From an uncultured bacterium (GTDB lineage Bacteria > Chlamydiota > Chlamydiia > Chlamydiales > SM23-39), in the NCBI GenBank assembly GCA_963716985.1, contig OY970323.1:160001-224000 (forward strand): a stretch of 64,000 nucleotides of DNA, read 5' to 3'. Both the position numbers and the translations under genes were made by a program. Shown here in pieces: positions 1 through 64,000 of the stretch; position 1 is the first letter of the stretch; every line of letters begins with the position of its first letter. Under the pieces are notes generated by a model. That model made no database searches and had not been told where the DNA came from. It worked only from the letters and a program-made list of their open reading frames with translations.

Positions 1-810
1 GGTCAGAAAATCATATCCGATCGAAGAGGCGTCTCCGAGATAGGCATCTACAAAATGTAAAAGCGGGTAGATGACGGGCAGATCTTTTAAGAGAACTAAA
101 CTTTTTGTTTTTCGCACTCTTTGATCGATCTTCTCCATTTCTAGAGGATGAGAGGAAAAGAGATGGGGATGGGGTTTGATTATGAGGTTTACCTCTTCGT
201 TAAAAGAGTCTATGAGGGGATCTAACAATTGCTCGAAGGAAGAGTTTTTTTCGGAATCGCTCCAGGTCGGTGCATAAAGAATGGTTTTTTTGGGGGACAA
301 AGAAGAAAAAATCTCTTTTCGTAAAAGTTTCTCGTAAAAGGCTTTGTTTTCAAGAAAATAGCGGAAGCGATAGTTGCCGACTATGAGCTGTTTGTTAACG
401 ACTCCTTTTTCCTTCAAAAACTCTTCCATCCGTTTCCCATAGACCAGTAAAAGTTCTTCTTGGGAGAGTCCTTCCATGAAAAAAGAAGACCTTCCCTTGT
501 CGGAGTTGCCATGAGGACACCAGATGGTATGAAGCTTTTTCTCTAGAAGCAGCTGCGGAAGAAAAAAGTCGCTATCGAAGAGCGGCCTTGGCATGCAGGT
601 GATAAGTTGATCGAAATTTTGAGATGCATAAAAATAGACCTCTTGAGGATCGCAGCCGATCACATGGATCTTGGGGTAGAATTTTTTTGCCAGGGAATAG
701 AGACTCTCGTCATCCACGATCAGAGGAATGTTCAAAAGAGAAGATAGGGGCGCCAAATGGTCCAAGTGGTGAAGCGAGTGTCCATAAAGGATGGCGGCAG
801 ACCGCTGCAT
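1..810 (-). CDS. CDP-glycerol glycerophosphotransferase (TagF/TagB-like) family protein; 3' end runs off the window
   Basis: Not in the ORF track. Manual translation from ATG at 810 gives MQRSAAILYGHSLHHLDHLAPL...WCPHGNSDKG...ILYAPTW...PVIYPLLHFVDAYLGDASSIGYDFLT, in frame to base 1. Confidence 0.7.
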   Translation of the reverse strand, partial: MQRSAAILYGHSLHHLDHLAPLSSLLNIPLIVDDESLYSLAKKFYPKIHVIGCDPQEVYFYASQNFDQLITCMPRPLFDSDFFLPQLLLEKKLHTIWCPHGNSDKGRSSFFMEGLSQEELLLVYGKRMEEFLKEKGVVNKQLIVGNYRFRYFLENKAFYEKLLRKEIFSSLSPKKTILYAPTWSDSEKNSSFEQLLDPLIDSFNEEVNLIIKPHPHLFSSHPLEMEKIDQRVRKTKSLVLLKDLPVIYPLLHFVDAYLGDASSIGYDFLT

Positions 811-899
811 AAGAGAGGCATCTTTTTTTGTTATAACGAAAAAAGAAAGATAGAGACAATAGAGGTTTTGCAGCAAGAGGAACTCTCAATGTTGTCAAT

Positions 900-1013
900 T
901 TAAGGGGCTTTGCCCCTTAACCCCACCAAAGGACACGGTCCTTTGGAAATTTAAGACATTGGGTTTCCAAAGGGCATGCCCTTTGGGGAGAGCTCGAGAG
1001 CGAGAGCTCTCGA
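900..1013. repeat. Cluster of four GC-rich hairpins (REP/REPIN-like intergenic element)
   Basis: TTAAGGGGC-TTT-GCCCCTTAA (900-920); CCAAAGGAC-ACG-GTCCTTTGG (926-946); perfect palindrome CCAAAGGGCATGCCCTTTGG (967-986); TCGAGAGC-GAGA-GCTCTCGA (994-1013). Confidence 0.6.
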
Positions 1014-1077
1014 ATCCTGGACAGCATGGGAGGCGCTCTCTTCCACAGAAAAAAACAGGTAGAAAAAGTTCACGATT

Positions 1078-2145
1078 ATGAACGAAAAAAATCTAAAAGA
1101 TGTTCCAAATGAAAGTCTGAAGGAGTGGTTTTTGAAAAACCGAAGGGACTTTCCTTGGAGAAGAGATCCTTCACCTTATAGAGTGTGGATATCCGAGGTG
1201 ATGCTCCAACAGACAAGGGCCAGTGTTGTTGTCTCCTATTTTGAGCGATGGATGACTCTTTTCCCCAATATAAAGGCCTTAGCTCAAGCTCCTTTTGAAG
1301 TGCTGCTCAAGGCTTGGGAGGGTCTGGGCTATTACCAACGTTTGCGCAATATCCATGCGTCTGCAAAGCTGGTCTGTGAAAAATTTCAGGGCATTATTCC
1401 GCAAAATGAGGAGGATCTCCAATCCTTGCCGGGAGTTGGCCCTTATACAAGAGGGGCTATTTTGGCTTTTGCTTTTCAAAAAAGAGCTGCGGCCGTTGAT
1501 GCCAATGCCATGAGAGCTTTGGTCAGATATTTTCAAATAGAGGAAGATGTTGCAAAAGCGAGTGTGAAAAAAAGACTTTTTGATCTCCAAGAAAACATCT
1601 TACCCTTCAAAGATCCCCATCTTCTTGTCGAGGCGTGGATTGAGATAGGCGCCACGATCTGCCAGCCAAAAGCGCGCTGCGCCATCTGTCCTTTGGCAAG
1701 CGATTGTCTTGCGCATCGGATGAAAAAAGAGCTGCTTTTGCCTTTTGTTTCGAAGAAAAAAGAGGAGAGGGCTCTGCATCGAGCCGTATTGGTGGTGGAG
1801 AAAGAAGGGGCTCTCTTCCTTCGAAAAGCAAGGAGGGGCGAGATCATGGAAGATCTTTTCGAATTTCCCTATTTTGATTGTGAAAGGAAAAAAGTTTCAA
1901 GGAGGCGTGTTGTCTTGTGGGCTTGGAGCGATTTGGGTCTTTCCCTTCAGGAGATCTCTTCGCTGCCCTTGGAAAAACAGAGCTTTACCTCTTTTCGCGT
2001 GACGCTATTTCCCTTTTTGGCTTTTTGCGATCAAGACTTAAAAAAAAACCATTCCTATGAATGGATCTCTAAATCAAAACTCGAACAGTTGAGCTTTTCT
2101 TCCGGACATCGTAGAATTTTGCAAAGAATCATGGGAAAAAGATGA
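1078..2145 (+). CDS. mutY: A/G-specific adenine glycosylase MutY
   Basis: RDFPWR, VWISEVMLQQT, WEGLGYY, HhH motif LPGVGPYT, 4Fe-4S motif CQPKARCAICPLASDC. Confidence 0.95.
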   Translation: MNEKNLKDVPNESLKEWFLKNRRDFPWRRDPSPYRVWISEVMLQQTRASVVVSYFERWMTLFPNIKALAQAPFEVLLKAWEGLGYYQRLRNIHASAKLVCEKFQGIIPQNEEDLQSLPGVGPYTRGAILAFAFQKRAAAVDANAMRALVRYFQIEEDVAKASVKKRLFDLQENILPFKDPHLLVEAWIEIGATICQPKARCAICPLASDCLAHRMKKELLLPFVSKKKEERALHRAVLVVEKEGALFLRKARRGEIMEDLFEFPYFDCERKKVSRRRVVLWAWSDLGLSLQEISSLPLEKQSFTSFRVTLFPFLAFCDQDLKKNHSYEWISKSKLEQLSFSSGHRRILQRIMGKR

Positions 2146-3257
2146 GAATCATTCATTTAGAGGCCTCCACAGGGTGGGGAGGGCAGGAAATGCGCATTTT
2201 GTCGGAAGCCAAGGGCATGCGGCAAAGAGGCCATGAAATTTTTTTTGTCGTGGAAAAAGAAGCCAAACTTGCAAAAAAAGCAAGAGACGCGGGTTTTGTC
2301 GTTCATGAACTCTCCTTTAAAAAACCCTTTTGGCCTCTTTCCTTTCTTTATCTTGTCTATCTTTTTTGTAAATTTCATATAGACCTTGTCAATACCCACT
2401 CTTCTTTAGATGCATGGCTTGGAGGGATGGCGGCCCGTTTTGCACGAAGGCCGATCCTTCGCACGCGCCATTTATCAACGCCGATCAGAAAGGGATGGAA
2501 CAGTCGCTGGCTGTATCAAAAACTTGCCGATTTTGTGGTGACCACCTGTGCAAAAATCGTTCCGATGGTTTGCGAACAGTCGGGTCAGTCCTCTCGCTGT
2601 TGCAGGTCCATTCCGACAGGGATGGATCCGCTTCTCATCCGATATGCATCGGATGCGCCCAAACGGTTTCGAGAAAAGATGGGGATTTCTTCAAGTGATT
2701 TTCTCGTCGGAACGGTTTGCATGGTCAGATCCTGGAAGGGGATTGAAGATTTCCTTCAGGCAGCCCATCTTCTTCGCAAGGAAAAAAATATTCGATGGGT
2801 GATCATCGGCGGCGGATATTTGGACTCTTACCAAAAAAAAGCCATCACAATGCAGCTGGATTCTTTGGTGGCCTTTACCGGTCATCTGGAATCTCCCTTT
2901 GGAGCGATTGCCGCTTTAGACGCATTTGCGCTTCTCAGTACCAATCATGAGGGAGTCTCGCAAGCAAGTTTGCAGGCCGCCTATTTAGCAAAGCCTTTGA
3001 TTACGACTCCGACGGGAGGACTGAAAGAGGTTTGCATTCCCCATATTACAGGTTTGCAAGTGCCCGTCTTTTCTCCTCAAAAGGTTGCAGATGCGGTCTT
3101 GGATCTACAAAAAAATCCGGAGCTTTGCCGGCGTCTTGGGAAAAAAGCCAGAGAGCATGTGGAAAAGCATTTTATGTTTGCTGATATGCTCGATCAGATG
3201 GAAACAATCTATTGGAAGCTTTGTCCTTCCAAAAAAGCAAAGAACCTTTCACATTAA
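2142..3257 (+). CDS. Glycosyltransferase family 4 (GT-B fold), probably LPS-related
   Basis: STGWGGQE N-terminus, VNTHSS, RTRH, EGVSQASLQA EX7E-like motif; ATGA overlap with mutY. Confidence 0.85.
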   Translation: MRIIHLEASTGWGGQEMRILSEAKGMRQRGHEIFFVVEKEAKLAKKARDAGFVVHELSFKKPFWPLSFLYLVYLFCKFHIDLVNTHSSLDAWLGGMAARFARRPILRTRHLSTPIRKGWNSRWLYQKLADFVVTTCAKIVPMVCEQSGQSSRCCRSIPTGMDPLLIRYASDAPKRFREKMGISSSDFLVGTVCMVRSWKGIEDFLQAAHLLRKEKNIRWVIIGGGYLDSYQKKAITMQLDSLVAFTGHLESPFGAIAALDAFALLSTNHEGVSQASLQAAYLAKPLITTPTGGLKEVCIPHITGLQVPVFSPQKVADAVLDLQKNPELCRRLGKKAREHVEKHFMFADMLDQMETIYWKLCPSKKAKNLSH

Positions 3258-3479
3258 TGAACGCTCAACCTCATTTCTAGAATGGCCTCAATGCCCTGGT
3301 TTTCAAATGATTTTTTTGCCGGACTTGCCGTAATGACCTTGGAATTACGGCGCTTCAAGGAGGGGGATGAAATTTTTTTCGCGATGCACTCCTTTGTGAT
3401 ACGAAGGGGGAAATAAAAAATTTCAGGAGGAAATATTCTTCTTTTCCTAGTATAATGTAGTTGTTTTTCTATCGAAAAA

Positions 3480-4223
3480 ATGGAGAGAGCTATGGAAGCA
3501 ATTCCGCCGCAAGAGTCTTTTGTGCACCGCAAAATTCTACCGCTGACCTTTTGGATTTTGGAGAGAAAAAGTGCCATTTTTTATGGCTTTTTTTCTCTTA
3601 TCGTCTTGATTTTTCTCGCAAGCCGCTATCTGCCTTTTTTTCAAAAAGAAGAGGAGCTGCTATCTTCGGAAACTATCTATCGGACATGGCTAGAGAACCA
3701 GGAGGAGGTAAACTCTTGGAAAAAGCTTCATGGGCAGCTTCAAAAAAATAACTTTTTAAAGACCAAATATGCAAGCGATATTGCGCAAAGATGGATTTGC
3801 AAAGAGGATCTTACAAAAGCAAGGCCGCTGGTCGAGGACTCCTTTCAGAAACTAGGGGATGATCTGGATTATTATGCTGTTTTTTCACAAACAAGCTGGA
3901 ACATTGCACGAGGAGAGATCGAACAGGCGCTCGAAGAGGCCGGAGCATTGAAGAAAAAGATGTCCGCGGACGGTAGCTTTTCAAAAGGATCCCTTCTCTA
4001 TGGACATAACCTGATGAGGATTCTCTTTTTAGAAAAGAGTTTGAAAAATGCCAAAGGAGTTGCGGTTGCAAGAGGCGCTCTCGAGGAGTATCTGCAGAAA
4101 AATCAAACGACGCTGCTTTGCGAAAAAGAAGAAAAAACCTTTTTCAAAAATATCCGCAAGAACAAACAAGTTGGCCTTGCGGATTTTCTGGCTGATCAGA
4201 AAAACTTAACTTGTGGAAATTAG
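3480..4223 (+). CDS. Hypothetical protein with N-terminal membrane anchor (helical, TPR-like)
   Basis: 247-aa ORF, one hydrophobic segment (FYGFFSLIVLIFLA), host-like composition. Confidence 0.6.
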   Translation: MERAMEAIPPQESFVHRKILPLTFWILERKSAIFYGFFSLIVLIFLASRYLPFFQKEEELLSSETIYRTWLENQEEVNSWKKLHGQLQKNNFLKTKYASDIAQRWICKEDLTKARPLVEDSFQKLGDDLDYYAVFSQTSWNIARGEIEQALEEAGALKKKMSADGSFSKGSLLYGHNLMRILFLEKSLKNAKGVAVARGALEEYLQKNQTTLLCEKEEKTFFKNIRKNKQVGLADFLADQKNLTCGN

Positions 4224-4684
4224 ATATTTTCACCTTCTCTAAATCCCGACTCTTTCTTTGGATAGCTTCCCATATCCTTAAGCAGGTATTTTGGAATCAT
4301 GTGGAATCCGACACCGGCCAATACTCCAAGCTCAATAAAAAGAACAAAAGGAAGAAATAGAGCAAAGACAATCCGGACCGATCCGATGATGATCTGAATG
4401 GTCTTTTCCTGCTTGTGGTAGAAATGGTAGAAGCCTTTGAGCATTTTGGAACTTTGATCGGGAAAAGCAATGCTGATCATACTCGCCAGCCCGAGGCAGG
4501 TCAGCGTCCACATGGGACCTATGAAAAAATCAAAAATGCTGGAAATGCTTGCAATGAAAATGGCCAAAATAAAAAGCATTTCATGCAGATATTTTCTTGC
4601 AAGGCTCTCTAGCTCTTGAATGGAAATGCCCTCTTTGAGCTTATTGCCAAGAGACTCTTTTTTATCTTCGTCTGCCATGTTCAT
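4220..4684 (-). CDS. Hypothetical membrane protein
   Basis: 154-aa ORF with 3-4 hydrophobic segments; GGAGG directly upstream of the first ATG. Confidence 0.65.
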   Translation of the reverse strand: MNMADEDKKESLGNKLKEGISIQELESLARKYLHEMLFILAIFIASISSIFDFFIGPMWTLTCLGLASMISIAFPDQSSKMLKGFYHFYHKQEKTIQIIIGSVRIVFALFLPFVLFIELGVLAGVGFHMIPKYLLKDMGSYPKKESGFREGENI

Positions 4685-4908
4685 CCTCCAATTTATCCTT
4701 CTTTCAAGGAGCTAATTTTTTTTTCGTGAGAAATTTTTGCTCCTGGCATGGTGAACCAGAAAAATTCCCACTACCTTTTGTTCTTAATTTAAATGATTAA
4801 AGTAATTTTTTGCAATATTTGAAGAAGCGCTAAGGTTTGTGTTTTTTTCTTCGATCTTCTAAAATAAGATCTTTCATTTTTCACTTCCTAAAAAATGGCG
4901 TTTTTTTT

Positions 4909-6159
4909 ATGGGGCTTTTCACCAATAGCTTTCAAGATGTGCAGAAGAGGATTTTGCTGTTTTTTTCTCTTATTTTTTTGTCAAGTCTTGGCATTTTTGG
5001 TCTTTGGATCCTTTTTCTGCCCAACGCCTCTCATCTCGCGCTTTCTTTTGCGCCAACGCATCTTTCGAACGAAAGTAGGCCGGGGAGTATTTTAGGAGGG
5101 GCTTTGTTCCTGCGCGCTTCCTCTTACACTCCTCAATTGCCCGATCTTTCCCGAGAAATGACAGTGACATGGGTCTTAGACCGTCCGGATCGAAAAGGGG
5201 CAAAAAGAGGGGAGGTTTTTTTATTGCGAAGCGGAGAAAAAAAGAGGGTGGAATTTTCCGAGCGGATCTTCTTCTTTTTTGGTGAAAATGATCTGCTGCA
5301 ATTTTCAAAAGAGCCCTCTCTTTTTTGGATGGAGATGCAAATCGCAGGAAAAGAAAAAGTCGAATGTAGAGCCGGAATTGGGGAAGAGGGAAAGTGGAGA
5401 GGCCTTCCTCTTATTACTACTTTTCAGATGCCGATGGCGGAAGAGAGGGCAAGTCAGGAAAAAAGCGAGGGGGTTTGTTTTCAAAAGATTGCAAAGGCCA
5501 AATGGCTCGGGGAAGATTTTCGCTCTTTTTATCAGCAGAAAAGCGGGGGCGAAAAGAAAAAGGAGCATCGATTAGAAATGGACGCGACATCGCTTCTTGT
5601 GAGCGAGGGGGACTGGCTCTCCTTTCAAGAGCAGAGCTGGAAAAAAATTTCTCAAAACGAGCCGACCGAAAACGATCCGCTTGGGGTCGTCGGGATGATC
5701 AAAGAGCAGCAGATGGAAATCGAGGTTTTTGATGAGACGGGGCACCGAGAAAATGTTCTCTTAAACAGGCAGGCTCCTCCCCTGTTCAAGACCAATCCAG
5801 ATGAGTGGATTGTTTCCGTTCGAGAAAGAGGCAAAGCATCTATTTCTCTTGGCCTTGAAAAGCAGCATTTTCTTTTTCACAAAGGAAGTTGGGCGGCGCG
5901 CAAAGAGGGACGTTGGAGAGTTGTGAAAGGAATCGCTTTGCAAAGGATTGCAGCGGAGGCCTTTTTTTTCTTTGAGGGCATGGAAGAGAGAGAGGGGCAA
6001 AAATGGATGAAGGGGGTTTTCTTCAATGGCAATGGCGTTGTGAAATGCCCTGTAGAAAAAAAATTCGTTTCCAAGAAAAAAAGAGTGCTTGGAGCAAAGA
6101 CATTGATCAGGGAAGAACTTACTAAAAAAGAAGAAAAAAAGTCAACCACCCCTCCCTAA
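4909..6159 (+). CDS. Chlamydial hypothetical protein preceding gspD; the last residues (STTPP) and stop come from the inserted IscB element
   Basis: Long ORF with N-terminal TM, first gene of the gsp operon; reads into GTCAACCACC at 6141. Confidence 0.7.
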   Translation: MGLFTNSFQDVQKRILLFFSLIFLSSLGIFGLWILFLPNASHLALSFAPTHLSNESRPGSILGGALFLRASSYTPQLPDLSREMTVTWVLDRPDRKGAKRGEVFLLRSGEKKRVEFSERIFFFFGENDLLQFSKEPSLFWMEMQIAGKEKVECRAGIGEEGKWRGLPLITTFQMPMAEERASQEKSEGVCFQKIAKAKWLGEDFRSFYQQKSGGEKKKEHRLEMDATSLLVSEGDWLSFQEQSWKKISQNEPTENDPLGVVGMIKEQQMEIEVFDETGHRENVLLNRQAPPLFKTNPDEWIVSVRERGKASISLGLEKQHFLFHKGSWAARKEGRWRVVKGIALQRIAAEAFFFFEGMEEREGQKWMKGVFFNGNGVVKCPVEKKFVSKKKRVLGAKTLIREELTKKEEKKSTTPP

Positions 6160-6395
6160 AGGGAGAGACTTGAGAATCAAGCCTGAAGTTGACCAGCCTT
6201 AGTCTTAAGGCAACTTGAGACTACGTTAGGAGCGAATATATAGGCGCCTTGGAATGCCGCCCCAGTTCCAAGCTCTGCGGTTAGCAGTTAAACCAAGCGT
6301 ACGGGTTAAACCAGTGCTGTTAACATGTAAAACCGCTCCATAACTTTGGCGAGGGGAACTTTACCCGGGAAACCGGAGATTGCAGGTAACTGCTA
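6141..6395 (+). ncRNA. omegaRNA (HEARO-like) scaffold for IscB
   Basis: About 250 nt non-coding structured region directly upstream of iscB. GTCAAC pairs with GTTGAC (6188); contains CTACGTT, the CTTGGAA...TTCCAAG stem and a TTGGCGAGGG block, as in IscB omegaRNAs. 3' boundary approximate. Confidence 0.85.
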
Positions 6396-6409
6396 TTAGA
6401 AATTTGTAT

Positions 6410-7738
6410 ATGCAAAAAATATTTGTATTAGACAAAAACAGAAAACCACTCATGCCCTGCTCGGCACAGAGAGCAAGGATGCTTTTGTCTTCAGGAAAAG
6501 CCGCTGTTTTAAAACGCTATCCTTTTACCATTATTCTTAAGGATAGAGAGTGTGGCGATGTACAAGATCTTGAGGTTAAAATTGATCCCGGAAGCAAAAC
6601 TTCCGGAATTGTTCTTGTTGGAAATTTTCTAAAAGGGAGAAAAGTTCTATGGGCAGCAAACCTTCAACATAGGGGAAATGCAATCTCATTATCACTTACC
6701 TCTAGAAGAGCATTGAGACGAAGCCGCCGTCATAGAAAAACACCCTATCGCGCCCCTCGATTTGATAATCGAAAACGAACAGATGGTTGGATTGCGCCTT
6801 CTTTGCAATCGAGAGTGGATCATATTCACACTTGGGTCTCCAGATTGCAGAGATGCTCTCCCATATCTTCCATCGCTGTAGAGACTGTACGTTTTGATAC
6901 GCAAAAATTGCAAAATCCGGAGATCTCCGGCATTCTCTATCAACAGGGAGAGTGCCTCGGCTACGAGATCAGGGAGTATCTTCTTGAAAAATGGGGGCGG
7001 AAATGCGCTTATTGCGGAAAAGAAAACACGCGATTAGAAATCGACCATATTGTTCCCAAAAGCCACGGCGGAAGCGATAGAGTCTCAAATCTCATCATCT
7101 CCTGCAAAGAATGCAATAGCAAAAAAGCAAACGGGGACATACAGGAGTTTTTAGAAAACAAGCCCGCTATTCTATCCAAAATTCTCACAAAGTCAAAAGT
7201 TTCACTAAGCGATGCTGCCGTAGTCAATGCGACGAGGGTAGCAATAGGCCGCGATCTTCGTTCCTTTAACCTTCCCCTCACATTTTGGAGCGGCGGTAGG
7301 ACAAAATTCAATAGAGTCAAACAATCGTACGAAAAAGACCACTGGATAGATGCTGCTTGTGTTGGAGAAACAGGAGAGTTCGTTCACATTGACAAAACAT
7401 TCTCCCCGCAAGTGATCAGGGAAACGGGAAAAGGCTGCCGCCAATTCTGCCTAATGGACCGATATGGATTTCCAAGGACGAGCGCCAAAAAGCAGAAAAG
7501 TGTCTATGGCTTCAAAACGGGAGACCTTGCCAGAGCCATTGTAACGAAAGGCAAAAAATCAGGGTGTTATCTTGGAAGGGTAGCCGTGAGGCTTTCGGGA
7601 AATTTTTGTTTTGACACCGCCGTCGGAAAAGTTGATGGCATTAACTATAGATACTGCCAAAATATACAGATGGCAGATGGTTACATTTATTCAATCAAGA
7701 AACCAAACAAAAGGAGCAGCGCTTCCTCCCACCCCTAA
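6410..7738 (+). CDS. iscB: RNA-guided endonuclease IscB (PLMP, split RuvC, HNH), 442 aa
   Basis: VLDKNRKPLMPC; RuvC-I IDPGSKTSG; Arg-rich bridge helix RRALRRSRR; RuvC-II VETVRFD; HNH CAYC..EIDHIVPKSHGG..SNL..CKECN; RuvC-III HWIDA. Confidence 0.95.
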   Translation: MQKIFVLDKNRKPLMPCSAQRARMLLSSGKAAVLKRYPFTIILKDRECGDVQDLEVKIDPGSKTSGIVLVGNFLKGRKVLWAANLQHRGNAISLSLTSRRALRRSRRHRKTPYRAPRFDNRKRTDGWIAPSLQSRVDHIHTWVSRLQRCSPISSIAVETVRFDTQKLQNPEISGILYQQGECLGYEIREYLLEKWGRKCAYCGKENTRLEIDHIVPKSHGGSDRVSNLIISCKECNSKKANGDIQEFLENKPAILSKILTKSKVSLSDAAVVNATRVAIGRDLRSFNLPLTFWSGGRTKFNRVKQSYEKDHWIDAACVGETGEFVHIDKTFSPQVIRETGKGCRQFCLMDRYGFPRTSAKKQKSVYGFKTGDLARAIVTKGKKSGCYLGRVAVRLSGNFCFDTAVGKVDGINYRYCQNIQMADGYIYSIKKPNKRSSASSHP

Positions 7739-7768
7739 AGGGATGGGTTTCCGCGCTGTCAAATTAGG

Positions 7769-9997
7769 ATGAAAAAGCTACTTTTTGCTCTAGTTTTCTT
7801 GGCCGCAGCTCTTTTTGCAAGTGAAGAGAACAATGCCCTTTTCGAAGAAAAAGCAGGCGTTTTGAATCAAGAATTGATGCAGCTTCGCTTTGAGCTGAAA
7901 GGGCATTATCAAAAAGCTGCACAACTTTTTGACAAGCACGCGGAAGAAAAGGAATATAAAGCTCTTCTTGAAACAATCAAAGAGACCAGGTCCAAGATCG
8001 AGGAAAAAGAAAAGTTGTGGCGCTCTTCTTTTATCGGAGGCAAGGAGAATAATGAGGAGGAGCCTTATGGCTTTTGGGATCAGGGAGAGACGACTCTTTC
8101 TCAGCTGATCATGGAATATGGGTCCTGCGATTTTCTCTACATTATCCCCTTGGAGATAGGTTCGATCAAAATTCATATGTGCTCGAATATTCCGATCCCT
8201 AAAGAGAGCTGGAATGAGATGATCGAGCTGATTCTTCTCCACAATGGAATCGGAATAAAAAAATTGGGCTCTTACTTGCGCCAGGTTTTTATTCTCAAAC
8301 ATGATCTGATGAATATTGAAGCGGTGGCCAAGTCGTTGGATGATTTGAAGCATCTCTCCGGCCTCTCTTCTGTTTTTTATGTCTTTTCCGCACCGTTGGA
8401 ACAGCTGCGCTCCGTGCAGGCTTTTTTTGAACGCTTTGCAGATCCCAAACAAACGACGATTCAGGTAGTAGGAAGCAAAATCGTTCTCATTGCCACGAAA
8501 GAATCCATTGAAAAATTATTGGAAATTTATAGCGTCATTTGGGGCAAAGAACAGGAAAAGATTGTGCGGATTTTTCCTTTAAAAAAGATCCAGGGAGCAG
8601 AGGCGGAAAAAATTTTGAAAACCTTTTTCCAAGAATCTGCAAGCAAAAACCGCCCTTCGTTTTACAATGCCCAGATCGAGGAGCTTACCATCATCTCTCT
8701 TCCTCCCGGCTCATCGCTTGTCTTGGTGGGCACGTTCGCTCTGGTAGAAAAAGCAGAAAAAATTTTGAAGGAGCTGGAGGAGGGGTTGCAAGAAAGCAGC
8801 GAGATGACCATTTTTTGGTATGCATGCAAACATTCGGCGCCTGAAGATTTGGCCCATATTTTGGAAGGGCTTTATTCCTCCATGAGCAAGAGCCCGTTTG
8901 CGGATGAAGAAAGGCCGTCTTCGGCCGAGGTTGGAGCGAATGCTCCCGATCTTCCCGTCTCCACTTCCTTCGTTCAACCGACAAAAATGGAGCAGCGCAA
9001 GGGTTTAGTAAAAGGAAATATCGTGGTCGACTCGAAGACGGGCTCTCTTTTTATGGCGGTGCGGAAAGAAGAATTGCCGAAAATACAGATGCTCTTGGAA
9101 AAGCTGGATGTCCCCAAAAAGATGGTGCAGATCGATGTGATGCTCATCGAAAAAAAACTTCTGGACCATAGCCAAACGGGCATTAATCTGCTCAAAATTG
9201 GATCCTCGCACAACGTAAAAGAAACCGCTCTTTCTTTTGACGGCTCTTCCAAAGCGAGCAAAAAGGGGATTTTAGATTTCATTCTCTCGCGCCCCAAGGG
9301 AACTCTTCCCTCGTTTGATCTTTTGGCAAGTTTTTTGATGGCGCAAGAAGATTTGCGCATCAATGCAAACCCCTCTGTTTTGGCCGTAAATCAAACCCCT
9401 GCCACGATTTCTATCGTAGAGGAAATCTCGATCAACAACGGCGCAATTCCCGTGGAGGCAGGGCAAAATAATTCCTATAAAAATTCTTATACGCGCGCCC
9501 AATATGGAATCCAGATTTCTCTTTTACCGATTATCCATCTATCCGAAGAAGAGGGAGAAAGGGGATTCATCACGATTCAGACCAAAGTGTCGTTTGACAC
9601 AACTCATGCATCTGAAGAGGATCGCCCGCCCGTGACGCGGCGTCAAATTGAAAATGAAGTTTGCGTCTCCGACGGGGAGACGATTATCCTTGGAGGGTTG
9701 AAAAGAAATTCGATCGAGGAGAATCGAGAAAAAATTCCATTTTTAGGAGACATTCCCGGCATCGGAAAGCTTTTTGGAACGAATAAAAGAAACAATAGCA
9801 CGACGGAAATGTTCATCTTCATCACGCCTCACATCGTGGGGGATACCAAAGAGGAGCAAAAAAAACTCAGGCAAGAGTCGCTGCAAAAAAGACCGGGAGA
9901 TCTTCCCGAGTTTCTCGAAAAACTCTACGAGGCAAAGGATTTGCAAAAGAAAAAGCTTTTTGAAAAAAGCTTAAGGCTCCTATGGGATCGAACCTAA
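7769..9997 (+). CDS. gspD: Type II secretion secretin GspD
   Basis: Signal peptide; LDVPKKMVQIDV; GETIILGGL; KIPFLGDIPGIGKLF; EMFIFITPHI. Confidence 0.93.
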   Translation: MKKLLFALVFLAAALFASEENNALFEEKAGVLNQELMQLRFELKGHYQKAAQLFDKHAEEKEYKALLETIKETRSKIEEKEKLWRSSFIGGKENNEEEPYGFWDQGETTLSQLIMEYGSCDFLYIIPLEIGSIKIHMCSNIPIPKESWNEMIELILLHNGIGIKKLGSYLRQVFILKHDLMNIEAVAKSLDDLKHLSGLSSVFYVFSAPLEQLRSVQAFFERFADPKQTTIQVVGSKIVLIATKESIEKLLEIYSVIWGKEQEKIVRIFPLKKIQGAEAEKILKTFFQESASKNRPSFYNAQIEELTIISLPPGSSLVLVGTFALVEKAEKILKELEEGLQESSEMTIFWYACKHSAPEDLAHILEGLYSSMSKSPFADEERPSSAEVGANAPDLPVSTSFVQPTKMEQRKGLVKGNIVVDSKTGSLFMAVRKEELPKIQMLLEKLDVPKKMVQIDVMLIEKKLLDHSQTGINLLKIGSSHNVKETALSFDGSSKASKKGILDFILSRPKGTLPSFDLLASFLMAQEDLRINANPSVLAVNQTPATISIVEEISINNGAIPVEAGQNNSYKNSYTRAQYGIQISLLPIIHLSEEEGERGFITIQTKVSFDTTHASEEDRPPVTRRQIENEVCVSDGETIILGGLKRNSIEENREKIPFLGDIPGIGKLFGTNKRNNSTTEMFIFITPHIVGDTKEEQKKLRQESLQKRPGDLPEFLEKLYEAKDLQKKKLFEKSLRLLWDRT

Positions 9998-11547
9998 AAA
10001 CCAGAGAATCTATCGGCGCATTTTTCGGAATGGACGCTGCGAAGGATCTCTTTGACTTTCCCTTCGTAAAAGAGCGCGTTTTCAAGATCGAGTATGCCTT
10101 TGCAAAAGAATACCAAGTGCTGCCTTTGCAAGAGGATGAAAAGAAGATCTGGGTTGCTGTTGTGGATCCTTTTCATTTGGAGCCGCTCGATGAACTTCGC
10201 CTCCTTTTAAAAAAGGAGATCAAGCCCGTTCTTACTTCCAAGAGCTCTTTAGAACAGGCCCTACAGCAGTGTTATCATCAAAATGAGGAAGAGACGAAAC
10301 GACTCTTGTCCCCCTTGGTGAAAAACAGGGAGGAAAAAACGGATGGAAGCGAGGGGTATGATCTTTTGGAAAAAAAAGAGGAAGGCTCCGTCATTCGCAT
10401 GCTCAACGCGATTCTCATTGAGGCTATTCAGGAAGGAGCGTCCGATATCCATTTTGAGCCCCAAGCAGAAGGGATGCACGTGCGCTATCGCATCGATGGA
10501 ATGCTTCTAAAAAGACATGAATTTCCGAAAGAGCATCAGTCTCAAATTCTGACGCGCATCAAAGTTTTATCTCAGCTCGATATTGCAGAACATCGCCTGC
10601 CTCAAGATGGAAGGGTCAAGTTGAAGATGGGGGGAAGAGAGATCGATTTTCGCGTGAGCACCATTCCCGTCATTTACGGAGAGCGGGCCGTGCTGCGTAT
10701 CCACGACCGCAGCCAAGCTCTTTTTGGCCTTGAGCATCTTGGCATGGGGGAAAAAATCTTAAACTCCTTTCGGAGACAGATTCGCTTTTCTGAAGGGATT
10801 GTCCTTGTCACAGGTCCGACCGGAAGCGGAAAAACAACGACGCTTTACAGCGCTCTTCACGAGATCCATTCTTCAGAAAAAAACATCATGACGATCGAAG
10901 ATCCCGTAGAGTTTAAAATCCCTCGCATCGCACAGATCGGAGTTAACCCTAAGATTTCGCTCACCTTTGGAATGGGACTTCGCCATATTTTGCGGCAAGA
11001 TCCCGATGTGATCATGATTGGAGAAATTCGCGATCGAGAAACTGCAGAAATCGCCATCCAGGCGGCTTTGACGGGCCATCTGGTTTTGAGCACTCTGCAT
11101 ACCAACGACGCTCCCTCGGCAATCGTGCGTCTGGTCGACATGGGAATCGAGCCCTATCTTCTCACCTCCTCCATCGTGGCTGTTTTGGCGCAAAGATTAG
11201 TTCGAAAAATTTGTCCCTCTTGCCGCACGAAATACACACCGACGGCCGAGGAATTAAAAAAATTGGGAATAAAAAAAGAAAACGCAAGAGAGATGCAGTT
11301 TTTTTACGGCAAGGGGTGCGAGGAGTGTTTTCAAACCGGATTTAAGGGAAGGCATGGAATTTATGAGCTCATGGAGATGAGCGCCTCTATGAAGAAGCAG
11401 GTCCTCAAAGGGCCCCAAGCAGAAGAGATCAAAGCCATCGCGCTTTCTGAAGAGATGGTCGATCTTTTTCACTCGGGTGTTGCGCTTGTTTGCCTTGGGA
11501 TAACCACATTGAGCGAAGTGCTTCGCGTTACGCAGATGCAAAGATGA
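9982..11547 (+). CDS. gspE: Type II secretion ATPase GspE (start may be ATG 10030)
   Basis: ASDIHFEP, RLPQDGR, Walker A GPTGSGKT, LRQDPDVIMIGEIRD, tetra-Cys motif. Confidence 0.95.
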   Translation: MGSNLKTRESIGAFFGMDAAKDLFDFPFVKERVFKIEYAFAKEYQVLPLQEDEKKIWVAVVDPFHLEPLDELRLLLKKEIKPVLTSKSSLEQALQQCYHQNEEETKRLLSPLVKNREEKTDGSEGYDLLEKKEEGSVIRMLNAILIEAIQEGASDIHFEPQAEGMHVRYRIDGMLLKRHEFPKEHQSQILTRIKVLSQLDIAEHRLPQDGRVKLKMGGREIDFRVSTIPVIYGERAVLRIHDRSQALFGLEHLGMGEKILNSFRRQIRFSEGIVLVTGPTGSGKTTTLYSALHEIHSSEKNIMTIEDPVEFKIPRIAQIGVNPKISLTFGMGLRHILRQDPDVIMIGEIRDRETAEIAIQAALTGHLVLSTLHTNDAPSAIVRLVDMGIEPYLLTSSIVAVLAQRLVRKICPSCRTKYTPTAEELKKLGIKKENAREMQFFYGKGCEECFQTGFKGRHGIYELMEMSASMKKQVLKGPQAEEIKAIALSEEMVDLFHSGVALVCLGITTLSEVLRVTQMQR

Positions 11548-11553
11548 GGATCG

Positions 11554-12738
11554 ATGGCTCTTTTTTCTTATAAAACTATAAATGAAAACGGAAAAAAAAC
11601 AACAGGCATGCTCCATGCGGAAAGCATCGGACACGCCCGCTCTCTTTTATTGCAGCGGAAAATATTGGTGACATCCCTGCAGATTTTGCCGGAAAGAAAA
11701 AGAGAGCGGGTGTTGCAAAAAAAGGATCTGCTCTCTTTCACGCGGCAAACGGCAAAGCTCTTAAAAGCGGGACTGCCCCTTTATGAAACGATTCTTTCTT
11801 TAGAAGAAAAATATCGCACTTCCCATCTGCAATCCTTTCTTCTCGATCTTACCGAAAAGCTCAAGGCGGGCCGTTCTTTTTCCGAAGCTCTTGCAATGCA
11901 TCCGAAAAATTTTGATTTTCTCTATTGTGCGATGGTAGCCAATGCGGAAAAAACGGGCTCTCTGGAACAAACTCTTGAAGAGATTGCCAATCTCCTCGAG
12001 AGAGGGGAAAAGCTGAAAGGCCAGCTTGTTTCTACTCTTATCTACCCCTCTTTTCTCTTAGGCTTTAGTCTGATGGTGGTTTGCTCTCTGCTTTTTTACA
12101 TCATTCCCTCTCTTTTTGAATTATTCGAGGGCAGGGCCCTGCATCCGCTCACGCAATGCATCCTTTCTTGCAGCCATTTTGCGATTTCCCATAAATTAGC
12201 GATCCTATCGGTTTTTGTTGTATCTCTCGCTTCATTGAGCCTCTGCTTTTTTTCCCAAAAAATAAAAGAGAGATTCGGGCGCATTTTCTTGCGCCTGCCC
12301 TTTGTGAAAAGCCTGATGCTTAAAGTGGGTTTTGTTCGTTACTTTCGCTCATTATCCGCCCTGCTCCAAGGCGGCGTTCCTCTTTTAGATGCACTCAAGC
12401 TTTCGCGAAGCGTGATGCTTCATTCTCTTTTAGACCGGCAGATGAAGGAAGCGGAAAGGCGCGTGAGAGAAGGGTGGCTTTTGAGCGTTCATTTGGAAAA
12501 AAGTTCTCTCGTTCCTCAGTGGGTCTGCCGGATGGTCGGTGTTGCTGAAAAGACGGGAGATTTGCAGAACATGCTGCGCCACATTGCCGACATTTATGAG
12601 GAGGAGCTGGAAAAAAGTCTTGCACAAATATCAACGTTTCTTCAGCCTCTTCTCCTACTCATATTAGGAGTGATCGTGGGAGTCGTTGTTTTATCCGTTC
12701 TCATTCCTTTAACTGACGTAAGTTCATTTTCAGGTTAA
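11554..12738 (+). CDS. gspF: Type II secretion inner-membrane platform protein GspF
   Basis: LLKAGLPL, two GspF domains with AEKTG motifs, three TM segments; operon context. Confidence 0.92.
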   Translation: MALFSYKTINENGKKTTGMLHAESIGHARSLLLQRKILVTSLQILPERKRERVLQKKDLLSFTRQTAKLLKAGLPLYETILSLEEKYRTSHLQSFLLDLTEKLKAGRSFSEALAMHPKNFDFLYCAMVANAEKTGSLEQTLEEIANLLERGEKLKGQLVSTLIYPSFLLGFSLMVVCSLLFYIIPSLFELFEGRALHPLTQCILSCSHFAISHKLAILSVFVVSLASLSLCFFSQKIKERFGRIFLRLPFVKSLMLKVGFVRYFRSLSALLQGGVPLLDALKLSRSVMLHSLLDRQMKEAERRVREGWLLSVHLEKSSLVPQWVCRMVGVAEKTGDLQNMLRHIADIYEEELEKSLAQISTFLQPLLLLILGVIVGVVVLSVLIPLTDVSSFSG

Positions 12739-12753
12739 AAATAGGAGAATCTT

Positions 12754-13176
12754 ATGATCTATCAAAGAGAAAAAAGAGCGTTCTCTCTTTCCATTTTGGA
12801 AATCATGATTGTCATTCTTTTGATTTCTATCATAGGGGGCGCCATTGGGTATAATCTAAAAGGCAGTCTTGACAAGGGAAAAGCGTTTAAAACCGTACAA
12901 GCGAAAGAGCAGCTTCGAGATCTTCTTCTTCTCTGTGTGGCGGAAGGGAAAGCAACCATGGAAAGAGCCGCCAAAGAACCTGAGCAATGTTTGAAACAGA
13001 TGGACCTTGCAAAGAAACCAGACGAGCTGGTCAAAGATGGATGGGGCGTTCTTTTTGAAATTAAAGTGGAAAGCGGGAATGCCGATTTTAAAATTACATC
13101 CAAGGCGCATGAGAAATATATCAAAGATCATGAGGAGAAAAAAGAAAAGAGCGCACCTAAAGACGATCAGACATGA
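12754..13176 (+). CDS. Major pseudopilin-like protein (GspG-like)
   Basis: Basic leader then hydrophobic helix with Glu (ILEIMIVILLI); DGWG motif near the C-terminus; follows gspF. Confidence 0.75.
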   Translation: MIYQREKRAFSLSILEIMIVILLISIIGGAIGYNLKGSLDKGKAFKTVQAKEQLRDLLLLCVAEGKATMERAAKEPEQCLKQMDLAKKPDELVKDGWGVLFEIKVESGNADFKITSKAHEKYIKDHEEKKEKSAPKDDQT

Positions 13177-13703
13177 TCCTCTTTCGGAAGATCGCTTTTT
13201 TCTCCCTGATGGAAATCCTCATCGTCCTCTCGCTGATCCTTCTTGTGGGCAGCGTTTCCACCTTTTATATGCATGATGCTTTGCGCCTGCGCCGTTTTGA
13301 AGCCAATCGCAAAAGCCTCCAATATATGATCTGCTTTTGTCGCGAGATGGCGATGACTCACCAAGTGGATATCCAATGGGTCATCGAACAGGATCTTCGC
13401 GTCCCTAATCTGGTTTGTCGGATTTTTTGTGAAGAGGATCAAAAAGCCCTTTTGTATTTTGCAAATAAAAAGAGTTCCTTTGCGCCTCTTTTTTTTGCCG
13501 GACCAAACAGTTCGCCTTCCTATGCGTGCACGTTTTATTCTTCCGGTTTTGTGGAAGCCAATATGCAGATTTCAGATGGGAAAAGAACATGTGCTCTTTC
13601 TTTTCCGTTTTTTATCAAACCAATCGATGGGTCCAAACCACCGCATCCTTTCTCATTTAAAAAAAAGAGAGAGGTTTTTTTTGTGCCCAATCGGGGATCC
13701 TAA
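13173..13703 (+). CDS. Minor pseudopilin-like protein
   Basis: FSLMEILIVLSLI type IV pilin-like N-terminus; ATGA overlap with the previous gene. Confidence 0.7.
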   Translation: MILFRKIAFFSLMEILIVLSLILLVGSVSTFYMHDALRLRRFEANRKSLQYMICFCREMAMTHQVDIQWVIEQDLRVPNLVCRIFCEEDQKALLYFANKKSSFAPLFFAGPNSSPSYACTFYSSGFVEANMQISDGKRTCALSFPFFIKPIDGSKPPHPFSFKKKREVFFVPNRGS

Positions 13704-14161
13704 AAATCCCCTTGTTAAAAAAAAATGTTTTTTATATACTAAACACACTTTTTTATTTACGAAGGAGGTTGAGAATATGTTTAAGCTTGTTGAAAGTGAT
13801 CGTCCGCCGTCAAATGTTACGGGGCTTCCCGGTATTGGTATTAGAGGAGAAATGGTGGTCTTTGGAGTTTTGGCGTGTGTTGGTATTGGCGCCATAGGAG
13901 CTCCGGCTGTAAGTGCTATAGGCGCCGGGGTTGGGATCCTTTACGCGGTTGGCAATGTGTACGACCGTATTATCGCAAAATGGGATGCGGACAGGACTGC
14001 GCAAAAAAAGGGTCGAACAAGTCCTTTGGGCATTTGTGCAATTTGTGTGATCGTTGCTGCCGGAACTACAGCTATTGTGAATTTTGTGAGTTTGAAAATT
14101 TTTGGGAATGGGTCTGATTCTCGAAAATCGTAGTCAATAACCGTTGTTTGTGTTTGAAGGA
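13517..14161 (+). repeat. Duplicated segment, copy 1 (pseudopilin 3' end + small membrane gene)
   Basis: Closely similar to 15348-15988 along its whole length. Confidence 0.9.
13777..14133 (+). CDS. Small Gly-rich membrane protein, paralog A1 (118 aa)
   Basis: AAGGAGG RBS then ATG 13777; hydrophobic hairpin plus C-terminal TM; paralog at 15604. Confidence 0.7.
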   Translation: MFKLVESDRPPSNVTGLPGIGIRGEMVVFGVLACVGIGAIGAPAVSAIGAGVGILYAVGNVYDRIIAKWDADRTAQKKGRTSPLGICAICVIVAAGTTAIVNFVSLKIFGNGSDSRKS

Positions 14162-14191
14162 TTAAAGTCTTTTTACAAAGGAGATTGTCTT

Positions 14192-14506
14192 ATGTGCTTT
14201 GTTGATGGTGAGTATCGGTTTTCGCATGAAAGACATCGCGGGAGATTTTCGCCAGACGATGGATTTATCTTTGGCGGCATAGTGGCGCAGCTTGTTGATG
14301 TTGCTGTATTTATATTCACTAGCCCGGGAACGTGGTTCGCTACTCAGGCTCCTGCTCCTAAAGCATCTTTTGCTAAAAGAGTTCTTCTTTCTATGCGTGC
14401 ACGTTTTACTCTTCCGGTTTTGTGGAAGACAAAATGCAAATCTCAGATGAGAGAAGGGAATGATTTCTTTCTTTTCCGTTTTTTATCAAACCAATTGATG
14501 TTATAA
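14192..14506 (+). pseudogene. Chimeric or truncated paralog B1 of the 14520 gene, fused to an out-of-frame pseudopilin fragment
   Basis: 14177-14341 matches 14505-14669; 14375-14500 is a diverged third copy of pseudopilin DNA. Confidence 0.6.
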
Positions 14507-14519
14507 AGGAGGTTGTCTT

Positions 14520-15020
14520 ATGGGCTTTTTTATTGATGGTGAGTATCGGTTGCCTCATAATAAATATCGCAGGGGATCTTCAGACGATGGATTTGGCTTG
14601 GGCGGTATGGTGGCGCTGATTGTTGACGTTGCTGTATTTATATTCACTAGCCCGGGAACGTGGTTCGCTCCTTCTCCTGCGCCGCCACCGAGTCAAGGAT
14701 GGCTTTCGTCAATCTTTTTTTCTCGTCCTGCACCGCCACCGAGTAGAGGATGGTTTTCTTGGATTTTTTCTTCTGCACCGCCGCCTCCTCCCAAGGGATG
14801 GTGGGCCCGCCTCACTGCTTCGGCTCCCGAAGAGACGGGGGGATTAGATGGAGGTGGAAACAGACATCCAGATAACTACTATCCGGGATATCATTACCCC
14901 CTACCTACAAAGAAAGAGCGTCAGATACATCAGCCAAGAAATGAGCCGGGGCCCGTAGATGTTCTCCCTCCGCCGTTGGATCTGCCAGATGACGGCCTAA
15001 CATCTTGCTCGGTCATGTGA
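14520..15020 (+). CDS. Pro-rich orphan protein B2 with one TM and three PPPxxGW repeats
   Basis: AAGGAGG RBS; APPPSQGWLSSIF / APPPSRGWFSWIF / PPPPKGWWARL; followed by a terminator. Confidence 0.65.
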   Translation: MGFFIDGEYRLPHNKYRRGSSDDGFGLGGMVALIVDVAVFIFTSPGTWFAPSPAPPPSQGWLSSIFFSRPAPPPSRGWFSWIFSSAPPPPPKGWWARLTASAPEETGGLDGGGNRHPDNYYPGYHYPLPTKKERQIHQPRNEPGPVDVLPPPLDLPDDGLTSCSVM

Positions 15021-15050
15021 TAGTTTTGGATTTTTTTTCTTGCGTAAATT

Positions 15051-15088
15051 AAGATAGGCTTCTTATGGGATAGCCTATCTTTTTTTTT
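15051..15088 (+). terminator. Rho-independent terminator (copy 1)
   Basis: AAGATAGGCT...AGCCTATCTT stem followed by a T run. Confidence 0.75.
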
Positions 15089-15347
15089 AAGTAGATGGCT
15101 TTTTGAAATTTTTCTTATCTCGATTTATGAGGGCAGTGCGATTGCACAAGAAGTGGATTTGATTCAGGTAGAAAAAGATTCTCCGGCTTATCAAAAATGG
15201 CCCTCCCCGCCAAAACTTCTGAGGTTGTCTTCAGAAAATCAATCTGCCCAAAACACAACAAATGTAGTGCCGCAAACCATTTAATTTTTTTGCAACACGC
15301 TTATCTATAGCAACATGCGTTTTTTTGGTGTCAAGCTCGGGAAAGAG

Positions 15348-15988
15348 TTCCTATGCGTGCACGTTTTACTCTTCCGGTTTTGTGGAAGCCAATATGCAGA
15401 TTTCAGATGGGAAAAGAACATGTGCTCTTTCTTTTCCGTTTTTTATCAAACCAATCGATGGGTCCAAACCACCGCATCCTTTCTCATTTAAAAAAAAGAG
15501 AAGTTTTTTTGTGCCGGATCGGGGATCCTAAAAATCCCCTTGTTAAAAAAAATGTTTTTTATATACTGAACCCGCTTTTTTATTTACAAAGGAGAGTGAG
15601 AGTATGTTTGTGTCTGTTGAGAGTGATCGTCCGCCGTCAAATGTTACGGGGCTTCCCGGTATTGGTATTAGAGGAGAAATGGTGGTCTTTGGGGTTTTGG
15701 CGGCTGTTGGTATTGGTGCCATAGGAGCTCCAGCTGTGAGTGCTATAGGAGTCGGGGCTGGGATCATTTATGCGGTTGGCAATGTATACAGCCGTATTAT
15801 CAAAAAATGGGATATGGAGAGGACTGCGCAAAAAAAGGGTCAAACAAGTCCTTTGGGCATTTGTGCAATTTGTGTGATCATTGCTGCCGGAACTGCAGCT
15901 GTTGTGAATTTTGTGAGTTTGAAAATTTTTGGGAACGGATCTGATTCTCGAAAATCGTAGTCAATAGCCGTTGTTTGTGTTTGAAGGA
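15348..15988 (+). repeat. Duplicated segment, copy 2
   Basis: Closely similar to 13517-14161. Confidence 0.9.
15604..15960 (+). CDS. Small Gly-rich membrane protein, paralog A2 (118 aa)
   Basis: AAGGAG RBS; same length as A1 and highly similar; frame intact in both. Confidence 0.7.
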   Translation: MFVSVESDRPPSNVTGLPGIGIRGEMVVFGVLAAVGIGAIGAPAVSAIGVGAGIIYAVGNVYSRIIKKWDMERTAQKKGQTSPLGICAICVIIAAGTAAVVNFVSLKIFGNGSDSRKS

Positions 15989-16083
15989 AAGAGAGGAGCG
16001 GGAAAGATCGCGCCGGATACGGCGAAATTACTCCAGTTTGCGTAATCCAGTGATAGTTTTGGATTTTTTTTCTTGCGTAAATT

Positions 16084-16121
16084 AAGATAGGCTTCTTAAG
16101 AGATAGCCTATCTTTTTTTTT
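16084..16121 (+). terminator. Rho-independent terminator (copy 2)
   Basis: AAGATAGGCT...AGCCTATCTT stem followed by a T run. Confidence 0.75.
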
Positions 16122-16168
16122 AAGTAGATGGCTTTTTGAAATTTTTCTTATCTCGATTTGGAGGGCTC

Positions 16169-18766
16169 ATGAAGAAGTTGATGATCTTTACTTTTCTTTT
16201 TTTTCTTTCACAGTTTCTCTTCGCTGAAGATCTAGCGGGATTAAAACCAAGACAGCCCAATTGGCGGTCCGACACGGTTTCGATTCATCCGAATGGAAAT
16301 CCCAAAGAGGTTATTTTTTATGAACCAACTCTTGAGGGAAAGGAAATTCCCGTAAAAAAGGTCACGTTTTATGAGGGGAGTGCGATTGCACAAGAAGTGG
16401 ATTTGATTCAGGTAGAAAAAGATTCTCCGGCTTATCAAAAATGGTCCTTTCCATTGGTCCCAAACGGAAGATGCGTGGATCTCTTTGAATCCGGCAAAGT
16501 GCAAAAGGTTTCTTTCTATGACAAAGGGTTTTTGGAAGGAGAAGTGATTGGCTATCATTCGAATGGAAACATCGCTTCCAAGTTTTTCTATCAATCAGGA
16601 GAACTTTCGGGACATTATGAGACTTGCTATGAAGAGGGGGGAAAAAAGGAGGAGGGGAGTTATAGCAGAGGGAAGCTTGTCTCGGAAAAGGTGGCCTACA
16701 CTCCCGCGCAGGAAAAAGTCTCGCTTTATACCTATGTGGATGGTCTTTTGGAGGGAAAGGGAACCGAGTGGTATCCCAACGGAGGCGTCAAAAACGAATC
16801 CTACTATCATCAAGGATTGTTGCATGGAAATGAGAAGAATCCCGCCTTCATTTTTTATGATGAGAAGCACGCGATCTTAGAAGTGCTCGATTTTAGGGAA
16901 GGAAAAGCTACGGGCCTTCATATCAAATACCATCCTAACGGCAAAGAGAGTTATCGCGTCCTTTATAAAGAAGGGAAGAAAGAGGGAAAAGAGTACTTTT
17001 TTTCTCCCGAGGGAAAGATTATTGGTGCGGGAGAATTTCAATCGGGCAAAGCGATCGGGAAGCATGATCTTCACCATCCGAATGGAAAGCTTTTCTATGA
17101 AAAGGTCTATGACTCTTCGGGAAATCTCCTTCGTCCCATTGTGGAATATGATGCGGAAGGAAATAAGGTAAGAGAATACTCCCTTAAAGAAGAGCGTCTT
17201 GAAGGGAAATATTGGGAATATCAAGAAAAAGGAGCGCTCCGTTTGGAGCATTTTTATTCAGAGGGACAATTGCAAGGGGAGCAAAAGGAGTTTTTTCCCT
17301 CCGGGCAGATAAAAATTCGCTGTTTTTACAAAGACAATAAACGAGACGGTCTTTATGAAGAATGGCATGAAAATGGAACGTTGATCGCAAAAATGAACTT
17401 CAAAGATGACCGGATGGATGGAGTTTCTCAAGAATGGTTTGCTTCCGGCAAGCGCAAAAGAGAGTCCTGTTTTTCTAAAGGAAGCCCCACCGAAAGATTT
17501 TCTGAATGGTTTGAAAATGAAAAAGAAAAGCTTGTGATGGAATGGAAAGAGGGAAAGAAATTGGGAATACATAAGATTTGGGATGAACAGGGAGACTTGC
17601 TCTTGGATGCTCAATATAAGGAGGATCTGTTGGACGGAGATTGTTTTTCTTGGTTCTCCAAGGGAAAGCCAAAAGAAAAACTTCATTATGAAATGGGCAA
17701 GATGCATGGAAAACAAGAGTGGTTCTACCCGAACGGAAACAAACAGAGGGTTGCTTTTTACGACCATGACCTTTTCGATCAGAGACTGCAGGCATGGTAT
17801 GAGGATGGGTCGGAACATCTCGATCAGACCTTTTCTAAAGGCCGGCCTATCGGAGATCAGCATGACTATTATCCCCCCTCTTTTTGCGAACATTCACAGA
17901 GCAAACAGCACGTTCGATGGTTTCACTATGATGACGAGGGAAAAATGCAGGGAGAGCAGAAGACCTTTTTCCCCAACGGAAAGGTCGAAGCGCTTGTGAC
18001 CTACGAGCATGGAGAGCTTCACGGAGTGAAATCCCTTTGGGACCGCGAAGGCAATCTTCTCGAACAGGCGACTTACGCAAAAGGAAAGCTTGAAGGAGAG
18101 TTTTTTCAAAAGCTTCCTGACGGAAGAGAGGTCTATTTCACCTATAAAAACAATTTCAAAAACGGCCCGCATCGTATTTTTTATCCGCAGCAAAAAGAAA
18201 AGGAGAGAATCAAGGCAATCCAGGCAAATTATAAAGATGATCTCTTGGACGGAAAGGTAGAAGAGTATAATCCAGAGGGAGTTTTGATGGCCGAATCCCT
18301 CTATTGCAAGGGAAAAAGGGAGGGGCTCACAACGCTTTTCTCTCCCCAGGGAAAGAAATGGATGACGGTCGCATTCAAAGGGGATGTAAAAGAGGGGCCA
18401 TGCACGGAGTATTCTCCCGAGGGAAAAATTCTCAAAGAGGTTACTTTTGTCAACGACCTGAAAGAGGGCGAGGAAAAATCTTTCTTCCCTAGCGGGTCTA
18501 AAGCCTCTCTCTCCATTTATAAAAAGGGACTTTTGGAGGACAAAAGCTTCTATTGGAACGAAAAGGGAGTCCTTGTTTTCGAAGGAGCCTACCAAGCCGG
18601 CAAGCGTCATGGGAAGATGATGAAATATAATGAAGAGGGAAAGCCTATTCTGGAACAAAATTTCTTGAACGACGAGCTCCATGGAGTCAAAAAGAAATAT
18701 GAGAAATCGGGAGAGGTTTTTCAGGTTTTCTATGACCATGGAAATAAGGTAGAAAAGAAGAAATAA
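16169..18766 (+). CDS. Exported MORN-variant repeat (YwqK-like) protein
   Basis: Signal peptide MKKLMIFTFLFF..AE; many G-x-x-x-G...Y-x-x-N-G repeats across about 865 aa. Confidence 0.85.
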   Translation: MKKLMIFTFLFFLSQFLFAEDLAGLKPRQPNWRSDTVSIHPNGNPKEVIFYEPTLEGKEIPVKKVTFYEGSAIAQEVDLIQVEKDSPAYQKWSFPLVPNGRCVDLFESGKVQKVSFYDKGFLEGEVIGYHSNGNIASKFFYQSGELSGHYETCYEEGGKKEEGSYSRGKLVSEKVAYTPAQEKVSLYTYVDGLLEGKGTEWYPNGGVKNESYYHQGLLHGNEKNPAFIFYDEKHAILEVLDFREGKATGLHIKYHPNGKESYRVLYKEGKKEGKEYFFSPEGKIIGAGEFQSGKAIGKHDLHHPNGKLFYEKVYDSSGNLLRPIVEYDAEGNKVREYSLKEERLEGKYWEYQEKGALRLEHFYSEGQLQGEQKEFFPSGQIKIRCFYKDNKRDGLYEEWHENGTLIAKMNFKDDRMDGVSQEWFASGKRKRESCFSKGSPTERFSEWFENEKEKLVMEWKEGKKLGIHKIWDEQGDLLLDAQYKEDLLDGDCFSWFSKGKPKEKLHYEMGKMHGKQEWFYPNGNKQRVAFYDHDLFDQRLQAWYEDGSEHLDQTFSKGRPIGDQHDYYPPSFCEHSQSKQHVRWFHYDDEGKMQGEQKTFFPNGKVEALVTYEHGELHGVKSLWDREGNLLEQATYAKGKLEGEFFQKLPDGREVYFTYKNNFKNGPHRIFYPQQKEKERIKAIQANYKDDLLDGKVEEYNPEGVLMAESLYCKGKREGLTTLFSPQGKKWMTVAFKGDVKEGPCTEYSPEGKILKEVTFVNDLKEGEEKSFFPSGSKASLSIYKKGLLEDKSFYWNEKGVLVFEGAYQAGKRHGKMMKYNEEGKPILEQNFLNDELHGVKKKYEKSGEVFQVFYDHGNKVEKKK

Positions 18767-18822
18767 TCGAGCGCCCGAGGAGACTTTCTTTCGTGCACCT
18801 TAAGAGATGCGATCGGGCCTTT

Positions 18823-19596
18823 CTAAAGAGAGAAGAACGAGAGGGCGTTGGCTTTTGTGGCGTCTGCGATCTTCTCGAGGGAATCATTTCGCAAGCGCGC
18901 AAGGGCTTTTGCCACCTCGGGAAGAAACGAGGGTTCATTTCTCTTGCCTCGATGGGGAGTTGGCGCAAGATAAGGGGCATCGGTCTCGATGAGCATTCTT
19001 TCTAGAGGAACGTAAGCGGCCACTTCGTGCAACGAGGGGTTTTTTGCGAAAGAAACAATCCCGCTAAAAGAAATCATCCAGCCCAAATCGAGCGCTTCTT
19101 TTGCTTCGAGGAGCGTTCCCGTAAAACAGTGAAGAAGAGCTCTTGGGCTCTTATATTCGCTTTTTGCAAGTGCAAAAAGGTCTTCAAAGGCCTCTCGGCA
19201 GTGAATGATAACGGGAAGATCAGAGCTTAAAGCGAGCTGAAAGTATTGGACTAAGAGTTTTTTTTGACTCTCTTTGCTCGATGGGTGGTAATGGTAATCG
19301 AGTCCTGTCTCTCCGATCGCTTGGATCTTTTTTTCTTTTGCGGCTTTGGAAAAAAACGGAAAATGGAGATCTCCTTCTTTTGCAGCATCGTGGGGAGTTG
19401 TGGCGGCAGCGAGCGAAATCCAAGGATATTGCTCGCAGAGTCTCAACCCTTGCCCTAATGCGGAAGGGTCGATGCAAACGTTGATGATTCTTTCGATGTT
19501 TTTTTGCTTTGCACGTGATAGAATTTCTCCTAATTCCTCTTCGGGGAAAAGAGAGAGGTGTGCATGAGAGTCGATGAAAGAGAGTTTTTGTTGCAT
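18823..19596 (-). CDS. tatD: TatD family hydrolase
   Basis: IDSHAHL, AIGETGLDY, IIHCREA, LHCFTG, LIETDAPYLAP, RGKRNEP. Confidence 0.93.
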   Translation of the reverse strand: MQQKLSFIDSHAHLSLFPEEELGEILSRAKQKNIERIINVCIDPSALGQGLRLCEQYPWISLAAATTPHDAAKEGDLHFPFFSKAAKEKKIQAIGETGLDYHYHPSSKESQKKLLVQYFQLALSSDLPVIIHCREAFEDLFALAKSEYKSPRALLHCFTGTLLEAKEALDLGWMISFSGIVSFAKNPSLHEVAAYVPLERMLIETDAPYLAPTPHRGKRNEPSFLPEVAKALARLRNDSLEKIADATKANALSFFSL

Positions 19597-19709
19597 GAGA
19601 TGAAGTGGCTTTTTGCCAAAGGATAATGCGATCGGCCAACTTTGGCAAATGCTTCTTTTCCTCAAATGAAAAAAATGCAAAAATGGATAGGGAACATTAG
19701 AGGAAGTGT

Positions 19710-20426
19710 GTGAAAGAGATTATTGCTGTTGCCCCTTTTTTTTCTGCTTATACTCAATCGGACCTTTTTGGAAAGCTGGTCTTTTTGGGACTTTTTTTTC
19801 TATCGTTTATCTCCTGGATGGTGCTTCTCCACAAGCTGTTTTTGATGCGCAAATTGAGGCGCATGGGCCAACAATTTGAGTATATTCTTTCCCAGCACTC
19901 CGGCCATTTTTTAGGCTTTAGTGAAGGAACTCTTGCGATGACGTCCCATCCCCATTTCGAGGTGTTTCGCATTCTGAAACAGAAAACGATCGAGCTTCTC
20001 AATAAGAATCGCGAATATGCGCAAAATAAAGAAGAGGTGACCCTTTCTCAATATGATATCGAGTGGATTGAAACGCATCTGGAAACAACGCTCTCTTCTC
20101 AAGTCAAGGAAATGGAAAAAAATCTCTTCATCCTCTCCACGGTAGTGACGCTTGCTCCTTTTTTGGGGCTTTTGGGAACCGTATGGGGAATCTCGATTAC
20201 CTTTGCAAATTTGCATGGGTCGGCCATGGCCATGGGAAACTCAGCGGTTCTCTCGGGCCTTGCGATGGCGCTTGGAACAACGGTTGTGGGACTGGTGGTT
20301 GCGATTCCCGCTTTGGTTGCCTATAACTATCTGAAAAACAGCGTCCGTGATTTTGCCAAGGACCTGGAGATTTTTTCTCATCGAATGCTTTCTATGGTTG
20401 AGATCCAATATCGTAAGGTAGACTGA
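19710..20426 (+). CDS. tolQ: TolQ/ExbB proton channel protein
   Basis: APFLGLLGTVWGI and ALGTTVVGLVVAIPA motifs. Confidence 0.9.
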   Translation: MKEIIAVAPFFSAYTQSDLFGKLVFLGLFFLSFISWMVLLHKLFLMRKLRRMGQQFEYILSQHSGHFLGFSEGTLAMTSHPHFEVFRILKQKTIELLNKNREYAQNKEEVTLSQYDIEWIETHLETTLSSQVKEMEKNLFILSTVVTLAPFLGLLGTVWGISITFANLHGSAMAMGNSAVLSGLAMALGTTVVGLVVAIPALVAYNYLKNSVRDFAKDLEIFSHRMLSMVEIQYRKVD

Positions 20427-20845
20427 TGCGAAAAAAACGAAGTTTTTCAGATTCTTCCGTCCTTGACGAGACACTCATCAACTTGACGCCTTTGATCGAC
20501 GTTGTTTTTGTCGTACTCGTTGCTTTCATACTCATAGCGCCTCTTTTGGAGATGGATCAGATTGATTTAGCGGCAGGCGGAAAAACGTCTCAAAGAGATC
20601 TCTCCGGGAGGGGAGCTATTTGCATTTACGTGAAGGCGGATGATTCGATCTGGATGCGCAATCGTCCGGTGAGCTTGCAAGAACTGAGCGGTATTTTGAA
20701 AGAAGCGCATGAGCGCTCCCCTCAAGAAATCCCGCAAGTCTTTCATGACCGCAAAGCCTGTTTCGGCACCTATCAAACCCTCAAAAGTTGCGTGGAAGAG
20801 GCGGGATTTGAGCAGATGCATGTCTTTTTGAAGTCAAATAATTAA
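20426..20845 (+). CDS. tolR: TolR/ExbD
   Basis: INLTPLIDVVFVVL motif. Confidence 0.9.
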   Translation: MRKKRSFSDSSVLDETLINLTPLIDVVFVVLVAFILIAPLLEMDQIDLAAGGKTSQRDLSGRGAICIYVKADDSIWMRNRPVSLQELSGILKEAHERSPQEIPQVFHDRKACFGTYQTLKSCVEEAGFEQMHVFLKSNN

Positions 20846-20849
20846 ACCC

Positions 20850-21740
20850 ATGCAAAATCTCTATCGCATAGGATTTCGGACGATTTTTCTGGTGGGAGTT
20901 AGCCACTTGCTTCTGGTTGTTTTCTTTTTGATCGCCAAAACTCCTTTGCGCCCCGCCCACAAAACCATCCTTGTGAAAAGTTTTTCTGCGCCCTCTGTTT
21001 TTCAAGAGCGCACACCTCTTGCCAAACCTACAAAAGAGACCCAAAAGCCTACTCTAGAATCGATCGTTCCGAAAGAGAGGATGTCTGCGGCAGTGAAGGA
21101 AATGCCCAAAAAAGAGATCATTGAAAAGAAAGAAAACACTATCCCTTCAGAAAAAAAAACCACCTCTTTGAAAAAATACAGCCCGAAATTGGCGTCGGAG
21201 TCCTTCAAAAAGAGCGGTTTGGTTCAGAAAAAAAATCTCCAAGAAAAGGTTTCTCGATCGGGGGAAAGGCCGAAAGTGCGGCCGAAAGAGGAGGGCAGTC
21301 GGCCCCCTCTGCAAAGAGAGTATGCAGAGTCTTTGGTCAAGGAGATAGAAAAAAATATTGCTTTTCTTGCTCATCCCTCGGGAAAGCAGAGTTCGTGGGC
21401 GGAAATCAAAGTGCCCTCTTATGTCCAGCCCTCCTCCCTTGAAGCAAAGGTGGAAAATGCGCCTTTTTCCTCGAACGAATCCTCAGTTTATCAAGATCGG
21501 CTCATTCAGGATTTGAAAAATAATCTCAAGCTGCCCGAATATGGAGAGGTAAAATTGCTCGTGAGAATTTCTTCTAAAGGAGATGTGATAAAAGCCGAGG
21601 TTCTCTCTTCTAGAAGCGAAAGGAACAAAGGTTATTTGCAAAAAGAACTCTTGCGATTACAATTTGCCTGGTTCCCCCAGGTTCTGTCAGAGGCTCCTTT
21701 TTATGATTTTGTTATTACATTTCAAAACGAGAACCCGTAA
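20850..21740 (+). CDS. tolA: TolA/TonB-like protein
   Basis: N-terminal TM with SHLL, Lys-rich linker, TonB_C-like end; between tolR and tolB. Confidence 0.7.
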   Translation: MQNLYRIGFRTIFLVGVSHLLLVVFFLIAKTPLRPAHKTILVKSFSAPSVFQERTPLAKPTKETQKPTLESIVPKERMSAAVKEMPKKEIIEKKENTIPSEKKTTSLKKYSPKLASESFKKSGLVQKKNLQEKVSRSGERPKVRPKEEGSRPPLQREYAESLVKEIEKNIAFLAHPSGKQSSWAEIKVPSYVQPSSLEAKVENAPFSSNESSVYQDRLIQDLKNNLKLPEYGEVKLLVRISSKGDVIKAEVLSSRSERNKGYLQKELLRLQFAWFPQVLSEAPFYDFVITFQNENP

Positions 21741-21749
21741 AGGTAAAAA

Positions 21750-23111
21750 ATGTTTGATAAAATAAAAAATCTTTTGTTCGATCTTCTGCTCTTTTCCCCT
21801 TTTCTTTTGCAAGCGGAAGAAGAGCTTCATGTGGTTTTGCCGACGCAATCACAGCTTGCCTTTCTTTATCGATCCCCCATCTACTGCCAAGAATCGAGTT
21901 TTGAAAGGATCTACGTACAAGAGCTGCAGAGGATCTATCATCAGGATCTGGACCAAAGCGGCGTTTTTCTCGTGGCAAAAGAGCAGGAAGAGAAGAATCT
22001 TCTTTTAAGTAAATCAAATCCCGAAGAAGCGTTTGATGCAAAGGTTTGGAAAAAGGAAAAAATTTCCTATGTGATCAAAGCCGTTTCTTCTCAAAAGGAA
22101 GTGGAGGTGCAGGTCTATAATCCCCATGAATCGAAACTTTGGAAATTCAAGGCCGACTTGACGGGGCGCTTTGCGGAAGATCGGCAGAAAATGCACCGGC
22201 TTTGCGATTATCTCATTGAAAGGCTGACGGGGAAAAAAGGCGTTGCCAGCGGCAGAATCCTCTATACTGTAAGAGTTCCCAACCCCGCATCCAACGGGCC
22301 CAAATGGATTTCTGAGGTTTGGATCTGCGATCGAGACGGCTCGAATGCCCATGCGGTCACGGCGGAGAAGAGTTATGCGATGCATCCTCTCTTCATGTCC
22401 ATGAGAAATCCGGGAGATTTTATCTATGTTTCCTATAAAGACGGCCAGCCCAAGATCTACCACTTTTGGGCAGAAAAAAAAGATTCCACGCCCCTCATTT
22501 CTTTGCGAGGCAATCAGATTTTGCCCGCTTTTTCGGCCGCAAAAGATTGTCTTGCCTTTATTTGCGACGCTGCCGGACGGCCCGATCTTTTCTTGCAAAG
22601 GTTGGACGCAAGAGGAGAGGCGATAGGCAAGCCCTTGCAGCTTTTTTCCTTTCCAAGGGCCACGCAAGCCTCGCCGACCTTTTCTCCCGATGGGAGAAAC
22701 ATTGCTTTTGTCTCCGACAAAGATGGCCCCCCTAGAATTTATGTGGTCCGGATTCCGGAAGATATTTCTTTTCATAAACGGCCGGAGGCAGCGCTCATAA
22801 CGAAGAAGAATCGGGAAAACGTTTCTCCTGCATGGTCTCCCGACGGGACAAAAATTGCTTACAGCGCCAAAACCGATGGGGTGCGGCAGATATGGATCTA
22901 TGATTTTCAAACAAATGACGAGTGGCAATTAACAAAAAGCTCCGGCAATAAAGAGAATCCTTCTTGGGCAAAAGATAGTTTGCACCTTATTTATAATACC
23001 GATGATCAAAATTCGGGCGAGCTTTATGTTATTGATTTAAATTTACAAACACCTGTTAAAATAACAAATGGGTTTGGAAAAAAACGATTTCCATGTTGGG
23101 AGCCTTTCTGA
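21750..23111 (+). CDS. tolB: TolB
   Basis: PD40 repeats: SPTFSPDG, SPAWSPDGTKIAY, NPSW. Confidence 0.92.
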   Translation: MFDKIKNLLFDLLLFSPFLLQAEEELHVVLPTQSQLAFLYRSPIYCQESSFERIYVQELQRIYHQDLDQSGVFLVAKEQEEKNLLLSKSNPEEAFDAKVWKKEKISYVIKAVSSQKEVEVQVYNPHESKLWKFKADLTGRFAEDRQKMHRLCDYLIERLTGKKGVASGRILYTVRVPNPASNGPKWISEVWICDRDGSNAHAVTAEKSYAMHPLFMSMRNPGDFIYVSYKDGQPKIYHFWAEKKDSTPLISLRGNQILPAFSAAKDCLAFICDAAGRPDLFLQRLDARGEAIGKPLQLFSFPRATQASPTFSPDGRNIAFVSDKDGPPRIYVVRIPEDISFHKRPEAALITKKNRENVSPAWSPDGTKIAYSAKTDGVRQIWIYDFQTNDEWQLTKSSGNKENPSWAKDSLHLIYNTDDQNSGELYVIDLNLQTPVKITNGFGKKRFPCWEPF

Positions 23112-23149
23112 TATCTTGGAAATTATGAAAAACATTTCATGAGGTCAAT

Positions 23150-23836
23150 ATGAAAAAATATTTCTTTGCCTTTCTATGCGCTTGCATGGTTTTGAGCCTT
23201 GCAAGTTGTCAAAAAGGTAAAAAAAATGGGTGGGATGATATTAAAACCGCTGGCCGTTATATGAATCGAGGAATCGATACGATGTTTGGCAAGCCTTATG
23301 ATTCTCGTTTGATTGATAAAGAAGGTGATTTTGCAGGTCCTAATAAAGAACAGTTTGTTGCTTTGAGAGATAAGGATCTTCATACGCAATTTGCATCCAC
23401 TGATATGGCGCTCTCTCAGCCGTCGGTCTTCCCCGGAGAAAAGGGAAGCGGACTTCCCGGATTGCAAAGTTTTTACGCGCCTCCTGCAGAACTGGTCGCG
23501 GTCTTTCAAATGATTCATTTCGACACCAATGATTCTCAGGTGCGCTCGACTCGAGATTTCGAGGCGATTCGTCAGATTGCCGATTACGTGAAGGCCCATT
23601 CTTCCGTCTATCTTTGCCTGGAAGGGCATTGTGATGAAAGAGCGTCTGCTGCTTTCAACATGGCACTTGGAACGAGAAGAGCCAATCAGGTACGATCTTT
23701 GCTTATTAAGCAGGGAGTGGACATCAACCACCTCTTCCCGGTTTCCTATGGAAAGGAAAAGCCTTTGGCTTCGGGTCATGAGGAGAGTGATTGGCGGCAG
23801 AATCGAAGAGTTGAATTTAAGCTGTATCAAAAATGA
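23150..23836 (+). CDS. pal: Peptidoglycan-associated lipoprotein Pal
   Basis: Lipobox LASC; OmpA domain EGHCDER...NMALGTRRA...SYGKEKP...NRRVEF. Confidence 0.92.
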   Translation: MKKYFFAFLCACMVLSLASCQKGKKNGWDDIKTAGRYMNRGIDTMFGKPYDSRLIDKEGDFAGPNKEQFVALRDKDLHTQFASTDMALSQPSVFPGEKGSGLPGLQSFYAPPAELVAVFQMIHFDTNDSQVRSTRDFEAIRQIADYVKAHSSVYLCLEGHCDERASAAFNMALGTRRANQVRSLLIKQGVDINHLFPVSYGKEKPLASGHEESDWRQNRRVEFKLYQK

Positions 23837-24453
23837 TCAAGAAAAAACAGTTGTTCCTTTTATGCATCCTCTCATCTTTTGGGTTGGGAGGATGTTTTTT
23901 TGCTAGTAGCCGCTCGAGCGGGGAGACTCCCGCTGCAGATGTTGCCTTGCAGCAAGTGCAGACGCGTCTTGATGATTCCCACCATGATTTGCACTGCATG
24001 CAGGCGGATTTTCAGATCATCGAATCGCGCATCAAACAGTTGGAAATTTCGATTGCGAACCTGAAAAATCTATCGCGACAACTCCAATCGCTGGAGATGA
24101 GGCAGCAAGAGATTCTCAAGGATATCAAACAGCTCTCTTCTCATGCCAATGAAACGACAGCTTCTTTTTCTCAGTATAAAAATCGTTTGGGCGAGCTGGA
24201 GAAAGAGATCTCTTCCCAGCATCAGAAACTCAATGAAGTGCATCAGCTCAAAGGTTCTTTAGAGTCCGTTGCGGAGTCGATCAAACAGATTTCCTCGCAA
24301 GATGCAACCTATCGGGTGCGCACCGGGGATTCATTGGAAAAAATCGCGCGCAAGTACAGGGTCTCTCTGGAGTCGCTCAGAAAGGCCAACGGTTTGGATC
24401 AGGATCGTATCATGGTGGGGCAGGAATTAAAGATTCCGCCGATTCATCCATAA
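23833..24453 (+). CDS. Coiled-coil + LysM lipoprotein
   Basis: LGGC lipobox-like motif, coiled coil, LysM YRVRTGDSLEKIARKY...IMVGQELKIP. Confidence 0.88.
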   Translation: MIKKKQLFLLCILSSFGLGGCFFASSRSSGETPAADVALQQVQTRLDDSHHDLHCMQADFQIIESRIKQLEISIANLKNLSRQLQSLEMRQQEILKDIKQLSSHANETTASFSQYKNRLGELEKEISSQHQKLNEVHQLKGSLESVAESIKQISSQDATYRVRTGDSLEKIARKYRVSLESLRKANGLDQDRIMVGQELKIPPIHP

Positions 24454-25262
24454 TGTCTGAGAGTTTTATCGCTATTTTTGATTCAGGACTCGGAGGGCTT
24501 ACCATCCTGCGCGAGGTGATGCGCATCCTTCCTTCTGAAAATCTTCTCTATTTTGGCGACATGGCGCGCGTTCCCTATGGGGGAAGAAGCCCAAAGACAA
24601 TCGTGCGCTATGCAATGGAGAACATTCGTTTTTTAATGCAGCGGCGCATCAAGTGTCTTGTCATTGCTTGCCATACCGTATCTGCCTATGCTTTGCCGGA
24701 TCTGCAAAGAGAATTTTCCCTTCCGATCCTTGGCGTCATCGAGCCTGCCGTTGAAGAAGTTCTCAAAAATAAGAGCGCGCGCCACATCCTCATTTTAGCA
24801 ACTGCGGCAACGATTGCGTCAAACATCTATCCAAAGCTGATTTTGGAAAAAAGGCCGCATATGAAGATTACTTCGATTGCAGCCCCTCTTTTTGTCCCGC
24901 TTGTGGAAGAAGGGGTGATTGCGCATCCTGCGACCGATCTCATCGTAAAAGAGTATTTACGAGCGGTCGAAGGACAAAAAATAGATGCGGCCCTTCTCGG
25001 CTGCACCCATTACCCATTAATCAAAGAAGCGATACAGAAAGGATTAGGTCCCGGCGTTTCCTTGATTGAGGCAGGCCCATTGACTGCAAAGAGTCTTTTC
25101 GATCTCCTTGATGCACGGGGGCTTCTTTCGCCATCCAAAAAAAGAAAACTCTCTTTTATCGTCACGGATCATCGGGAAAAATTTTGCAGGATGGCCTCTT
25201 CCTTTTTGGGACAAGCAATTGATCCTAAAGATGTTGAGGAAGTGGACGTCACTTCCTTATAA
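24453..25262 (+). CDS. murI: Glutamate racemase
   Basis: IFDSGLGGLT, PYG, IACHT, LGCTHYP. Confidence 0.92.
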   Translation: MSESFIAIFDSGLGGLTILREVMRILPSENLLYFGDMARVPYGGRSPKTIVRYAMENIRFLMQRRIKCLVIACHTVSAYALPDLQREFSLPILGVIEPAVEEVLKNKSARHILILATAATIASNIYPKLILEKRPHMKITSIAAPLFVPLVEEGVIAHPATDLIVKEYLRAVEGQKIDAALLGCTHYPLIKEAIQKGLGPGVSLIEAGPLTAKSLFDLLDARGLLSPSKKRKLSFIVTDHREKFCRMASSFLGQAIDPKDVEEVDVTSL

Positions 25263-25468
25263 TAGAGCCGCCTTTTCTGTGGGTCCGCTTCGTTGCAAAA
25301 ACCCACCGATCTGCCCATAGAGGATCGTATAGGAAGAGAAAATCGACCTTTTCCCGAAAACTCCTCGCATCAAAAAGGGAGATACAACTCTTTTTTAAAA
25401 GAATCTTTCAAATAAAAATTTATCAGATTATTCTATTTTATGTGGTTGCACTCAAACGCGGGGAGAAT

Positions 25469-26209
25469 ATGGCTTCCAAAAAACGCATTTTGCTCATTGA
25501 GGATGAAGAAGATATCGCTTCTCTTATCAAGCTTCATGCAGAGATCTTCGGTTATAGGCTTTACGTGGAAGTAGATGGGGTCAATGGCTTTCGCGCTATT
25601 GAAAGAGAAAAGCCGGATCTGGTCCTTTTGGATATCATGCTCCCCGGAGAAAATGGATTTGATATTTGCCGCAAAATGAAAAGCTCTGCATCTTTTCGAA
25701 AAATCCCGATCATTATTATATCTGCTAAAACGCAGGAAATCGACATGATTTTAGGGCTGGAGCTTGGAGCAGATGATTACATGCCCAAGCCTTTTTCTTT
25801 GCAACTGCTTTTTTCTAAGATCAAGGCCCTGCTCAGACGCACCCAGGAAAAGGGGAAAGAAAAAAAGATCTTTGCTTTTGGAGATTTTCTTCTGGACACC
25901 GATCGATTCCTTTTCAAAAAAGAGAACAAGAATATTGCGCTGACTCTATCGGAATTTGGTATTTTGCGGCGCCTTTTGAGCAATCGGGGAGAGGTTCTTT
26001 CGCGAAGCCAGCTGCTCGACGATGTCAATAACGATGAGGATTTTATCATCGATCGCAACATTGACGTGCACATCGCATCTTTAAGAAAAAAACTGGGCCT
26101 TCATTCCGAGTGGATCGAAACGGTTCGCGGGATCGGCTATCGCTTTACGGAAGAGGAGAGGCCAAGCCCGAGGAAAACAAAGGCCGCAAAAGAAGATGCA
26201 AATCATTGA
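25469..26209 (+). CDS. OmpR/PhoB-family response regulator; no kinase in the window
   Basis: LIEDE, LLDIMLPG, GADDYMPKPF, wHTH RNIDVHIASLRKK...IETVRGIGY. Confidence 0.92.
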   Translation: MASKKRILLIEDEEDIASLIKLHAEIFGYRLYVEVDGVNGFRAIEREKPDLVLLDIMLPGENGFDICRKMKSSASFRKIPIIIISAKTQEIDMILGLELGADDYMPKPFSLQLLFSKIKALLRRTQEKGKEKKIFAFGDFLLDTDRFLFKKENKNIALTLSEFGILRRLLSNRGEVLSRSQLLDDVNNDEDFIIDRNIDVHIASLRKKLGLHSEWIETVRGIGYRFTEEERPSPRKTKAAKEDANH

Positions 26210-26210
26210 T

Positions 26211-27563
26211 TTAATCCTGCGCCTCAAGCAGTGCCTTCTTGAGGCGCTCAATGCGCGAGAGGTCCAGACGAATCAATATTTTTCTGTGTTTGGACATCTG
26301 GACATGTCCGCGTTTGCCTTTGATGCGGCTTAAGAATTTTCGCTCGACGATGAAGATGTGCGACTCTTTTTGCTCTTTTGCCTTGCTATAGAAGAGGGCA
26401 AGGTGCGCTGCGTCGAGAATCGACTCTTCATCCATTGCGCTGTTTTTTTTTGTCTTTAGAATCACATGGGATCCCGGATCATCGGCGACATGAAGCCAAA
26501 GATCGGAGCCCTTGGCAAGAGAAAATGTTAAGCGGTCATTTTCCTCGTCGTTGCGGCCGACGAAAATCTTTTGGCCGGATGCAGAGGTAAATTCTAAAAA
26601 CTCTCTTTTTGCTTTTTCTTTTTGCGGGAAGAAAGAGGGGTGTTCTTTTCGGAAGGAGACAAGTGCATGCAAGGTAGGGATTTGTTCGACTTTTTTTAAA
26701 AGATTTGCACACTCCAGAAGAGCATGTCTTATTTTTTCTTTTTTTTCGCAGAGGAGCTCCTCTTCTTTTTTTAAACGAGAGGCCTTTCGAAAGAAAGCGG
26801 CCACCTGCTCCGACGGGGAGAGGGAGGGATCGAGCAGCAGGGTCTGTTTGGTATGCGTCTGCCAATCTTCAAGCTCGATTTTTTTGCATCCTTTTTGCAG
26901 CAGATGAAAATGGCTTTTTAAGAGATGGGCGTCTTTAAGCGTTTGTTCAAAAAGAGGCGTTTTTTTCTCCAGCTTTTGTAGTTCTTTTTCCCATCTTTTT
27001 TTTCGGGAAACAAGAATTTTGACTGTCTCTTCTTTTTCCTGTTCAAATGAAAGAATCTCCTCCGCCTGCTGATAAAGAGATTCTAGGTTGGAGAGGAAAG
27101 AGGGGTCGACTTCGCTTAAGAGATGTTCTTTGGGCTTTGGAGGAGGTTCGTATACTTTCTTGTCCATCGGGACATAGCTTAAAAAAATGAGATTTTCCTT
27201 ACCCGCGAGATAGAGATTTGCTCCTCTTGAAAAGAGCTCGAAAATCAAGGAAAATCCATTTTCAAAACGCAATTGAAGAATGCGATCTTCGTTCAGAAGA
27301 GCGAGGGAGGTAATCTTTTGATTCTTGAGATACGATTCGATCTTTTTGCAAAAAGGAGTGGAGCGGGAAGGAACTTTTTTTTCTTGGAGATGAAAACGAA
27401 CAAAGGGATGCTTTAAGCAGACCAAAAGAGAAATTTTTTGGGAAAAATGGAGCAGCCATTTGGCGGGGCCGATTTCTCCGATAGAAGAGAGGTTGTTCCC
27501 TTGCAGTTTTGGGCCGATTGTTTTTGCAAGATAGAAAATTTGGCTATAAGAGAGATCTTTCAT
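26211..27563 (-). CDS. NFACT family (RqcH/FbpA-like) protein
   Basis: EDRIL..LIFELF N-domain; coiled coil; VGRNDEEND..DLWLHV..PGSHV NFACT-R domain. Confidence 0.85.
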   Translation of the reverse strand: MKDLSYSQIFYLAKTIGPKLQGNNLSSIGEIGPAKWLLHFSQKISLLVCLKHPFVRFHLQEKKVPSRSTPFCKKIESYLKNQKITSLALLNEDRILQLRFENGFSLIFELFSRGANLYLAGKENLIFLSYVPMDKKVYEPPPKPKEHLLSEVDPSFLSNLESLYQQAEEILSFEQEKEETVKILVSRKKRWEKELQKLEKKTPLFEQTLKDAHLLKSHFHLLQKGCKKIELEDWQTHTKQTLLLDPSLSPSEQVAAFFRKASRLKKEEELLCEKKEKIRHALLECANLLKKVEQIPTLHALVSFRKEHPSFFPQKEKAKREFLEFTSASGQKIFVGRNDEENDRLTFSLAKGSDLWLHVADDPGSHVILKTKKNSAMDEESILDAAHLALFYSKAKEQKESHIFIVERKFLSRIKGKRGHVQMSKHRKILIRLDLSRIERLKKALLEAQD

Positions 27564-27686
27564 AACTGGGATTTTTCTTGAATTTTACGGTAGAGGAGGT
27601 TAAAAATCGATGAAGTTCGAAATGGACTTTTTTCTTTTGAGTCGTTATGTGTACTATAGATTACTAACAGGCGGGAGGGATTCTTC

Positions 27687-28126
27687 ATGAAAAAATGTCT
27701 TTTTGCGATTTTGTTTTTAGGGTTCATTGTGTGCGGCTGCGAAACAAAAACGGGAACGGGCGCCCTTGCCGGAGGCGGAATTGGCGCGCTGACAGGGGGT
27801 CTCATTGGGGGGGGCAGGGAGCTCTCATTGGAGGCGCCGTGGGTGCGATCGGGGGAGGATTGGTAGGCGCTGCTCTTGACGAACAGGATCGAAAGATGAT
27901 GGAACAGTCGAGCCCGCGCACGGTAGAAAGAATGGATCATGGCGAGCCTTTGACGATTAGCGATGTGATCAAGCTATCTCAAGGCGGCGTGAGCGATGAG
28001 ACGATCATCCGTTACATCAAACGCAGCGAGACCACTTATAACTTAAGCCAAGCGCAAATCGATCGATTAAAAGAAGCGGGCGTGAACCAGCGAGTGATTA
28101 ATTACATGGTCAATACCGGAGATTAA
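27687..28126 (+). pseudogene. Glycine-zipper lipoprotein, frameshifted in a G8 tract at 27807-27814
   Basis: ATG 27687 gives MKKCLFAILFLGFIVCGCETKTGTGALAGGGIGALTGGLIGG. One extra G joins it to GQGALIGGAVGAIGGGLVGAALDEQD..., giving 146 aa. Confidence 0.8.
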
Positions 28127-28137
28127 TCAGGGGATTT

Positions 28138-29178
28138 ATGTCTTGTCAGATGGGGCGCGGAGATACGTTAGATTCCAGTTATTTTCAAAAGGTAGCTAGG
28201 CGCTCTCACCTAAGCACTCTGAAGCAGTTTAAAAAGACGATGGCCTTTTTTGCCTGGTTCAAATTGGGCTTTCTTTTTCTTTTTATCGTGGAAGTTCTTT
28301 TCCTCATGTGGTTTTTTGTCTTTTTTGCCCAATCGTCTCTTTTTGCCATCTTCTTAGGGGTGATTTTTTTGACGGTCTTTACCTATCTCGTGCTCTTTTT
28401 TTATTTCCAGACCAAAAAACCCGAACAGCTGGAAAAGCTGAAAGAACGCTTTATGCAATCCTGCCGGCAAGTTTCTAATATTCCTGCCGATGCCGCGGAA
28501 CATCATTTAATGCTGGCCCAATCCGCCTTAAAACTTGTTGCCCAAATGCAGGGGTTTGAAGAAAAGTATTACAAGGCTCCAAACAGCCTTCATTTTTTCT
28601 CTTCGCTTTTTTCAAAGCTGGGAACCTTTCTTCATCAGGAGGATGTTTTTCTTATGAAGGAAGAGCTTCTTTTCGGCGCGATTGACGAGCATGTGGCGCA
28701 AATCCAGATGACTCCTTGCGATTTAGAAGTCCACGCTTCTTTAGCCCATACCTACGTAGTGCTTTCCCGTCTTTATTTGGAAGCGCAAAATCGGACGAGC
28801 AGCGGGCTTGCCAAAAGCGTGGAAGCCAGGCTGGAAAAAAAATTCGAGACGGCGTCATTAAGGGCGATTGAAGAGCTCAAGATCCTCAATGACTACGCTC
28901 CTAACGATCCTTGGGTTCATGCCCAATTGGCCCAAAGCTACCAAACGCTGCAAATGCCCAATGAAGAGGCGGCAGAGTATGAAATTCTTTTGAAGCTCAG
29001 CCCCAATGACAAAGAGATTCTTTTTCGTTTGGGAAGGCTCTATTTGGAGTTGGGCCAAAACGCAAGGGGTCTTCGTATTTATGAAGACTTGAAAGGAATG
29101 TCTTATAAAAAGGCAGAAGATCTCATTGCTTTTTATGGTACCGGCAGATCGTTAGATCTTCAGGAAGATATTCATTGA
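28138..29178 (+). CDS. Membrane-anchored TPR protein
   Basis: Two N-terminal TMs; TPR-like APNDPWVHAQLA, SPNDKEILFRLG. Confidence 0.8.
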   Translation: MSCQMGRGDTLDSSYFQKVARRSHLSTLKQFKKTMAFFAWFKLGFLFLFIVEVLFLMWFFVFFAQSSLFAIFLGVIFLTVFTYLVLFFYFQTKKPEQLEKLKERFMQSCRQVSNIPADAAEHHLMLAQSALKLVAQMQGFEEKYYKAPNSLHFFSSLFSKLGTFLHQEDVFLMKEELLFGAIDEHVAQIQMTPCDLEVHASLAHTYVVLSRLYLEAQNRTSSGLAKSVEARLEKKFETASLRAIEELKILNDYAPNDPWVHAQLAQSYQTLQMPNEEAAEYEILLKLSPNDKEILFRLGRLYLELGQNARGLRIYEDLKGMSYKKAEDLIAFYGTGRSLDLQEDIH

Positions 29179-29274
29179 ATTTCTTCCCCCAAAAGACCGT
29201 TTTTTTTGGTTAAATTTTGATGATTCTTAATGAACCATGGATATAATCACAAAATAGGAAAAAAAGGTGAAAAA

Positions 29275-32106
29275 ATGCGTCAAGTAAATCTTTTTCATTT
29301 CACGCGCAGTTTTCTGATCGGCGTGGCTCTTTTCTTTTGCGCATCACCCCTTCTTTCGGAAGACGCGCACGAGCCTCCTTGTCAGAATTTACAGGAAGAT
29401 GCAGAAGCAATGTTTTTGCGAAGGATCGTCGAATTTTGGGAATCCGGCCAGTATTCGGTAGCCAAGGAAGAAATCGGAAAGTATTTAGAGGAGCATCCCG
29501 GGACTCATCTGACAAACGATCTATTGGTTTTTTTAGGCGACGTTTATTTGAAGGAAGGAAAGTTTGAAGAGGCGATTGTAACCTATAAAAAAATCAAGGA
29601 CAATTCGGTCAAGCTTTCCGTCTATTTGAACTATCTTCAATGCCTCTTGGAGCTCAAAAAATACCAAAATCTGATCAGCGAGTGCAGTTTTTATTTGCAT
29701 AACTACAGCTCCTTTCTGGCGGAAACGACCCAGCAGGTGAAGGTCTATTTGGGATATGCCTACTATGAAAGCGCAATGAATGCCCAAGGAGATGCTGCTC
29801 AAGCCTTTGCCCGGATGGCAAAACCCTATTTTGAAGATCTTCTGAAGACAAATTTTTGCGAAGAATCCCTGCAAATTTTGACCTCTTTGCACCAGATTTT
29901 GCAAGATTATCGGTCGGCCGGCAATCTCTATCTATCGCTTAGCGAAAAATATCCGGAGAGAAAAGAGGAGTTTCTTTTCGAGGCCGCCAATTGCGCACTT
30001 GAATTTGACAGAGATCTTGCCCTGCAGACATTTTCCACCATTTGCCGCACCGGAAAAGCAAAGGTGCATGAGGCAGCCGATCAGAGGATGCGGCTTCTTT
30101 ATGAAATGAAAAAATACTCCGACCTCATTCTTTTAGCCGACGCGCTTGCGGATCTTTGTTCGAAGGAAAATCTGCCCTTTTTTCATTTTCTTTTGGGAAG
30201 CAGTTATTTCGAGCTGAAGGATTATAAACATGCCGCTCTTGAAATGAAAAAATATATTGATAGAGAAGAGGTGAAGGATGAGAAAATGAGAGACGCCCTC
30301 GCTCTCATCATGAGTGCTGCGCACCAGATGAAAGATCGAGAGCTTTTTGAGGAGAGCTTTGCCTCTTTTGAAAAGAATTTCCCCAAGGACGAAGAGCTGC
30401 CCAAAGCACTTCTGGCAAAGGCTCTGTTAAATAAAAAAGATTCTCGGCCGGTAGAGGCGGAAAAAGATTTTTCTCAGCTAGTTCCTATCTTTTCTACTCT
30501 CGAAGATAGTGAAACTTTTCTCTATGAGTATGCCGACCTTCTCTTGCAGATGAAGGAGGCGTCAAAGAGCAAAGAGTATTTCTCAAAACTTTTGCAAATC
30601 ACAAAAAACGAGGCCCAAAAAAGAGAGGCTCTTCGCGGGCTTATCCATGCTTCCGTAGTCGTTGCTTTTGAAGAGAAAGACACAGAAAAGGCAATCGCTT
30701 TGAAGAAAGATCTCGTCGTTAGCTTGCAAACGATGCTCTCAGAAAAAGAAGCTCTTTCCGATCAAGAGAGAGACGAGTATCTCTATCTTTTGGGACAGTG
30801 TCAATTCGAATGCAAAGAGTTCGCCTCTGCCCTTGAAGTTTTAGAGCCTTTAACGGAAAAATCTAAAAATTGTCCCCATCTGGCGCAAGTCCATCTCTTT
30901 TTAGCCCAATGTGCCGATAGGATCAACAAGGATAAAAAGAGCTATTGCCGGCATGTGGAGACAGCGCTTGCTTTGAAAGATCCCTCTTTAAAGGAATCTT
31001 CGCTGCATCTTCTTCTTTTTAATGGATATTTTGAACTGGGACAGGAGAATCAAGAAATGCTCTCGATGGCTGCCGAACATCTTTTTTTAGCGCAGCTGGA
31101 TGAGACGATCCGGATCCAAGAGGATAATCAGCTTTGGCTTGCGCAATACTATTACCAAAGAAGCGATCGCTTCATGCAGATAAGCCAGTGGAGGGCCAAA
31201 GAGGAAGAAAAGCTGCGCATGCAAGAAGAGAGACGGCGAGCGATTTCTCTGATCGAAAAAAACGTGACGCTTCCTCCCAAAGAAACGATCACTCCTCAAG
31301 AAGAAGAGGCACTATTCAAGCTTGCCAACCTATTCCAATGGGATCAAAACCGGGAGAAATCCTTAGAACTGTTCACGCTTTTGCAGGATCAGTATAAAAA
31401 AGATCCAACCACTTGTTGGAATAGGAAAGAACCGGCCCTTCTCTCTCTTTCCAAAAGCTTGAGAGAAAAAGGAGATCAGGGAAAAGCAATGGATCTTCTC
31501 GACGAGGTCATCTCGTTGAAAAGAGACCCTTTTGCCGTCATGAAAGCATCTTTTGAAAAGTGTCTTCTTCGCATATCTCTCTTGACGGAAGAGGAAAAGA
31601 GCCTTTCCTCTCCTCAGGTGGTCAGCATCATAGCCGAGCTCAAGCAGATCAAGCTGCAGAGAAAGCTGGCGTATGAGCCTCTTCATTTTGAAGCAGCGCT
31701 TGCGCTTGTCGAGCTTGAGTCATCTCTTGAAAAAGAGGCCCCTTTTTTTGAAAAAAAACTCGCAAAGCTCCTCGCTTTGAAAGAAGAGTTTTTTTCGAGC
31801 GAAGATGTTCTTTCCAAGGATTATCACGAACTGAGAAAAAAAATGATCGACAAAGAGCTTTTGATTCAGAGCTATTTGGCGATGATCGATGAGGAAGTGC
31901 TCATTTGCAAAATGAGAAGCGAAAAAGAGAAGAGCGAAGATGTTGCAAGATATTATCAAGAAGCCAATCGATTGATCCACGCTCTTCTGGAAGAAAATTT
32001 TGTTCTGACGTCCGAGCTTTATGCAAGAATCCATAAAGACAAAGAGTTTCTTGAAGCGGAATCAAAAGACCTTTCTTTGATGGAGAAAAAGGCGATAGAA
32101 AAATGA
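29275..32106 (+). CDS. Large exported TPR protein
   Basis: Signal peptide-like N-terminus; repeated TPR-like helices (FLGDVYLKEGKFEEA, LLGSSYFELKDY). Confidence 0.8.
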   Translation: MRQVNLFHFTRSFLIGVALFFCASPLLSEDAHEPPCQNLQEDAEAMFLRRIVEFWESGQYSVAKEEIGKYLEEHPGTHLTNDLLVFLGDVYLKEGKFEEAIVTYKKIKDNSVKLSVYLNYLQCLLELKKYQNLISECSFYLHNYSSFLAETTQQVKVYLGYAYYESAMNAQGDAAQAFARMAKPYFEDLLKTNFCEESLQILTSLHQILQDYRSAGNLYLSLSEKYPERKEEFLFEAANCALEFDRDLALQTFSTICRTGKAKVHEAADQRMRLLYEMKKYSDLILLADALADLCSKENLPFFHFLLGSSYFELKDYKHAALEMKKYIDREEVKDEKMRDALALIMSAAHQMKDRELFEESFASFEKNFPKDEELPKALLAKALLNKKDSRPVEAEKDFSQLVPIFSTLEDSETFLYEYADLLLQMKEASKSKEYFSKLLQITKNEAQKREALRGLIHASVVVAFEEKDTEKAIALKKDLVVSLQTMLSEKEALSDQERDEYLYLLGQCQFECKEFASALEVLEPLTEKSKNCPHLAQVHLFLAQCADRINKDKKSYCRHVETALALKDPSLKESSLHLLLFNGYFELGQENQEMLSMAAEHLFLAQLDETIRIQEDNQLWLAQYYYQRSDRFMQISQWRAKEEEKLRMQEERRRAISLIEKNVTLPPKETITPQEEEALFKLANLFQWDQNREKSLELFTLLQDQYKKDPTTCWNRKEPALLSLSKSLREKGDQGKAMDLLDEVISLKRDPFAVMKASFEKCLLRISLLTEEEKSLSSPQVVSIIAELKQIKLQRKLAYEPLHFEAALALVELESSLEKEAPFFEKKLAKLLALKEEFFSSEDVLSKDYHELRKKMIDKELLIQSYLAMIDEEVLICKMRSEKEKSEDVARYYQEANRLIHALLEENFVLTSELYARIHKDKEFLEAESKDLSLMEKKAIEK

Positions 32107-33998
32107 TGGAAAAAAAGCTCGGTTCAAAGAGAGTCTTTAGCTTTTGCTTCCTTTTTTCTCTATGTTTGCATGGAGGTGTTCTTTTTTTCTTAGAAAATTT
32201 TTATTTTTTTCGCACAACGCCCCTTTCTCATGACAAGAGCTTTGCGGCCCGTGAAAAAATGGTCCTTCCTTCCAGACGGGAAGACTCTCCCATCCTACGG
32301 GTCTCTTTTCATCAAACATCTTCTCATGGGGGCGTCCAAGAAAGCATCTCTTGGGAAAACGGCTCCTCTCTTCGGAAAGAAAAAGAGGATTTCGGGTCCA
32401 TTCACGCGCCTTCTTTTCTTGGGAAAAAGAGAGAAGATCCATTTGTCCCCCTTCGATTTTCCACCAAACAAAAAAACATCAGCTCTCCCGTAAAAGAGAT
32501 CGGCGTCCCGCAAAAGAGGCAAGTCGAGATGGCCCCTTCTTTGAAAGAGAAAGTAAAGGCAAGGGAAGTAGCCCCGATCAAAGAAGAGGCTGCGGAAAAG
32601 AAAAGTTTTTCCAAACCGGAAGAGCCGCTTGCAAAGACAGAGCTGCCCTCTCCCCCCCTATCTATCTCGCAGACGGGGGACGCAGCTCCGCTCAAAGAAG
32701 AGGCGGCGGAAAAGAAAAACTCTTCCAAACCGGAAGAGTCTTTAGCAAAGACAAAAGTGGCATCCCCCGCCGCATCTGTCTCTGAGGAGCCGTCCCACTC
32801 TCATCCATCCGATAGTTCCTTGTCGGAGATTGCGCCCTTTCGCTGCAAAAGTGATCTTTTCGAGCCTAAAAAAGCCGCTTTTCCCAAGCCCGGCAAAAAA
32901 GGTACCCTCATCAATCGAAGATCTCCTTTAGTCTTCCACATGCCCACTTCTTCCGATCTTCATATTCTTTCCTGCGGCAATGATTTCGACCTGGATGTGG
33001 TCTATAATCTCCGAGAGGATGGAGAGGGATATCTTTTTGCTCTCTCCTTAATTCCGAAAAAAAACATTTCCTTTCAAAGAATCAAGCAGAACTATCTTTT
33101 CCTTTTAGATCGCTCCCATTCGATTGGAGAAGAGAGGTTTTATTCTACCAAAGCAGCTCTTTTCTCGGCCCTCTCTCTTCTCGACAGAGAGGATACCTTT
33201 AATATCATTGCCTTCGACAAGAAAAACGAGGCGCTTTTTGAAAAAAACATGCCTGCCAATGCAGCGATGATCCGTCATGCAAAGGAATTTTTACAAAAAC
33301 AAAAGATTGCCGGAATTTTTACTACGACAAATATTTCCCGCCCTCTTTTTCTGGGATCGCAGCAATTGATGAAGGAGGCGGGAAGCCGTTCGATCATCTA
33401 TTTTTCAAACGGAGAAACGCTCGATAAAGCGGGCCATAAAAAGGCGCTTCATGATTGGACCCAAAATAATAAGGGAGCGATTTCTTTTTATAGCGTGATT
33501 CAGAAGGGGGATAAAAAGGGACGTCTTCTCGAGTATCTTTCCGCACTCAATAAGGGAAAACTTTTCGCATCTCAAACGCCGAGCGGCTTCAGGCGCACTC
33601 TTCGGAAGCTCATCTCTTCCATACGCACGCCTTTGGCGCAAAACATGGAAGCCTATGTCTATCTGATGAAAGGAGGGACCGAGGTGACCCTCTATCCCTC
33701 TTTGAAACAGATGCCCAACCTTTATTTAGACCAGCCCTTCGTGGTGATCGGGACGACGAAAAAGCTGGAACCCTTTACCCTCTTTCTCCAAGGGAAGAAT
33801 AAGGGCCAATGGTTTCATATCAAAAAGGACATTTCCTTTCAGAATGCACGATCTTCCGGCCCCTTCCTTTATGAAGAATGGGCGCTTCAAAGGGCCTATC
33901 GCTGTTATGACGCCTATCTTCAAGACGGAAATGAAGACCATTTAAAAAAAGCAAAAGAATTATTAACTCCTTTTTGCGTGGAAGAAGCATTTCGATGA
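32103..33998 (+). CDS. Membrane-anchored vWA (VIT-like) domain protein
   Basis: N-terminal TM (SLCLH), low-complexity linker, MIDAS-like FLLDRSHSI, FNIIAF. Confidence 0.75.
   Translation: MMEKKLGSKRVFSFCFLFSLCLHGGVLFFLENFYFFRTTPLSHDKSFAAREKMVLPSRREDSPILRVSFHQTSSHGGVQESISWENGSSLRKEKEDFGSIHAPSFLGKKREDPFVPLRFSTKQKNISSPVKEIGVPQKRQVEMAPSLKEKVKAREVAPIKEEAAEKKSFSKPEEPLAKTELPSPPLSISQTGDAAPLKEEAAEKKNSSKPEESLAKTKVASPAASVSEEPSHSHPSDSSLSEIAPFRCKSDLFEPKKAAFPKPGKKGTLINRRSPLVFHMPTSSDLHILSCGNDFDLDVVYNLREDGEGYLFALSLIPKKNISFQRIKQNYLFLLDRSHSIGEERFYSTKAALFSALSLLDREDTFNIIAFDKKNEALFEKNMPANAAMIRHAKEFLQKQKIAGIFTTTNISRPLFLGSQQLMKEAGSRSIIYFSNGETLDKAGHKKALHDWTQNNKGAISFYSVIQKGDKKGRLLEYLSALNKGKLFASQTPSGFRRTLRKLISSIRTPLAQNMEAYVYLMKGGTEVTLYPSLKQMPNLYLDQPFVVIGTTKKLEPFTLFLQGKNKGQWFHIKKDISFQNARSSGPFLYEEWALQRAYRCYDAYLQDGNEDHLKKAKELLTPFCVEEAFR
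32574..32765 (+). repeat. In-frame 114-bp-period duplication within the vWA protein linker
   Basis: PIKEEAAEKKSFSKPEEPLAKT versus PLKEEAAEKKNSSKPEESLAKT. Confidence 0.8.
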
Positions 33999-34570
33999 GC
34001 TTGCGCATTGTGGGCGGTTTTTTAAAAGGAAGGAAGATAGAAGTTCCCAAAACGTTTTCCTTTCGCCCCTCCTCTGAGATGCTTCGAGCGGCCCTTTTTA
34101 ACATCTGTCAATTTCACATTGAAAACGTCCATGTTCTTGATCTTTTTTCCGGATCCGGGGCTTTGGGTATCGAAGCGATGAGCCGAGGAGCCGCTTTCTG
34201 TCTTTTTGTAGAAAAAGATCGAAAAACCGCTAGCTTGATTCAAAAGAATTTGGAAGCGCTGTGTATCAGCGATCGGGCGCAAGTGGTTTGCGGCGATGTC
34301 CCGACTTTCGTTAAAACCATTCGAGGGGTATTTCAACTAGTAACACTCGACCCTCCCTATGACTTTTCCAAAGAACATCCCGAGCTGATTGCAACAACCG
34401 TAAGCCAACTGGCTGCGAGCGAGAGTCTTACTCAACATGCGCTTCTTTTTTTTGAAGAGGGCTTTTCTAAAGAGCATTTAGAAAACCCGCCCGCCTTTCC
34501 CTCTTTTGCCCATCAATCCACCAGAAGATATGGCGGCTCGCTTTTGCACCACTACCTTTTCAAGAAGTGA
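33995..34570 (+). CDS. rsmD: 16S rRNA m2G966 methyltransferase
   Basis: LRIVGG.LKGR, RPSSE, LDLFSGSGALGIEAMSRGA, DPPY. Confidence 0.93.
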   Translation: MSLRIVGGFLKGRKIEVPKTFSFRPSSEMLRAALFNICQFHIENVHVLDLFSGSGALGIEAMSRGAAFCLFVEKDRKTASLIQKNLEALCISDRAQVVCGDVPTFVKTIRGVFQLVTLDPPYDFSKEHPELIATTVSQLAASESLTQHALLFFEEGFSKEHLENPPAFPSFAHQSTRRYGGSLLHHYLFKK

Positions 34571-34665
34571 AAAAATTCAGAAATCTCTACAGCGTGTTTT
34601 TTTGTATGACATTTTTTGTTGGAATCTGAGACAATTCTTGCACTAAAATAACTCGCAGTCAGGCC

Positions 34666-35178
34666 ATGTGGTTCGTCTCCCTCGCAGCTGTTTTTCCCGA
34701 AATTGCAGCTTCTGAAACCCGCGTCCTTCATGCATTTGCGAGCCCCGCAGTACCAAATGGAGCCTATGCTTTTTCGGAGTGTTATTGCACTGATCCGGAA
34801 TGTGATTGTCAGTTGGTACGTTTTGTGGTGATAGACACTCATGGGCAGGAGCATGCCTCTATCTCTTATGGATGGAATAACAAGGCTTTTTACGATGAAG
34901 CCTTTTCTGGCTGCGATCACAATTTTCCGGGACCTGATTTTACTATCTTGCAGCGGCAAGGCACTTATGCCAAGTATTTTCTTGATTTTTGTAAAAATGT
35001 TTTGATACGAGATGAGGCTTATGTTGAACGTTTGAAAAGGCATAATGCTTTATTTAAGCAGGAGGCGAGGAAGAGAGACTTGTCAAAACCTATACCGATT
35101 CAAAAATCTCCGACCATTGGAAGGAATGATCTCTGTTCGTGCGGGAGCGGGAAAAAATACAAGAAATGCTGCTACTGA
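34666..35178 (+). CDS. SEC-C motif protein
   Basis: YCTDPECDC motif and C-terminal [19 protein letters not shown]. Confidence 0.85.
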
Positions 35179-35734
35179 GAACGAATTCTAACTGGCCGGA
35201 CTTTCCACGCCTAATCTGAGCAAAGGCCTATCAAGAGAGACATGTTATTGTCATCAAAAGGCAGGGCTCCATTCCTGTGGGGGCTGAACGCGTACAAAAT
35301 TTGACCTTTCAGCACCAGGGAGTGTTGAACATAATAAAGACTGAAATACTAAATCCTTTGAGGCACGTTTTTGTAGATGTGATCTGGAGAGCAAACAAAC
35401 CCATAGAAGTTGAATATGAAGAGAAAATATTGGAGTACAAAAATAGTCAGAAATCTCATATGAAAAATCTATCGTACAAGATGTAAAAGAGATAGAAACA
35501 AAAATATTCTGTTCTATCAAAAAGAGAATACTGCCTTCCAAAAGTCCTCCATGGAGAAGAGGTGTTGTATGAGAAGCTTTGTCGGGGGCACTGCCCCCTG
35601 CTTCCTCGCTCTCGCCATAGTTGGGCTCGAATATTCTGATTTATGGGATTTACAAAAGGGACGAACCTCTTCAAACTCCCCCTTTTCCAAAAAGGGACAT
35701 TTTAACTTTGCGTTGACACGTGCCAATTTATTTC

Positions 35735-35764
35735 TTGACTTGTTGAACTACCAGCAAGTATAAC
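35735..35764 (+). promoter_or_regulatory. Putative sigma66/70 promoter for the repeat-protein/barrel operon
   Basis: TTGACT-N18-TATAAC, followed by an AAGGAGG RBS at 35785. Confidence 0.4.
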
Positions 35765-35801
35765 CTCTTTGCAAAATAAGGCTGAAGGAGGAAAATTCGC
35801 A

Positions 35802-37172
35802 ATGAAACGAAGCGTTTTTCGAAGGTTAATTTCATGCGCCATAGCAATATGGGCGATTTCCAATGTTGGTTATTCAATTGGCGTCACTTGGAATCCGATC
35901 ACTACTCCTGGAGGCTTTCCTCCGGTGAACGATGAGGATGTTCATTGTTGTTTTGATAGCAACAACAACCAAATATTCGCCACCTGGGGGGATCTCTCAG
36001 CTACGTTCCAATCAGCCTATTATGACGGCACCACCTGGAATCTGATCACAACACCACTCAGCTTCCCATTGGTACAGGCAAGTGTTCATTGTTGTTTTGA
36101 TAGCAACAACAACCAAATATTCGCCACTTGGGGGGATTCCTCAAGTAAGTTCCAATCAGCCTATTATGACGGCACCACCTGGAATCTGATCACAACACCA
36201 CTTAGCTTCCCATTGGTACAGACAAGTGTTAATTGCTGTTTTGATAGCAACAACAACCAAATATTCGCCACCTGGGGGGATCTCTCAGCTACGTTCCAAT
36301 CAGCCTATTATGACGGCACCACCTGGAATCCGATCACTACTCCTGGAGGCTTTCCATTGGTCAATTTCGATGTTCATTGCTGTTTTGATAGCAACAACAA
36401 CCAAATATTCGCCACTTGGGCGGATTCCTCACGTAAGTTCCAATCAGCCTATTATGACGGCACCACCTGGAATCCGATCACTACTCCTGGAGGCTTTCCA
36501 TTGGTCATTTTCGATGTTCATTGCTGTTTTGATAGCAACAACAACCAAATATTCGCCACCTGGGGGGATCTCTCAGGTACGTTCCAATCAGTCTATTATG
36601 ACGGCACCACCTGGAATCCGATCACTACTCCTGGAGGCTTTCCTCTGGTTACTAGCGATGTTGATTGCTGTTTTGACAACAATAGCAACCAAATATTCGC
36701 CACCTGGGGGGATCTCTCAGCTACGTTCCAATCAGCCTATTATGACGGCACCACCTGGAATCCGATCACTACTCCTGGAGGCTTCCCAGGAGTCATTCTC
36801 AATGTTGATTGCTGTTTTGACAACAATAGCAACCAAATATTTGCCACTTGGACGGCGGCTCTCTCTCTCTTCCAATCGGCCTATGCGATTATTCCCTTTA
36901 CTCCTTCTTTCACCATGTCAGGTACTCAAAAAAACAACAACTTTGCCGTTGTAAGCGAGAAATTTAACACTCTTTCCTGGAAAAACCTTTCACCCCAGCA
37001 AACTGCAAAGTATCTTTTGAAACGCAACGGAGCATTAATCGCCACTTTAGGAAGTGACGTTACTTCCTATCAGGATCATAACCGCACATCAGCAGATACC
37101 TACATTTTGACCGCCATTGATGCTCATGGAAATTCCATTTCTACAGCCACAATTACAATTGGAGGAAAATAA
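35802..37172 (+). CDS. Secreted seven-repeat protein (probable 7-bladed beta-propeller, lectin-like) with FN3-like C-terminal domain
   Basis: Signal peptide; seven copies of WNPITTPGGFPxVxxxVxCCFDSNNNQIFATWxxxxxxFQSAYYDGTT; unique C-terminal domain of about 95 aa. Confidence 0.8.
   Translation: MKRSVFRRLISCAIAIWAISNVGYSIGVTWNPITTPGGFPPVNDEDVHCCFDSNNNQIFATWGDLSATFQSAYYDGTTWNLITTPLSFPLVQASVHCCFDSNNNQIFATWGDSSSKFQSAYYDGTTWNLITTPLSFPLVQTSVNCCFDSNNNQIFATWGDLSATFQSAYYDGTTWNPITTPGGFPLVNFDVHCCFDSNNNQIFATWADSSRKFQSAYYDGTTWNPITTPGGFPLVIFDVHCCFDSNNNQIFATWGDLSGTFQSVYYDGTTWNPITTPGGFPLVTSDVDCCFDNNSNQIFATWGDLSATFQSAYYDGTTWNPITTPGGFPGVILNVDCCFDNNSNQIFATWTAALSLFQSAYAIIPFTPSFTMSGTQKNNNFAVVSEKFNTLSWKNLSPQQTAKYLLKRNGALIATLGSDVTSYQDHNRTSADTYILTAIDAHGNSISTATITIGGK
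35889..36884 (+). repeat. Seven tandem coding repeats of 144 bp (first unit 147 bp)
   Basis: Unit starts (TGG) at 35889, 36036, 36180, 36324, 36468, 36612, 36756. Confidence 0.95.
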
Positions 37173-37174
37173 CC

Positions 37175-37957
37175 ATGAATGCGAGATATTTTGCGATGAT
37201 TTTAGCATTTTTTCCCTGGCTGGTTGTAGCAAGCGATGGGATGTCAACTTTCGACCAAAAAAAACCCGATCCCCTTATGAATAATCCAGCATGTTTAAGC
37301 CCCCCTCTGCCCAATGAAAACAGGGATGGATTACAAAGGGATCTTCTTGAGCATAGAAACGGGACACGTCACCAAAAGTTAACACCCCAAGCAACTTCTG
37401 ACGTTGAAGTAAAAGCAGGTTATTTTTTCTTTACCTCTTCGGATATGCGTCATGTTTTTGACAAAGGGGGCTTCGATCTGCAGATATCAGGAAATTATGG
37501 CTTTTATCATTGGCTGCGACTCTACAGCAGCGTAGAATATCTGCAAAAATCGGGATATTCGCTCAATGATCACCAGCGCACATCGATTTGGGAAGTCCCC
37601 TTAAGCCTCGGTTTACAGGCATTTGTTATGTTTCACAAGGCGGACTCCTCTCAAAAAAAAACATCCAGAAACACTTTCGATATTTATTCCCTTTACTTCA
37701 CATTGGGGCCAAGATATTTCTTTGCTCACGTCCATAACAATTCCGACTATGTGGATCGTCGGATGAGCCAACATGGGCTGGGCGGCTTTGCAAATGCAGG
37801 AGTGCAGTTCTTGTTCAATCGGCATTTTATCATTGATGCCTTTGGGGAATATTCCTATTGCAGGTTGCATTTTCATAGCTCGCATTACGCCGCGCAAGGA
37901 TATGAGGTTCAGGTCGGCGGGCTGACCTTTGGCGGCAGTTTGGGCTATAAATTTTAA
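37175..37957 (+). CDS. Outer-membrane beta-barrel protein (small, about 8 strands)
   Basis: Signal peptide; alternating strands (EVKAGYF, WEVPLSLGL, YFTLGPRY, IDAFGEYSY); C-terminal GGSLGYKF BAM-type signal; starts 2 nt after the repeat gene stop. Confidence 0.8.
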   Translation: MNARYFAMILAFFPWLVVASDGMSTFDQKKPDPLMNNPACLSPPLPNENRDGLQRDLLEHRNGTRHQKLTPQATSDVEVKAGYFFFTSSDMRHVFDKGGFDLQISGNYGFYHWLRLYSSVEYLQKSGYSLNDHQRTSIWEVPLSLGLQAFVMFHKADSSQKKTSRNTFDIYSLYFTLGPRYFFAHVHNNSDYVDRRMSQHGLGGFANAGVQFLFNRHFIIDAFGEYSYCRLHFHSSHYAAQGYEVQVGGLTFGGSLGYKF

Positions 37958-38183
37958 AATACCCGCGCTTTTTTCCGAAAAAATCAGTAGCTTTTTTGTC
38001 TCTGCTGTTTTGGAGACCCTAAGACTTGATTGTGATTCAACGACTCGTAACTGAAGGGGACAGGACGCTGAAGAGATGCGCGTTGTTGGCTATATGCTGA
38101 AAAACAGCTCTCTTTGGGAAACGTTCCCACCTAAAAATAAAGGTTGAAAACACTGTCTTGGAACCTTTGCAGCAGATCTTTTT

Positions 38184-38879
38184 TTAAGAAGAAAGAAGGC
38201 GCGTGCTTTTTCTATGAGGAGATGCGCAAAGCTCTTGGATATCGACGAGCTGTTTTTCTTCCACCTCAAAATAAGAATGAAGATTGTTTCGTATGCGGAG
38301 GAGAAAATCCTCTTTCGAGCAAAAATGATTCTTCAAAGAGAGCAAAAATTCTTTGTGGGCTCGATCCTGCCGATAGGCGGGCGCTTTTTTAGGATGGGCC
38401 AAAAGACCCATCTCTTGGGGATCGAAGTCCCAAAGAAATGAAGTGTGATGAAGCCATCGATCTTTTTGTAGGTATTGAGCGTTGCCGCCGCATTTGAGAT
38501 TTCCGATCACGTAATCATTTTCTTTACAATCAAAAGAAGGAAGGCGAAGCGCTTTTTTATAAAAGTCTGCCATCCATCGATGGATTTCTTCTGTTGTGTC
38601 AAAGGGCAAATCCTTTTTGGAAATGATGAAGGAGACAAAGATCGTATGTTCATCTACAAGAACGCTCCCCCCTCCGCTAAATCGTTTGATGACGGGAAGA
38701 TGAGTGGGGAAAAAAGAGAGCTCTTCTTCTGCTTTTTTAGAAACGCCAAGGACCAGTGCTTTGGGAGATCCTATGTTGAGAAAACACCAGCTGCGGTTGT
38801 CCAGGCGAAGGAGTGCTTCTTCATATTGCAGCTGGGAATAGATGAAGAGGTTTTTTGTGGAGAGAAGGTGCAAGCGCAT
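38184..38879 (-). CDS. lplA: Lipoate-protein ligase A family protein
   Basis: QLQYEEALLR, KRFSGGGSV, KCGGNAQ, WLHHTSFLWD. Confidence 0.85.
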   Translation of the reverse strand: MRLHLLSTKNLFIYSQLQYEEALLRLDNRSWCFLNIGSPKALVLGVSKKAEEELSFFPTHLPVIKRFSGGGSVLVDEHTIFVSFIISKKDLPFDTTEEIHRWMADFYKKALRLPSFDCKENDYVIGNLKCGGNAQYLQKDRWLHHTSFLWDFDPQEMGLLAHPKKAPAYRQDRAHKEFLLSLKNHFCSKEDFLLRIRNNLHSYFEVEEKQLVDIQELCASPHRKSTRLLSS

Positions 38880-38890
38880 AGACTGTTCTC

Positions 38891-39822
38891 CTATCCTTGG
38901 ATGTCGATAGAAAAGAATTGACCCTTTTCATGGAACTGTTCGAGTTTTTCGTCGGCTTTAGAGAGTATGTGATTGAAAAAGGAGGTTTTTTCTTCTTTTT
39001 TCAACTGCCTCTTTTCTTTCAGGTTGCCAAAGAAAAAAGAGAGAGAGAAGGAGTTTTTTTTTTGCGAGGAAGAAAGAGATCTTTTTTCAATTCTTTTTTG
39101 AAACTCTTTGATTTTTTCTTCGATTGCCTTTGAAAAGATTTCGGGGAAAAGGGCGAGGAATTTTCCCTGTTGAAAGGAGAATAGAGACTCCTCTTTCGGA
39201 AAGATTTTTTTCCACTCCTCTTGGCAAATGAGGGCAATTTCTTCGAGCGCTTGGGGGGAGTATTCGTAAATGAAGTCCACCTCTGCAACCAGTACTAAAG
39301 AAAAGATTTTTTCCGATGCAATTTTCTTCATTTCATCGAGAATATGCGCGCTCAAAACCACCCTCTTTTTTAAAGAGGGGGCGGTCGCTTGAGGCAAGGG
39401 TTGTTTGACGACGGCGGAAAGAGAGGCGCTTTTGTTTTTTGTTTCTAAGGTTTTTTTGGCGAAGCTTAATTTTTCTAAAAATTCTTTTTTTCTGCAAAAG
39501 GCGGGATCAGTCCGTTGATTCCCGCTTTTGCCGTTTCTTCTCTAAAACTTTTGTTTAGTTTGCCCGATAGTAAAAGGATCGGAGTCTGTTCCAGATGGGA
39601 CTCTTCTTTGAGCTTGTGACAAAAAGAGAGGATGTCTTCTTCTAAAGACCCGTCGACGAGAATGTAGGTAATTTGCGTTGTTTTGCTCGTTTGCAGAGCA
39701 GAGTAGGGGAGCGTCTCTTCGAGAAGATAGAACTCTTCTTGCGCGAGTGTTCGTATCCAGCGGCGGATATCGAGGCGCTTGCTTAAAAGAAGAAGGGTGG
39801 GCTTTTCAATATTTTTTTGCAT
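38891..39822 (-). pseudogene. Receiver domain + degenerate GGDEF-like protein, split by a one-base frameshift in A7 (39485-39491)
   Basis: Adding one A joins ...PPFAEKK to EFLEKLSFAKKTLETKNKSASLSAVVKQPLPQATAP..., giving 310 aa; the GGDEF position reads QQGKF. Confidence 0.65.
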
Positions 39823-39858
39823 CGTTCTTAACTGTATTGTACAAAAGAGAGCGAAAAA

Positions 39859-41682
39859 TCAAGAGGATTTTTTGAGAGCGACCAAGAGCAGGGAGATGTC
39901 GGCAGGAGAAATGCCGGGAAGGCGGAGTGCTTGGGCTAGGTTGAGAGGAGAGTAGCGCATGAATTTTTCTTTGGCTTCATGGCGGAGCGAGCGGATGGAA
40001 TCATAGGAAAAAGTTTTTGGAATCAACGCCTTTTCCAAATGCTGGAGTTTGAGAATTTCTTGATTCTGCCTTTCGATATACCCTCGATACTTAAGAGAGA
40101 TCTCGATCTGTTCATGTACCTCCTTGTCATAATAATGAACATCGTTTGGAAAGGCGTGGAAGAGCGTTTCATAGCTCATTTCAGGGTGGCAAAGGATTTG
40201 CGATAAAAAGGCTGTTTTTCCCTCATGGTGTTTGAGCGTTTGCGACAGATGGAGAACCTCTTCTTCCAGGATTTTTTTCTTTCTCCTCACTCTTTCTACC
40301 TGTTCTTGAGAAATGAGGCCGAGAGAAAAGCCATATTCTCTCAGGCGCAAATCGGCATTGTCCTGTCTTAAAAGCAGACGATGTTCTGCCCGGCTGGTGA
40401 ACATGCGGTAGGGTTCATCCAGGTCCTTGGAAATCAGATCGTCGATCATGACGCCGAGATAGCTTTCGGACCTACTCAAGTAAAAAGCAGGTTTGCCTGC
40501 AGCTAAAAGAGCTGCGTTGATGCCGGCAATCAGTCCTTGCCCTGCCGCTTCTTCATAGCCGGTCGTTCCGTTGATTTGGCCTGCAAAGAAAAGACCGTGA
40601 ATGGTTTTTGATTCTAGAGAATGCTGCAGCTGTCCGCTCTTGAGATAATCATATTCGATGGCATAAGAGGGGCGGATCACCTCGGCGTTTTCAAGTCCGC
40701 ATATGGACTGGATCACCTCTTTTTGCGTCTCCTGCGGCATTGAAGAGGAAAGGCCGTTCACGTAAAATTCTTCCGTATGAATCCCTTCCGGCTCCAAGAA
40801 AATTTGATGGCGCTCCTTGTCGGCAAATCGGACCATTTTGTCTTCGATGGAGGGACAATATCGAGGGCCGACCCCTTTGATTTTTCCTCCGAAAAGAGCC
40901 GATTTTTTCAGATCTCTTAAAATGACCTCTTTAGTCAAAGGAGTTGTATATGTGATGTAGCAGGGAACTTGAGGAAGCTCTCTTTCCTTTGCATCATAAG
41001 AAAAAAAGACGCCCTCTTCTCCCTCTTGGACCTCTGTTTTGGTAAAATCAATGCTTCTGCGATGGATGCGGGGAGGCGTGCCGGTTTTTAGCCTTCCCAG
41101 ACGGCACCCGATCTGCTCTAAAGAGCAAGAGAGTTCGTCCGCAGCGGGATCGGAGGATCTTCCTCCGGAAAATTGCAGATGCCCGATATGAATGGTGCCT
41201 CGTAAAAATGTACCAGATGAAAGAATCACGCATCGGGTCTGAAAGCAGACGCCTTCTCGCGTGATGACTCCTTTGATTTGATCGTTTTCGATGACCAGGG
41301 AGGTGGCCATTGCCTGGTGGATGAAGAGGTTTTCCGTTTTTTCAAGAAGATGCTTCATTTCGAAGCTATAGGCGAGCTTGTCCACCTGCGCTCTTGGAGA
41401 GCGAACAGAGGGGCCGCGGGACGCATTGAGCATGCGGAAATGGATACCTGTCTGGTCGGCAAGCTTTCCCATGACGCCGCCCAACGCATCGATCTCTCGG
41501 ACAATATGGCCTTTTGCAGTTCCTCCAATCGAAGGATTGCAGCTCATTTTTGCAAGAGTATCGACATTCATCGTAAGAAGCAGGGTTTTTGCCCCCGTAC
41601 GTGCAGCAGCATGAGCCGCTTCGCATCCGGCGTGACCTGCTCCTATGATGATCACATCATAGAACTTAGGATTTGTCCACAT
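39859..41682 (-). CDS. mnmG: tRNA uridine-5-carboxymethylaminomethyl synthesis enzyme MnmG (GidA)
   Basis: GAGHAGCEAA, MSCNPSIGG, GPRYCPSIEDK, GQINGTTGYEEAA, YRMFTSRAEHR. Confidence 0.97.
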   Translation of the reverse strand: MWTNPKFYDVIIIGAGHAGCEAAHAAARTGAKTLLLTMNVDTLAKMSCNPSIGGTAKGHIVREIDALGGVMGKLADQTGIHFRMLNASRGPSVRSPRAQVDKLAYSFEMKHLLEKTENLFIHQAMATSLVIENDQIKGVITREGVCFQTRCVILSSGTFLRGTIHIGHLQFSGGRSSDPAADELSCSLEQIGCRLGRLKTGTPPRIHRRSIDFTKTEVQEGEEGVFFSYDAKERELPQVPCYITYTTPLTKEVILRDLKKSALFGGKIKGVGPRYCPSIEDKMVRFADKERHQIFLEPEGIHTEEFYVNGLSSSMPQETQKEVIQSICGLENAEVIRPSYAIEYDYLKSGQLQHSLESKTIHGLFFAGQINGTTGYEEAAGQGLIAGINAALLAAGKPAFYLSRSESYLGVMIDDLISKDLDEPYRMFTSRAEHRLLLRQDNADLRLREYGFSLGLISQEQVERVRRKKKILEEEVLHLSQTLKHHEGKTAFLSQILCHPEMSYETLFHAFPNDVHYYDKEVHEQIEISLKYRGYIERQNQEILKLQHLEKALIPKTFSYDSIRSLRHEAKEKFMRYSPLNLAQALRLPGISPADISLLLVALKKSS

Positions 41683-42041
41683 AAGACGAATAGGGAAACT
41701 AAGAGATTATTCTCTTATTTCATTTTATGACGATCGCGTCTTCTTCTTTTTTTTCTTTTATGTTTCGCGATCTTCGCTCTTCTTTTTTTCTTAACGGATG
41801 ACATCTATTTGCCCGCCAAAGGGTTAAGCTTGTTATAACCTTATTGTAGGGGATGATGAAGAAAAAGTAAAGAGGCCTTTGGAAAACATCGGGGCGATTG
41901 CGTCAAAAAAATTTTGGCTCAGGCCCGCCGGAACACCGATTGCCAGATTTTGAATTTTTTTATGTATAATAAATTTTTATAATTTATGTTAATTATGCAT
42001 CTGTTATAATTTTTCTAAAACTTGTAAAAATTGGAGATAAT

Positions 42042-42350
42042 ATGAGTTATGGCGTGGAAATGGTTCCTGTTGCAAATCACGGAATCCACTTAAGACAAGA
42101 TCCTCTTGCCGCACAGGGACCTGTAAACGCGACGCATTTTGAGAGAATTTGTAAATGTGTTGTCCCAGCTTTGCCTTGTATGATCGGGGTGGTAACTGGA
42201 ATAATTTGCGGAGCACCACCGATCCTATTATCAGTCAGGTTAACACAAGAACGCGCAGGAGTAGTCAGAGCAATAAGGGTGGTAACAAGTGTAATGATAA
42301 TAGGCTTAACAATGCAAGTAGCCGACCAAATAAGCAGCAGCTCCCGCTAA
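42042..42350 (+). CDS. Small hydrophobic orphan protein, 3' end truncated by the IS at 42335
   Basis: GGAG RBS; two hydrophobic segments; the last codons and stop lie inside the IS terminal repeat. Confidence 0.5.
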   Translation: MSYGVEMVPVANHGIHLRQDPLAAQGPVNATHFERICKCVVPALPCMIGVVTGIICGAPPILLSVRLTQERAGVVRAIRVVTSVMIIGLTMQVADQISSSSR

Positions 42351-43348
42351 AAAAAGATTTTGAATGTTTTTGAGCGTCAACCGTCGTCGAGCGAAACCAA
42401 TCTTTTTTGAAAACAAAGCTTTTCCCTGACGATATGGGTTTCTCGACTCTCCCGAACTTAAAAGAACTACACCCCCTCGAACCAAGTTCCTTTTTGAGCC
42501 TTTTTCCTAAGAAGAATTTAGAAGATCTTTTAATCGAACATTCCTTTCTTTCATCATCCAGGAAAACATATCCGCCCATGATTCAACATAAAATTCTGAA
42601 AACAGGGTCCGTAATCTGTCCCAAAACCGATTCTTTCTCCGCATCTTTTTTAGCGCTGCCTGGAATAACCCACAGCATCTTTGCTGTACCTGGTCTATGA
42701 GAAACGCTAAAAACATAAGCAGTCCAAATACATGGCTTAGGTTTTTATAGCCATGCCCGAAAGTATGCTCAAATTGGTAGCCTTGGTTCTTGAGGGTGTT
42801 GAATGTCTCATTCTCAATTTTCCACCGTGCTCTACCGCCTTTTGCGAGTTGGTCCACGTTGTCTTGGGTTACAAGAATGTCCGTTACCCAGGAAAACCGC
42901 CCCGTTATTTCGCCTTTTTTATTTCTTATAATGCAGTCAACAAAATTGACTTGCAGATCGTGATGAGAGTCGTTCAAAGGAACTGCGTTAAGAAAACTAA
43001 GCTCTATGGTCTCTTTTTTCGTTTTTATCGTTTTTGTCTCTAGCTTGATACCTTTTATCCATTCGAACAAGCTCGGATTTCCGGTTGGATTTACATTGAC
43101 GATAAAATGTGCGCCAATCTTCTTTATCTCTTTGAGATAAGGTCCCTTTGCGCTCAAAGCATCTTCTGTAAAAATCACCTCAAGATGAGGGTGTTCTCTT
43201 TGAAAATCAGACAAAAGCCTTTTCATGGCATTTTGTTCACAGTCATTCTTAGTGGATCCGTCTGATTTAGAAATTGGCTCTGGACAAATGGGAAAAACTT
43301 CTCGTTGATCTGGGTGAACAATGGCAGCTCCAAGCATTTGATGATAAT

Positions 43349-43538
43349 CCTAAAAACGGCAGTTGAACCGCTCTGCATGACCTGAAAATTGTAAATTTCT
43401 CTCTCAGAAATAAATTCTATCTTGAACTTTCACGCCCACCCAATAGGTGAGTGGATAAATTTGAGCAATAACATTGATTTTTAGAGGAGAATCGCGAAAG
43501 TTTTGATTGTGCGGAGCGGTTCAACTGCCGTTTTTAGG
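43349..43538. mobile_element. 190-bp MITE with 29-bp TIRs and 5-bp TSD
   Basis: TIR CCTAAAAACGGCAGTTGAACCGCTC(T/C)GCA; TSD ATAAT at 43344-43348 and 43539-43543. Confidence 0.92.
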
Positions 43539-43846
43539 ATAATAGGTAATTCGTCCATCTTTATGATGTTTTTCACAGCAATTTTCACAATGAATGGAGT
43601 CTGATGAAAACATACCTGTTCCATCACAGGCGCAAAGAAGATATTTTCCCAAAAATTTGTAATCTTCCAAAATTTTTCCTCTCTGAATAAGAGAGAAAAC
43701 AGATGTAAATGCAGGCCTAATGTTTATGGAATCGACTTGATCAAGTCGCTCTCTCATGTAAGTGTCAGAAGGAACCTTTTGAACAAGGTAGAGAGTTTTA
43801 AGATTATGCTTGAGGGTTTTGGTCTCACATGCCTCATCGAATTGCA

Positions 43847-43970
43847 GGCCATGTTCACTTCTTCGGTCAGTTGTTAATGCGACTGCCTTTGTTTTTTAAT
43901 GATGAGGGCGACTTTGCTGACTTGTGCCATCCACTGACCGAAAGTTTTTCCTCTCAAAGTGAACAAGGCC
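43847..43970. mobile_element. 124-bp MITE with 14-bp TIRs and 8-bp TSD (IS1595-like ends)
   Basis: TIR GGCC(A/T)TGTTCACTT; TSD GAATTGCA at 43839-43846 and 43971-43978. Confidence 0.9.
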
Positions 43971-44282
43971 GAATTGCAGAAGAGATGGAAATTTTAAGCC
44001 AAAGATAGCCAAAGCAGCCATAAGACAATCAGTCGTTGAAATTTCCGATTTTAATCCTCTTGGATCCTTGATCGTCTCAGGGATTTTCTCAAACGTTGCG
44101 TGGATTTTTCCCAGCATTCCTTTGGCGGAAAGCTGCTTTTTTTCGGTAAAATGAATGCCCATAGCTCTTTTCTCTGGTTTGCGAAAAAATTTTTCACGGG
44201 AATTGCTGGAACCATTGTGTTTTAGAAAGACGATCGATCTCTATATGGAGAAGGCTTTGAAGTGGAAAAAGAGGATGTCTTT

Positions 44283-45233
44283 TCATCCCAAGCAGCGAAA
44301 CTCGTCGCTGGCTTGAATCAGAGCATCGATGATTCCAACTTCTGTTGCCGAATGGCCGGAGTCGGGAATAATGTCGAGCCTTGCTTCTTTCCAAGCTCTG
44401 TGGAGCATCCACGCATTTTCAAAAGGACAGACGATGTCGTAGCGTCCATGGACGATCCTTGCGGGAATTTTGCGAATCTTTTCTATATGTTCTAGGATCC
44501 AATGATCCGTTGGAAAAAAACAGTTGTTCATAAAATAGTGGCATTCGATGCGGGCAATGGATTCTGCGTGTGTGTCATCGGTGAAATTGGCAAAAAATGC
44601 GGGATCGAAACGAAGTTTGGCAACGCTTGCCTCCCATCCCGACCAGGCCTTTGCTGCTCTCATGCGAACGGAGCGATCTTTGGAAGTTAATTGTCGATAA
44701 TAGGCTTTAATGAAATCTTTGCGCTCATCGAGTGCAATCGGCTCGATAAAATGTTCCCAAGCATCCGGGAAAATGTAGTGCGCTCCTCGTTGATAGAGCC
44801 AAAGAATCTCCTCTTTTCTACAGAGAAAAATTCCTCGCAAAATGAGTGCTTTGACTTTTTCCGGAAATAGGATGGCATAGGCAAGAGCAAGAGAGCTTCC
44901 CCAAGACCCGCCAAAAACTACCCAACGATCGATTTTCAAATGTTTGCGTAATTTTTCGATATCTTCGACAAGATGCCATGTGGTGTTGTTATGCAGCGAG
45001 GCAAAAGGTTTGCTTTTCCCGCATCCGCGCTGATCCATTAAGATGATGCGATAGGCGCTCGGATCGAAGAACCTTCTGTTGAACGGTTCCGTGCCCGAGC
45101 CGGGGCCGCCATGCAAAAAGATCACGCTCTGTCCTTTCGGAGATCCGCTCTCTTCCCAATAAAGGGTGTGTTCTTCATCGACTTTGAGAAAACCCGTTTG
45201 ATAGGGGGTGATTTCCGGATAGAGTTGGCGCAT
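44283..45233 (-). CDS. pip: Proline iminopeptidase
   Basis: LHGGPGSG, DQRGCGKS, NTTWHLVEDIE, FGGSWGS nucleophile, GRYDIVCP, GH. Confidence 0.93.
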   Translation of the reverse strand: MRQLYPEITPYQTGFLKVDEEHTLYWEESGSPKGQSVIFLHGGPGSGTEPFNRRFFDPSAYRIILMDQRGCGKSKPFASLHNNTTWHLVEDIEKLRKHLKIDRWVVFGGSWGSSLALAYAILFPEKVKALILRGIFLCRKEEILWLYQRGAHYIFPDAWEHFIEPIALDERKDFIKAYYRQLTSKDRSVRMRAAKAWSGWEASVAKLRFDPAFFANFTDDTHAESIARIECHYFMNNCFFPTDHWILEHIEKIRKIPARIVHGRYDIVCPFENAWMLHRAWKEARLDIIPDSGHSATEVGIIDALIQASDEFRCLG

Positions 45234-45262
45234 GGGGATATTCCGCAAATTTCTTGTAGATT

Positions 45263-47158
45263 CTAGTCTGTTGGAGAGAAAGCTGCAAAAGCTTCTTCGT
45301 TTGCTTTGAGATTGGCCGGCGTGAAATTCGCAAACTGGGCAAGCTCTTTTCGAAAGGTCAAATAGACCGATCCCACGCCTCCGTGGCGGTTTTTGGCAAC
45401 GATGAGCTCTGCTTGTCCCGGCTTATCATAGGGATCGTAATACTCTCTTCGCAAAAGGAACATCACAATATCAGAGTCTTGTTCAATGCTATTGTGGATG
45501 ATGATGTCATTGGCGATGAAATTATGGACGCCATCCACAGTCGCATCATAGACATCTTCGATCTTTAATTTGGTAATAGAGAGTATGTCATCCCAGTAAA
45601 CGTTAGATTCGGTGAGATCTAATAGATCATCGTCATGGGAAGATAGCGGCTTTGGACGGCCAATCATATCGCCGGATTTTAATTGATCGAGTCGTGTCCA
45701 ACCGTCAGATTGTAAAAATGGATGATTGGCGCTGGCTTTGATAGAGAGCCCCCCTCTAGTTTTTAATTCGAAAACCTCTTTTTTCCCGGAATAAAAGGCT
45801 TTGATCAGCTTGTGTTTTCCAATTTTTAGATTTTTGTCGATGGCGTAAACGGTGATAGGGGTTTGTTGTTTTCTTTCCGCAAGCTCTTTGATGGAATACA
45901 TTTTTCCCGTCTCGGCATCTTTAATTTTTGTCTCGCCGGTGACGCAACCCGATTCGCGAAGATCGCTCATCATGGGACGATGGCCTTGGCGCTCTTCCAC
46001 TTTTCGGGAAAGCTGCGAAAGACAGAGAACGGGAATGTTCAATTCGCGTGCAAGATTTTTGAGCAGACGGGAAATCTCGGAAATCTCATTTTGACGATTT
46101 TCAATCGAGCGCATCGTTCCGGATCCGGAGAGAAGCTGTAAATAGTCGATGACGAGAAATTGAATATCATACGCTTCTTTCATGCGTCGCGCCCGAGCTC
46201 TCAAATCGGTGATCTTGATGCCGGGCTGATCGTCGATGATCATCGAATGTTTTTGCATTTCATTGACGCTGGCGACGATGCGTTGATAATCGCTTCCGTT
46301 CAGAGCGCCTGTTTTGATCTTTTCCGATTCGACCTCCGACTGCGAACAGATGATGCGATGAAGAAGCTCTTCTGCGCTCATTTCCAAGGAAAAGATGCCC
46401 ACGGGCTGGCGGTCGCGGAAACAAACGTTTTCTGCGATATTGAGAGCGAGCGCAGATTTTCCCATCGCAGGCCTTGAAGCTAAAATGATGAGGTTGGAAT
46501 GATTGAGTCCGTTGATGAGCTTGTCGAGATCGGCAAAATGGGTGGGAATTCCCGTCACGTAAGATTTGTTGGGCCCTTTGATCTGATACTCTTCTTGACG
46601 CGCTTGGAGTTCTTTGAGGTAGGGTAGTTTGGTCTCCGATTTAGCACCTGAGAGAAGATCTTTGATAGGAATGGATTGATCGGTGCTTGTGGCCTGAGAG
46701 ATCTGAAAAAATTTGGCCTGCGCTTCATCGAGAAGCTCCGAAACATCCTGGGGTCCTGCCAGCGACTCTTTTTCGATTTCTTGCGCCGTGAAAATCATCT
46801 GGCGCAAAACAGCCTTGTCTTTGACGAGCTTGACATACTCGTCGATGTAGGCAGATGTTCCTGCATATTGAGCAAGCGTTGTGAGATAAGCAATGCCGCC
46901 CGCTTCTTCGAGCTTTCCATCTCTTTTGAGAAATTCTGCAATGATGTGAATGTCGGCCGGCTGATCCTTATGATAGGCTTCTTTCAGAGAGGAAAAGATC
47001 GTTTTGTGTTCTTTAAAGAAAAAGTCGGAATCTTCCAGGCCATCCGCTGCGATATTGAGACTATTGATGCTCGTCAGCATGCAGCCCAAGACCATCATCT
47101 CTGATTCTTTGGAATTGGGAGCGCTTTTTACTTTTAGAGTTTTTTCTTTTGCGGTCAT
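45263..47158 (-). CDS. dnaB: Replicative DNA helicase DnaB containing an intein
   Basis: ASRPAMGKS, IDYLQL, LSQLSR, SDLRESG...SIEQDSD, AKNRHG. Confidence 0.97.
   Translation of the reverse strand: MTAKEKTLKVKSAPNSKESEMMVLGCMLTSINSLNIAADGLEDSDFFFKEHKTIFSSLKEAYHKDQPADIHIIAEFLKRDGKLEEAGGIAYLTTLAQYAGTSAYIDEYVKLVKDKAVLRQMIFTAQEIEKESLAGPQDVSELLDEAQAKFFQISQATSTDQSIPIKDLLSGAKSETKLPYLKELQARQEEYQIKGPNKSYVTGIPTHFADLDKLINGLNHSNLIILASRPAMGKSALALNIAENVCFRDRQPVGIFSLEMSAEELLHRIICSQSEVESEKIKTGALNGSDYQRIVASVNEMQKHSMIIDDQPGIKITDLRARARRMKEAYDIQFLVIDYLQLLSGSGTMRSIENRQNEISEISRLLKNLARELNIPVLCLSQLSRKVEERQGHRPMMSDLRESGCVTGETKIKDAETGKMYSIKELAERKQQTPITVYAIDKNLKIGKHKLIKAFYSGKKEVFELKTRGGLSIKASANHPFLQSDGWTRLDQLKSGDMIGRPKPLSSHDDDLLDLTESNVYWDDILSITKLKIEDVYDATVDGVHNFIANDIIIHNSIEQDSDIVMFLLRREYYDPYDKPGQAELIVAKNRHGGVGSVYLTFRKELAQFANFTPANLKANEEAFAAFSPTD
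45491..45946 (-). mobile_element. 152-aa mini-intein (no homing endonuclease) in DnaB
   Basis: RESG/CVTGET...ASANHPF...VYDATVDGVHNFIANDIIIHN/SIEQD: Cys1, block B His, terminal His-Asn, Ser+1. Confidence 0.95.
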
Positions 47159-47275
47159 TTTTTTGGCGTAGGCTTATTTCAGTATCTCACCATAGCAAAA
47201 TTTGTTTTAGCGATGCAAGATGGAAACCGGTTTTTTAAAAAAGAACGCTTCGGAAATTGAGATCCAATAGAAAAA

Positions 47276-47364
47276 CGGAAAGAGAGGGATTCGAACCCTC
47301 GATACCCCTTTAAGGGTATGCGTCCTTAGCAGGGACGTGCTTTCGGCCACTCAGCCATCTTTCC
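47276..47364 (-). tRNA. tRNA-Ser(GCT)
   Basis: GGAAAGATGGCTGAGTGG...CGTCC-CT-GCT-AA-GGACG, long variable arm, GGTTCGAATCC; CCA not encoded. Confidence 0.93.
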
Positions 47365-47893
47365 TAAAGATAAAAGAAGAAGGGTACTCTTTTTTTCGTT
47401 TTCCAGCAAGGAATGGGTTTGGTTTCCGTAAGCCCAAAATGATCATGCATGCGCAAAAATCCTGGAGATTCTTGTGGAGTAAAAGGAGTCCATTGCGGGA
47501 AGCGTCCCTTTGCTGCCTCCAAAAGAGTTTTTCATGGCGATCAACTGGTCGTATCATTCGTGTGCTTCTGCCTTGCCGGTTTGCGTTTGAGCTGCTTCTT
47601 TCAATTTGTCATAATAGTTTTTTTACCTCTAAAATTTTCAGAATAGGTTTTGTCCATTGAATAGGCGCAGAATAAACGTTTCGCATACCAGTAGAGTCCA
47701 TTCTGAAGTTAAATCGCGACCAAAACCGATTAGAGTTTTCGGCCTTTTTCACAATTTCCACATCCGGTACCGATGAATCTTCAGGTTTTTCCGTGGAAGG
47801 CTGGTTTTCAATTTTTTCGACTGATGTGGAATTTATGAAAATGGCCAAAAATAATGATAAAAAATGATTCTATAAAAATTGGATATTACCCAC

Positions 47894-49646
47894 GCAAGTG
47901 CTCAAAAAGTTGAGGTAAATACCTCATTCTTAGATCCTAAAAAAATATAAATCTTTTCTTTAATCGTTCGTCATCGTAAATTTACTTGCTTATGCAGAAT
48001 AACAATGACCTCATTCAACGAATTTTAGAGCAAAATACCCAGCTCGCTGAAGAAGATCGACGCCTAAGAGATCGCCTCGACATTGCTTTGAACACCATTT
48101 CATTTCAGCACGAAGAAATCCAACGACTAAAAGATGAGATTGCAATTCTCAAGGGACAAAAGCCCCGTCCAAAGATTCCTCCCAGCACTTTAGAGGGGCA
48201 ACAAAGCAAAGATAAGCAAAACGACAAAAATAAACTCTCCAGGGGGATGCATCCTCGACGTAAAAAAACCAAAAAACTTGAGATACATACCAGAAGTCGC
48301 ATTAAGCCCGAATCAGTTCCCGAAGAGCTACCTTCAAAGGATGTCAGAAATTTACCGTACAGGACATCATTCTTCAGCCTTACAATACCATATACGAACT
48401 CGAGCGATGGCAATTGCCTGATGGCACTTACTTAACAGGTAAATTGCCGCAAAATATCCAGGGACATTATGGCCCTCAATTGATCAGCTACGTTTTGCAC
48501 CAATATTATGGCTGTCGTATTACAGAACCTCTGCTGTTTGCACAGTTGAAAGAAATTGGCGTATTGATCTCCGAAGGACAGTTGAGCAATATTTTGATCC
48601 AAGGAAAGGAAGCCTTCCATCAGGAAAAGAACGAGCTATTGTCCGCGGGGATAGCAGCTACAGGACAAGTAAAAGTAGACGACACCGGCGCTCGCCACCG
48701 AGGGCATAATGGCTACTCGACGATCATAGGGAACGAATATTTTACCTACATTGTGTCGACAGAAAGCAAAAGTCGCATAAATTTTCTCAAGATATTGCAT
48801 GGGACGGCTCCTCGATATCTTATCAATGAAGACACTGCAGACTACATTGAGACCCTAAAACCCTCGAGTTGGTTAGGAGGATACCTCCTTTTGCAGACCG
48901 ATATCGATCCATGAATCAAATAGAATGGGAGAAATTTTTACTCGCAATAAACATCAAGTCAGAAAGCGACATAAAACTTGTAACCGAGGCCGCCCTATTC
49001 GCGAGCCTGATAGAAAATGGCATACCAAGAGATCTTGGAGTGCATGGAGATGATGCAGGGCAATTCAATGTCTTCGTTCGATCTTTATGTTGGATCCATG
49101 AGGAGAGGCATTATCGAAAACTCATTCCCTTTGACGAAGCAACACGCAAAGCAATCGAGCAAGTCCGGGGAGAAATTTGGGATTTATACAAGGGGCTGCA
49201 GGAATACAAACTCGCGCCCTCTGAAAGCCTAAAATTGATTCTCGAGCAGAATTTTGACAATTTATTCTCAAAAAAGAAAACCATCAGTCCCACCCTAAAC
49301 AAACAGCTGGCAAAAACTTATGAAAAAAAGGACGAATTGCTCAGGGTATTAGAGAAACCAGACACCCCCCTTCACAATAATGGAACCGAAACCGATGCTC
49401 GAGAGATGGTGGTTAAGCGGAAAGTATCCGGAGGGACTCGTAGTGAAGAAGGTCAAAAATGTCGAGATACTTTTGTAAGCCTAAAAAAGACTTGCTGTAA
49501 GCTTGGAATCACTTTTTTCGGATATCTTGAAGACAGAATCAACGGGTTGTGTAAAATTCCCAGGTTGTCGCAAGTAATCGTGTCGCGAGCTCCCTCGCGG
49601 CTCAAAGAAACTTAAAGTTTTTTACCTCAGTTTTATGAGCACTTGC
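47894..49646 (+). mobile_element. IS66-family-like single-ORF insertion sequence, 1753 bp
   Basis: 26-bp TIRs GCAAGTGCTCA..AA..TGAGGTAAA; 8-bp TSD TTACCCAC at 47886-47893 and 49647-49654. Confidence 0.9.
47992..49615 (+). pseudogene. IS66-like transposase with two -1 frameshifts (near 48325 and 48895)
   Basis: Leucine-zipper N-terminus LKDEIAILKGQK; VDDTGARH; DDAGQF; LCWIHEER; PLHNNGTETDAR; KVSGGTRS, spread over three frames. Confidence 0.85.
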
Positions 49647-49935
49647 TTACCCACTTTCCGGTAAATGGCAAGCAAATGGTATTTAATAATAATAGTCCGG
49701 ACAATGCAACTGCTTCTCCGATAGCTATGTTAAAATAACTGAATGCTAAAGCTAGTGATATCAATATGACATTAAAGATCAAAACTATTTTGATGGCAGT
49801 GTTGATTTCGCTTGATTTGTGTATGGTTTTCAAAAACTTTCCTCCAGGAAAGTATGAAACAAAAAGATTGTGAATGTTTGACATCTGCAGCTCCTATTTA
49901 TTGTTATGAGAAATCACATCAATTGCTAGCATTAC

Positions 49936-51457
49936 CTCGACTTTGTACATTTTTTGATCTGATAGCCCAAAGTCATTTGCTTCAATCTGTAAAATAAAAA
50001 GTTGATAGAGAGTGCCGCTTCGCGCATACTATTTGGTTCAGTAAAACAAAATGGCAGGCTCTCATGGACTCTCTATCGTCAAACATTTTAGCAGTACTCA
50101 CCCCTTTTTCAGTACTTTTTTCAAATCCTTCTTGGAAAAAAGCCCTGACCTTATTACTTGGCACGCTTTTATGCACTGGCAAGAGAACCGTGTGTGCGGC
50201 TCTGCGCGCAATGGGTCTTGAGCATCAGTCGGGTTTTTCAAAGTACCATCACCTTTTAAACCGGGCGGAATGGTCGTCACTCAAGGCAGCGAAAATCCTA
50301 TTCTTTATGTTGCTTATCTTTGTCTCCGATCAGCATCCTTTGGTTCTGCTCATTGACGAGACATTGGAGCGCAGGCGTGGCAAGAAGATAAAAGCAAAGG
50401 GCTATTATCGAGATGCGGTTCGATCGTCACAGTCTCGAGTGGTCAAAGCCATGGGTTTGAAGTGGCAGGTTATGGCGCTCTCTGTGAAATTGCCGTTTAT
50501 GTCGAGAGCACTTGCATTGCCTTTTTTGAGTGCACTGGAGCCTTCTAAAAAATGTGATGAAGCGAAGAAACGTCGGCACAAAACCTCATTAAAATGGGCG
50601 AGTCAGATGGTCTTACAGGTGCGTCGATGGGTAGGTAAGGCGCGATCACTAATTCTTGTTGGCGATGGAGGATATGCTGCGGGACAGTTGGCTCTGAACT
50701 GTATCTGTTCTGGGGTGACTCTTGTTTCGCGACTGAAAATGAATGCAGCCCTGTTCGATTTCCCGGCCAAAAAACGTCCCGGTCAAAGGGGACGTACTGC
50801 ACAGAAAGGCGTCAAATTGAAAAATTTTAAACAGATGCTATCTCTGAAGGGATTGCCCTGGAAAGAAATGGAAGTAGTCGGTTACGGCGGAGAGAAACGG
50901 GTAGCTCGCGTGCTGTCTAACACATGTATGTGGGGAGCCGATGGAGCAACTCCTATACCCATCCGATGGGTTTTGGTGGTAGATCCTACAGGAAAACTCG
51001 ACCCTCTACCTCTTATGAGCACAGATCCACGCATGACGCCAGAACGTATGATAGAGTTATTTATCGATCGCTGGGGACTTGAGGTCACATTCGAAGAAAC
51101 ACGTGAACATCTTGGCGTAGAGACTCAGCGGCAATGGTCGGATCGAGCGATAGCCCGATCGACCCCCATACTGATGGGGTTATATAGTTGCGTATGCCTA
51201 ATGGCAAATCGATTGGGACAGGTAAATTTGCTTAAGGTAGAGGCAACTGCTTGGCACCAAAAAGAGCACGTCACATTTTCCGATATGTTGAGGGCCGTGC
51301 GCATGGTAATATGGAGGGATAATTTAATTTCCGGGAAGGCTAAAATCACCCCTTCCGTGGAAAATATTACTCCAGAAATGGTGGATTGGATGGATGATAT
51401 AGTAAGACGAGTGCTTCAGGCGGCCTGAACTAAGCCGCTAAAAGTTGCAAAGTCGAG
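49936..51457 (+). mobile_element. IS701-like insertion sequence, intact, 1522 bp
   Basis: TIR CTCGACTTTG; 5-bp TSD ATTAC at 49931-49935 and 51458-51462. Confidence 0.9.
50064..51428 (+). CDS. IS701-like DDE transposase (454 aa)
   Basis: LIDETLERR, VGDGGYA, RWGLEVTFEETREHLG, TFSDML. Confidence 0.9.
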   Translation: MDSLSSNILAVLTPFSVLFSNPSWKKALTLLLGTLLCTGKRTVCAALRAMGLEHQSGFSKYHHLLNRAEWSSLKAAKILFFMLLIFVSDQHPLVLLIDETLERRRGKKIKAKGYYRDAVRSSQSRVVKAMGLKWQVMALSVKLPFMSRALALPFLSALEPSKKCDEAKKRRHKTSLKWASQMVLQVRRWVGKARSLILVGDGGYAAGQLALNCICSGVTLVSRLKMNAALFDFPAKKRPGQRGRTAQKGVKLKNFKQMLSLKGLPWKEMEVVGYGGEKRVARVLSNTCMWGADGATPIPIRWVLVVDPTGKLDPLPLMSTDPRMTPERMIELFIDRWGLEVTFEETREHLGVETQRQWSDRAIARSTPILMGLYSCVCLMANRLGQVNLLKVEATAWHQKEHVTFSDMLRAVRMVIWRDNLISGKAKITPSVENITPEMVDWMDDIVRRVLQAA

Positions 51458-51619
51458 ATTACAGCTTGTGTCGCAAAATAGGGAAGTCCAAGGATCATTA
51501 ATGAAAAAAACCTGATTTTTTAATCATCACTTTTCACCTCTTTCTAAAAGTTTTTTCAAGAACTTAGCAAAGAGAGTCCAATTGACTCAAGAAGAATCAG
51601 CCGCCTGGATTTGGTTTTT

Positions 51620-52831
51620 TTAGACAAGTTGGGACAAAAAAGTTTTGGCCGAAACAATGAGCGGCTCCTTGGACGAAAAGCAGTTTCCCGGCTGATATTT
51701 CATGTCAAAAACAACTTGGAAGGCATGCTCTGCTTTTGTAAGGGATTGATAATAAAAAAGCGATTTTGAAATCCCGCCATTTTCTGAAGATTTTGCCTCC
51801 ACAAGGAACCAGGGTTTTTTGTTTTTCACAACCAGAAAATCCACTTCTCTCTTTTCTTTGTCTCTCAAAAAGCATAATTGATACTCTCCAAGACCCCGAT
51901 CCGTCCAAAATTGAATCGCTTTATATAAATGGGAGGCGATAAAATTTTCCACACGAGCGCCGGGATCTTCAACTAATGACCAATCCCATAGGTAAATTTT
52001 AGGTTCTTTTAACAGAGTTCTGGTAATGTTTTTTGTCCAAGGCTGGATGCAAAAGCAAAAATAAAAGGCTTTTAAAGTTTGAATCCATCTTCGTATCGTG
52101 TCAATCGATACGTTTACTTTATTAGCAAGAGAGGTATAGCTGGTTAATTGTCCTGCTTGCGCCGGAAGCAGTTCTGCCAAGACCTCCATTTGCCCCATTT
52201 CATGGATCTTTGTCAGATCGCGTAAATCTTCTGAAAATAATTGTTGGCGGCGCAGCTTTTTCCATCGGATATAAAAGGAATCTTTTCGTTTCAAAAAAGG
52301 CTCCGGAAATCCTCCGAAATGAAAGAGTGCATCAAACTCCTTATCGGGAATTCTTTGAGAAGAAGGAGCAATCTCCGTTTCTAGAAGTTCTGGATGAAGG
52401 ATCTCTCTGACGGAAAAAGGATGGAGATGGTAGGGAAAATAACGTCCCATGAGACTATCGCCGCCAGCTTGATAAATATCTAGCCTGGTGCTTCCGGTAA
52501 TAATGATTTTTGTTTTCTCCCCATATTTATCAAAAAAACCTTTGATGAAGTTTTTCCATTTTCTATACTTGTGAAGCTCATCGAAGACAACCATGGGACG
52601 ATCCTGACTGAATGTGTTAAGGCCGATGGTTTCAGCTAATGCATCGGCTCCTTTTGTGATGAGTATTCGGTCGCTTTGTATGTCCCAATTAAAATAAAAA
52701 TGTTGTTTTTCTTGTTTGGAAACGATCAAGCTTGTTGTTGTTTTCCCAACTTGCCTAGGGCCAACGAGAAAAAGCATTTGGCGATTTTGTTTAAAATGCT
52801 CTTTGATCACTGCCTCATAAATCCTTTCCAT
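51620..52831 (-). CDS. AAA_14 ATPase + DUF4143 (wHTH / PD-(D/E)xK-like) protein
   Basis: GPRQVGKT, VFDELHK, ITGS, SLMGR, GGFPE, PKIYLWD, REVDF..LVEAK. Confidence 0.88.
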   Translation of the reverse strand: MERIYEAVIKEHFKQNRQMLFLVGPRQVGKTTTSLIVSKQEKQHFYFNWDIQSDRILITKGADALAETIGLNTFSQDRPMVVFDELHKYRKWKNFIKGFFDKYGEKTKIIITGSTRLDIYQAGGDSLMGRYFPYHLHPFSVREILHPELLETEIAPSSQRIPDKEFDALFHFGGFPEPFLKRKDSFYIRWKKLRRQQLFSEDLRDLTKIHEMGQMEVLAELLPAQAGQLTSYTSLANKVNVSIDTIRRWIQTLKAFYFCFCIQPWTKNITRTLLKEPKIYLWDWSLVEDPGARVENFIASHLYKAIQFWTDRGLGEYQLCFLRDKEKREVDFLVVKNKKPWFLVEAKSSENGGISKSLFYYQSLTKAEHAFQVVFDMKYQPGNCFSSKEPLIVSAKTFLSQLV

Positions 52832-52847
52832 ACAGCTCCTTCCCTTT

Positions 52848-52879
52848 CGACCATTTTACGACACATCGTAAAATGGTCG
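52848..52879. promoter_or_regulatory. Perfect 14-bp inverted repeat upstream of the AAA-DUF4143 gene (operator or terminator)
   Basis: CGACCATTTTACGA-CACA-TCGTAAAATGGTCG, 16 nt before the ATG. Confidence 0.6.
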
Positions 52880-52916
52880 GATATAAGCTTGTAATAACAA
52901 GGTGGTTAAGAAAATA

Positions 52917-53756
52917 TCATTCAATTTGATAGGTCTGGGAAAAGCGTTTGCCATTTAGGGCATTCCAGTAGGATGTCATCTGCGATCCATCGGGATTTTG
53001 CACGACGATCTGGATGACAGGAAGAAAGAGCTCCGTGGTCTTGCGAATGGCAAAATCATTACCGAAGGCGGCTCTGGCCACGCTTTCGATTTGAGCGTCG
53101 CGGAACTTGCGGGGCAAGCGGCTGCCTTTGCGGGCAGGATTTGTGACGAACCATTCATCAAGGGCTGTTTCCGGATAAACGTAGAGTTTGGGATTTTCCA
53201 GATGCAGACGATAGCGGCTGCCATGCTGTACGATGAGATTTTTGAGCCGGCACTTGTCGAGCCAAATATCGAGAATGTCATCTTCGATGTTTAAGTATTT
53301 GCTCAATAATTCCCGATCGGCCACATCTCCGTGCGCGGATAGAGCATTGATGACTTTAAAATCTTCGCGGTCGGCATTGGCTAATAGGCAATCGACGAAT
53401 CCATGCGTTTTTTCCCAAGAAGATGTGTTGAGCACCATCTCGCCATCAATCAAGCTCCAGAGAATGAGCCCTTCGCAAGTCTTTTGAAGAGAGCGTGTGT
53501 ATTTGACCTCCATGAGCAGATAGGGATGAAACTGAACGGAGGGTTTTAAAAAAGTATGCAGCCTATCTTTCAAGAGCTCCTTTTTATGCTTCTCCATGAT
53601 CCATTCAGGACTATATCGGGCTTCCAGAGTTTGGAACTTCCCGATGTTCAGCATATCCAGAGCCCAATTTCTTGTGTCGGGATAATGCAGCCAAGCCCAA
53701 AAAAGAGAAATTCCTCCCATGACAGTCAATAACAAATAGGAAAAGAAACGACCCAT
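52917..53756 (-). CDS. Conserved chlamydial-type hypothetical protein downstream of rho
   Basis: 279-aa ORF with N-terminal TM; PYLLMEVKY, WEKTHGF, WNALNG. Confidence 0.75.
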   Translation of the reverse strand: MGRFFSYLLLTVMGGISLFWAWLHYPDTRNWALDMLNIGKFQTLEARYSPEWIMEKHKKELLKDRLHTFLKPSVQFHPYLLMEVKYTRSLQKTCEGLILWSLIDGEMVLNTSSWEKTHGFVDCLLANADREDFKVINALSAHGDVADRELLSKYLNIEDDILDIWLDKCRLKNLIVQHGSRYRLHLENPKLYVYPETALDEWFVTNPARKGSRLPRKFRDAQIESVARAAFGNDFAIRKTTELFLPVIQIVVQNPDGSQMTSYWNALNGKRFSQTYQIE

Positions 53757-53809
53757 CGCAAACCCATTACATTAGGTAAGACGTCCCTTGCACAGGTTAA
53801 AAAATTTTT

Positions 53810-55183
53810 TTATTCTTTCATAGACAAAAGAAATTCCGTATTGCTATTTGTTTTCTTGAGACGGCTCAAAAGTAGATTCATCGCATCGAGCGGTGTTAGA
53901 TCGGCAAGAGCCTGCCGCAAAAGATAGATCTTCTCCAATTCTTCCGGATGGTAGAGAAGCTCTTCTTTTCGCGTTCCGCTCTTGATGAGGTCGATTGCCG
54001 GATAGACGCGTCTGTCGGCAAGTCTTCGATCGAGAACGAGTTCCATATTGCCCGTTCCCTTAAACTCTTCGAAAATCACCTCGTCCATTCTCGAACCGGT
54101 GTCGATAAGGGCCGTGGCAATGATGGTCAAGGATCCGCCGTGTTCGATATTGCGGGCAGCGCCAAAGAAGCGCTTGGGCTTATGAAGAGCATTTGCGTCC
54201 ACGCCGCCGGTCAGGATTTTTCCTGAATGGGGCTGAACGGTGTTATAGGCTCTGGCAAGCCGTGTCAAAGAATCCAAAAGAATCACAACGTCATGGCCGC
54301 ATTCTACAAGACGCTTTGCCTTTTCGATGACCATGTCGGCAATTTGCACGTGTCTTTCGGGCGGTTCGTCGAAGGTGGAAGAGACCACCTCGCCCTTCAC
54401 GCTGCGGATCATGTCGGTGACCTCTTCGGGTCTTTCATCGATGAGCAGGACGATCAAAAAGGTTTCGGGGTTGTTGAGCTCGATGGCATTGGCAATGTTT
54501 TGCAGAAGGACGGTTTTTCCCGATTTAGGGGGAGAAACGATCAGGGCTCTCTGTCCTTTTCCAATAGGAGCTGCCAGATCGAGTACGCGCGTGGAAAACT
54601 TTTCTTTTCCGGTTTCCATGATGAGGCGTTTTTGCGGATAGAGAGGAGTGAGGTTTTCGAAAAGGATCCGCTCTTTGAGCTCTTCCGGGGTTTTCTCATT
54701 GATCTTTTCCACTTTAAGAAGGGCAAAATATTTTTCCTTTTCTTTGGGAGAACGAATCGATCCGGAAAGGGTATCGCCTTTGCGCAAGTCAAATCTTCGA
54801 ATCTGGGCAGGAGATACGTAGATATCTTCAGCAGAGGGAAGGTAGTTGTAGTTGGGGGAGCGTAAAAAACCAAAGCCGTCGGGAAGGATCTCCAAGCATC
54901 CTTCTCCATCGAGAACTTCGGTGGGGAGCGCCGAGAGAGTTTTGACGATTTCGAAGACCATTTGAGATTTGGTCAGCCCTCCAATATTATGCAGTCCGAT
55001 CGATTTTGCAAAGGTGTTCAACTCCTCAATATTCATGCGCTGCAAAGAAGAGATCTTCGTGACATTTTTAACAATCGGCTGCGTGGGTTCTTCTAGCGCC
55101 ATCTCTTCCTTCGGAAGATCTTCTTGAGGGGGTCTTTTGTGCCGAACGAGAGGAGGGGGTAGTATCTTATTCTCTTCATTCAT
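53810..55183 (-). CDS. rho: Transcription termination factor Rho
   Basis: [48 protein letters not shown]. Confidence 0.98.
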
Positions 55184-55216
55184 AGAACTGGAGCTCCTTT
55201 AAGTAAAAATTGTTTC

Positions 55217-55813
55217 TTAAACGTCATGAGTTGTTAGAACTTTCATAAGATTTTTTGCTTTTCTTTCCAAATCTTCGAGACTTCCATTATTCTCGATGAT
55301 AAAATGAGAGCGCTTCTTTTTTTCTTCAATGGAAAGAAGGCGCTTCGTGCGCGCATCATAATCCTTCCTTCCACACGCCGCTTTGCATTTTTTTTCATCC
55401 CGGACAAGAGTCACGATCACGTCATATTCCCTTTCTTTTTTTGTTTCAAATAGAAGAGGTAGTTCCACTACAAAGACGAACTCATTATGCTTTTTCCTTT
55501 CTTCTTGGTAGAGGCGGTTGATTTCTTTAAAGACATAGGGATGAAGAAGTTTTTCCAGGGCATCGAGTTTTTGCGGATGATTAAAAACCTCAGTTGCGAT
55601 TTTTTCTCGGTTTATTTTTCCCTTTTCCAGGATTTTATCGCCGAGAAGAGTTAAGACTTGGCTGCCCAATGCGGAGTGAGCGGACCCTAATAATCCGTGG
55701 ACGATTTGATCTGCATCAACCACGATAGCGCCCTGCTTTTTCAGAAAGTCGCAAAAAGTCGACTTGCCGGAGGAAACACCGCCTGTAATAGCTACCTTTT
55801 TTGAATTTAACAT
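55217..55813 (-). CDS. coaE: Dephospho-CoA kinase
   Basis: ITGGVSSGKST, VDAD, LLHPYV, ELPLLFE, IENNGS. Confidence 0.93.
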   Translation of the reverse strand: MLNSKKVAITGGVSSGKSTFCDFLKKQGAIVVDADQIVHGLLGSAHSALGSQVLTLLGDKILEKGKINREKIATEVFNHPQKLDALEKLLHPYVFKEINRLYQEERKKHNEFVFVVELPLLFETKKEREYDVIVTLVRDEKKCKAACGRKDYDARTKRLLSIEEKKKRSHFIIENNGSLEDLERKAKNLMKVLTTHDV

Positions 55814-58482
55814 TCTGCCCAATTTTTTCCTATTTCTATATCTACCAAGAGCGGTATTTTTAAAGAAAACACATGCTCCATTTTTTCATGGACAATTTCT
55901 TGAAAGAAGGAAATTTCCTCATCGGGAATTTCAAAGATCAGCTCATCATGGATTTGTAGGATCATAAAACCTTTGCAATTTTTTTCTTGAAGAGCCCTAT
56001 CGATATCGATCATGGAGATTTTAATGAGGTCGGCAGCGGTCCCTTGAAGAGGGGTGTTAATGGCAAGCCTTTGCGCAGCGGCCCGAACGGCCGGATTTTT
56101 ATTATGGATTTCCGGTATCGGCCTTTGCCTTCCCGTGATGGTTTTGACCATGCCCGTTTTTTCGGCGAGCTGTTTCGAAGATTCTAAGTAATCGGAGATT
56201 TTTGGGTATCGTTGAAAATAGGTCTCAATGAAAAGAGAGGCCTCTTTTTGGGAAATGCCAAGCTCTTGGGAAAGCCCGTAAGGACCCTGCCCATAGAGAA
56301 TGCCAAAGTTCACTGTTTTGGCAATTTGCCGCATTTCTTTTGAGACCTCTTTTTGGGGAACGTTGAAGATCAAGCTAGCGGTATGCACGTGGATATCCTG
56401 CCCTTCCCGAAAGGCTTTTTGCAGCTCGGGATCTTCGCTAAAATGGGCAAGCAGTCGAAGCTCGATTTGCGAATAGTCCGCAGATAAATAACTCCAGCCC
56501 TCTTTTTCCGGCTTAAATCCTGCGCGAATGCGCTTTCCTTCTTCGGATCTTACGGGAATGTTTTGCAAGTTGGGGTCTTGGCAAGAAAGGCGCCCCGTAG
56601 CGGTCATCGACTGGACGAAGTTGGCATGGATGCGCCCGGTTTTTGGATTGATTTGACCCGGGAGCGTTTCGACATAGGTCGAATAGAGTTTTTGCACCCC
56701 CCTGTATTGTAGAATTTTTTCCACGACGGGAGACTCGTTTTTCAGTTTTTCGAGCACGTCGGCGGCGGTGGAAAACGCGGCTCCTTTTTTCCGATGGGGA
56801 GGGGTGAGTTGCAAATCTTGATAGAGCACTTCGGAAAGCTGTTTGGGAGAGTTGAGGTTGAACTCTTTGCCCACGTCGAGAAAAATTTCTTTTTCCAATC
56901 GATGGATCTCATCTGAAAATTCAGAAGAGAGATGGGCAAAAGTTTTACGATCGATGAATATGCCGTTTTTCTCCATCTTTGCAAGCACGGGAAGTAGCGG
57001 CATCTCAATTTCATAGAGCACTTTTTGCAAAGATTTTTTTTCGATCTCTTTTTCAAAAAGCTCTTTCAAACGAATGGTGTAGTCCACATCCTCGCAGCAA
57101 TATTGAGCTACTTGATCGATCGGAACATCCTTCATGGAAAGGGCATTTTTTCCCTTAGAAATGAGATCTTCGATGGGAATTTTTGTATGGTGGAAATATT
57201 CCAGTGTCAGCTTGTCTAAATTGTGCTGTCTTGCTTGGGGCTGGAGGAGATAGGAGGCAAGAATGGTGTCAAAAGAGAGGGAAGAGAGTTCGATGCCGTG
57301 ATTGGAAAGAACATGAAGGTCATATTTGATATTGTGTCCGTAAAATCGATGGCGGGGACTTTCCAAAAGTTTTTTTAAGGAAGAGTGGAGGAGATTTTTA
57401 GGCAAAGGGCCGTTGAATGGAATGTAAAAGGCCTCTCCCCCCCGGTGTCCAAGACCGATTCCCACGAGTTCTGCTTCCATGGGGTGGACAGAGGTGGTCT
57501 CTGTGTCGAGGCAAAGCTCAGGGATCGAAGAGAGCTGTCTCATAAGCTCCAAAAAGGCCTCTTCGCTATCGATGAGAGTATAGAATTTTTTTTCTATTCG
57601 GTTCGCTTTGGGCACAATGCTTTCTTCTTGGGGGTGAAGTTCGGAGAGAAATTTTAAAAAGCGCATCTCTTGGAAGAAAGATTCCAGCCGCTTCTCATCC
57701 TTTTCTTTCAAAGCAAAGTGGTCGAGTGTTTGGGGAATGTCGACGTCCGTGTTCAAGGTGGCGAGCTTCTTACTCATCAGTGCAGTTTCTTTTTGCGCCA
57801 AAAAACTCTCCCTTTTCTTTTCTCCGGGAATTTCTTCGGGATGCTCCAAAATGTTTTCTAAAGTTTTGAGTTTCTGTAAAAGAAGCGATGCCGTTTTGGG
57901 CCCAAAACCTTCCACTCCCGGAATATTGTCCGACGCATCGCCGACGATGGCGAGATAGTCGAGCATTTGGGCGGGCAGAACGCCGAAGAGCTCTTCCACT
58001 CCCAAGGCGTCGATGATGCGATTATCTTTTTGGACGTTGAGGACAAGGATGTCATCGGAGACGAGTTGATAGAGATCCTTGTCGGTTGTGCAGAGAATGG
58101 ATTGAAGTCCCTTTTTTTGGGCCCAAAGGGCGATGGTTGCCGTGGTATCGTCGGCTTCCACTCCGGGTATGCAAAGAGCGGGAATGCCCCTCATTTCGCA
58201 ATAGTCAAAAGCCTTTTCAAATTGAGGAAAGAGATCTTCCGGCGCGCCTTTGCGATGCATCTTATATTCCGCATAGACCTGTCGTCGCGCCTCTTTGTTT
58301 CCGGGACCGTCGAAAACGGCGACCACATATTTAGGGGAAAAATCTCTGATGATTTTTTCGATGGATTGGATGAACCCGTAAAGAGCATGGGTCGACTCGC
58401 CTTTTTCGTTCGTCATAGGCCCGATGGCATAATAGGAGCGAAACAGGTAGTTCACCGCATCTATGATAAAAATTTTTTCCAT
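55807..58482 (-). CDS. polA: DNA polymerase I
   Basis: 5'-3' exonuclease (VEADD, GDASDNIPG), LDTET, TGRLSCQDPNLQNIP, ADYSQIELR, QIHDEL. Confidence 0.97.
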   Translation of the reverse strand: MEKIFIIDAVNYLFRSYYAIGPMTNEKGESTHALYGFIQSIEKIIRDFSPKYVVAVFDGPGNKEARRQVYAEYKMHRKGAPEDLFPQFEKAFDYCEMRGIPALCIPGVEADDTTATIALWAQKKGLQSILCTTDKDLYQLVSDDILVLNVQKDNRIIDALGVEELFGVLPAQMLDYLAIVGDASDNIPGVEGFGPKTASLLLQKLKTLENILEHPEEIPGEKKRESFLAQKETALMSKKLATLNTDVDIPQTLDHFALKEKDEKRLESFFQEMRFLKFLSELHPQEESIVPKANRIEKKFYTLIDSEEAFLELMRQLSSIPELCLDTETTSVHPMEAELVGIGLGHRGGEAFYIPFNGPLPKNLLHSSLKKLLESPRHRFYGHNIKYDLHVLSNHGIELSSLSFDTILASYLLQPQARQHNLDKLTLEYFHHTKIPIEDLISKGKNALSMKDVPIDQVAQYCCEDVDYTIRLKELFEKEIEKKSLQKVLYEIEMPLLPVLAKMEKNGIFIDRKTFAHLSSEFSDEIHRLEKEIFLDVGKEFNLNSPKQLSEVLYQDLQLTPPHRKKGAAFSTAADVLEKLKNESPVVEKILQYRGVQKLYSTYVETLPGQINPKTGRIHANFVQSMTATGRLSCQDPNLQNIPVRSEEGKRIRAGFKPEKEGWSYLSADYSQIELRLLAHFSEDPELQKAFREGQDIHVHTASLIFNVPQKEVSKEMRQIAKTVNFGILYGQGPYGLSQELGISQKEASLFIETYFQRYPKISDYLESSKQLAEKTGMVKTITGRQRPIPEIHNKNPAVRAAAQRLAINTPLQGTAADLIKISMIDIDRALQEKNCKGFMILQIHDELIFEIPDEEISFFQEIVHEKMEHVFSLKIPLLVDIEIGKNWAEC

Positions 58483-58507
58483 CAAGGCTCTTTGGGGACG
58501 TTCTCGT

Positions 58508-59560
58508 TCAGCGTCTTGGATCATAAAGATAAAGATAGGGGTCTTTCAGATCTGCGAGATAGTCGAGCTGAATCGTATGCGTGATCTTTCCTTGTAGTAG
58601 GGACATAGGGGGTTCGAGCAGATTTTTCAACAAACTCAAAAAGCTATATTTGGGATGCAAGGTTACCACTTGATAGGGTTTTGTTTCGTCGATATGGGCG
58701 GCTTTGAGAAGATTGGAAAGAGCTTTGTCATACGAGCTATTTGCCTCGTCGATGTAGCCGCGATTTTGCGCGCTTTGAGGATCAAAAACGTGCGCGCCAT
58801 ACTCTTGTACGAGCTTCTCTTTGTCTAAAGAGGATCTTGCAGCGCAAACAATGGAGACAAAGCGGTCGTAAAAATAGTTTTGTATTTTTTTTAAGACATC
58901 TTCTTCGCCGGGGGTCCAAGGGCGTGTGGGATTCATCATGTCCTTGTCTTTTCCCTCGCTCAATGTCATGGTTTGAATATCCCATTTCTTTAAAAGTTCG
59001 GAGACATTGAAGAAGGTTCCCATGCGCACGCCCACCGATCCAATGATGCTGACGGGGGACGCAGAGATGTTGTCTGCGGCAGAGGCAATATACATTCCGC
59101 CCGATGCGCAAAGGCCATCTACATAAGCATGGACTGGGAGGTGGTATTTTTCTTTATAGGCCATCAAGAGCCGATAGATGCCGTCGGAATCGGTCACTCC
59201 TCCTCCGGGGGTGTCTAGTTGAAGAAGAATGCCCTTGACCCGTCCCCCTTTCAAAAACCCCTTTTGAGAATCCAGAAGCTGACTCTCGATCTCGTCAGAA
59301 GTAAGGGTTGCCGTTCCAATCACTCCATGGATATCGATGCGCAAGACAACGGGAGACGTGGGAGGCAATAGTTGATCTTGTCCTTGTAAATCGGGCAGCA
59401 GGGTGACGACATGGGGTTCGGCGGGCTGTTGGTCCGGGCAGAGGAAGTTCAAGAAAAAGAGAATGGGGAGAATCGCGAAAAAAATTCCAAGAAGGGTAAA
59501 AAAAGCCTTAAAAAAGGAGCGAAGGGAAGAGAAAAAAATAGATTCTCTGGAGAACGTCAT
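58508..59560 (-). CDS. S49 family peptidase (SohB/SppA-like)
   Basis: DTPGG, CASGGMYIA, IGSVGV. Confidence 0.88.
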   Translation of the reverse strand: MTFSRESIFFSSLRSFFKAFFTLLGIFFAILPILFFLNFLCPDQQPAEPHVVTLLPDLQGQDQLLPPTSPVVLRIDIHGVIGTATLTSDEIESQLLDSQKGFLKGGRVKGILLQLDTPGGGVTDSDGIYRLLMAYKEKYHLPVHAYVDGLCASGGMYIASAADNISASPVSIIGSVGVRMGTFFNVSELLKKWDIQTMTLSEGKDKDMMNPTRPWTPGEEDVLKKIQNYFYDRFVSIVCAARSSLDKEKLVQEYGAHVFDPQSAQNRGYIDEANSSYDKALSNLLKAAHIDETKPYQVVTLHPKYSFLSLLKNLLEPPMSLLQGKITHTIQLDYLADLKDPYLYLYDPRR

Positions 59561-59646
59561 AAAAACTCATGGTTGGTTTTGGTTTCGATTATAGAAGCCT
59601 TTTTTTTTAAATTACACCATCTTCCTACAGGAAAGAAAAAAGTTTT

Positions 59647-60186
59647 TTAAGGATTGATGTTGGATGAGGAGGGGTAGGCTCTTGTTTGAAAAAGTTCTAC
59701 GAAAGCCAGAATGCTGAAAAGAACGAATAAACTATAAACGTAAATGGAAAAATGGAGCTGAAAGGTCAGGCCGAGAAGGAGGCAAAATTGCAGGGCCGTG
59801 GTTACTTTGCCCCAGCGAATCGCATGGAACACATAATTTTTCAAGCGCTTGGCGAACAAGAGATAGAGGCCAAAGAGCAAGAGGCAAAAATCTCTGGAAA
59901 TCACCAGAAGTGCCGCTATCAGGGAGATGCGCTTTTCCAGAAAAAAAACGGTGAGGACGAAATAGACAAAAAACTTATCCATAGCAGGATCCAGAATCGC
60001 GCCCAGTTTCGATGCGGAGCTTGAGCGCCTTGCGAGATATCCATCAATGCTATCGGTAAACATGGACAGGAGAATGGAAAGAGTGCGCAGGTAGATATTA
60101 TCGCTTAGAAAGAGGAATGCCAACGGGGCTCTGACTATAGAAAGAAGGTTAGAAAGTGTCAGCATCATAAAATTCACGTTATACAA
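59647..60186 (-). CDS. pgsA: CDP-alcohol phosphatidyltransferase (PgsA-like)
   Basis: TDSIDGYLARR...GAILDPAMDK. Confidence 0.88.
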   Translation of the reverse strand: MYNVNFMMLTLSNLLSIVRAPLAFLFLSDNIYLRTLSILLSMFTDSIDGYLARRSSSASKLGAILDPAMDKFFVYFVLTVFFLEKRISLIAALLVISRDFCLLLFGLYLLFAKRLKNYVFHAIRWGKVTTALQFCLLLGLTFQLHFSIYVYSLFVLFSILAFVELFQTRAYPSSSNINP

Positions 60187-60255
60187 AATGCGATTCTAAC
60201 TTCTTCTTCTTTTTTTTAATAGAAAAAGAGAGGGGATAAAGTTTGTCTTGCATTC

Positions 60256-61839
60256 TTAGGAGATCTGTCCTTCTTTGGTAGCAAGTTCTGGTTCTTTGTC
60301 GGCAGATGCGGGCAGAGGTTCTTTTTGCGCGGTGATGGCGTTGAATTGCTTCCCAAGCGAGAAGGTGGCGCCGATCCAAGCGATTACGATGAAGAAGAAA
60401 ATAATTCCTACGTAGGGTGTGGCGGCTGCGAGCGTCGATAATAAAATCAAAAGCCCTTGATGAATGACCGATCCTCCCGATTTGCCAATCCTGGAGCCCA
60501 CCCCGTCAATGGCTGCTTTTCCATTTCGCTTGCTCTCGGAGCTGAGCGGGATGAAAGCAATTTCTTTCGTAGCGTCAAAAAGAGTGTATTTTGAGGCTCT
60601 TGCCATGCAGTTTTGCATGCTGCCAAAAAAGACGCAAAGGGCCAAAGGAGAGCAGCTTAAAAAGACGGAAACCGAGGAGAGAAGGGGAGAAGATTTGAGT
60701 ACGGAGCAGAGGAAAAAGGCAGCTCCCGTGAGCAGAACGATGATCGGAGTGATGAGCGCCGTAAAAGTCCAACCAAACTTTCGAAGAAAATTGCTCGAAA
60801 CAAAAATAGCAATGGCGGTGGCAATGATTCCCATAAAGATCATGACCTGCCCCATATAAGCAAAGTAGTCCGAGGGAAGAGGATAGAGGCTCTTGACCTG
60901 ATTTTTCCAGAGAACTTCCGTCAGGTTGATGGTGATGTTATAGGCAATGACAATGATTGCAATGCAGATGAGATATTTGGACCCGGCCAGGTAAGAAAAA
61001 CTTTTTCTAAAAGAAAGTTTTTCTTTTTTGGGAGTATGTGCAGCGGGGCGTATGGCCGCTTGCTGGGGAAAAACATGGGCATGGAGGTGGCGGAAGATGA
61101 AGAGGATGACGCATCCGATAAGGAGAATGAGAATGGTCAGATAAAAGATCGATTGGTCCCAGGCGTTGTGTCCAAAGAAAAAATGGGGATTATAGGGCGT
61201 AGACGAGAGAAAGAGGGTGGCGTTGCCGGAAAAAATACTGGAGAAATTGGCGCCGACTCCAAAGAGTGGATAGAAGCGCTTCGCTTCCGAAATTAAAATT
61301 ACATCGTTGGCAAATCCCCAAAAAAGAACGGTTAAAATAAAAGTTCCCCACATTTCCGACATGACGTAGAAGAGGGTCAAAGTCCAGTTATGAAAGACGG
61401 CGATCAATCCTTTACATCCAAGGGGCAAAATGCCGCCGAGCTTATCGGCCAATGAATGGAGGTGGAGATGGTCGCGGAAGGGATAGAGAACAAAGGTGAA
61501 GAGGGCAAAAAAGGCAAGGAAGATGCAGATCATCCAATAGACCACTTTGTCTCGGGAGAAGCGGTTGGAGAGGGCGGTATAGACAAAGCTGAAAATGAAT
61601 GCCGTGGGGAGCATCACCCATACCTTAATGAAGGGCAGGACCTCGGCACCCGAGTCGGGCGCGGTCACGACAAGTGCATCTTTGACTGCGCGCAGCATGT
61701 TGTAGACAAAGGCGATCAAAAAGAAAATCACCAGCATCGGAATAAATTTTTTATACTCTCCTCCATAAATGGGCCAAAAAAGGGAACGTAGTCTTCCCGG
61801 ACCGGCTTGATTTTTATTAGCAGAGTTATTAGCGGACAT
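60256..61839 (-). CDS. NTT/TLC family nucleotide transporter (ATP/ADP translocase family)
   Basis: LRAVKD, FYVMSEMWG, FWGFAN, AKRFYPLFG, KYTLFDATKEIAFIPL, GKAAIDGVGSRIGKSGGS; about 12 TMs. Substrate cannot be assigned by eye. Confidence 0.95.
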   Translation of the reverse strand: MSANNSANKNQAGPGRLRSLFWPIYGGEYKKFIPMLVIFFLIAFVYNMLRAVKDALVVTAPDSGAEVLPFIKVWVMLPTAFIFSFVYTALSNRFSRDKVVYWMICIFLAFFALFTFVLYPFRDHLHLHSLADKLGGILPLGCKGLIAVFHNWTLTLFYVMSEMWGTFILTVLFWGFANDVILISEAKRFYPLFGVGANFSSIFSGNATLFLSSTPYNPHFFFGHNAWDQSIFYLTILILLIGCVILFIFRHLHAHVFPQQAAIRPAAHTPKKEKLSFRKSFSYLAGSKYLICIAIIVIAYNITINLTEVLWKNQVKSLYPLPSDYFAYMGQVMIFMGIIATAIAIFVSSNFLRKFGWTFTALITPIIVLLTGAAFFLCSVLKSSPLLSSVSVFLSCSPLALCVFFGSMQNCMARASKYTLFDATKEIAFIPLSSESKRNGKAAIDGVGSRIGKSGGSVIHQGLLILLSTLAAATPYVGIIFFFIVIAWIGATFSLGKQFNAITAQKEPLPASADKEPELATKEGQIS

Positions 61840-62177
61840 GGGCGGCCTGTGAATCTGTAGGGTTCATCAAAACTTTTTGAGGACAAACGAACTCTTTATA
61901 AGGAACGTGTATCTCTGAGGTAAAGGATCTGTGTGAGGCCGCATGCTCGTGCGCGAGCGGAAGGGAAGTGTGATGAAAAAAAGAAAAATCTAAACTTGCC
62001 GCCGGCAAGAAGAAATTTTTTTTACGCACGCTTTTTGTGGGCGAACCCTTATCGTAAGTGAATACCAGATTATAGTGGATGAGAGCTATTTTTCAAAGGG
62101 CTCTTTTTTCTTTAAAAAAACCCCAATTTTTTGAATATAAACATCTATTATTTTGGTATTTAAGAAAAAATGCATGT

Positions 62178-63383
62178 CTATTTTTTAATGGAAGGGCCGC
62201 TGAGAGCATCAATCCCCGGCAGATGTCCTTGTTCGATCAGTTCCAAAGAAGCTCCGCCTCCTGTAGATAGGTGGGTAAAATGAGAGGAGAGGTGCAGTTT
62301 TTCAATGGCTGCCAAAGAATCTCCCCCCCCTGCAATTGTTTCGGCAGAGAGTTCGGAGAGGGCTTTTGCGATGCAGTCTGTCCCTTTAGAAAAACGAGGA
62401 AATTCATAGACGCCAAGAGGACCGTTCCAAAAGATCGTCGCAGCGCTTTTCAGCTCTTCTTTCCAATCTTTGCAAGTTTTCGGGCCAATGTCCAATCCTT
62501 GCCAGTTGTCCGGAATGCCTTGAGAGAGTTCAATCACTTTGGACGCTGACTCGTTGTTGAAAGAATCGGCAATCACCATATCGAGGGGCAGCCGGATTTT
62601 TTCTCTGTTTTTTTTCTCTTTTAAGAGCGTCTGTATTTTAGGGATCATCTCCTTTTCCGATAGCGAATTGCCGATGGAGATATTTTCTGCTTTTAAAAAG
62701 GGAAAGGCCATTCCGCCGCCGAGAAAAAGACGATCGACTTTTTCCAAAAGTTTTAAGACGATGCCCATTTTGGAAGAAAGCTTCGATCCTCCGATGATGG
62801 CAAAGAAGGGGCGTTTGGGCTTTTCCAGAAGACCTCCTAAGTAAAGAATCTCTTTTTGCAAAAGACATCCGGCCGCAGCTTTGCCCGGAAAATATTTGGG
62901 AACTTCCGTGACGGAAGAATGGGCGCGATGTGCGGCTCCGAACGCGTCATCGACATAGAAATCGGCCAAAGAGCTCAGTGTTTTGGCAAAAGAGGGATCG
63001 ATCGCAGGGTCTTCTTCTGCGGGATAAAAACGCAGGTTTTCTAAAAGAAGAATCTCTTTGGGAAGGAGTTTTTTTGCTTTTTTTTGGGCATCTCCCATAC
63101 AGTCGCTGGCGAAGATAACCTCCTGGTGCAAAAGCTCGGATAGGTGTTTGGCGATAGGTTTTAGGGAAAGGCTTTCCTCTTTTTTTCCATCGGGCCGCCC
63201 TAAGTGGCTCATCAAGATCAAAGCGCCGCCCTTTTCCAGAATCTTTTTGATCGAAGGAAGCGTGGCTTTGATGCGGCTGTCATCGGTGATTTTTCCTTCT
63301 TTCATCGGGACGTTGAAATCCACGCGCATGAGAACTTTTTTCCCTTGGAGAGGAAGATCTTCCAATCTGAGTTTTTGCGGCAT
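62178..63383 (-). CDS. pgk: Phosphoglycerate kinase
   Basis: RVDFNVP, SHLGRP, LLENLRF, DAFGAAHRAH, WNGPLG, HLSTGGGASLE. Confidence 0.97.
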   Translation of the reverse strand: MPQKLRLEDLPLQGKKVLMRVDFNVPMKEGKITDDSRIKATLPSIKKILEKGGALILMSHLGRPDGKKEESLSLKPIAKHLSELLHQEVIFASDCMGDAQKKAKKLLPKEILLLENLRFYPAEEDPAIDPSFAKTLSSLADFYVDDAFGAAHRAHSSVTEVPKYFPGKAAAGCLLQKEILYLGGLLEKPKRPFFAIIGGSKLSSKMGIVLKLLEKVDRLFLGGGMAFPFLKAENISIGNSLSEKEMIPKIQTLLKEKKNREKIRLPLDMVIADSFNNESASKVIELSQGIPDNWQGLDIGPKTCKDWKEELKSAATIFWNGPLGVYEFPRFSKGTDCIAKALSELSAETIAGGGDSLAAIEKLHLSSHFTHLSTGGGASLELIEQGHLPGIDALSGPSIKK

Positions 63384-63602
63384 AAACGCTCCTCGATGAG
63401 TTAAAAAGATCCTAGAAAAAAACAAGGGCAAAGTCAAGAGAGTTGGAAAAGTTTTTTTCACTCAATACGATGAAGTTTTGCACAGAATGGTGTGGGTATA
63501 AAGAGTTTCTTAAGGAAACCTAAATCCTCTTTCGCAAATTTAAAAATGCCTGGAAATTCTCATTAGCGACAATCTCCGAGCAATCACAAAAATAGTTCGT
63601 TT

Positions 63603-64000
63603 TTATCGCCACAATCTGGGTAAAACATAGGAAGAAACACCAATGAATAGAGCAGAAAACACTAACAATCCAACTTTGCAAGTTTTTGAATAGGTTCTTC
63701 TGATATCAAGAGATGTGAGATACTCTACGAGCTCTCTGTTTCCGGCTGCTGCCTGTAGAAGTGTCTCGCCTCTATGATTGGCTGTATGTGGGTCTAAATG
63801 ATGGACGGTTATTAGATACTCTACAAGCTCTCTGTTTCCGCTCCGGGCTGCTGCCAATAGAATTCTCCCAATTGTCCCGCCCCATCGATCGATTGCATGT
63901 GGGTCTAAATGATGGACGGTTATTAGATACTCTACAAGCTCTCTGTTTCCGCTCCCGGCTGCTTCCACGAGAATTATCCAGTCCCGTGCATGTGGGTCTA
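63603..64000 (-). CDS. Ankyrin-repeat protein with C-terminal TM; 5' part lies beyond the window
   Basis: Repeated AAxSGNRELVEYLITVHHLDPH; frame open to base 64000; hydrophobic tail VGLLVFSALFIGVSSYVL. Confidence 0.85.
   Translation of the reverse strand, partial: DPHARDWIILVEAAGSGNRELVEYLITVHHLDPHAIDRWGGTIGRILLAAARSGNRELVEYLITVHHLDPHTANHRGETLLQAAAGNRELVEYLTSLDIRRTYSKTCKVGLLVFSALFIGVSSYVLPRLWR

Follow-up and report, generated by a model that had tools for sequence, protein, structure and literature searches.

In the window, a 64,000-nucleotide stretch from the genome of an uncultured Chlamydiales bacterium (lineage SM23-39), an IscB transposon is inserted immediately 5' of the ATGAA at the start of a gspD-like secretin gene. 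On balance, we favour the view that copies of this element are likely found at gene starts because the ATGAA sites there spare genes and are transcribed, and that the end of the element likely re-supplies a ribosome-binding site to the following gene through a folded, split Shine-Dalgarno (SD) sequence.

An IscB transposon inserted at a start codon

The element (Table 1) is recognised by (i) a match to the full Rfam HEARO model (cut-off 83 bits) whose first base is also the first base of the element, (ii) a protein scoring 437.7 bits on NCBIfam guided_IscB (NF040563, cut-off 175) and matching IscB entries of the PDB, in which the RuvC-I (KIDPG), RuvC-II (AVETV), HNH (IDHIV) and RuvC-III (DHWIDA) motifs all appear intact on inspection, and (iii) a second full copy in the genome (C1:1818584-1820215), 96.5% identical and with both ends in common with the window copy.

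The original prediction, made from the window alone, placed the element exactly at an ATGA stop/start overlap of the gsp operon with both host genes left intact, and alignment to a relative without the element bears this out. In a genome of the same genus (G001), the orthologue of the upstream gene (50% identity) ends at the ATGA overlap and runs directly into gspD; the first base of the element aligns with the position of the ATGA and there is no target duplication. With the element in place, the final Lys codon of the upstream gene still encodes Lys and is followed by five codons (STTPP) and then by TAA (6157-6159), which the loop of the right-end hairpin supplies, while the gspD ATG is retained. 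Sixteen of a further 22 relatives, taken from 29 non-self loci because their start and upstream DNA were readable, retain the overlap. The G001 empty site of a 353-bp mini-copy agrees with the element ends to the base, and a third G001 site agrees to within a few bases. G001 yielded neither the element or HEARO nor an empty site for the second full copy; as this genome is a draft in 50 contigs, only bridged empty sites count. The gspD-like protein scores 203 bits on TIGR02517, under the cut-off of 351.

ATGA follows 22 of the 23 element ends in the genome (ATGAA in 19 of these 22), so insertion at ATGA is not a matter of chance and the predicted target, ATGA(A), is upheld. Loose contig ends from four DNA runs show further ATGAAA flanks. 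Among the contigs of these runs, two records span the element/gspD boundary and none shows a joint across the element; since contigs can attest only presence, the missing joint says nothing on excision.

The crossed pairing of IS608, which includes a fourth-base pair, is fitted by the guide/cleavage-motif pairs GAAA/TCAT and CAAG/TGAC in DNA folds of both ends. In the inner hairpin wobble pairs are tolerated on the minus strand (49:6), which is not so in the outer stem (6:10; p 8e-5). The Y1_Tnp profile matches at three genome sites, none of them tied to the element ends by BLAST or profile. The candidates for a cognate TnpA, at C1:757416 and C1:1970077 (IS200-like) and in a broken tnpA-tnpB pair around C1:55-56.5 kb, do not share their ends with the element and were rejected; a TnpA with ends matching the element was not identified in the genome.

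Table 1. Features at the insertion site (window coordinates).
Feature	Position	Strand	Remarks
Upstream gsp-operon gene	4837..6159	+	440 aa; without a Pfam/NCBIfam family; the element supplies its final five codons and stop
omegaRNA guide (predicted)	6121..6140	+	host flank 5' of the element, placed from the architecture that Meers et al. give for IscB; length provisional
IscB element (ISC-type, IS200/IS605 family), non-autonomous	6141..7768	+	1628 bp; no target duplication
HEARO / omegaRNA scaffold	6141..6364	+	Rfam RF02033, 128 bits, E 3.6e-26
IS200/IS605 right end	6141..6172	-	cleavage motif TGAC (6141-6144); subterminal hairpin; predicted DNA guide CAAG (6169-6172); pairing pattern as in IS608
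iscB	6410..7738	+	442 aa; Pfam RRXRR and HNH
SD-like AAGGAG	7711..7716	+	5' foot of outer stem
Outer 6-bp stem around inner hairpin	7717..7758	+	predicted fold -23.7 kcal/mol, z -2.36
IS200/IS605 left end	7728..7751	-	subterminal hairpin 7728-7747 (DNA fold); predicted DNA guide GAAA (7748-7751), which would pair with target TCAT
Target and likely TAM, ATGAA	7769..7773	+	also the gspD start codon
Secretin gene (gspD-like)	7769..9997	+	742 aa; Pfam Secretin and Secretin_N; followed by gspE- and gspF-like genes

Most copies in the genome open genes

Across the genome, 20 of the 23 element ends open a called gene of at least 79 aa, and 16 do so under a strict first-ATG rule, as compared with 24.6% among tolerated ATGAA sites (p 7e-6), gene starts being those of a simple in-house caller (83% coding). 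A Pfam domain is matched from near its first position in 13 of the 19 downstream ORFs scanned, which shows that these 13 are not truncated. Additional ends, in metagenomes and in the same phylum, were located by a pattern containing neither SD nor ATGA; the same-phylum ends are kin, so their counts are not independent. ATGA follows the end at 97 of 117 loci in metagenomes and at 29 of 30 in the same phylum. The frame beginning at the ATG stays open for at least 75 codons at 37 of 85 metagenome ends (background 22.5%) and at 23 of 28 same-phylum ends (background 18.7%), the other two frames at only 5 and 8 of the 85 and 1 and 2 of the 28; 48 of the 85 metagenome ends open no 75-codon frame. Among 8 annotated plasmid copies examined, out of 112 records, only two end at an annotated start, one probably does and one appears to split a gene. 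The enriched class consists of start codons of any kind, not of overlaps specifically, and the gspD ATGA overlap is one ordinary case of start-codon insertion.

A passive filter, in which the copies that remain are those that spare genes and are transcribed, explains most of this pattern. When the background is made up of starts plus sense sites at most 100 nt from a start (67%), the excess is nearly gone (p 0.48 for 16/23, p 0.026 for 20/23).

A candidate split Shine-Dalgarno at the element's end

The site had also been predicted to be near-neutral for the host, an account that proves incomplete. The empty gspD start has an RBS score of 0 and no SD in our own RBS scan, and presumably relied on translational coupling that the insertion broke; a neutral insertion would then require a new initiation signal, which the prediction did not name.

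The end of the element offers a candidate. An SD-like GGAG lies 52 nt 5' of the gspD AUG, a distance that the predicted fold cuts to 10 nt, which is at the long end, host SDs having a mode of 6-7 nt. The folded GGAG-AUG spacing is 8-9 nt in 21 of 24 same-phylum ends and spreads over 7-15 nt in metagenome ends. An SD-like motif is found directly 5' of the stem in 52 of 98 metagenome and 27 of 29 same-phylum ends, against 12-19 of 98 and 0-3 of 29 in control windows; 46 of the 98 metagenome ends have no SD, and 22 of 46 ends with an SD have no long frame. Presence of the motif is associated with a long downstream frame in metagenome ends (p 0.023), in same-phylum ends (p 0.026) and in the genome itself (19/20 vs 1/3, p 0.034), although each of these associations is marginal. 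On the predicted folds, the element's end would likely give the displaced gene a new ribosome-binding site. Against this, roughly half of the GGAG is predicted to be base-paired (0.51 in the window copy), and at 52 nt (about -24 kcal/mol) the looped-out stretch exceeds those of the bacteriophage T4 cases discussed below (22-27 nt). Two other ideas were rejected: a conserved 3'-end mini-ORF re-creating coupling, as frames vary among copies, and the derivation of AGGAG from coding constraint on the IscB C-terminus, as the motif is kept in protein-less copies and the position of the IscB stop varies.

The passive filter might also operate alone, which we consider unlikely. ATGAA targeting, purifying selection and retention through guide transcription would then set the positions, the GGAG would be kept for DNA-level or ancestral reasons (e.g. 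pairing with the adjacent TTCCTCC, or contact with TnpA), and translation of downstream genes would be weak, relying on the terminal AGG or on reinitiation after iscB. Such a filter matches the start-codon counts by itself; AGGAG can pair with TTCCT six bases 3', and copy C1:1951469 folds in this way; and the GGAG is kept even in a tRNA-adjacent copy. As for reinitiation, the iscB stop lies just 30 nt 5' of the gspD AUG, and in relatives L049, L051, L075, L076, L078 and L287 it is, or abuts, the target TGA. Weighing against this account are an SD 3-4-fold above neighbouring windows in diverse metagenome ends with differing stems, and the way the motif tracks an open downstream frame at a usable folded distance. 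Moreover, the copies that precede rpsF, adk and a FliH/SctL-family gene are mini-copies without iscB, so that reinitiation after iscB is impossible there.

The least probable reading is active steering, in which the ATGA target would direct the element to coupled stop/start overlaps, as originally predicted, or integration would prefer translation-initiation regions. Overlaps do recur (three in the genome, others in L049, L050 and L052 and at a Deinococcus parA/parB junction), with a point estimate (27-30%) that lies above the 17% background, operon-internal sites make up 6/10 against a 34% background (p 0.08), and 11 of 17 ends bring a stop five codons into the overlap frame from their 5' end. 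Nevertheless, the expected enrichment at ATGA overlaps across genome copies is not significant, whether counted on reconstructable start-codon copies (3/10 vs 65/378 ATGAA starts; p=0.24) or pooled (6/22, p=0.16). Seven of the ten start-codon copies are not at overlaps, another copy stands before a tRNA-like gene, the L051 and L281 copies split genes, the early stop is a conserved hairpin loop, and the IS608 pairing rule, as far as it is set out in PMC3201880, yields the target without reference to translation; steering is very improbable.

A model for insertion, retention and translation

The favoured combination of passive retention and a re-supplied ribosome-binding site may be set out as follows. 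The boundaries, the absence of duplication, the ATGA(A) target and the two open frames are observed. By analogy with IS608, a TnpA acting in trans would select the minus-strand TCAT through the element's GAAA guide, a step containing nothing that reads "start codon". A host promoter would transcribe the flank and the omegaRNA, IscB would cut the empty junction beside ATGAA, and repair would reinstall the element, as the available text of Meers et al. describes for a related system; transcribed sense copies would then persist and others be lost. That the host transcribes the guide, as predicted, is consistent with our promoter scan, which found no promoter-like site above shuffles on the + strand between 4550 and 7900. 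The survivors lie at start codons, as shown statistically. Finally, in the modelled fold, the outer stem would close on the mRNA and leave about 8-10 nt between GGAG and the AUG, making up for the lost coupling or for a displaced host SD.

It is tempting to speculate, more tentatively, that ATGA-type IS200/IS605 elements have a dual-use left end: on one strand a TnpA-binding hairpin choosing ATGAA, on the other a portable folded ribosome-binding site for the following host gene. The element would occupy a start-codon niche, where it has its guide RNA transcribed from a borrowed host promoter and repays the host with a ribosome-binding site, and would be self-neutralising in the manner of IStrons, but at translation initiation. 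A working split site would explain how a DNA transposon that does not splice itself out comes to stand before essential genes (rpsF, adk, ruvC, secretion operons). It would also supply a selective rationale for the ATGAA TAM class of IscB, imply that the host gene's translation rate is reset at every insertion, and provide a compact part combining ribosome-binding site and transposon end. If the split site fails, the insertion is a clean yet ordinary case of a known target motif plus selection.

Relation to known systems

Several of these properties are already published, namely the N|ATGA target (Kapitonov 2016) and, for an IscB, the TTCAT TAM and dependence on host transcription (Meers 2023); the original prediction had put forward the target and the host-promoter dependence as inferences. 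We found no publication on a start-codon preference or a transposon-borne SD, although earlier IscB/HEARO papers or supplements may mention start codons, and no printed precedent for a folded split SD at an element's end; the available text of PMC2775950, PMC13565253 and PMC13180657 mentions neither.

Like ISC1-1_MA, ISC2-1_HM and ISC2-1_MS (Kapitonov, Makarova, Koonin 2016, PMC4810608), the window element is non-autonomous, encodes IscB, starts with 5'-GTCA and has palindromic ends; ISC transposons as described there also insert 5' of ATGA without duplication, with empty sites as proof. In the main text of that paper, the terms "start codon", "stop codon" and "initiation codon" are absent, and the passages available describe no SD-plus-stem end. 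A functional parallel is ISGst5/GstIscB of Geobacillus stearothermophilus (Meers et al., 10.1101/2023.03.14.532601), which was shown to cut the empty site beside the TAM under RNA guidance. Its TAM, TTCAT, common to transposase and nuclease, is ATGAA on the other strand, making the predicted TAM, ATGA(A), likely by analogy. The two systems further resemble each other in a guide drawn from outside the element (predicted here), an orientation bias relative to the upstream gene and protein-less PATE-like derivatives, and cleavage of the donor joint would be a further common trait. They differ in that the bias reported for ISGst5 concerns the upstream gene only: in the text available, the sole "start codon" is that of iscB itself, and neither a downstream host start codon nor a transposon-borne ribosome-binding site is mentioned.

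At the DNA level, the ends resemble those of IS608 (He et al. 2011, PMC3201880, as far as described there) in their subterminal hairpins with T-rich tips, in a four-base guide at the 5' foot that pairs with the cleavage site, and in an AG on the 3' side of the hairpin, matching that of the right-end base triples. Unlike IS608, the element targets TCAT/TTCAT rather than TTAC, has an extra outer stem and SD-like motif, and carries IscB in place of TnpA/TnpB. At the RNA level, the parallel is with T4 genes 25 and 38 (PMC3014915, in the part available), where a stem between SD and AUG shortens the distance from 27 to 11 and from 22 to 5 nt. In contrast to these phage genes, the predicted spacer here would be 52 nt long, would itself be the end of a transposon and would serve any host gene that follows.

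Results

By every sequence feature tested, the element between the upstream host gene and the secretin gene gspD is a bona fide ISC/IscB element: it carries HEARO and IscB matches well above cut-off (see table), and the RuvC and HNH motifs of IscB appear intact on inspection. The window corresponds to C1:160001-224000 of a single-contig genome of 2.07 Mb. Gene content and the nearest IscB relatives by identity, which include Rhabdochlamydiaceae (70%) and a Chlamydiia MAG (58%), among others, indicate that the host is probably an environmental chlamydia. A second full copy at C1:1818584-1820215 of this genome is 96.5% identical in DNA, has 425 of 442 residues the same and shares both ends. The element boundaries in the original prediction were exact, as judged from the HEARO start and from the empty site of G001, a same-genus draft genome in which the upstream gene (50% identical) joins the secretin gene via an ATGA overlap: in the alignment, the first base of the element falls at the position of this ATGA, with no duplication. 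The overlap is retained in 16 of the 22 further relatives scored. The predicted guide has a second, ATGAAA-flanked match at C1:1786587 (+), with 2 mismatches in 16 and the 9 TAM-proximal bases perfect, possibly a case of self-targeting; 11 more ATGA sites match it with 3 mismatches.

Features of the window (window positions)
Feature	Position	Details
Predicted guide	6125-6140	A-rich
HEARO (Rfam)	6141-6364	whole model length matched, 128 bits vs cut-off 83
New stop of upstream gene, filled site	6157-6159	TAA, after STTPP; last Lys codon still Lys
iscB ORF	6410-7738	NCBIfam guided_IscB 437.7 bits (cut-off 175); RRXRR and HNH domains; stop 30 nt upstream of AUG
SD-like AAGGAG	7711-7716	upstream of stem-loop
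Stem-loop	7717-7758	-23.7 kcal/mol, z -2.36; then 10 nt to AUG
Secretin (gspD) start, filled site	7769	
Duplicated stretch	13429-14133 and 15353-15960	after pilin-like genes, ~1.8 kb apart, high similarity; gsp cluster end plus 118-aa membrane ORF
Repeat ORF	16136-18766	876 aa, many short MORN-like repeats (by eye)

The genome holds 11 HEARO matches and 23 right-hand ends (the best profile matches, E <=0.0016, three weaker ones being left out). These ends are followed by ATGA in 22 cases, ATGAA in 19 and ATGAAA in 16, and their ATGA flanks are richer in A than ATGA start codons generally (p 0.001 and 1e-5). Eleven copies have both ends: two are full and nine short; of the latter, eight lack iscB sequence and one has an internal deletion. 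Empty sites in G001 confirmed the boundaries of a 353-bp copy to the base and agreed within a few bases with those of a 360-bp copy; that of the second full copy was looked for in G001 and not found, nor was any TnpA with ends matching the element family found in the genome.

Several copies show further peculiarities. The iscB-less mini-copies L001, L003, L005, L006, L008 and L009 bear a G/C hairpin between the omegaRNA and the right-hand end; it is mostly T-tailed and terminator-like, yet genes such as rpsF stand downstream. L003 (C1:1919223, minus strand) lies 6 nt before a tRNA-Glu-like gene (by eye) and at no protein start. L006 and L008 have the same ends and a different omegaRNA subtype, which suggests one transposase system common to two IscB lineages. 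Two divergent mini-copies with L005-type ends (C1:1002778 and C1:1003298) lie 350 bp apart, and a single metagenome contig has two ends (L146/L147) ~890 bp apart. Right-hand ends with ATGAAA flanks in DNA runs X2 and X4 are absent from the genome's 23 sites, which shows additional insertions in related strains. At locus L043 (1100-1480), an IS200-like tnpA match is preceded by sequence resembling a group II intron 3' end and by a reverse-transcriptase-like tail.

At 20 of the 23 ends the downstream ATG begins a called gene encoding 79-742 aa, the three exceptions having frames of only 9, 28 and 40 codons; it is the caller's own start at 15 ends, and 16 follow a strict first-ATG rule. Among all ATGAA sites 5.2% are start-like, a share that rises to 24.6% for those outside genes or at starts (approximate rates, since the caller is a hexamer model, with 1693 genes and 83% coding), and against the latter background 16/23 gives p 7e-6. 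Among 19 downstream ORFs scanned, 13 matched a Pfam domain from profile position 1-13 and six had no Pfam match; the domains include S6, adenylate kinase, RuvC, FKBP, SDR and NamZ.

Steering of the element specifically to coupled gene overlaps, as originally proposed, was not borne out: overlaps account for 3 of 10 reconstructable start-codon copies vs 65 of 378 ATGAA starts (p 0.24), and for 6 of 22 when 12 copies from other genomes are pooled in (p 0.16). Several non-overlap copies sit between a host Shine-Dalgarno (SD) sequence and the ATG. The gspD overlap is a single instance of a wider start-codon bias. When the reference set is restricted to gene-sparing sites that lie in sense orientation no more than 100 nt from a start, 67% of which are themselves starts, the excess largely vanishes (p 0.48 for 16/23, p 0.026 for 20/23). 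A passive filter therefore almost suffices; the bias is mostly the result of the known motif, selection and the known promoter dependence.

Beyond this genome, a search pattern made of the inner hairpin and its flanks only, excluding SD and ATGA, matched 62 of 401 phylum genomes (reversed control, 0) and 122 stretches in 1/64 of a metagenome collection; the phylum sample was 30 loci, one per genome, and the 154 matches in all included five too short and two duplicates. ATGA follows the pattern by 10-17 nt at 97/117 metagenome and 29/30 phylum ends. The ATG frame is open for >=75 codons in 37/85 metagenome cases vs 163/723 in the background and in 23/28 phylum cases vs 118/630, the counts for the other two frames being 5 and 8 of 85, and 1 and 2 of 28; the start preference is therefore strong within the phylum and moderate elsewhere. 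Of eight annotated plasmid copies examined among 112 records, seven are ATGA-type: a Deinococcus copy at a parA/parB overlap (annotated start at the end, stop supplied by the element), a Polaromonas copy at traD/DUF4400 (annotated start at the end), one probably at a start and four not, one of which apparently splits a gene.

A scan found no SD at the empty gspD junction, where gspD presumably depended on translational coupling, which a 1.6 kb insert would abolish. An SD-like motif lies 4-22 nt upstream of the pattern at 52/98 metagenome and 27/29 phylum ends, vs 12-19/98 and 0-3/29 for three control windows placed upstream and 6 and 0 for the opposite strand; about half of the metagenome ends are without it. 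Its presence goes with a long downstream frame in the metagenome (24/46 vs 9/33, p 0.023), the phylum (23/26 vs 0/2, p 0.026) and the own genome (19/20 vs 1/3, p 0.034), counts in which related ends are not mutually independent. Fold prediction closes the outer stem in 27/29 phylum ends; unlike the inner hairpin (p 8e-5 for the difference), this stem shows no excess of wobble pairs on the minus strand (6 vs 10). Collapsing the stem would leave GGAG 8-9 nt from the AUG in 21/24 phylum ends and 7-15 nt in 33/34 metagenome ends; the host-gene spacing mode is 6-7, the caller itself favouring 4-12. According to the predicted fold, the SD is itself roughly half paired; the adjoining TTCCT could be an alternative pairing partner.

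In full-length relatives L049, L051, L075, L076, L078 and L287, the iscB stop is the target TGA or abuts the ATG, and iscB also reads through to the element end in Thermoplasmata. Judging from these sequences, such a stop is a second route to re-created coupling, from host gene to iscB.

Discussion

What the original prediction put forward on TAM, donor-joint target and dependence on the host promoter is likely right but not new, because the available texts already report it for ISC elements and GstIscB: insertion between N and ATGA without duplication (PMC4810608), a measured TAM of TTCAT, the reverse complement of ATGAA, IscB guides that need transcription entering from the flanking DNA, and an element orientation the same as that of the upstream gene (bioRxiv 10.1101/2023.03.14.532601). 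The candidate novelty is a transposon-borne split ribosome-binding site, predicted from the fold and from end conservation; a literature search of the available main texts found no paper describing one. T4 genes 25 and 38 have split sites of such a kind (PMC3014915, available text), and the spacer here is twice the T4 length.

Across distinct inner hairpins, G:T pairs occur 49 times on the minus strand and 6 times on the plus strand, a bias expected if the transposase substrate is the minus strand. Read on this strand, the gspD-side end has the TCAT target, GAAA at the hairpin 5' foot, a TTTA tip and AG at the 3' foot; at the other end CAAG precedes the hairpin and the terminus is TGAC. The crossed pairing of IS608 includes a fourth-base pair. 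As described in the available text of PMC3201880, guide bases 1-2 of IS608 pair with cleavage-site positions -3 and -4 and AG forms base triples, and the ends of the window element fit this crossed pairing between guide and cleavage site.

Follow-up and report, generated by a model that had tools for sequence, protein, structure and literature searches.

A conserved C-terminal FN3-like tail and a neighbouring OmpW-like barrel as a candidate surface-anchoring pair in environmental chlamydiae

Introduction

Little is known of what environmental chlamydiae display on their surface, and most of the chlamydial adhesins described so far are autotransporters. A different arrangement is suggested by two adjacent genes in a window of 64,000 nucleotides (the whole stretch of DNA analysed here) from an uncultured member of the Chlamydiales: one gene encodes a secreted repeat protein with a distinct C-terminal domain, the other a small outer-membrane barrel. 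What connects these two products, and how would the first be held on the cell surface? A preliminary description of the locus had proposed that the C-terminal domain (hereafter the tail) is a sorting or anchoring module recognized by the partner barrel. We followed this up with structure prediction, profile searches, and covariation analysis, and conclude that the tail-and-barrel system is real and widespread in environmental chlamydiae. It also appears to be undescribed, as no account of the pair was found in the openly accessible literature searched, including the accessible text of PMC2811131 and PMC3991601; in the latter, Neochlamydia S13 is said to have an ompW gene.

Results and discussion

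A secreted repeat protein and a small barrel

The upstream gene (gene 1; P0001, plus strand, 35802–37172, ATG at 35802 and TAA at 37172) encodes a 456-aa secreted passenger-tail protein. A GGAGG sequence lies 10 nt 5′ of its start, in keeping with the ribosome-binding site credited to it earlier. The promoter-like motif reported at the same time (TTGACT, 18 nt, and TATAAC; plus strand, 35735–35764) is visible by eye but is no better than chance, with a promoter scan leaving these hexamers unlisted and finding 3 sites in the region versus 5.2 expected. The described architecture was found in the protein itself: a predicted Sec signal peptide, read by eye from the sequence (residues 1 to ~25; 35802–35876), is followed by seven near-identical 48-aa repeats (residues 30–365; 35889–36896) and by a distinct domain of 93 aa that contains the motifs previously quoted for it. 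Pfam returned nothing diagnostic on gene 1. In a model built from the single sequence (pLDDT 59.6, a medium confidence, with the tail unresolved), each repeat forms four strands, with one Cys-Cys pair per blade, and the repeats likely fold as a seven-bladed beta-propeller. The best Foldseek matches to this model were the seven-bladed PLL/PHL lectins of Photorhabdus (E 4e-13, TM 0.48/0.62), a likeness that concerns the passenger only and comes at ~7% identity; since the scores of Kelch and GH74 propellers are almost as good, sugar binding by a lectin-like propeller is a weak lead.

The downstream gene (gene 2; P0002, plus strand, 37175–37957) encodes a 260-aa outer-membrane barrel protein. As had been noted, it begins 2 nt past the stop of gene 1 (ATG at 37175) and ends in GYKF; its own GGAGG falls within the last codons of gene 1, and the two genes are likely translationally coupled. 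The barrel domain (residues 76–260; plus strand, 37400–37954) is OmpW/OMP_b-brl-like: gene 2 matches Pfam OMP_b-brl at an E-value of 2.6e-5, under the curated cut-off, and the nearest solved structures to a profile of the 174-position domain are OprG (E 0.005) and OmpW (E 0.05), within a range of 0.005–0.06. Across 70 members of the barrel family, Pfam at E ≤0.01 gave OMP_b-brl in 33 and OmpW in 8, with weak matches to PF03797 in three (best E 5e-4). From the alignment to OprG and OmpW and the C-terminal Phe, the domain would comprise eight strands with loops L1 (~87–98), L2 (~127–136), L3 (~186–196), and L4 outside the cell, and the sequence pattern and the sub-threshold Pfam match both agree with eight amphipathic strands closed by a C-terminal aromatic residue. 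Residues conserved in the family lie on L1–L3, the periplasmic turns are most variable and accept insertions, and the region from the signal peptide to strand 1 varies freely. No relatives of the barrel occurred in the plasmids or viral contigs searched, and an atlas search returned generic OMP_b-brl clusters only. A search for longer barrel proteins gave two matches, both with low-complexity N-terminal repeats, and is insensitive, having missed a known 574-aa fusion. The TraO barrel of Bacteroides was ruled out as the identity of gene 2, as PF10626 had no match in the source genome and did match in the control, B. thetaiotaomicron.

The tail is a terminal FN3 domain with a long hairpin

Structurally, the tail (P0003; plus strand, 36891–37169) is an FN3 domain, as the preliminary description had suspected. 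AlphaFold2 on an alignment of 62 sequences gave a model with a pLDDT of 91.6, its structural matches were FN3 domains (Z up to 11.3, rmsd 2.2, 79 aligned residues), and it shows the seven strands of the FN3 sandwich as well as the conserved Trp and Tyr residues. Pfam matches of the 62 tails were to FN3-like families only, and no NCBIfam family matched either the tail or the gene 2 barrel. The similarity in sequence to FN3 spans profile positions ~24–90. In the model, the first two strands are long (tail residues 7–18 and 21–32) and together form an extended A-B hairpin, whose tip (N379–V383; plus strand, 36936–36950) is the predicted barrel-binding element and is conserved, with Phe at 381 in 84% and Asn at 379 in 73% of 95 tails. 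Generic FN3 repeats are without this hairpin and without the conserved N-x-F tip: in the 150 best-scoring proteins, 1972 of 2021 generic FN3 domain matches start past profile position 18. The long hairpin is thus specific to these tails, which are also single-copy and terminal. A search with the tail profile against 1.84 billion representatives gave 48,439 matches at E ≤0.001, swamped by tandem FN3 domains, and served as a control only.

Functionally, the tail acts like a sorting module on unrelated passengers. In 180 of 182 distinct cases, no more than 7 residues separate its end from the stop codon; it is never doubled within an open reading frame (loci to L184), and no frame holding both tail and barrel was found. 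A crude pattern detected a hydrophobic N-terminal stretch in 100 of 122 complete passenger frames, and a lipobox-like motif, by a similarly crude pattern, in two. The open frames in paired loci range from 275 to 3197 aa. Of the 60 passengers listed, 39 were scanned with Pfam: 23 match families that are typical of adhesins and surface proteins (propellers of the YVTN or BNR type, CarboxypepD_reg arrays, Big_3, Big_9/cadherin, DUF11, PKD, TIG, and beta-helix), with 27 Big_3 (Ig) repeats in passengers of 3197 aa, and 16 match none. Whether the tail caps diverse passengers, a check proposed with the original reading, can therefore be answered with yes.

Tail and barrel pair across genomes

Tail and barrel profiles were searched separately over 150 genomes of the order, in which related genomes are not independent. 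The tail was found in 66 genomes and the barrel in 59: both parts in 52, neither in 77, the barrel only in 7, and the tail only in 14, so that the recurrence in Chlamydiae, offered earlier, is confirmed. Of 109 barrels, at least 60 have a tail no farther than 5 kb away versus ~2 expected, which answers the other proposed check, on co-location with this barrel family; among the tail matches listed, 41 of the 109 barrels sit downstream of a tail, on its strand and at a distance of no more than 600 bp, and a further 19 have one within 5 kb. When loci were picked by the barrel alone, a tail was present in 40 of 51, 41 of 53, and 46 of 80 (overlapping samples, the last with narrow flanks). The pairing is systematic. 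More broadly, among 400 genomes of the order, 179 had the barrel, and none of 25 genomes of one family (f33) did; the 1.0–1.2 Mb size of these genomes would point to the Chlamydiaceae. The source genome has three tails and four barrels, with a second tail gene, encoding a YVTN-type propeller, divergent from a second barrel.

The genomes with one part argue against a strict dependence of tail and barrel. When five tail-only genomes were retested with a deeper barrel profile, no barrel was found in three (G030, G132, and G163), among them a 99% complete genome with three tails (G030); among five retested barrel-only genomes, four had no tail (G170, G034, G049, and G083), and in the fifth a weak tail match stood directly upstream of the barrel. 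These genome searches covered the source phylum, with one all-genome scan using patterns of the close subfamily, in which most of the related loci bore Chlamydiae titles. Matches titled as Verrucomicrobiae or Acidobacteriota were rejected as evidence from other phyla, as L083, L084, and L086 share synteny with the source genome in their neighbouring genes and the checked genomes measure 1.1–2.3 Mb.

Covariation links the hairpin tip to the putative outer loops of the barrel

In mean-field direct coupling analysis (DCA) of 163 distinct neighbouring tail–barrel pairs (Meff 149), each of the five top inter-chain couplings connects a residue of the hairpin tip with one of the barrel: F381–V193 (z 8.9, the maximum), V383–V186, F381–S129, V383–V94, and N379–S129 (z 6.0–6.2). 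The barrel residues concerned, V94, S129, V186, and V193 (within 37454–37753, plus strand), fall on the inferred extracellular loops L1–L3, and nine of the 12 strongest tip couplings involve extracellular columns and none periplasmic turns (63 of 172 columns being extracellular). Summed over its five best z-scores, the tip window reached a value of 33.2, the highest of all windows, versus 14–20 in seven within-clade shuffles (best window anywhere, 21–26) and 14–18 in six full shuffles (best window, 22–25); this value was 22–29 in four random halves of the data, and with four further DCA parameter sets, four of the five top pairs still ranked among the best six. Shuffled maxima of single couplings reached z 5.2–7.5 versus the real 8.9, and because single couplings come close to this ceiling, the case rests on the clustering of couplings. 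Phylogeny is only partly controlled in these shuffles, as one of the 25 clades contributes 82 of the 163 rows. At the residue level, Leu occupies position 193 in 11 of the 17 pairs with a non-aromatic residue at 381 versus 9 of the other 146, a pattern that recurs in several parts of the tree and resembles size compensation. Computation thus supports a contact between the hairpin tip and the inferred outer loops of the barrel.

A probable anchor, and the alternatives to it

With a tail that caps diverse passengers, co-locates with the barrel, and covaries with its putative outer face, recognition of the tail by its partner barrel, as proposed from the sequence in the preliminary description by analogy with the CTD–PorP pairs of type IX secretion (T9SS), fits. 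We posit as the probable reading that the tail hairpin docks in the extracellular mouth of the barrel and holds the passenger non-covalently on the surface, so that the barrel would be an anchor and not an export pore. Passenger and barrel would both enter through Sec-type signal peptides, BAM would insert the barrel by means of its C-terminal Phe, and the passenger would fold in the periplasm and then cross the outer membrane by another machine. The most likely candidate within this model is a type II secretion system (T2SS), encoded by gspD-gspE-gspF outside the locus (plus strand, 7769–12738; 23 kb from the pair); we give this route roughly an even chance, the link to the passengers being the co-presence of gsp genes in the genome. 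At the surface, N379, F381, and V383 of the tip would bind L1–L3, and free swapping of passengers in front of the tail would yield a modular display of adhesins. Export through the barrel itself, which the first reading had also entertained in a curli- or Slam-like form, is not supported: an OmpW-like eight-stranded barrel is too narrow to pass a protein, and few passengers bear lipobox-like motifs.

A natural fusion complicates this picture. One protein of 574 aa (L094) consists of a signal peptide, a propeller homologous to that of gene 1 (BLASTP E 2e-11), ~25 residues, and the barrel, with no tail. Its junction recurs in six proteins of one cluster, within one lineage, and is thus not a lone assembly error. 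In one genome (G224), the fused barrel is the only barrel found and is accompanied by five tail proteins, one directly upstream of it. A tail that is missing from the fusion, together with the lack of any frame with both parts, fits a tail serving as the non-covalent link to the barrel. The N-terminus of such barrels is normally periplasmic, though, and the anchor model leaves the position of the fused propeller unexplained, which keeps alternatives based on export or on the periplasm alive.

Foremost among these, the barrel could act in export as one half of a split mini-autotransporter, with the tail captured in the periplasm while the barrel folds on BamA, the passenger crossing a hybrid BamA–barrel pore, and the fusion being the one-chain form. 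This would predict the same covariation signal, and it draws on the existence of the tail-less, six-member fusion cluster, on barrel genes that usually lie right behind their passenger genes, and on some passengers being autotransporter-like (Gly-rich or beta-helical). Against it stand the short linker of the fusion, the lack of frames joining tail and barrel, the one fused barrel that would have to serve five tail proteins, and an N-terminal passenger on an eight-stranded barrel, for which we know of no autotransporter counterpart; we regard it as unlikely. Taken at its fullest, the same idea would make the pair a new class of export and display, a split, non-covalent autotransporter in which an FN3 hairpin is caught by an eight-stranded barrel that relies on BAM alone to bring passengers as long as 3000 residues to the cell surface, with the fusion as its natural one-chain form, and this too we would not expect to be the case.

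There might also be no physical recognition at all, with an ordinary surface protein that ends in FN3 and a porin or adhesin of the OmpW type travelling as a co-regulated cassette. Tail and barrel identities do correlate (Mantel rho 0.63, 78 pairs), as co-transfer alone would lead one to expect, genomes with one part occur, and an independent-pairs test, underpowered with four and eight supported pairs, was not significant. However, the tail stays while passengers change wholesale, keeps its terminal place almost without exception, and is missing from the fusion, and hairpin tip and outer loops are the only parts that covary, all of which makes a mere cassette quite unlikely. Least of all do we expect a complex formed in the periplasm, in which periplasmic propeller or Ig proteins would be tethered by the tail to the inside of the outer membrane: the fused propeller at the periplasmic end of its barrel and Cys-rich blades suited to the disulfide-linked chlamydial envelope speak for it, but the covarying and conserved residues lie on L1–L3 and not on the variable, insertion-prone periplasmic turns, and passengers with 27 Ig repeats resemble extracellular adhesins, so that we consider it very unlikely.

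Relation to known systems

Returning to the anchor reading, the closest structures and families to the barrel are OmpW/OprG and OMP_b-brl, from which it is set apart by outer loops conserved in its own family and by its fixed linkage to tail-bearing genes; to our knowledge, no protein-anchoring role has been described for OmpW. The closest functional parallel is the T9SS type B. In the accessible text of two reports (PMC9143113, PMC12618676), its substrates combine a signal peptide, a variable passenger, and a conserved C-terminal beta-sandwich (CTD); a cognate barrel gene commonly lies directly downstream, the barrel binds the substrate, and the uncleaved CTD is proposed to anchor the passenger to it. 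The PorP/SprF barrels in these texts are 14-stranded members of the FadL family that act with a 36-stranded SprA translocon, and orphan type B CTDs share a barrel (PMC12618676). As far as these descriptions go, the chlamydial pair is alike in its passenger with a C-terminal beta-sandwich, in a barrel gene located downstream (at least 41 of 109 here), and in orphan tails that share one barrel (G224). Direct binding of the C-terminal domain to the barrel at the surface may be a further likeness, for which the covariation speaks. It differs in a barrel that is OmpW-like and inferred to have eight strands rather than 14, in a tail that is FN3 with a long hairpin, and in phylum, T9SS being a system of Bacteroidota. 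Membership in T9SS type B was ruled out: PorP_SprF is absent from the Pfam matches of the 70 barrels, no CTD family matched among the 62 tails in Pfam, and the tail in the window had no CTD match in NCBIfam either. A search for SprA/Sov gave no match in the source genome, and none in the control genomes. Our best reading is that the tail and barrel work like the type B CTD and PorP by analogy, from unrelated folds.

Type V systems and T11SS/Slam likewise link an outer-membrane barrel gene to the gene of a surface passenger, and neither accommodates the pair by the features compared here. In a type Va autotransporter, a single chain combines the passenger with a 12-stranded beta-domain; here there are two genes, and neither window protein matches PF03797. 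In type Vb two-partner secretion, TpsB joins POTRA domains to a 16-stranded barrel and the passenger has an N-terminal TPS domain; no POTRA TpsB barrel and no N-terminal TPS domain on the passengers was found. In line with the earlier reading of the locus, no POTRA or autotransporter family in Pfam or NCBIfam matched either protein of the pair. T11SS/Slam membership was rejected as well, as the matches of the 70 barrels include no DUF560/SlipAM barrel with its periplasmic domain and the cargo is rarely lipobox-bearing (2 of 122 passengers), whereas Slam is, in the accessible text of PMC13721041, a translocon mainly for lipoproteins. A genome-wide Slam search gave no match, but its controls were also without one.

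If the anchor reading is true, unrelated folds would have given rise for a second time to the T9SS logic of a CTD plus a cognate barrel, and small OmpW-like barrels would gain a new role as protein anchors. The tail profile would then be a direct marker of the surface-displayed repertoire in symbionts of protists and invertebrates, and the passengers would be candidate substrates of the chlamydial T2SS, which is itself poorly understood.

Locus context and a mobile element in the barrel gene

The pair is preceded by genes for an rsmD-type methyltransferase (33974–34570) and a SEC-C protein (34666–35178) and followed by an lplA-type gene (minus strand, 38184–38879). The stretch between rsmD and lplA, earlier called accessory, is so relative to the one same-genus genome (G001), where the gap measures ~1.0 kb versus 3.6 kb here and has no match to either gene of the pair; in another genome (G009), a tail/barrel pair adjoins lplA in a different orientation.

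A feature absent from the preliminary description is a 151-bp MITE-like element with terminal inverted repeats (plus strand, 37238–37388), inserted in frame just past the signal peptide of the barrel, such that residues ~22–72 of gene 2 derive from it. Two more copies occur in the source genome, at 97% and 91% identity, one of them with an exact 11-bp target duplication; the 151 + 11 bases keep the frame. The element folds no better than its shuffles (z −1.0). Because it lies between the signal peptide and strand 1, where the family varies freely, the gene is probably still functional. The source genome, a single 2.07-Mb contig, has a chlamydial look in that it also encodes an NTP/NDP exchange transporter.

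Propeller-barrel fusion and variation among tails and barrels

At a relative's locus (L094:1225-2994; protein P0281, with cluster members P0282-P0287), a seven-bladed propeller and the barrel are naturally fused in one protein that has no tail, and this fusion was the sole barrel detected in its own genome. In gene 1, the seven blades (window 35889-36896) have almost the same sequence, each with an adjacent Cys-Cys pair (14 cysteines in all), and this near-identity suggests that they arose by recent amplification of a single blade. Another relative encodes a passenger of 3197 aa with 27 Big_3 repeats and the tail (L058:996-10586), followed by a barrel gene that carries a frameshift.

Within G000, the genome holding the window, one of the three tail genes lacks an adjoining barrel (G000:C1:2002486-2003796), and two barrels have no tail close by (G000:C1:1355796-1356416 and G000:C1:1521053-1521724). 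The in-frame match of the former orphan covers profile positions 3-151 of 174, with the last strand missing, and this barrel may be broken. Among the relatives, several records titled Verrucomicrobiae or Acidobacteriota (L083, L084, L086 and others) have gene neighbourhoods syntenic with G000, and are thus probably mislabelled chlamydial genomes.

Mobile elements and other genes

The barrel gene of the window pair contains an in-frame insertion of a MITE-like element (window 37238-37388), one of three copies of 151-154 bp in G000. The element has terminal inverted repeats of 15-16 bp and shows a target-site duplication of 11 bp, and a transposase from which it could derive was not found. Of the other two copies (G000:C1:1188454-1188607 and G000:C1:1287862-1288012), one lies at the start of a gene named by eye as PIN/TRAM-like, and one is intergenic. 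Elsewhere in the window, we found an IS701-family transposase (50064-51428, above cut-off) and a fragmented transposase-like gene recognised by eye (42507-44162), the largest fragment of which had no NCBIfam match. An RNA-guided endonuclease, IscB (6380-7738; NF040563, score above cut-off), is encoded directly 5' of the type II secretion genes gspD-gspE-gspF. The 631-aa DnaB helicase (45263-47158, minus strand) matched its profile in two separate parts, and the intervening insert of ~150 aa reads, by eye, like a mini-intein. Metabolically, a FeFe-hydrogenase-like gene with a NuoF-like partner (G000:C1:1349265-1352989, also read by eye) suggests that G000 has an anaerobic metabolism.
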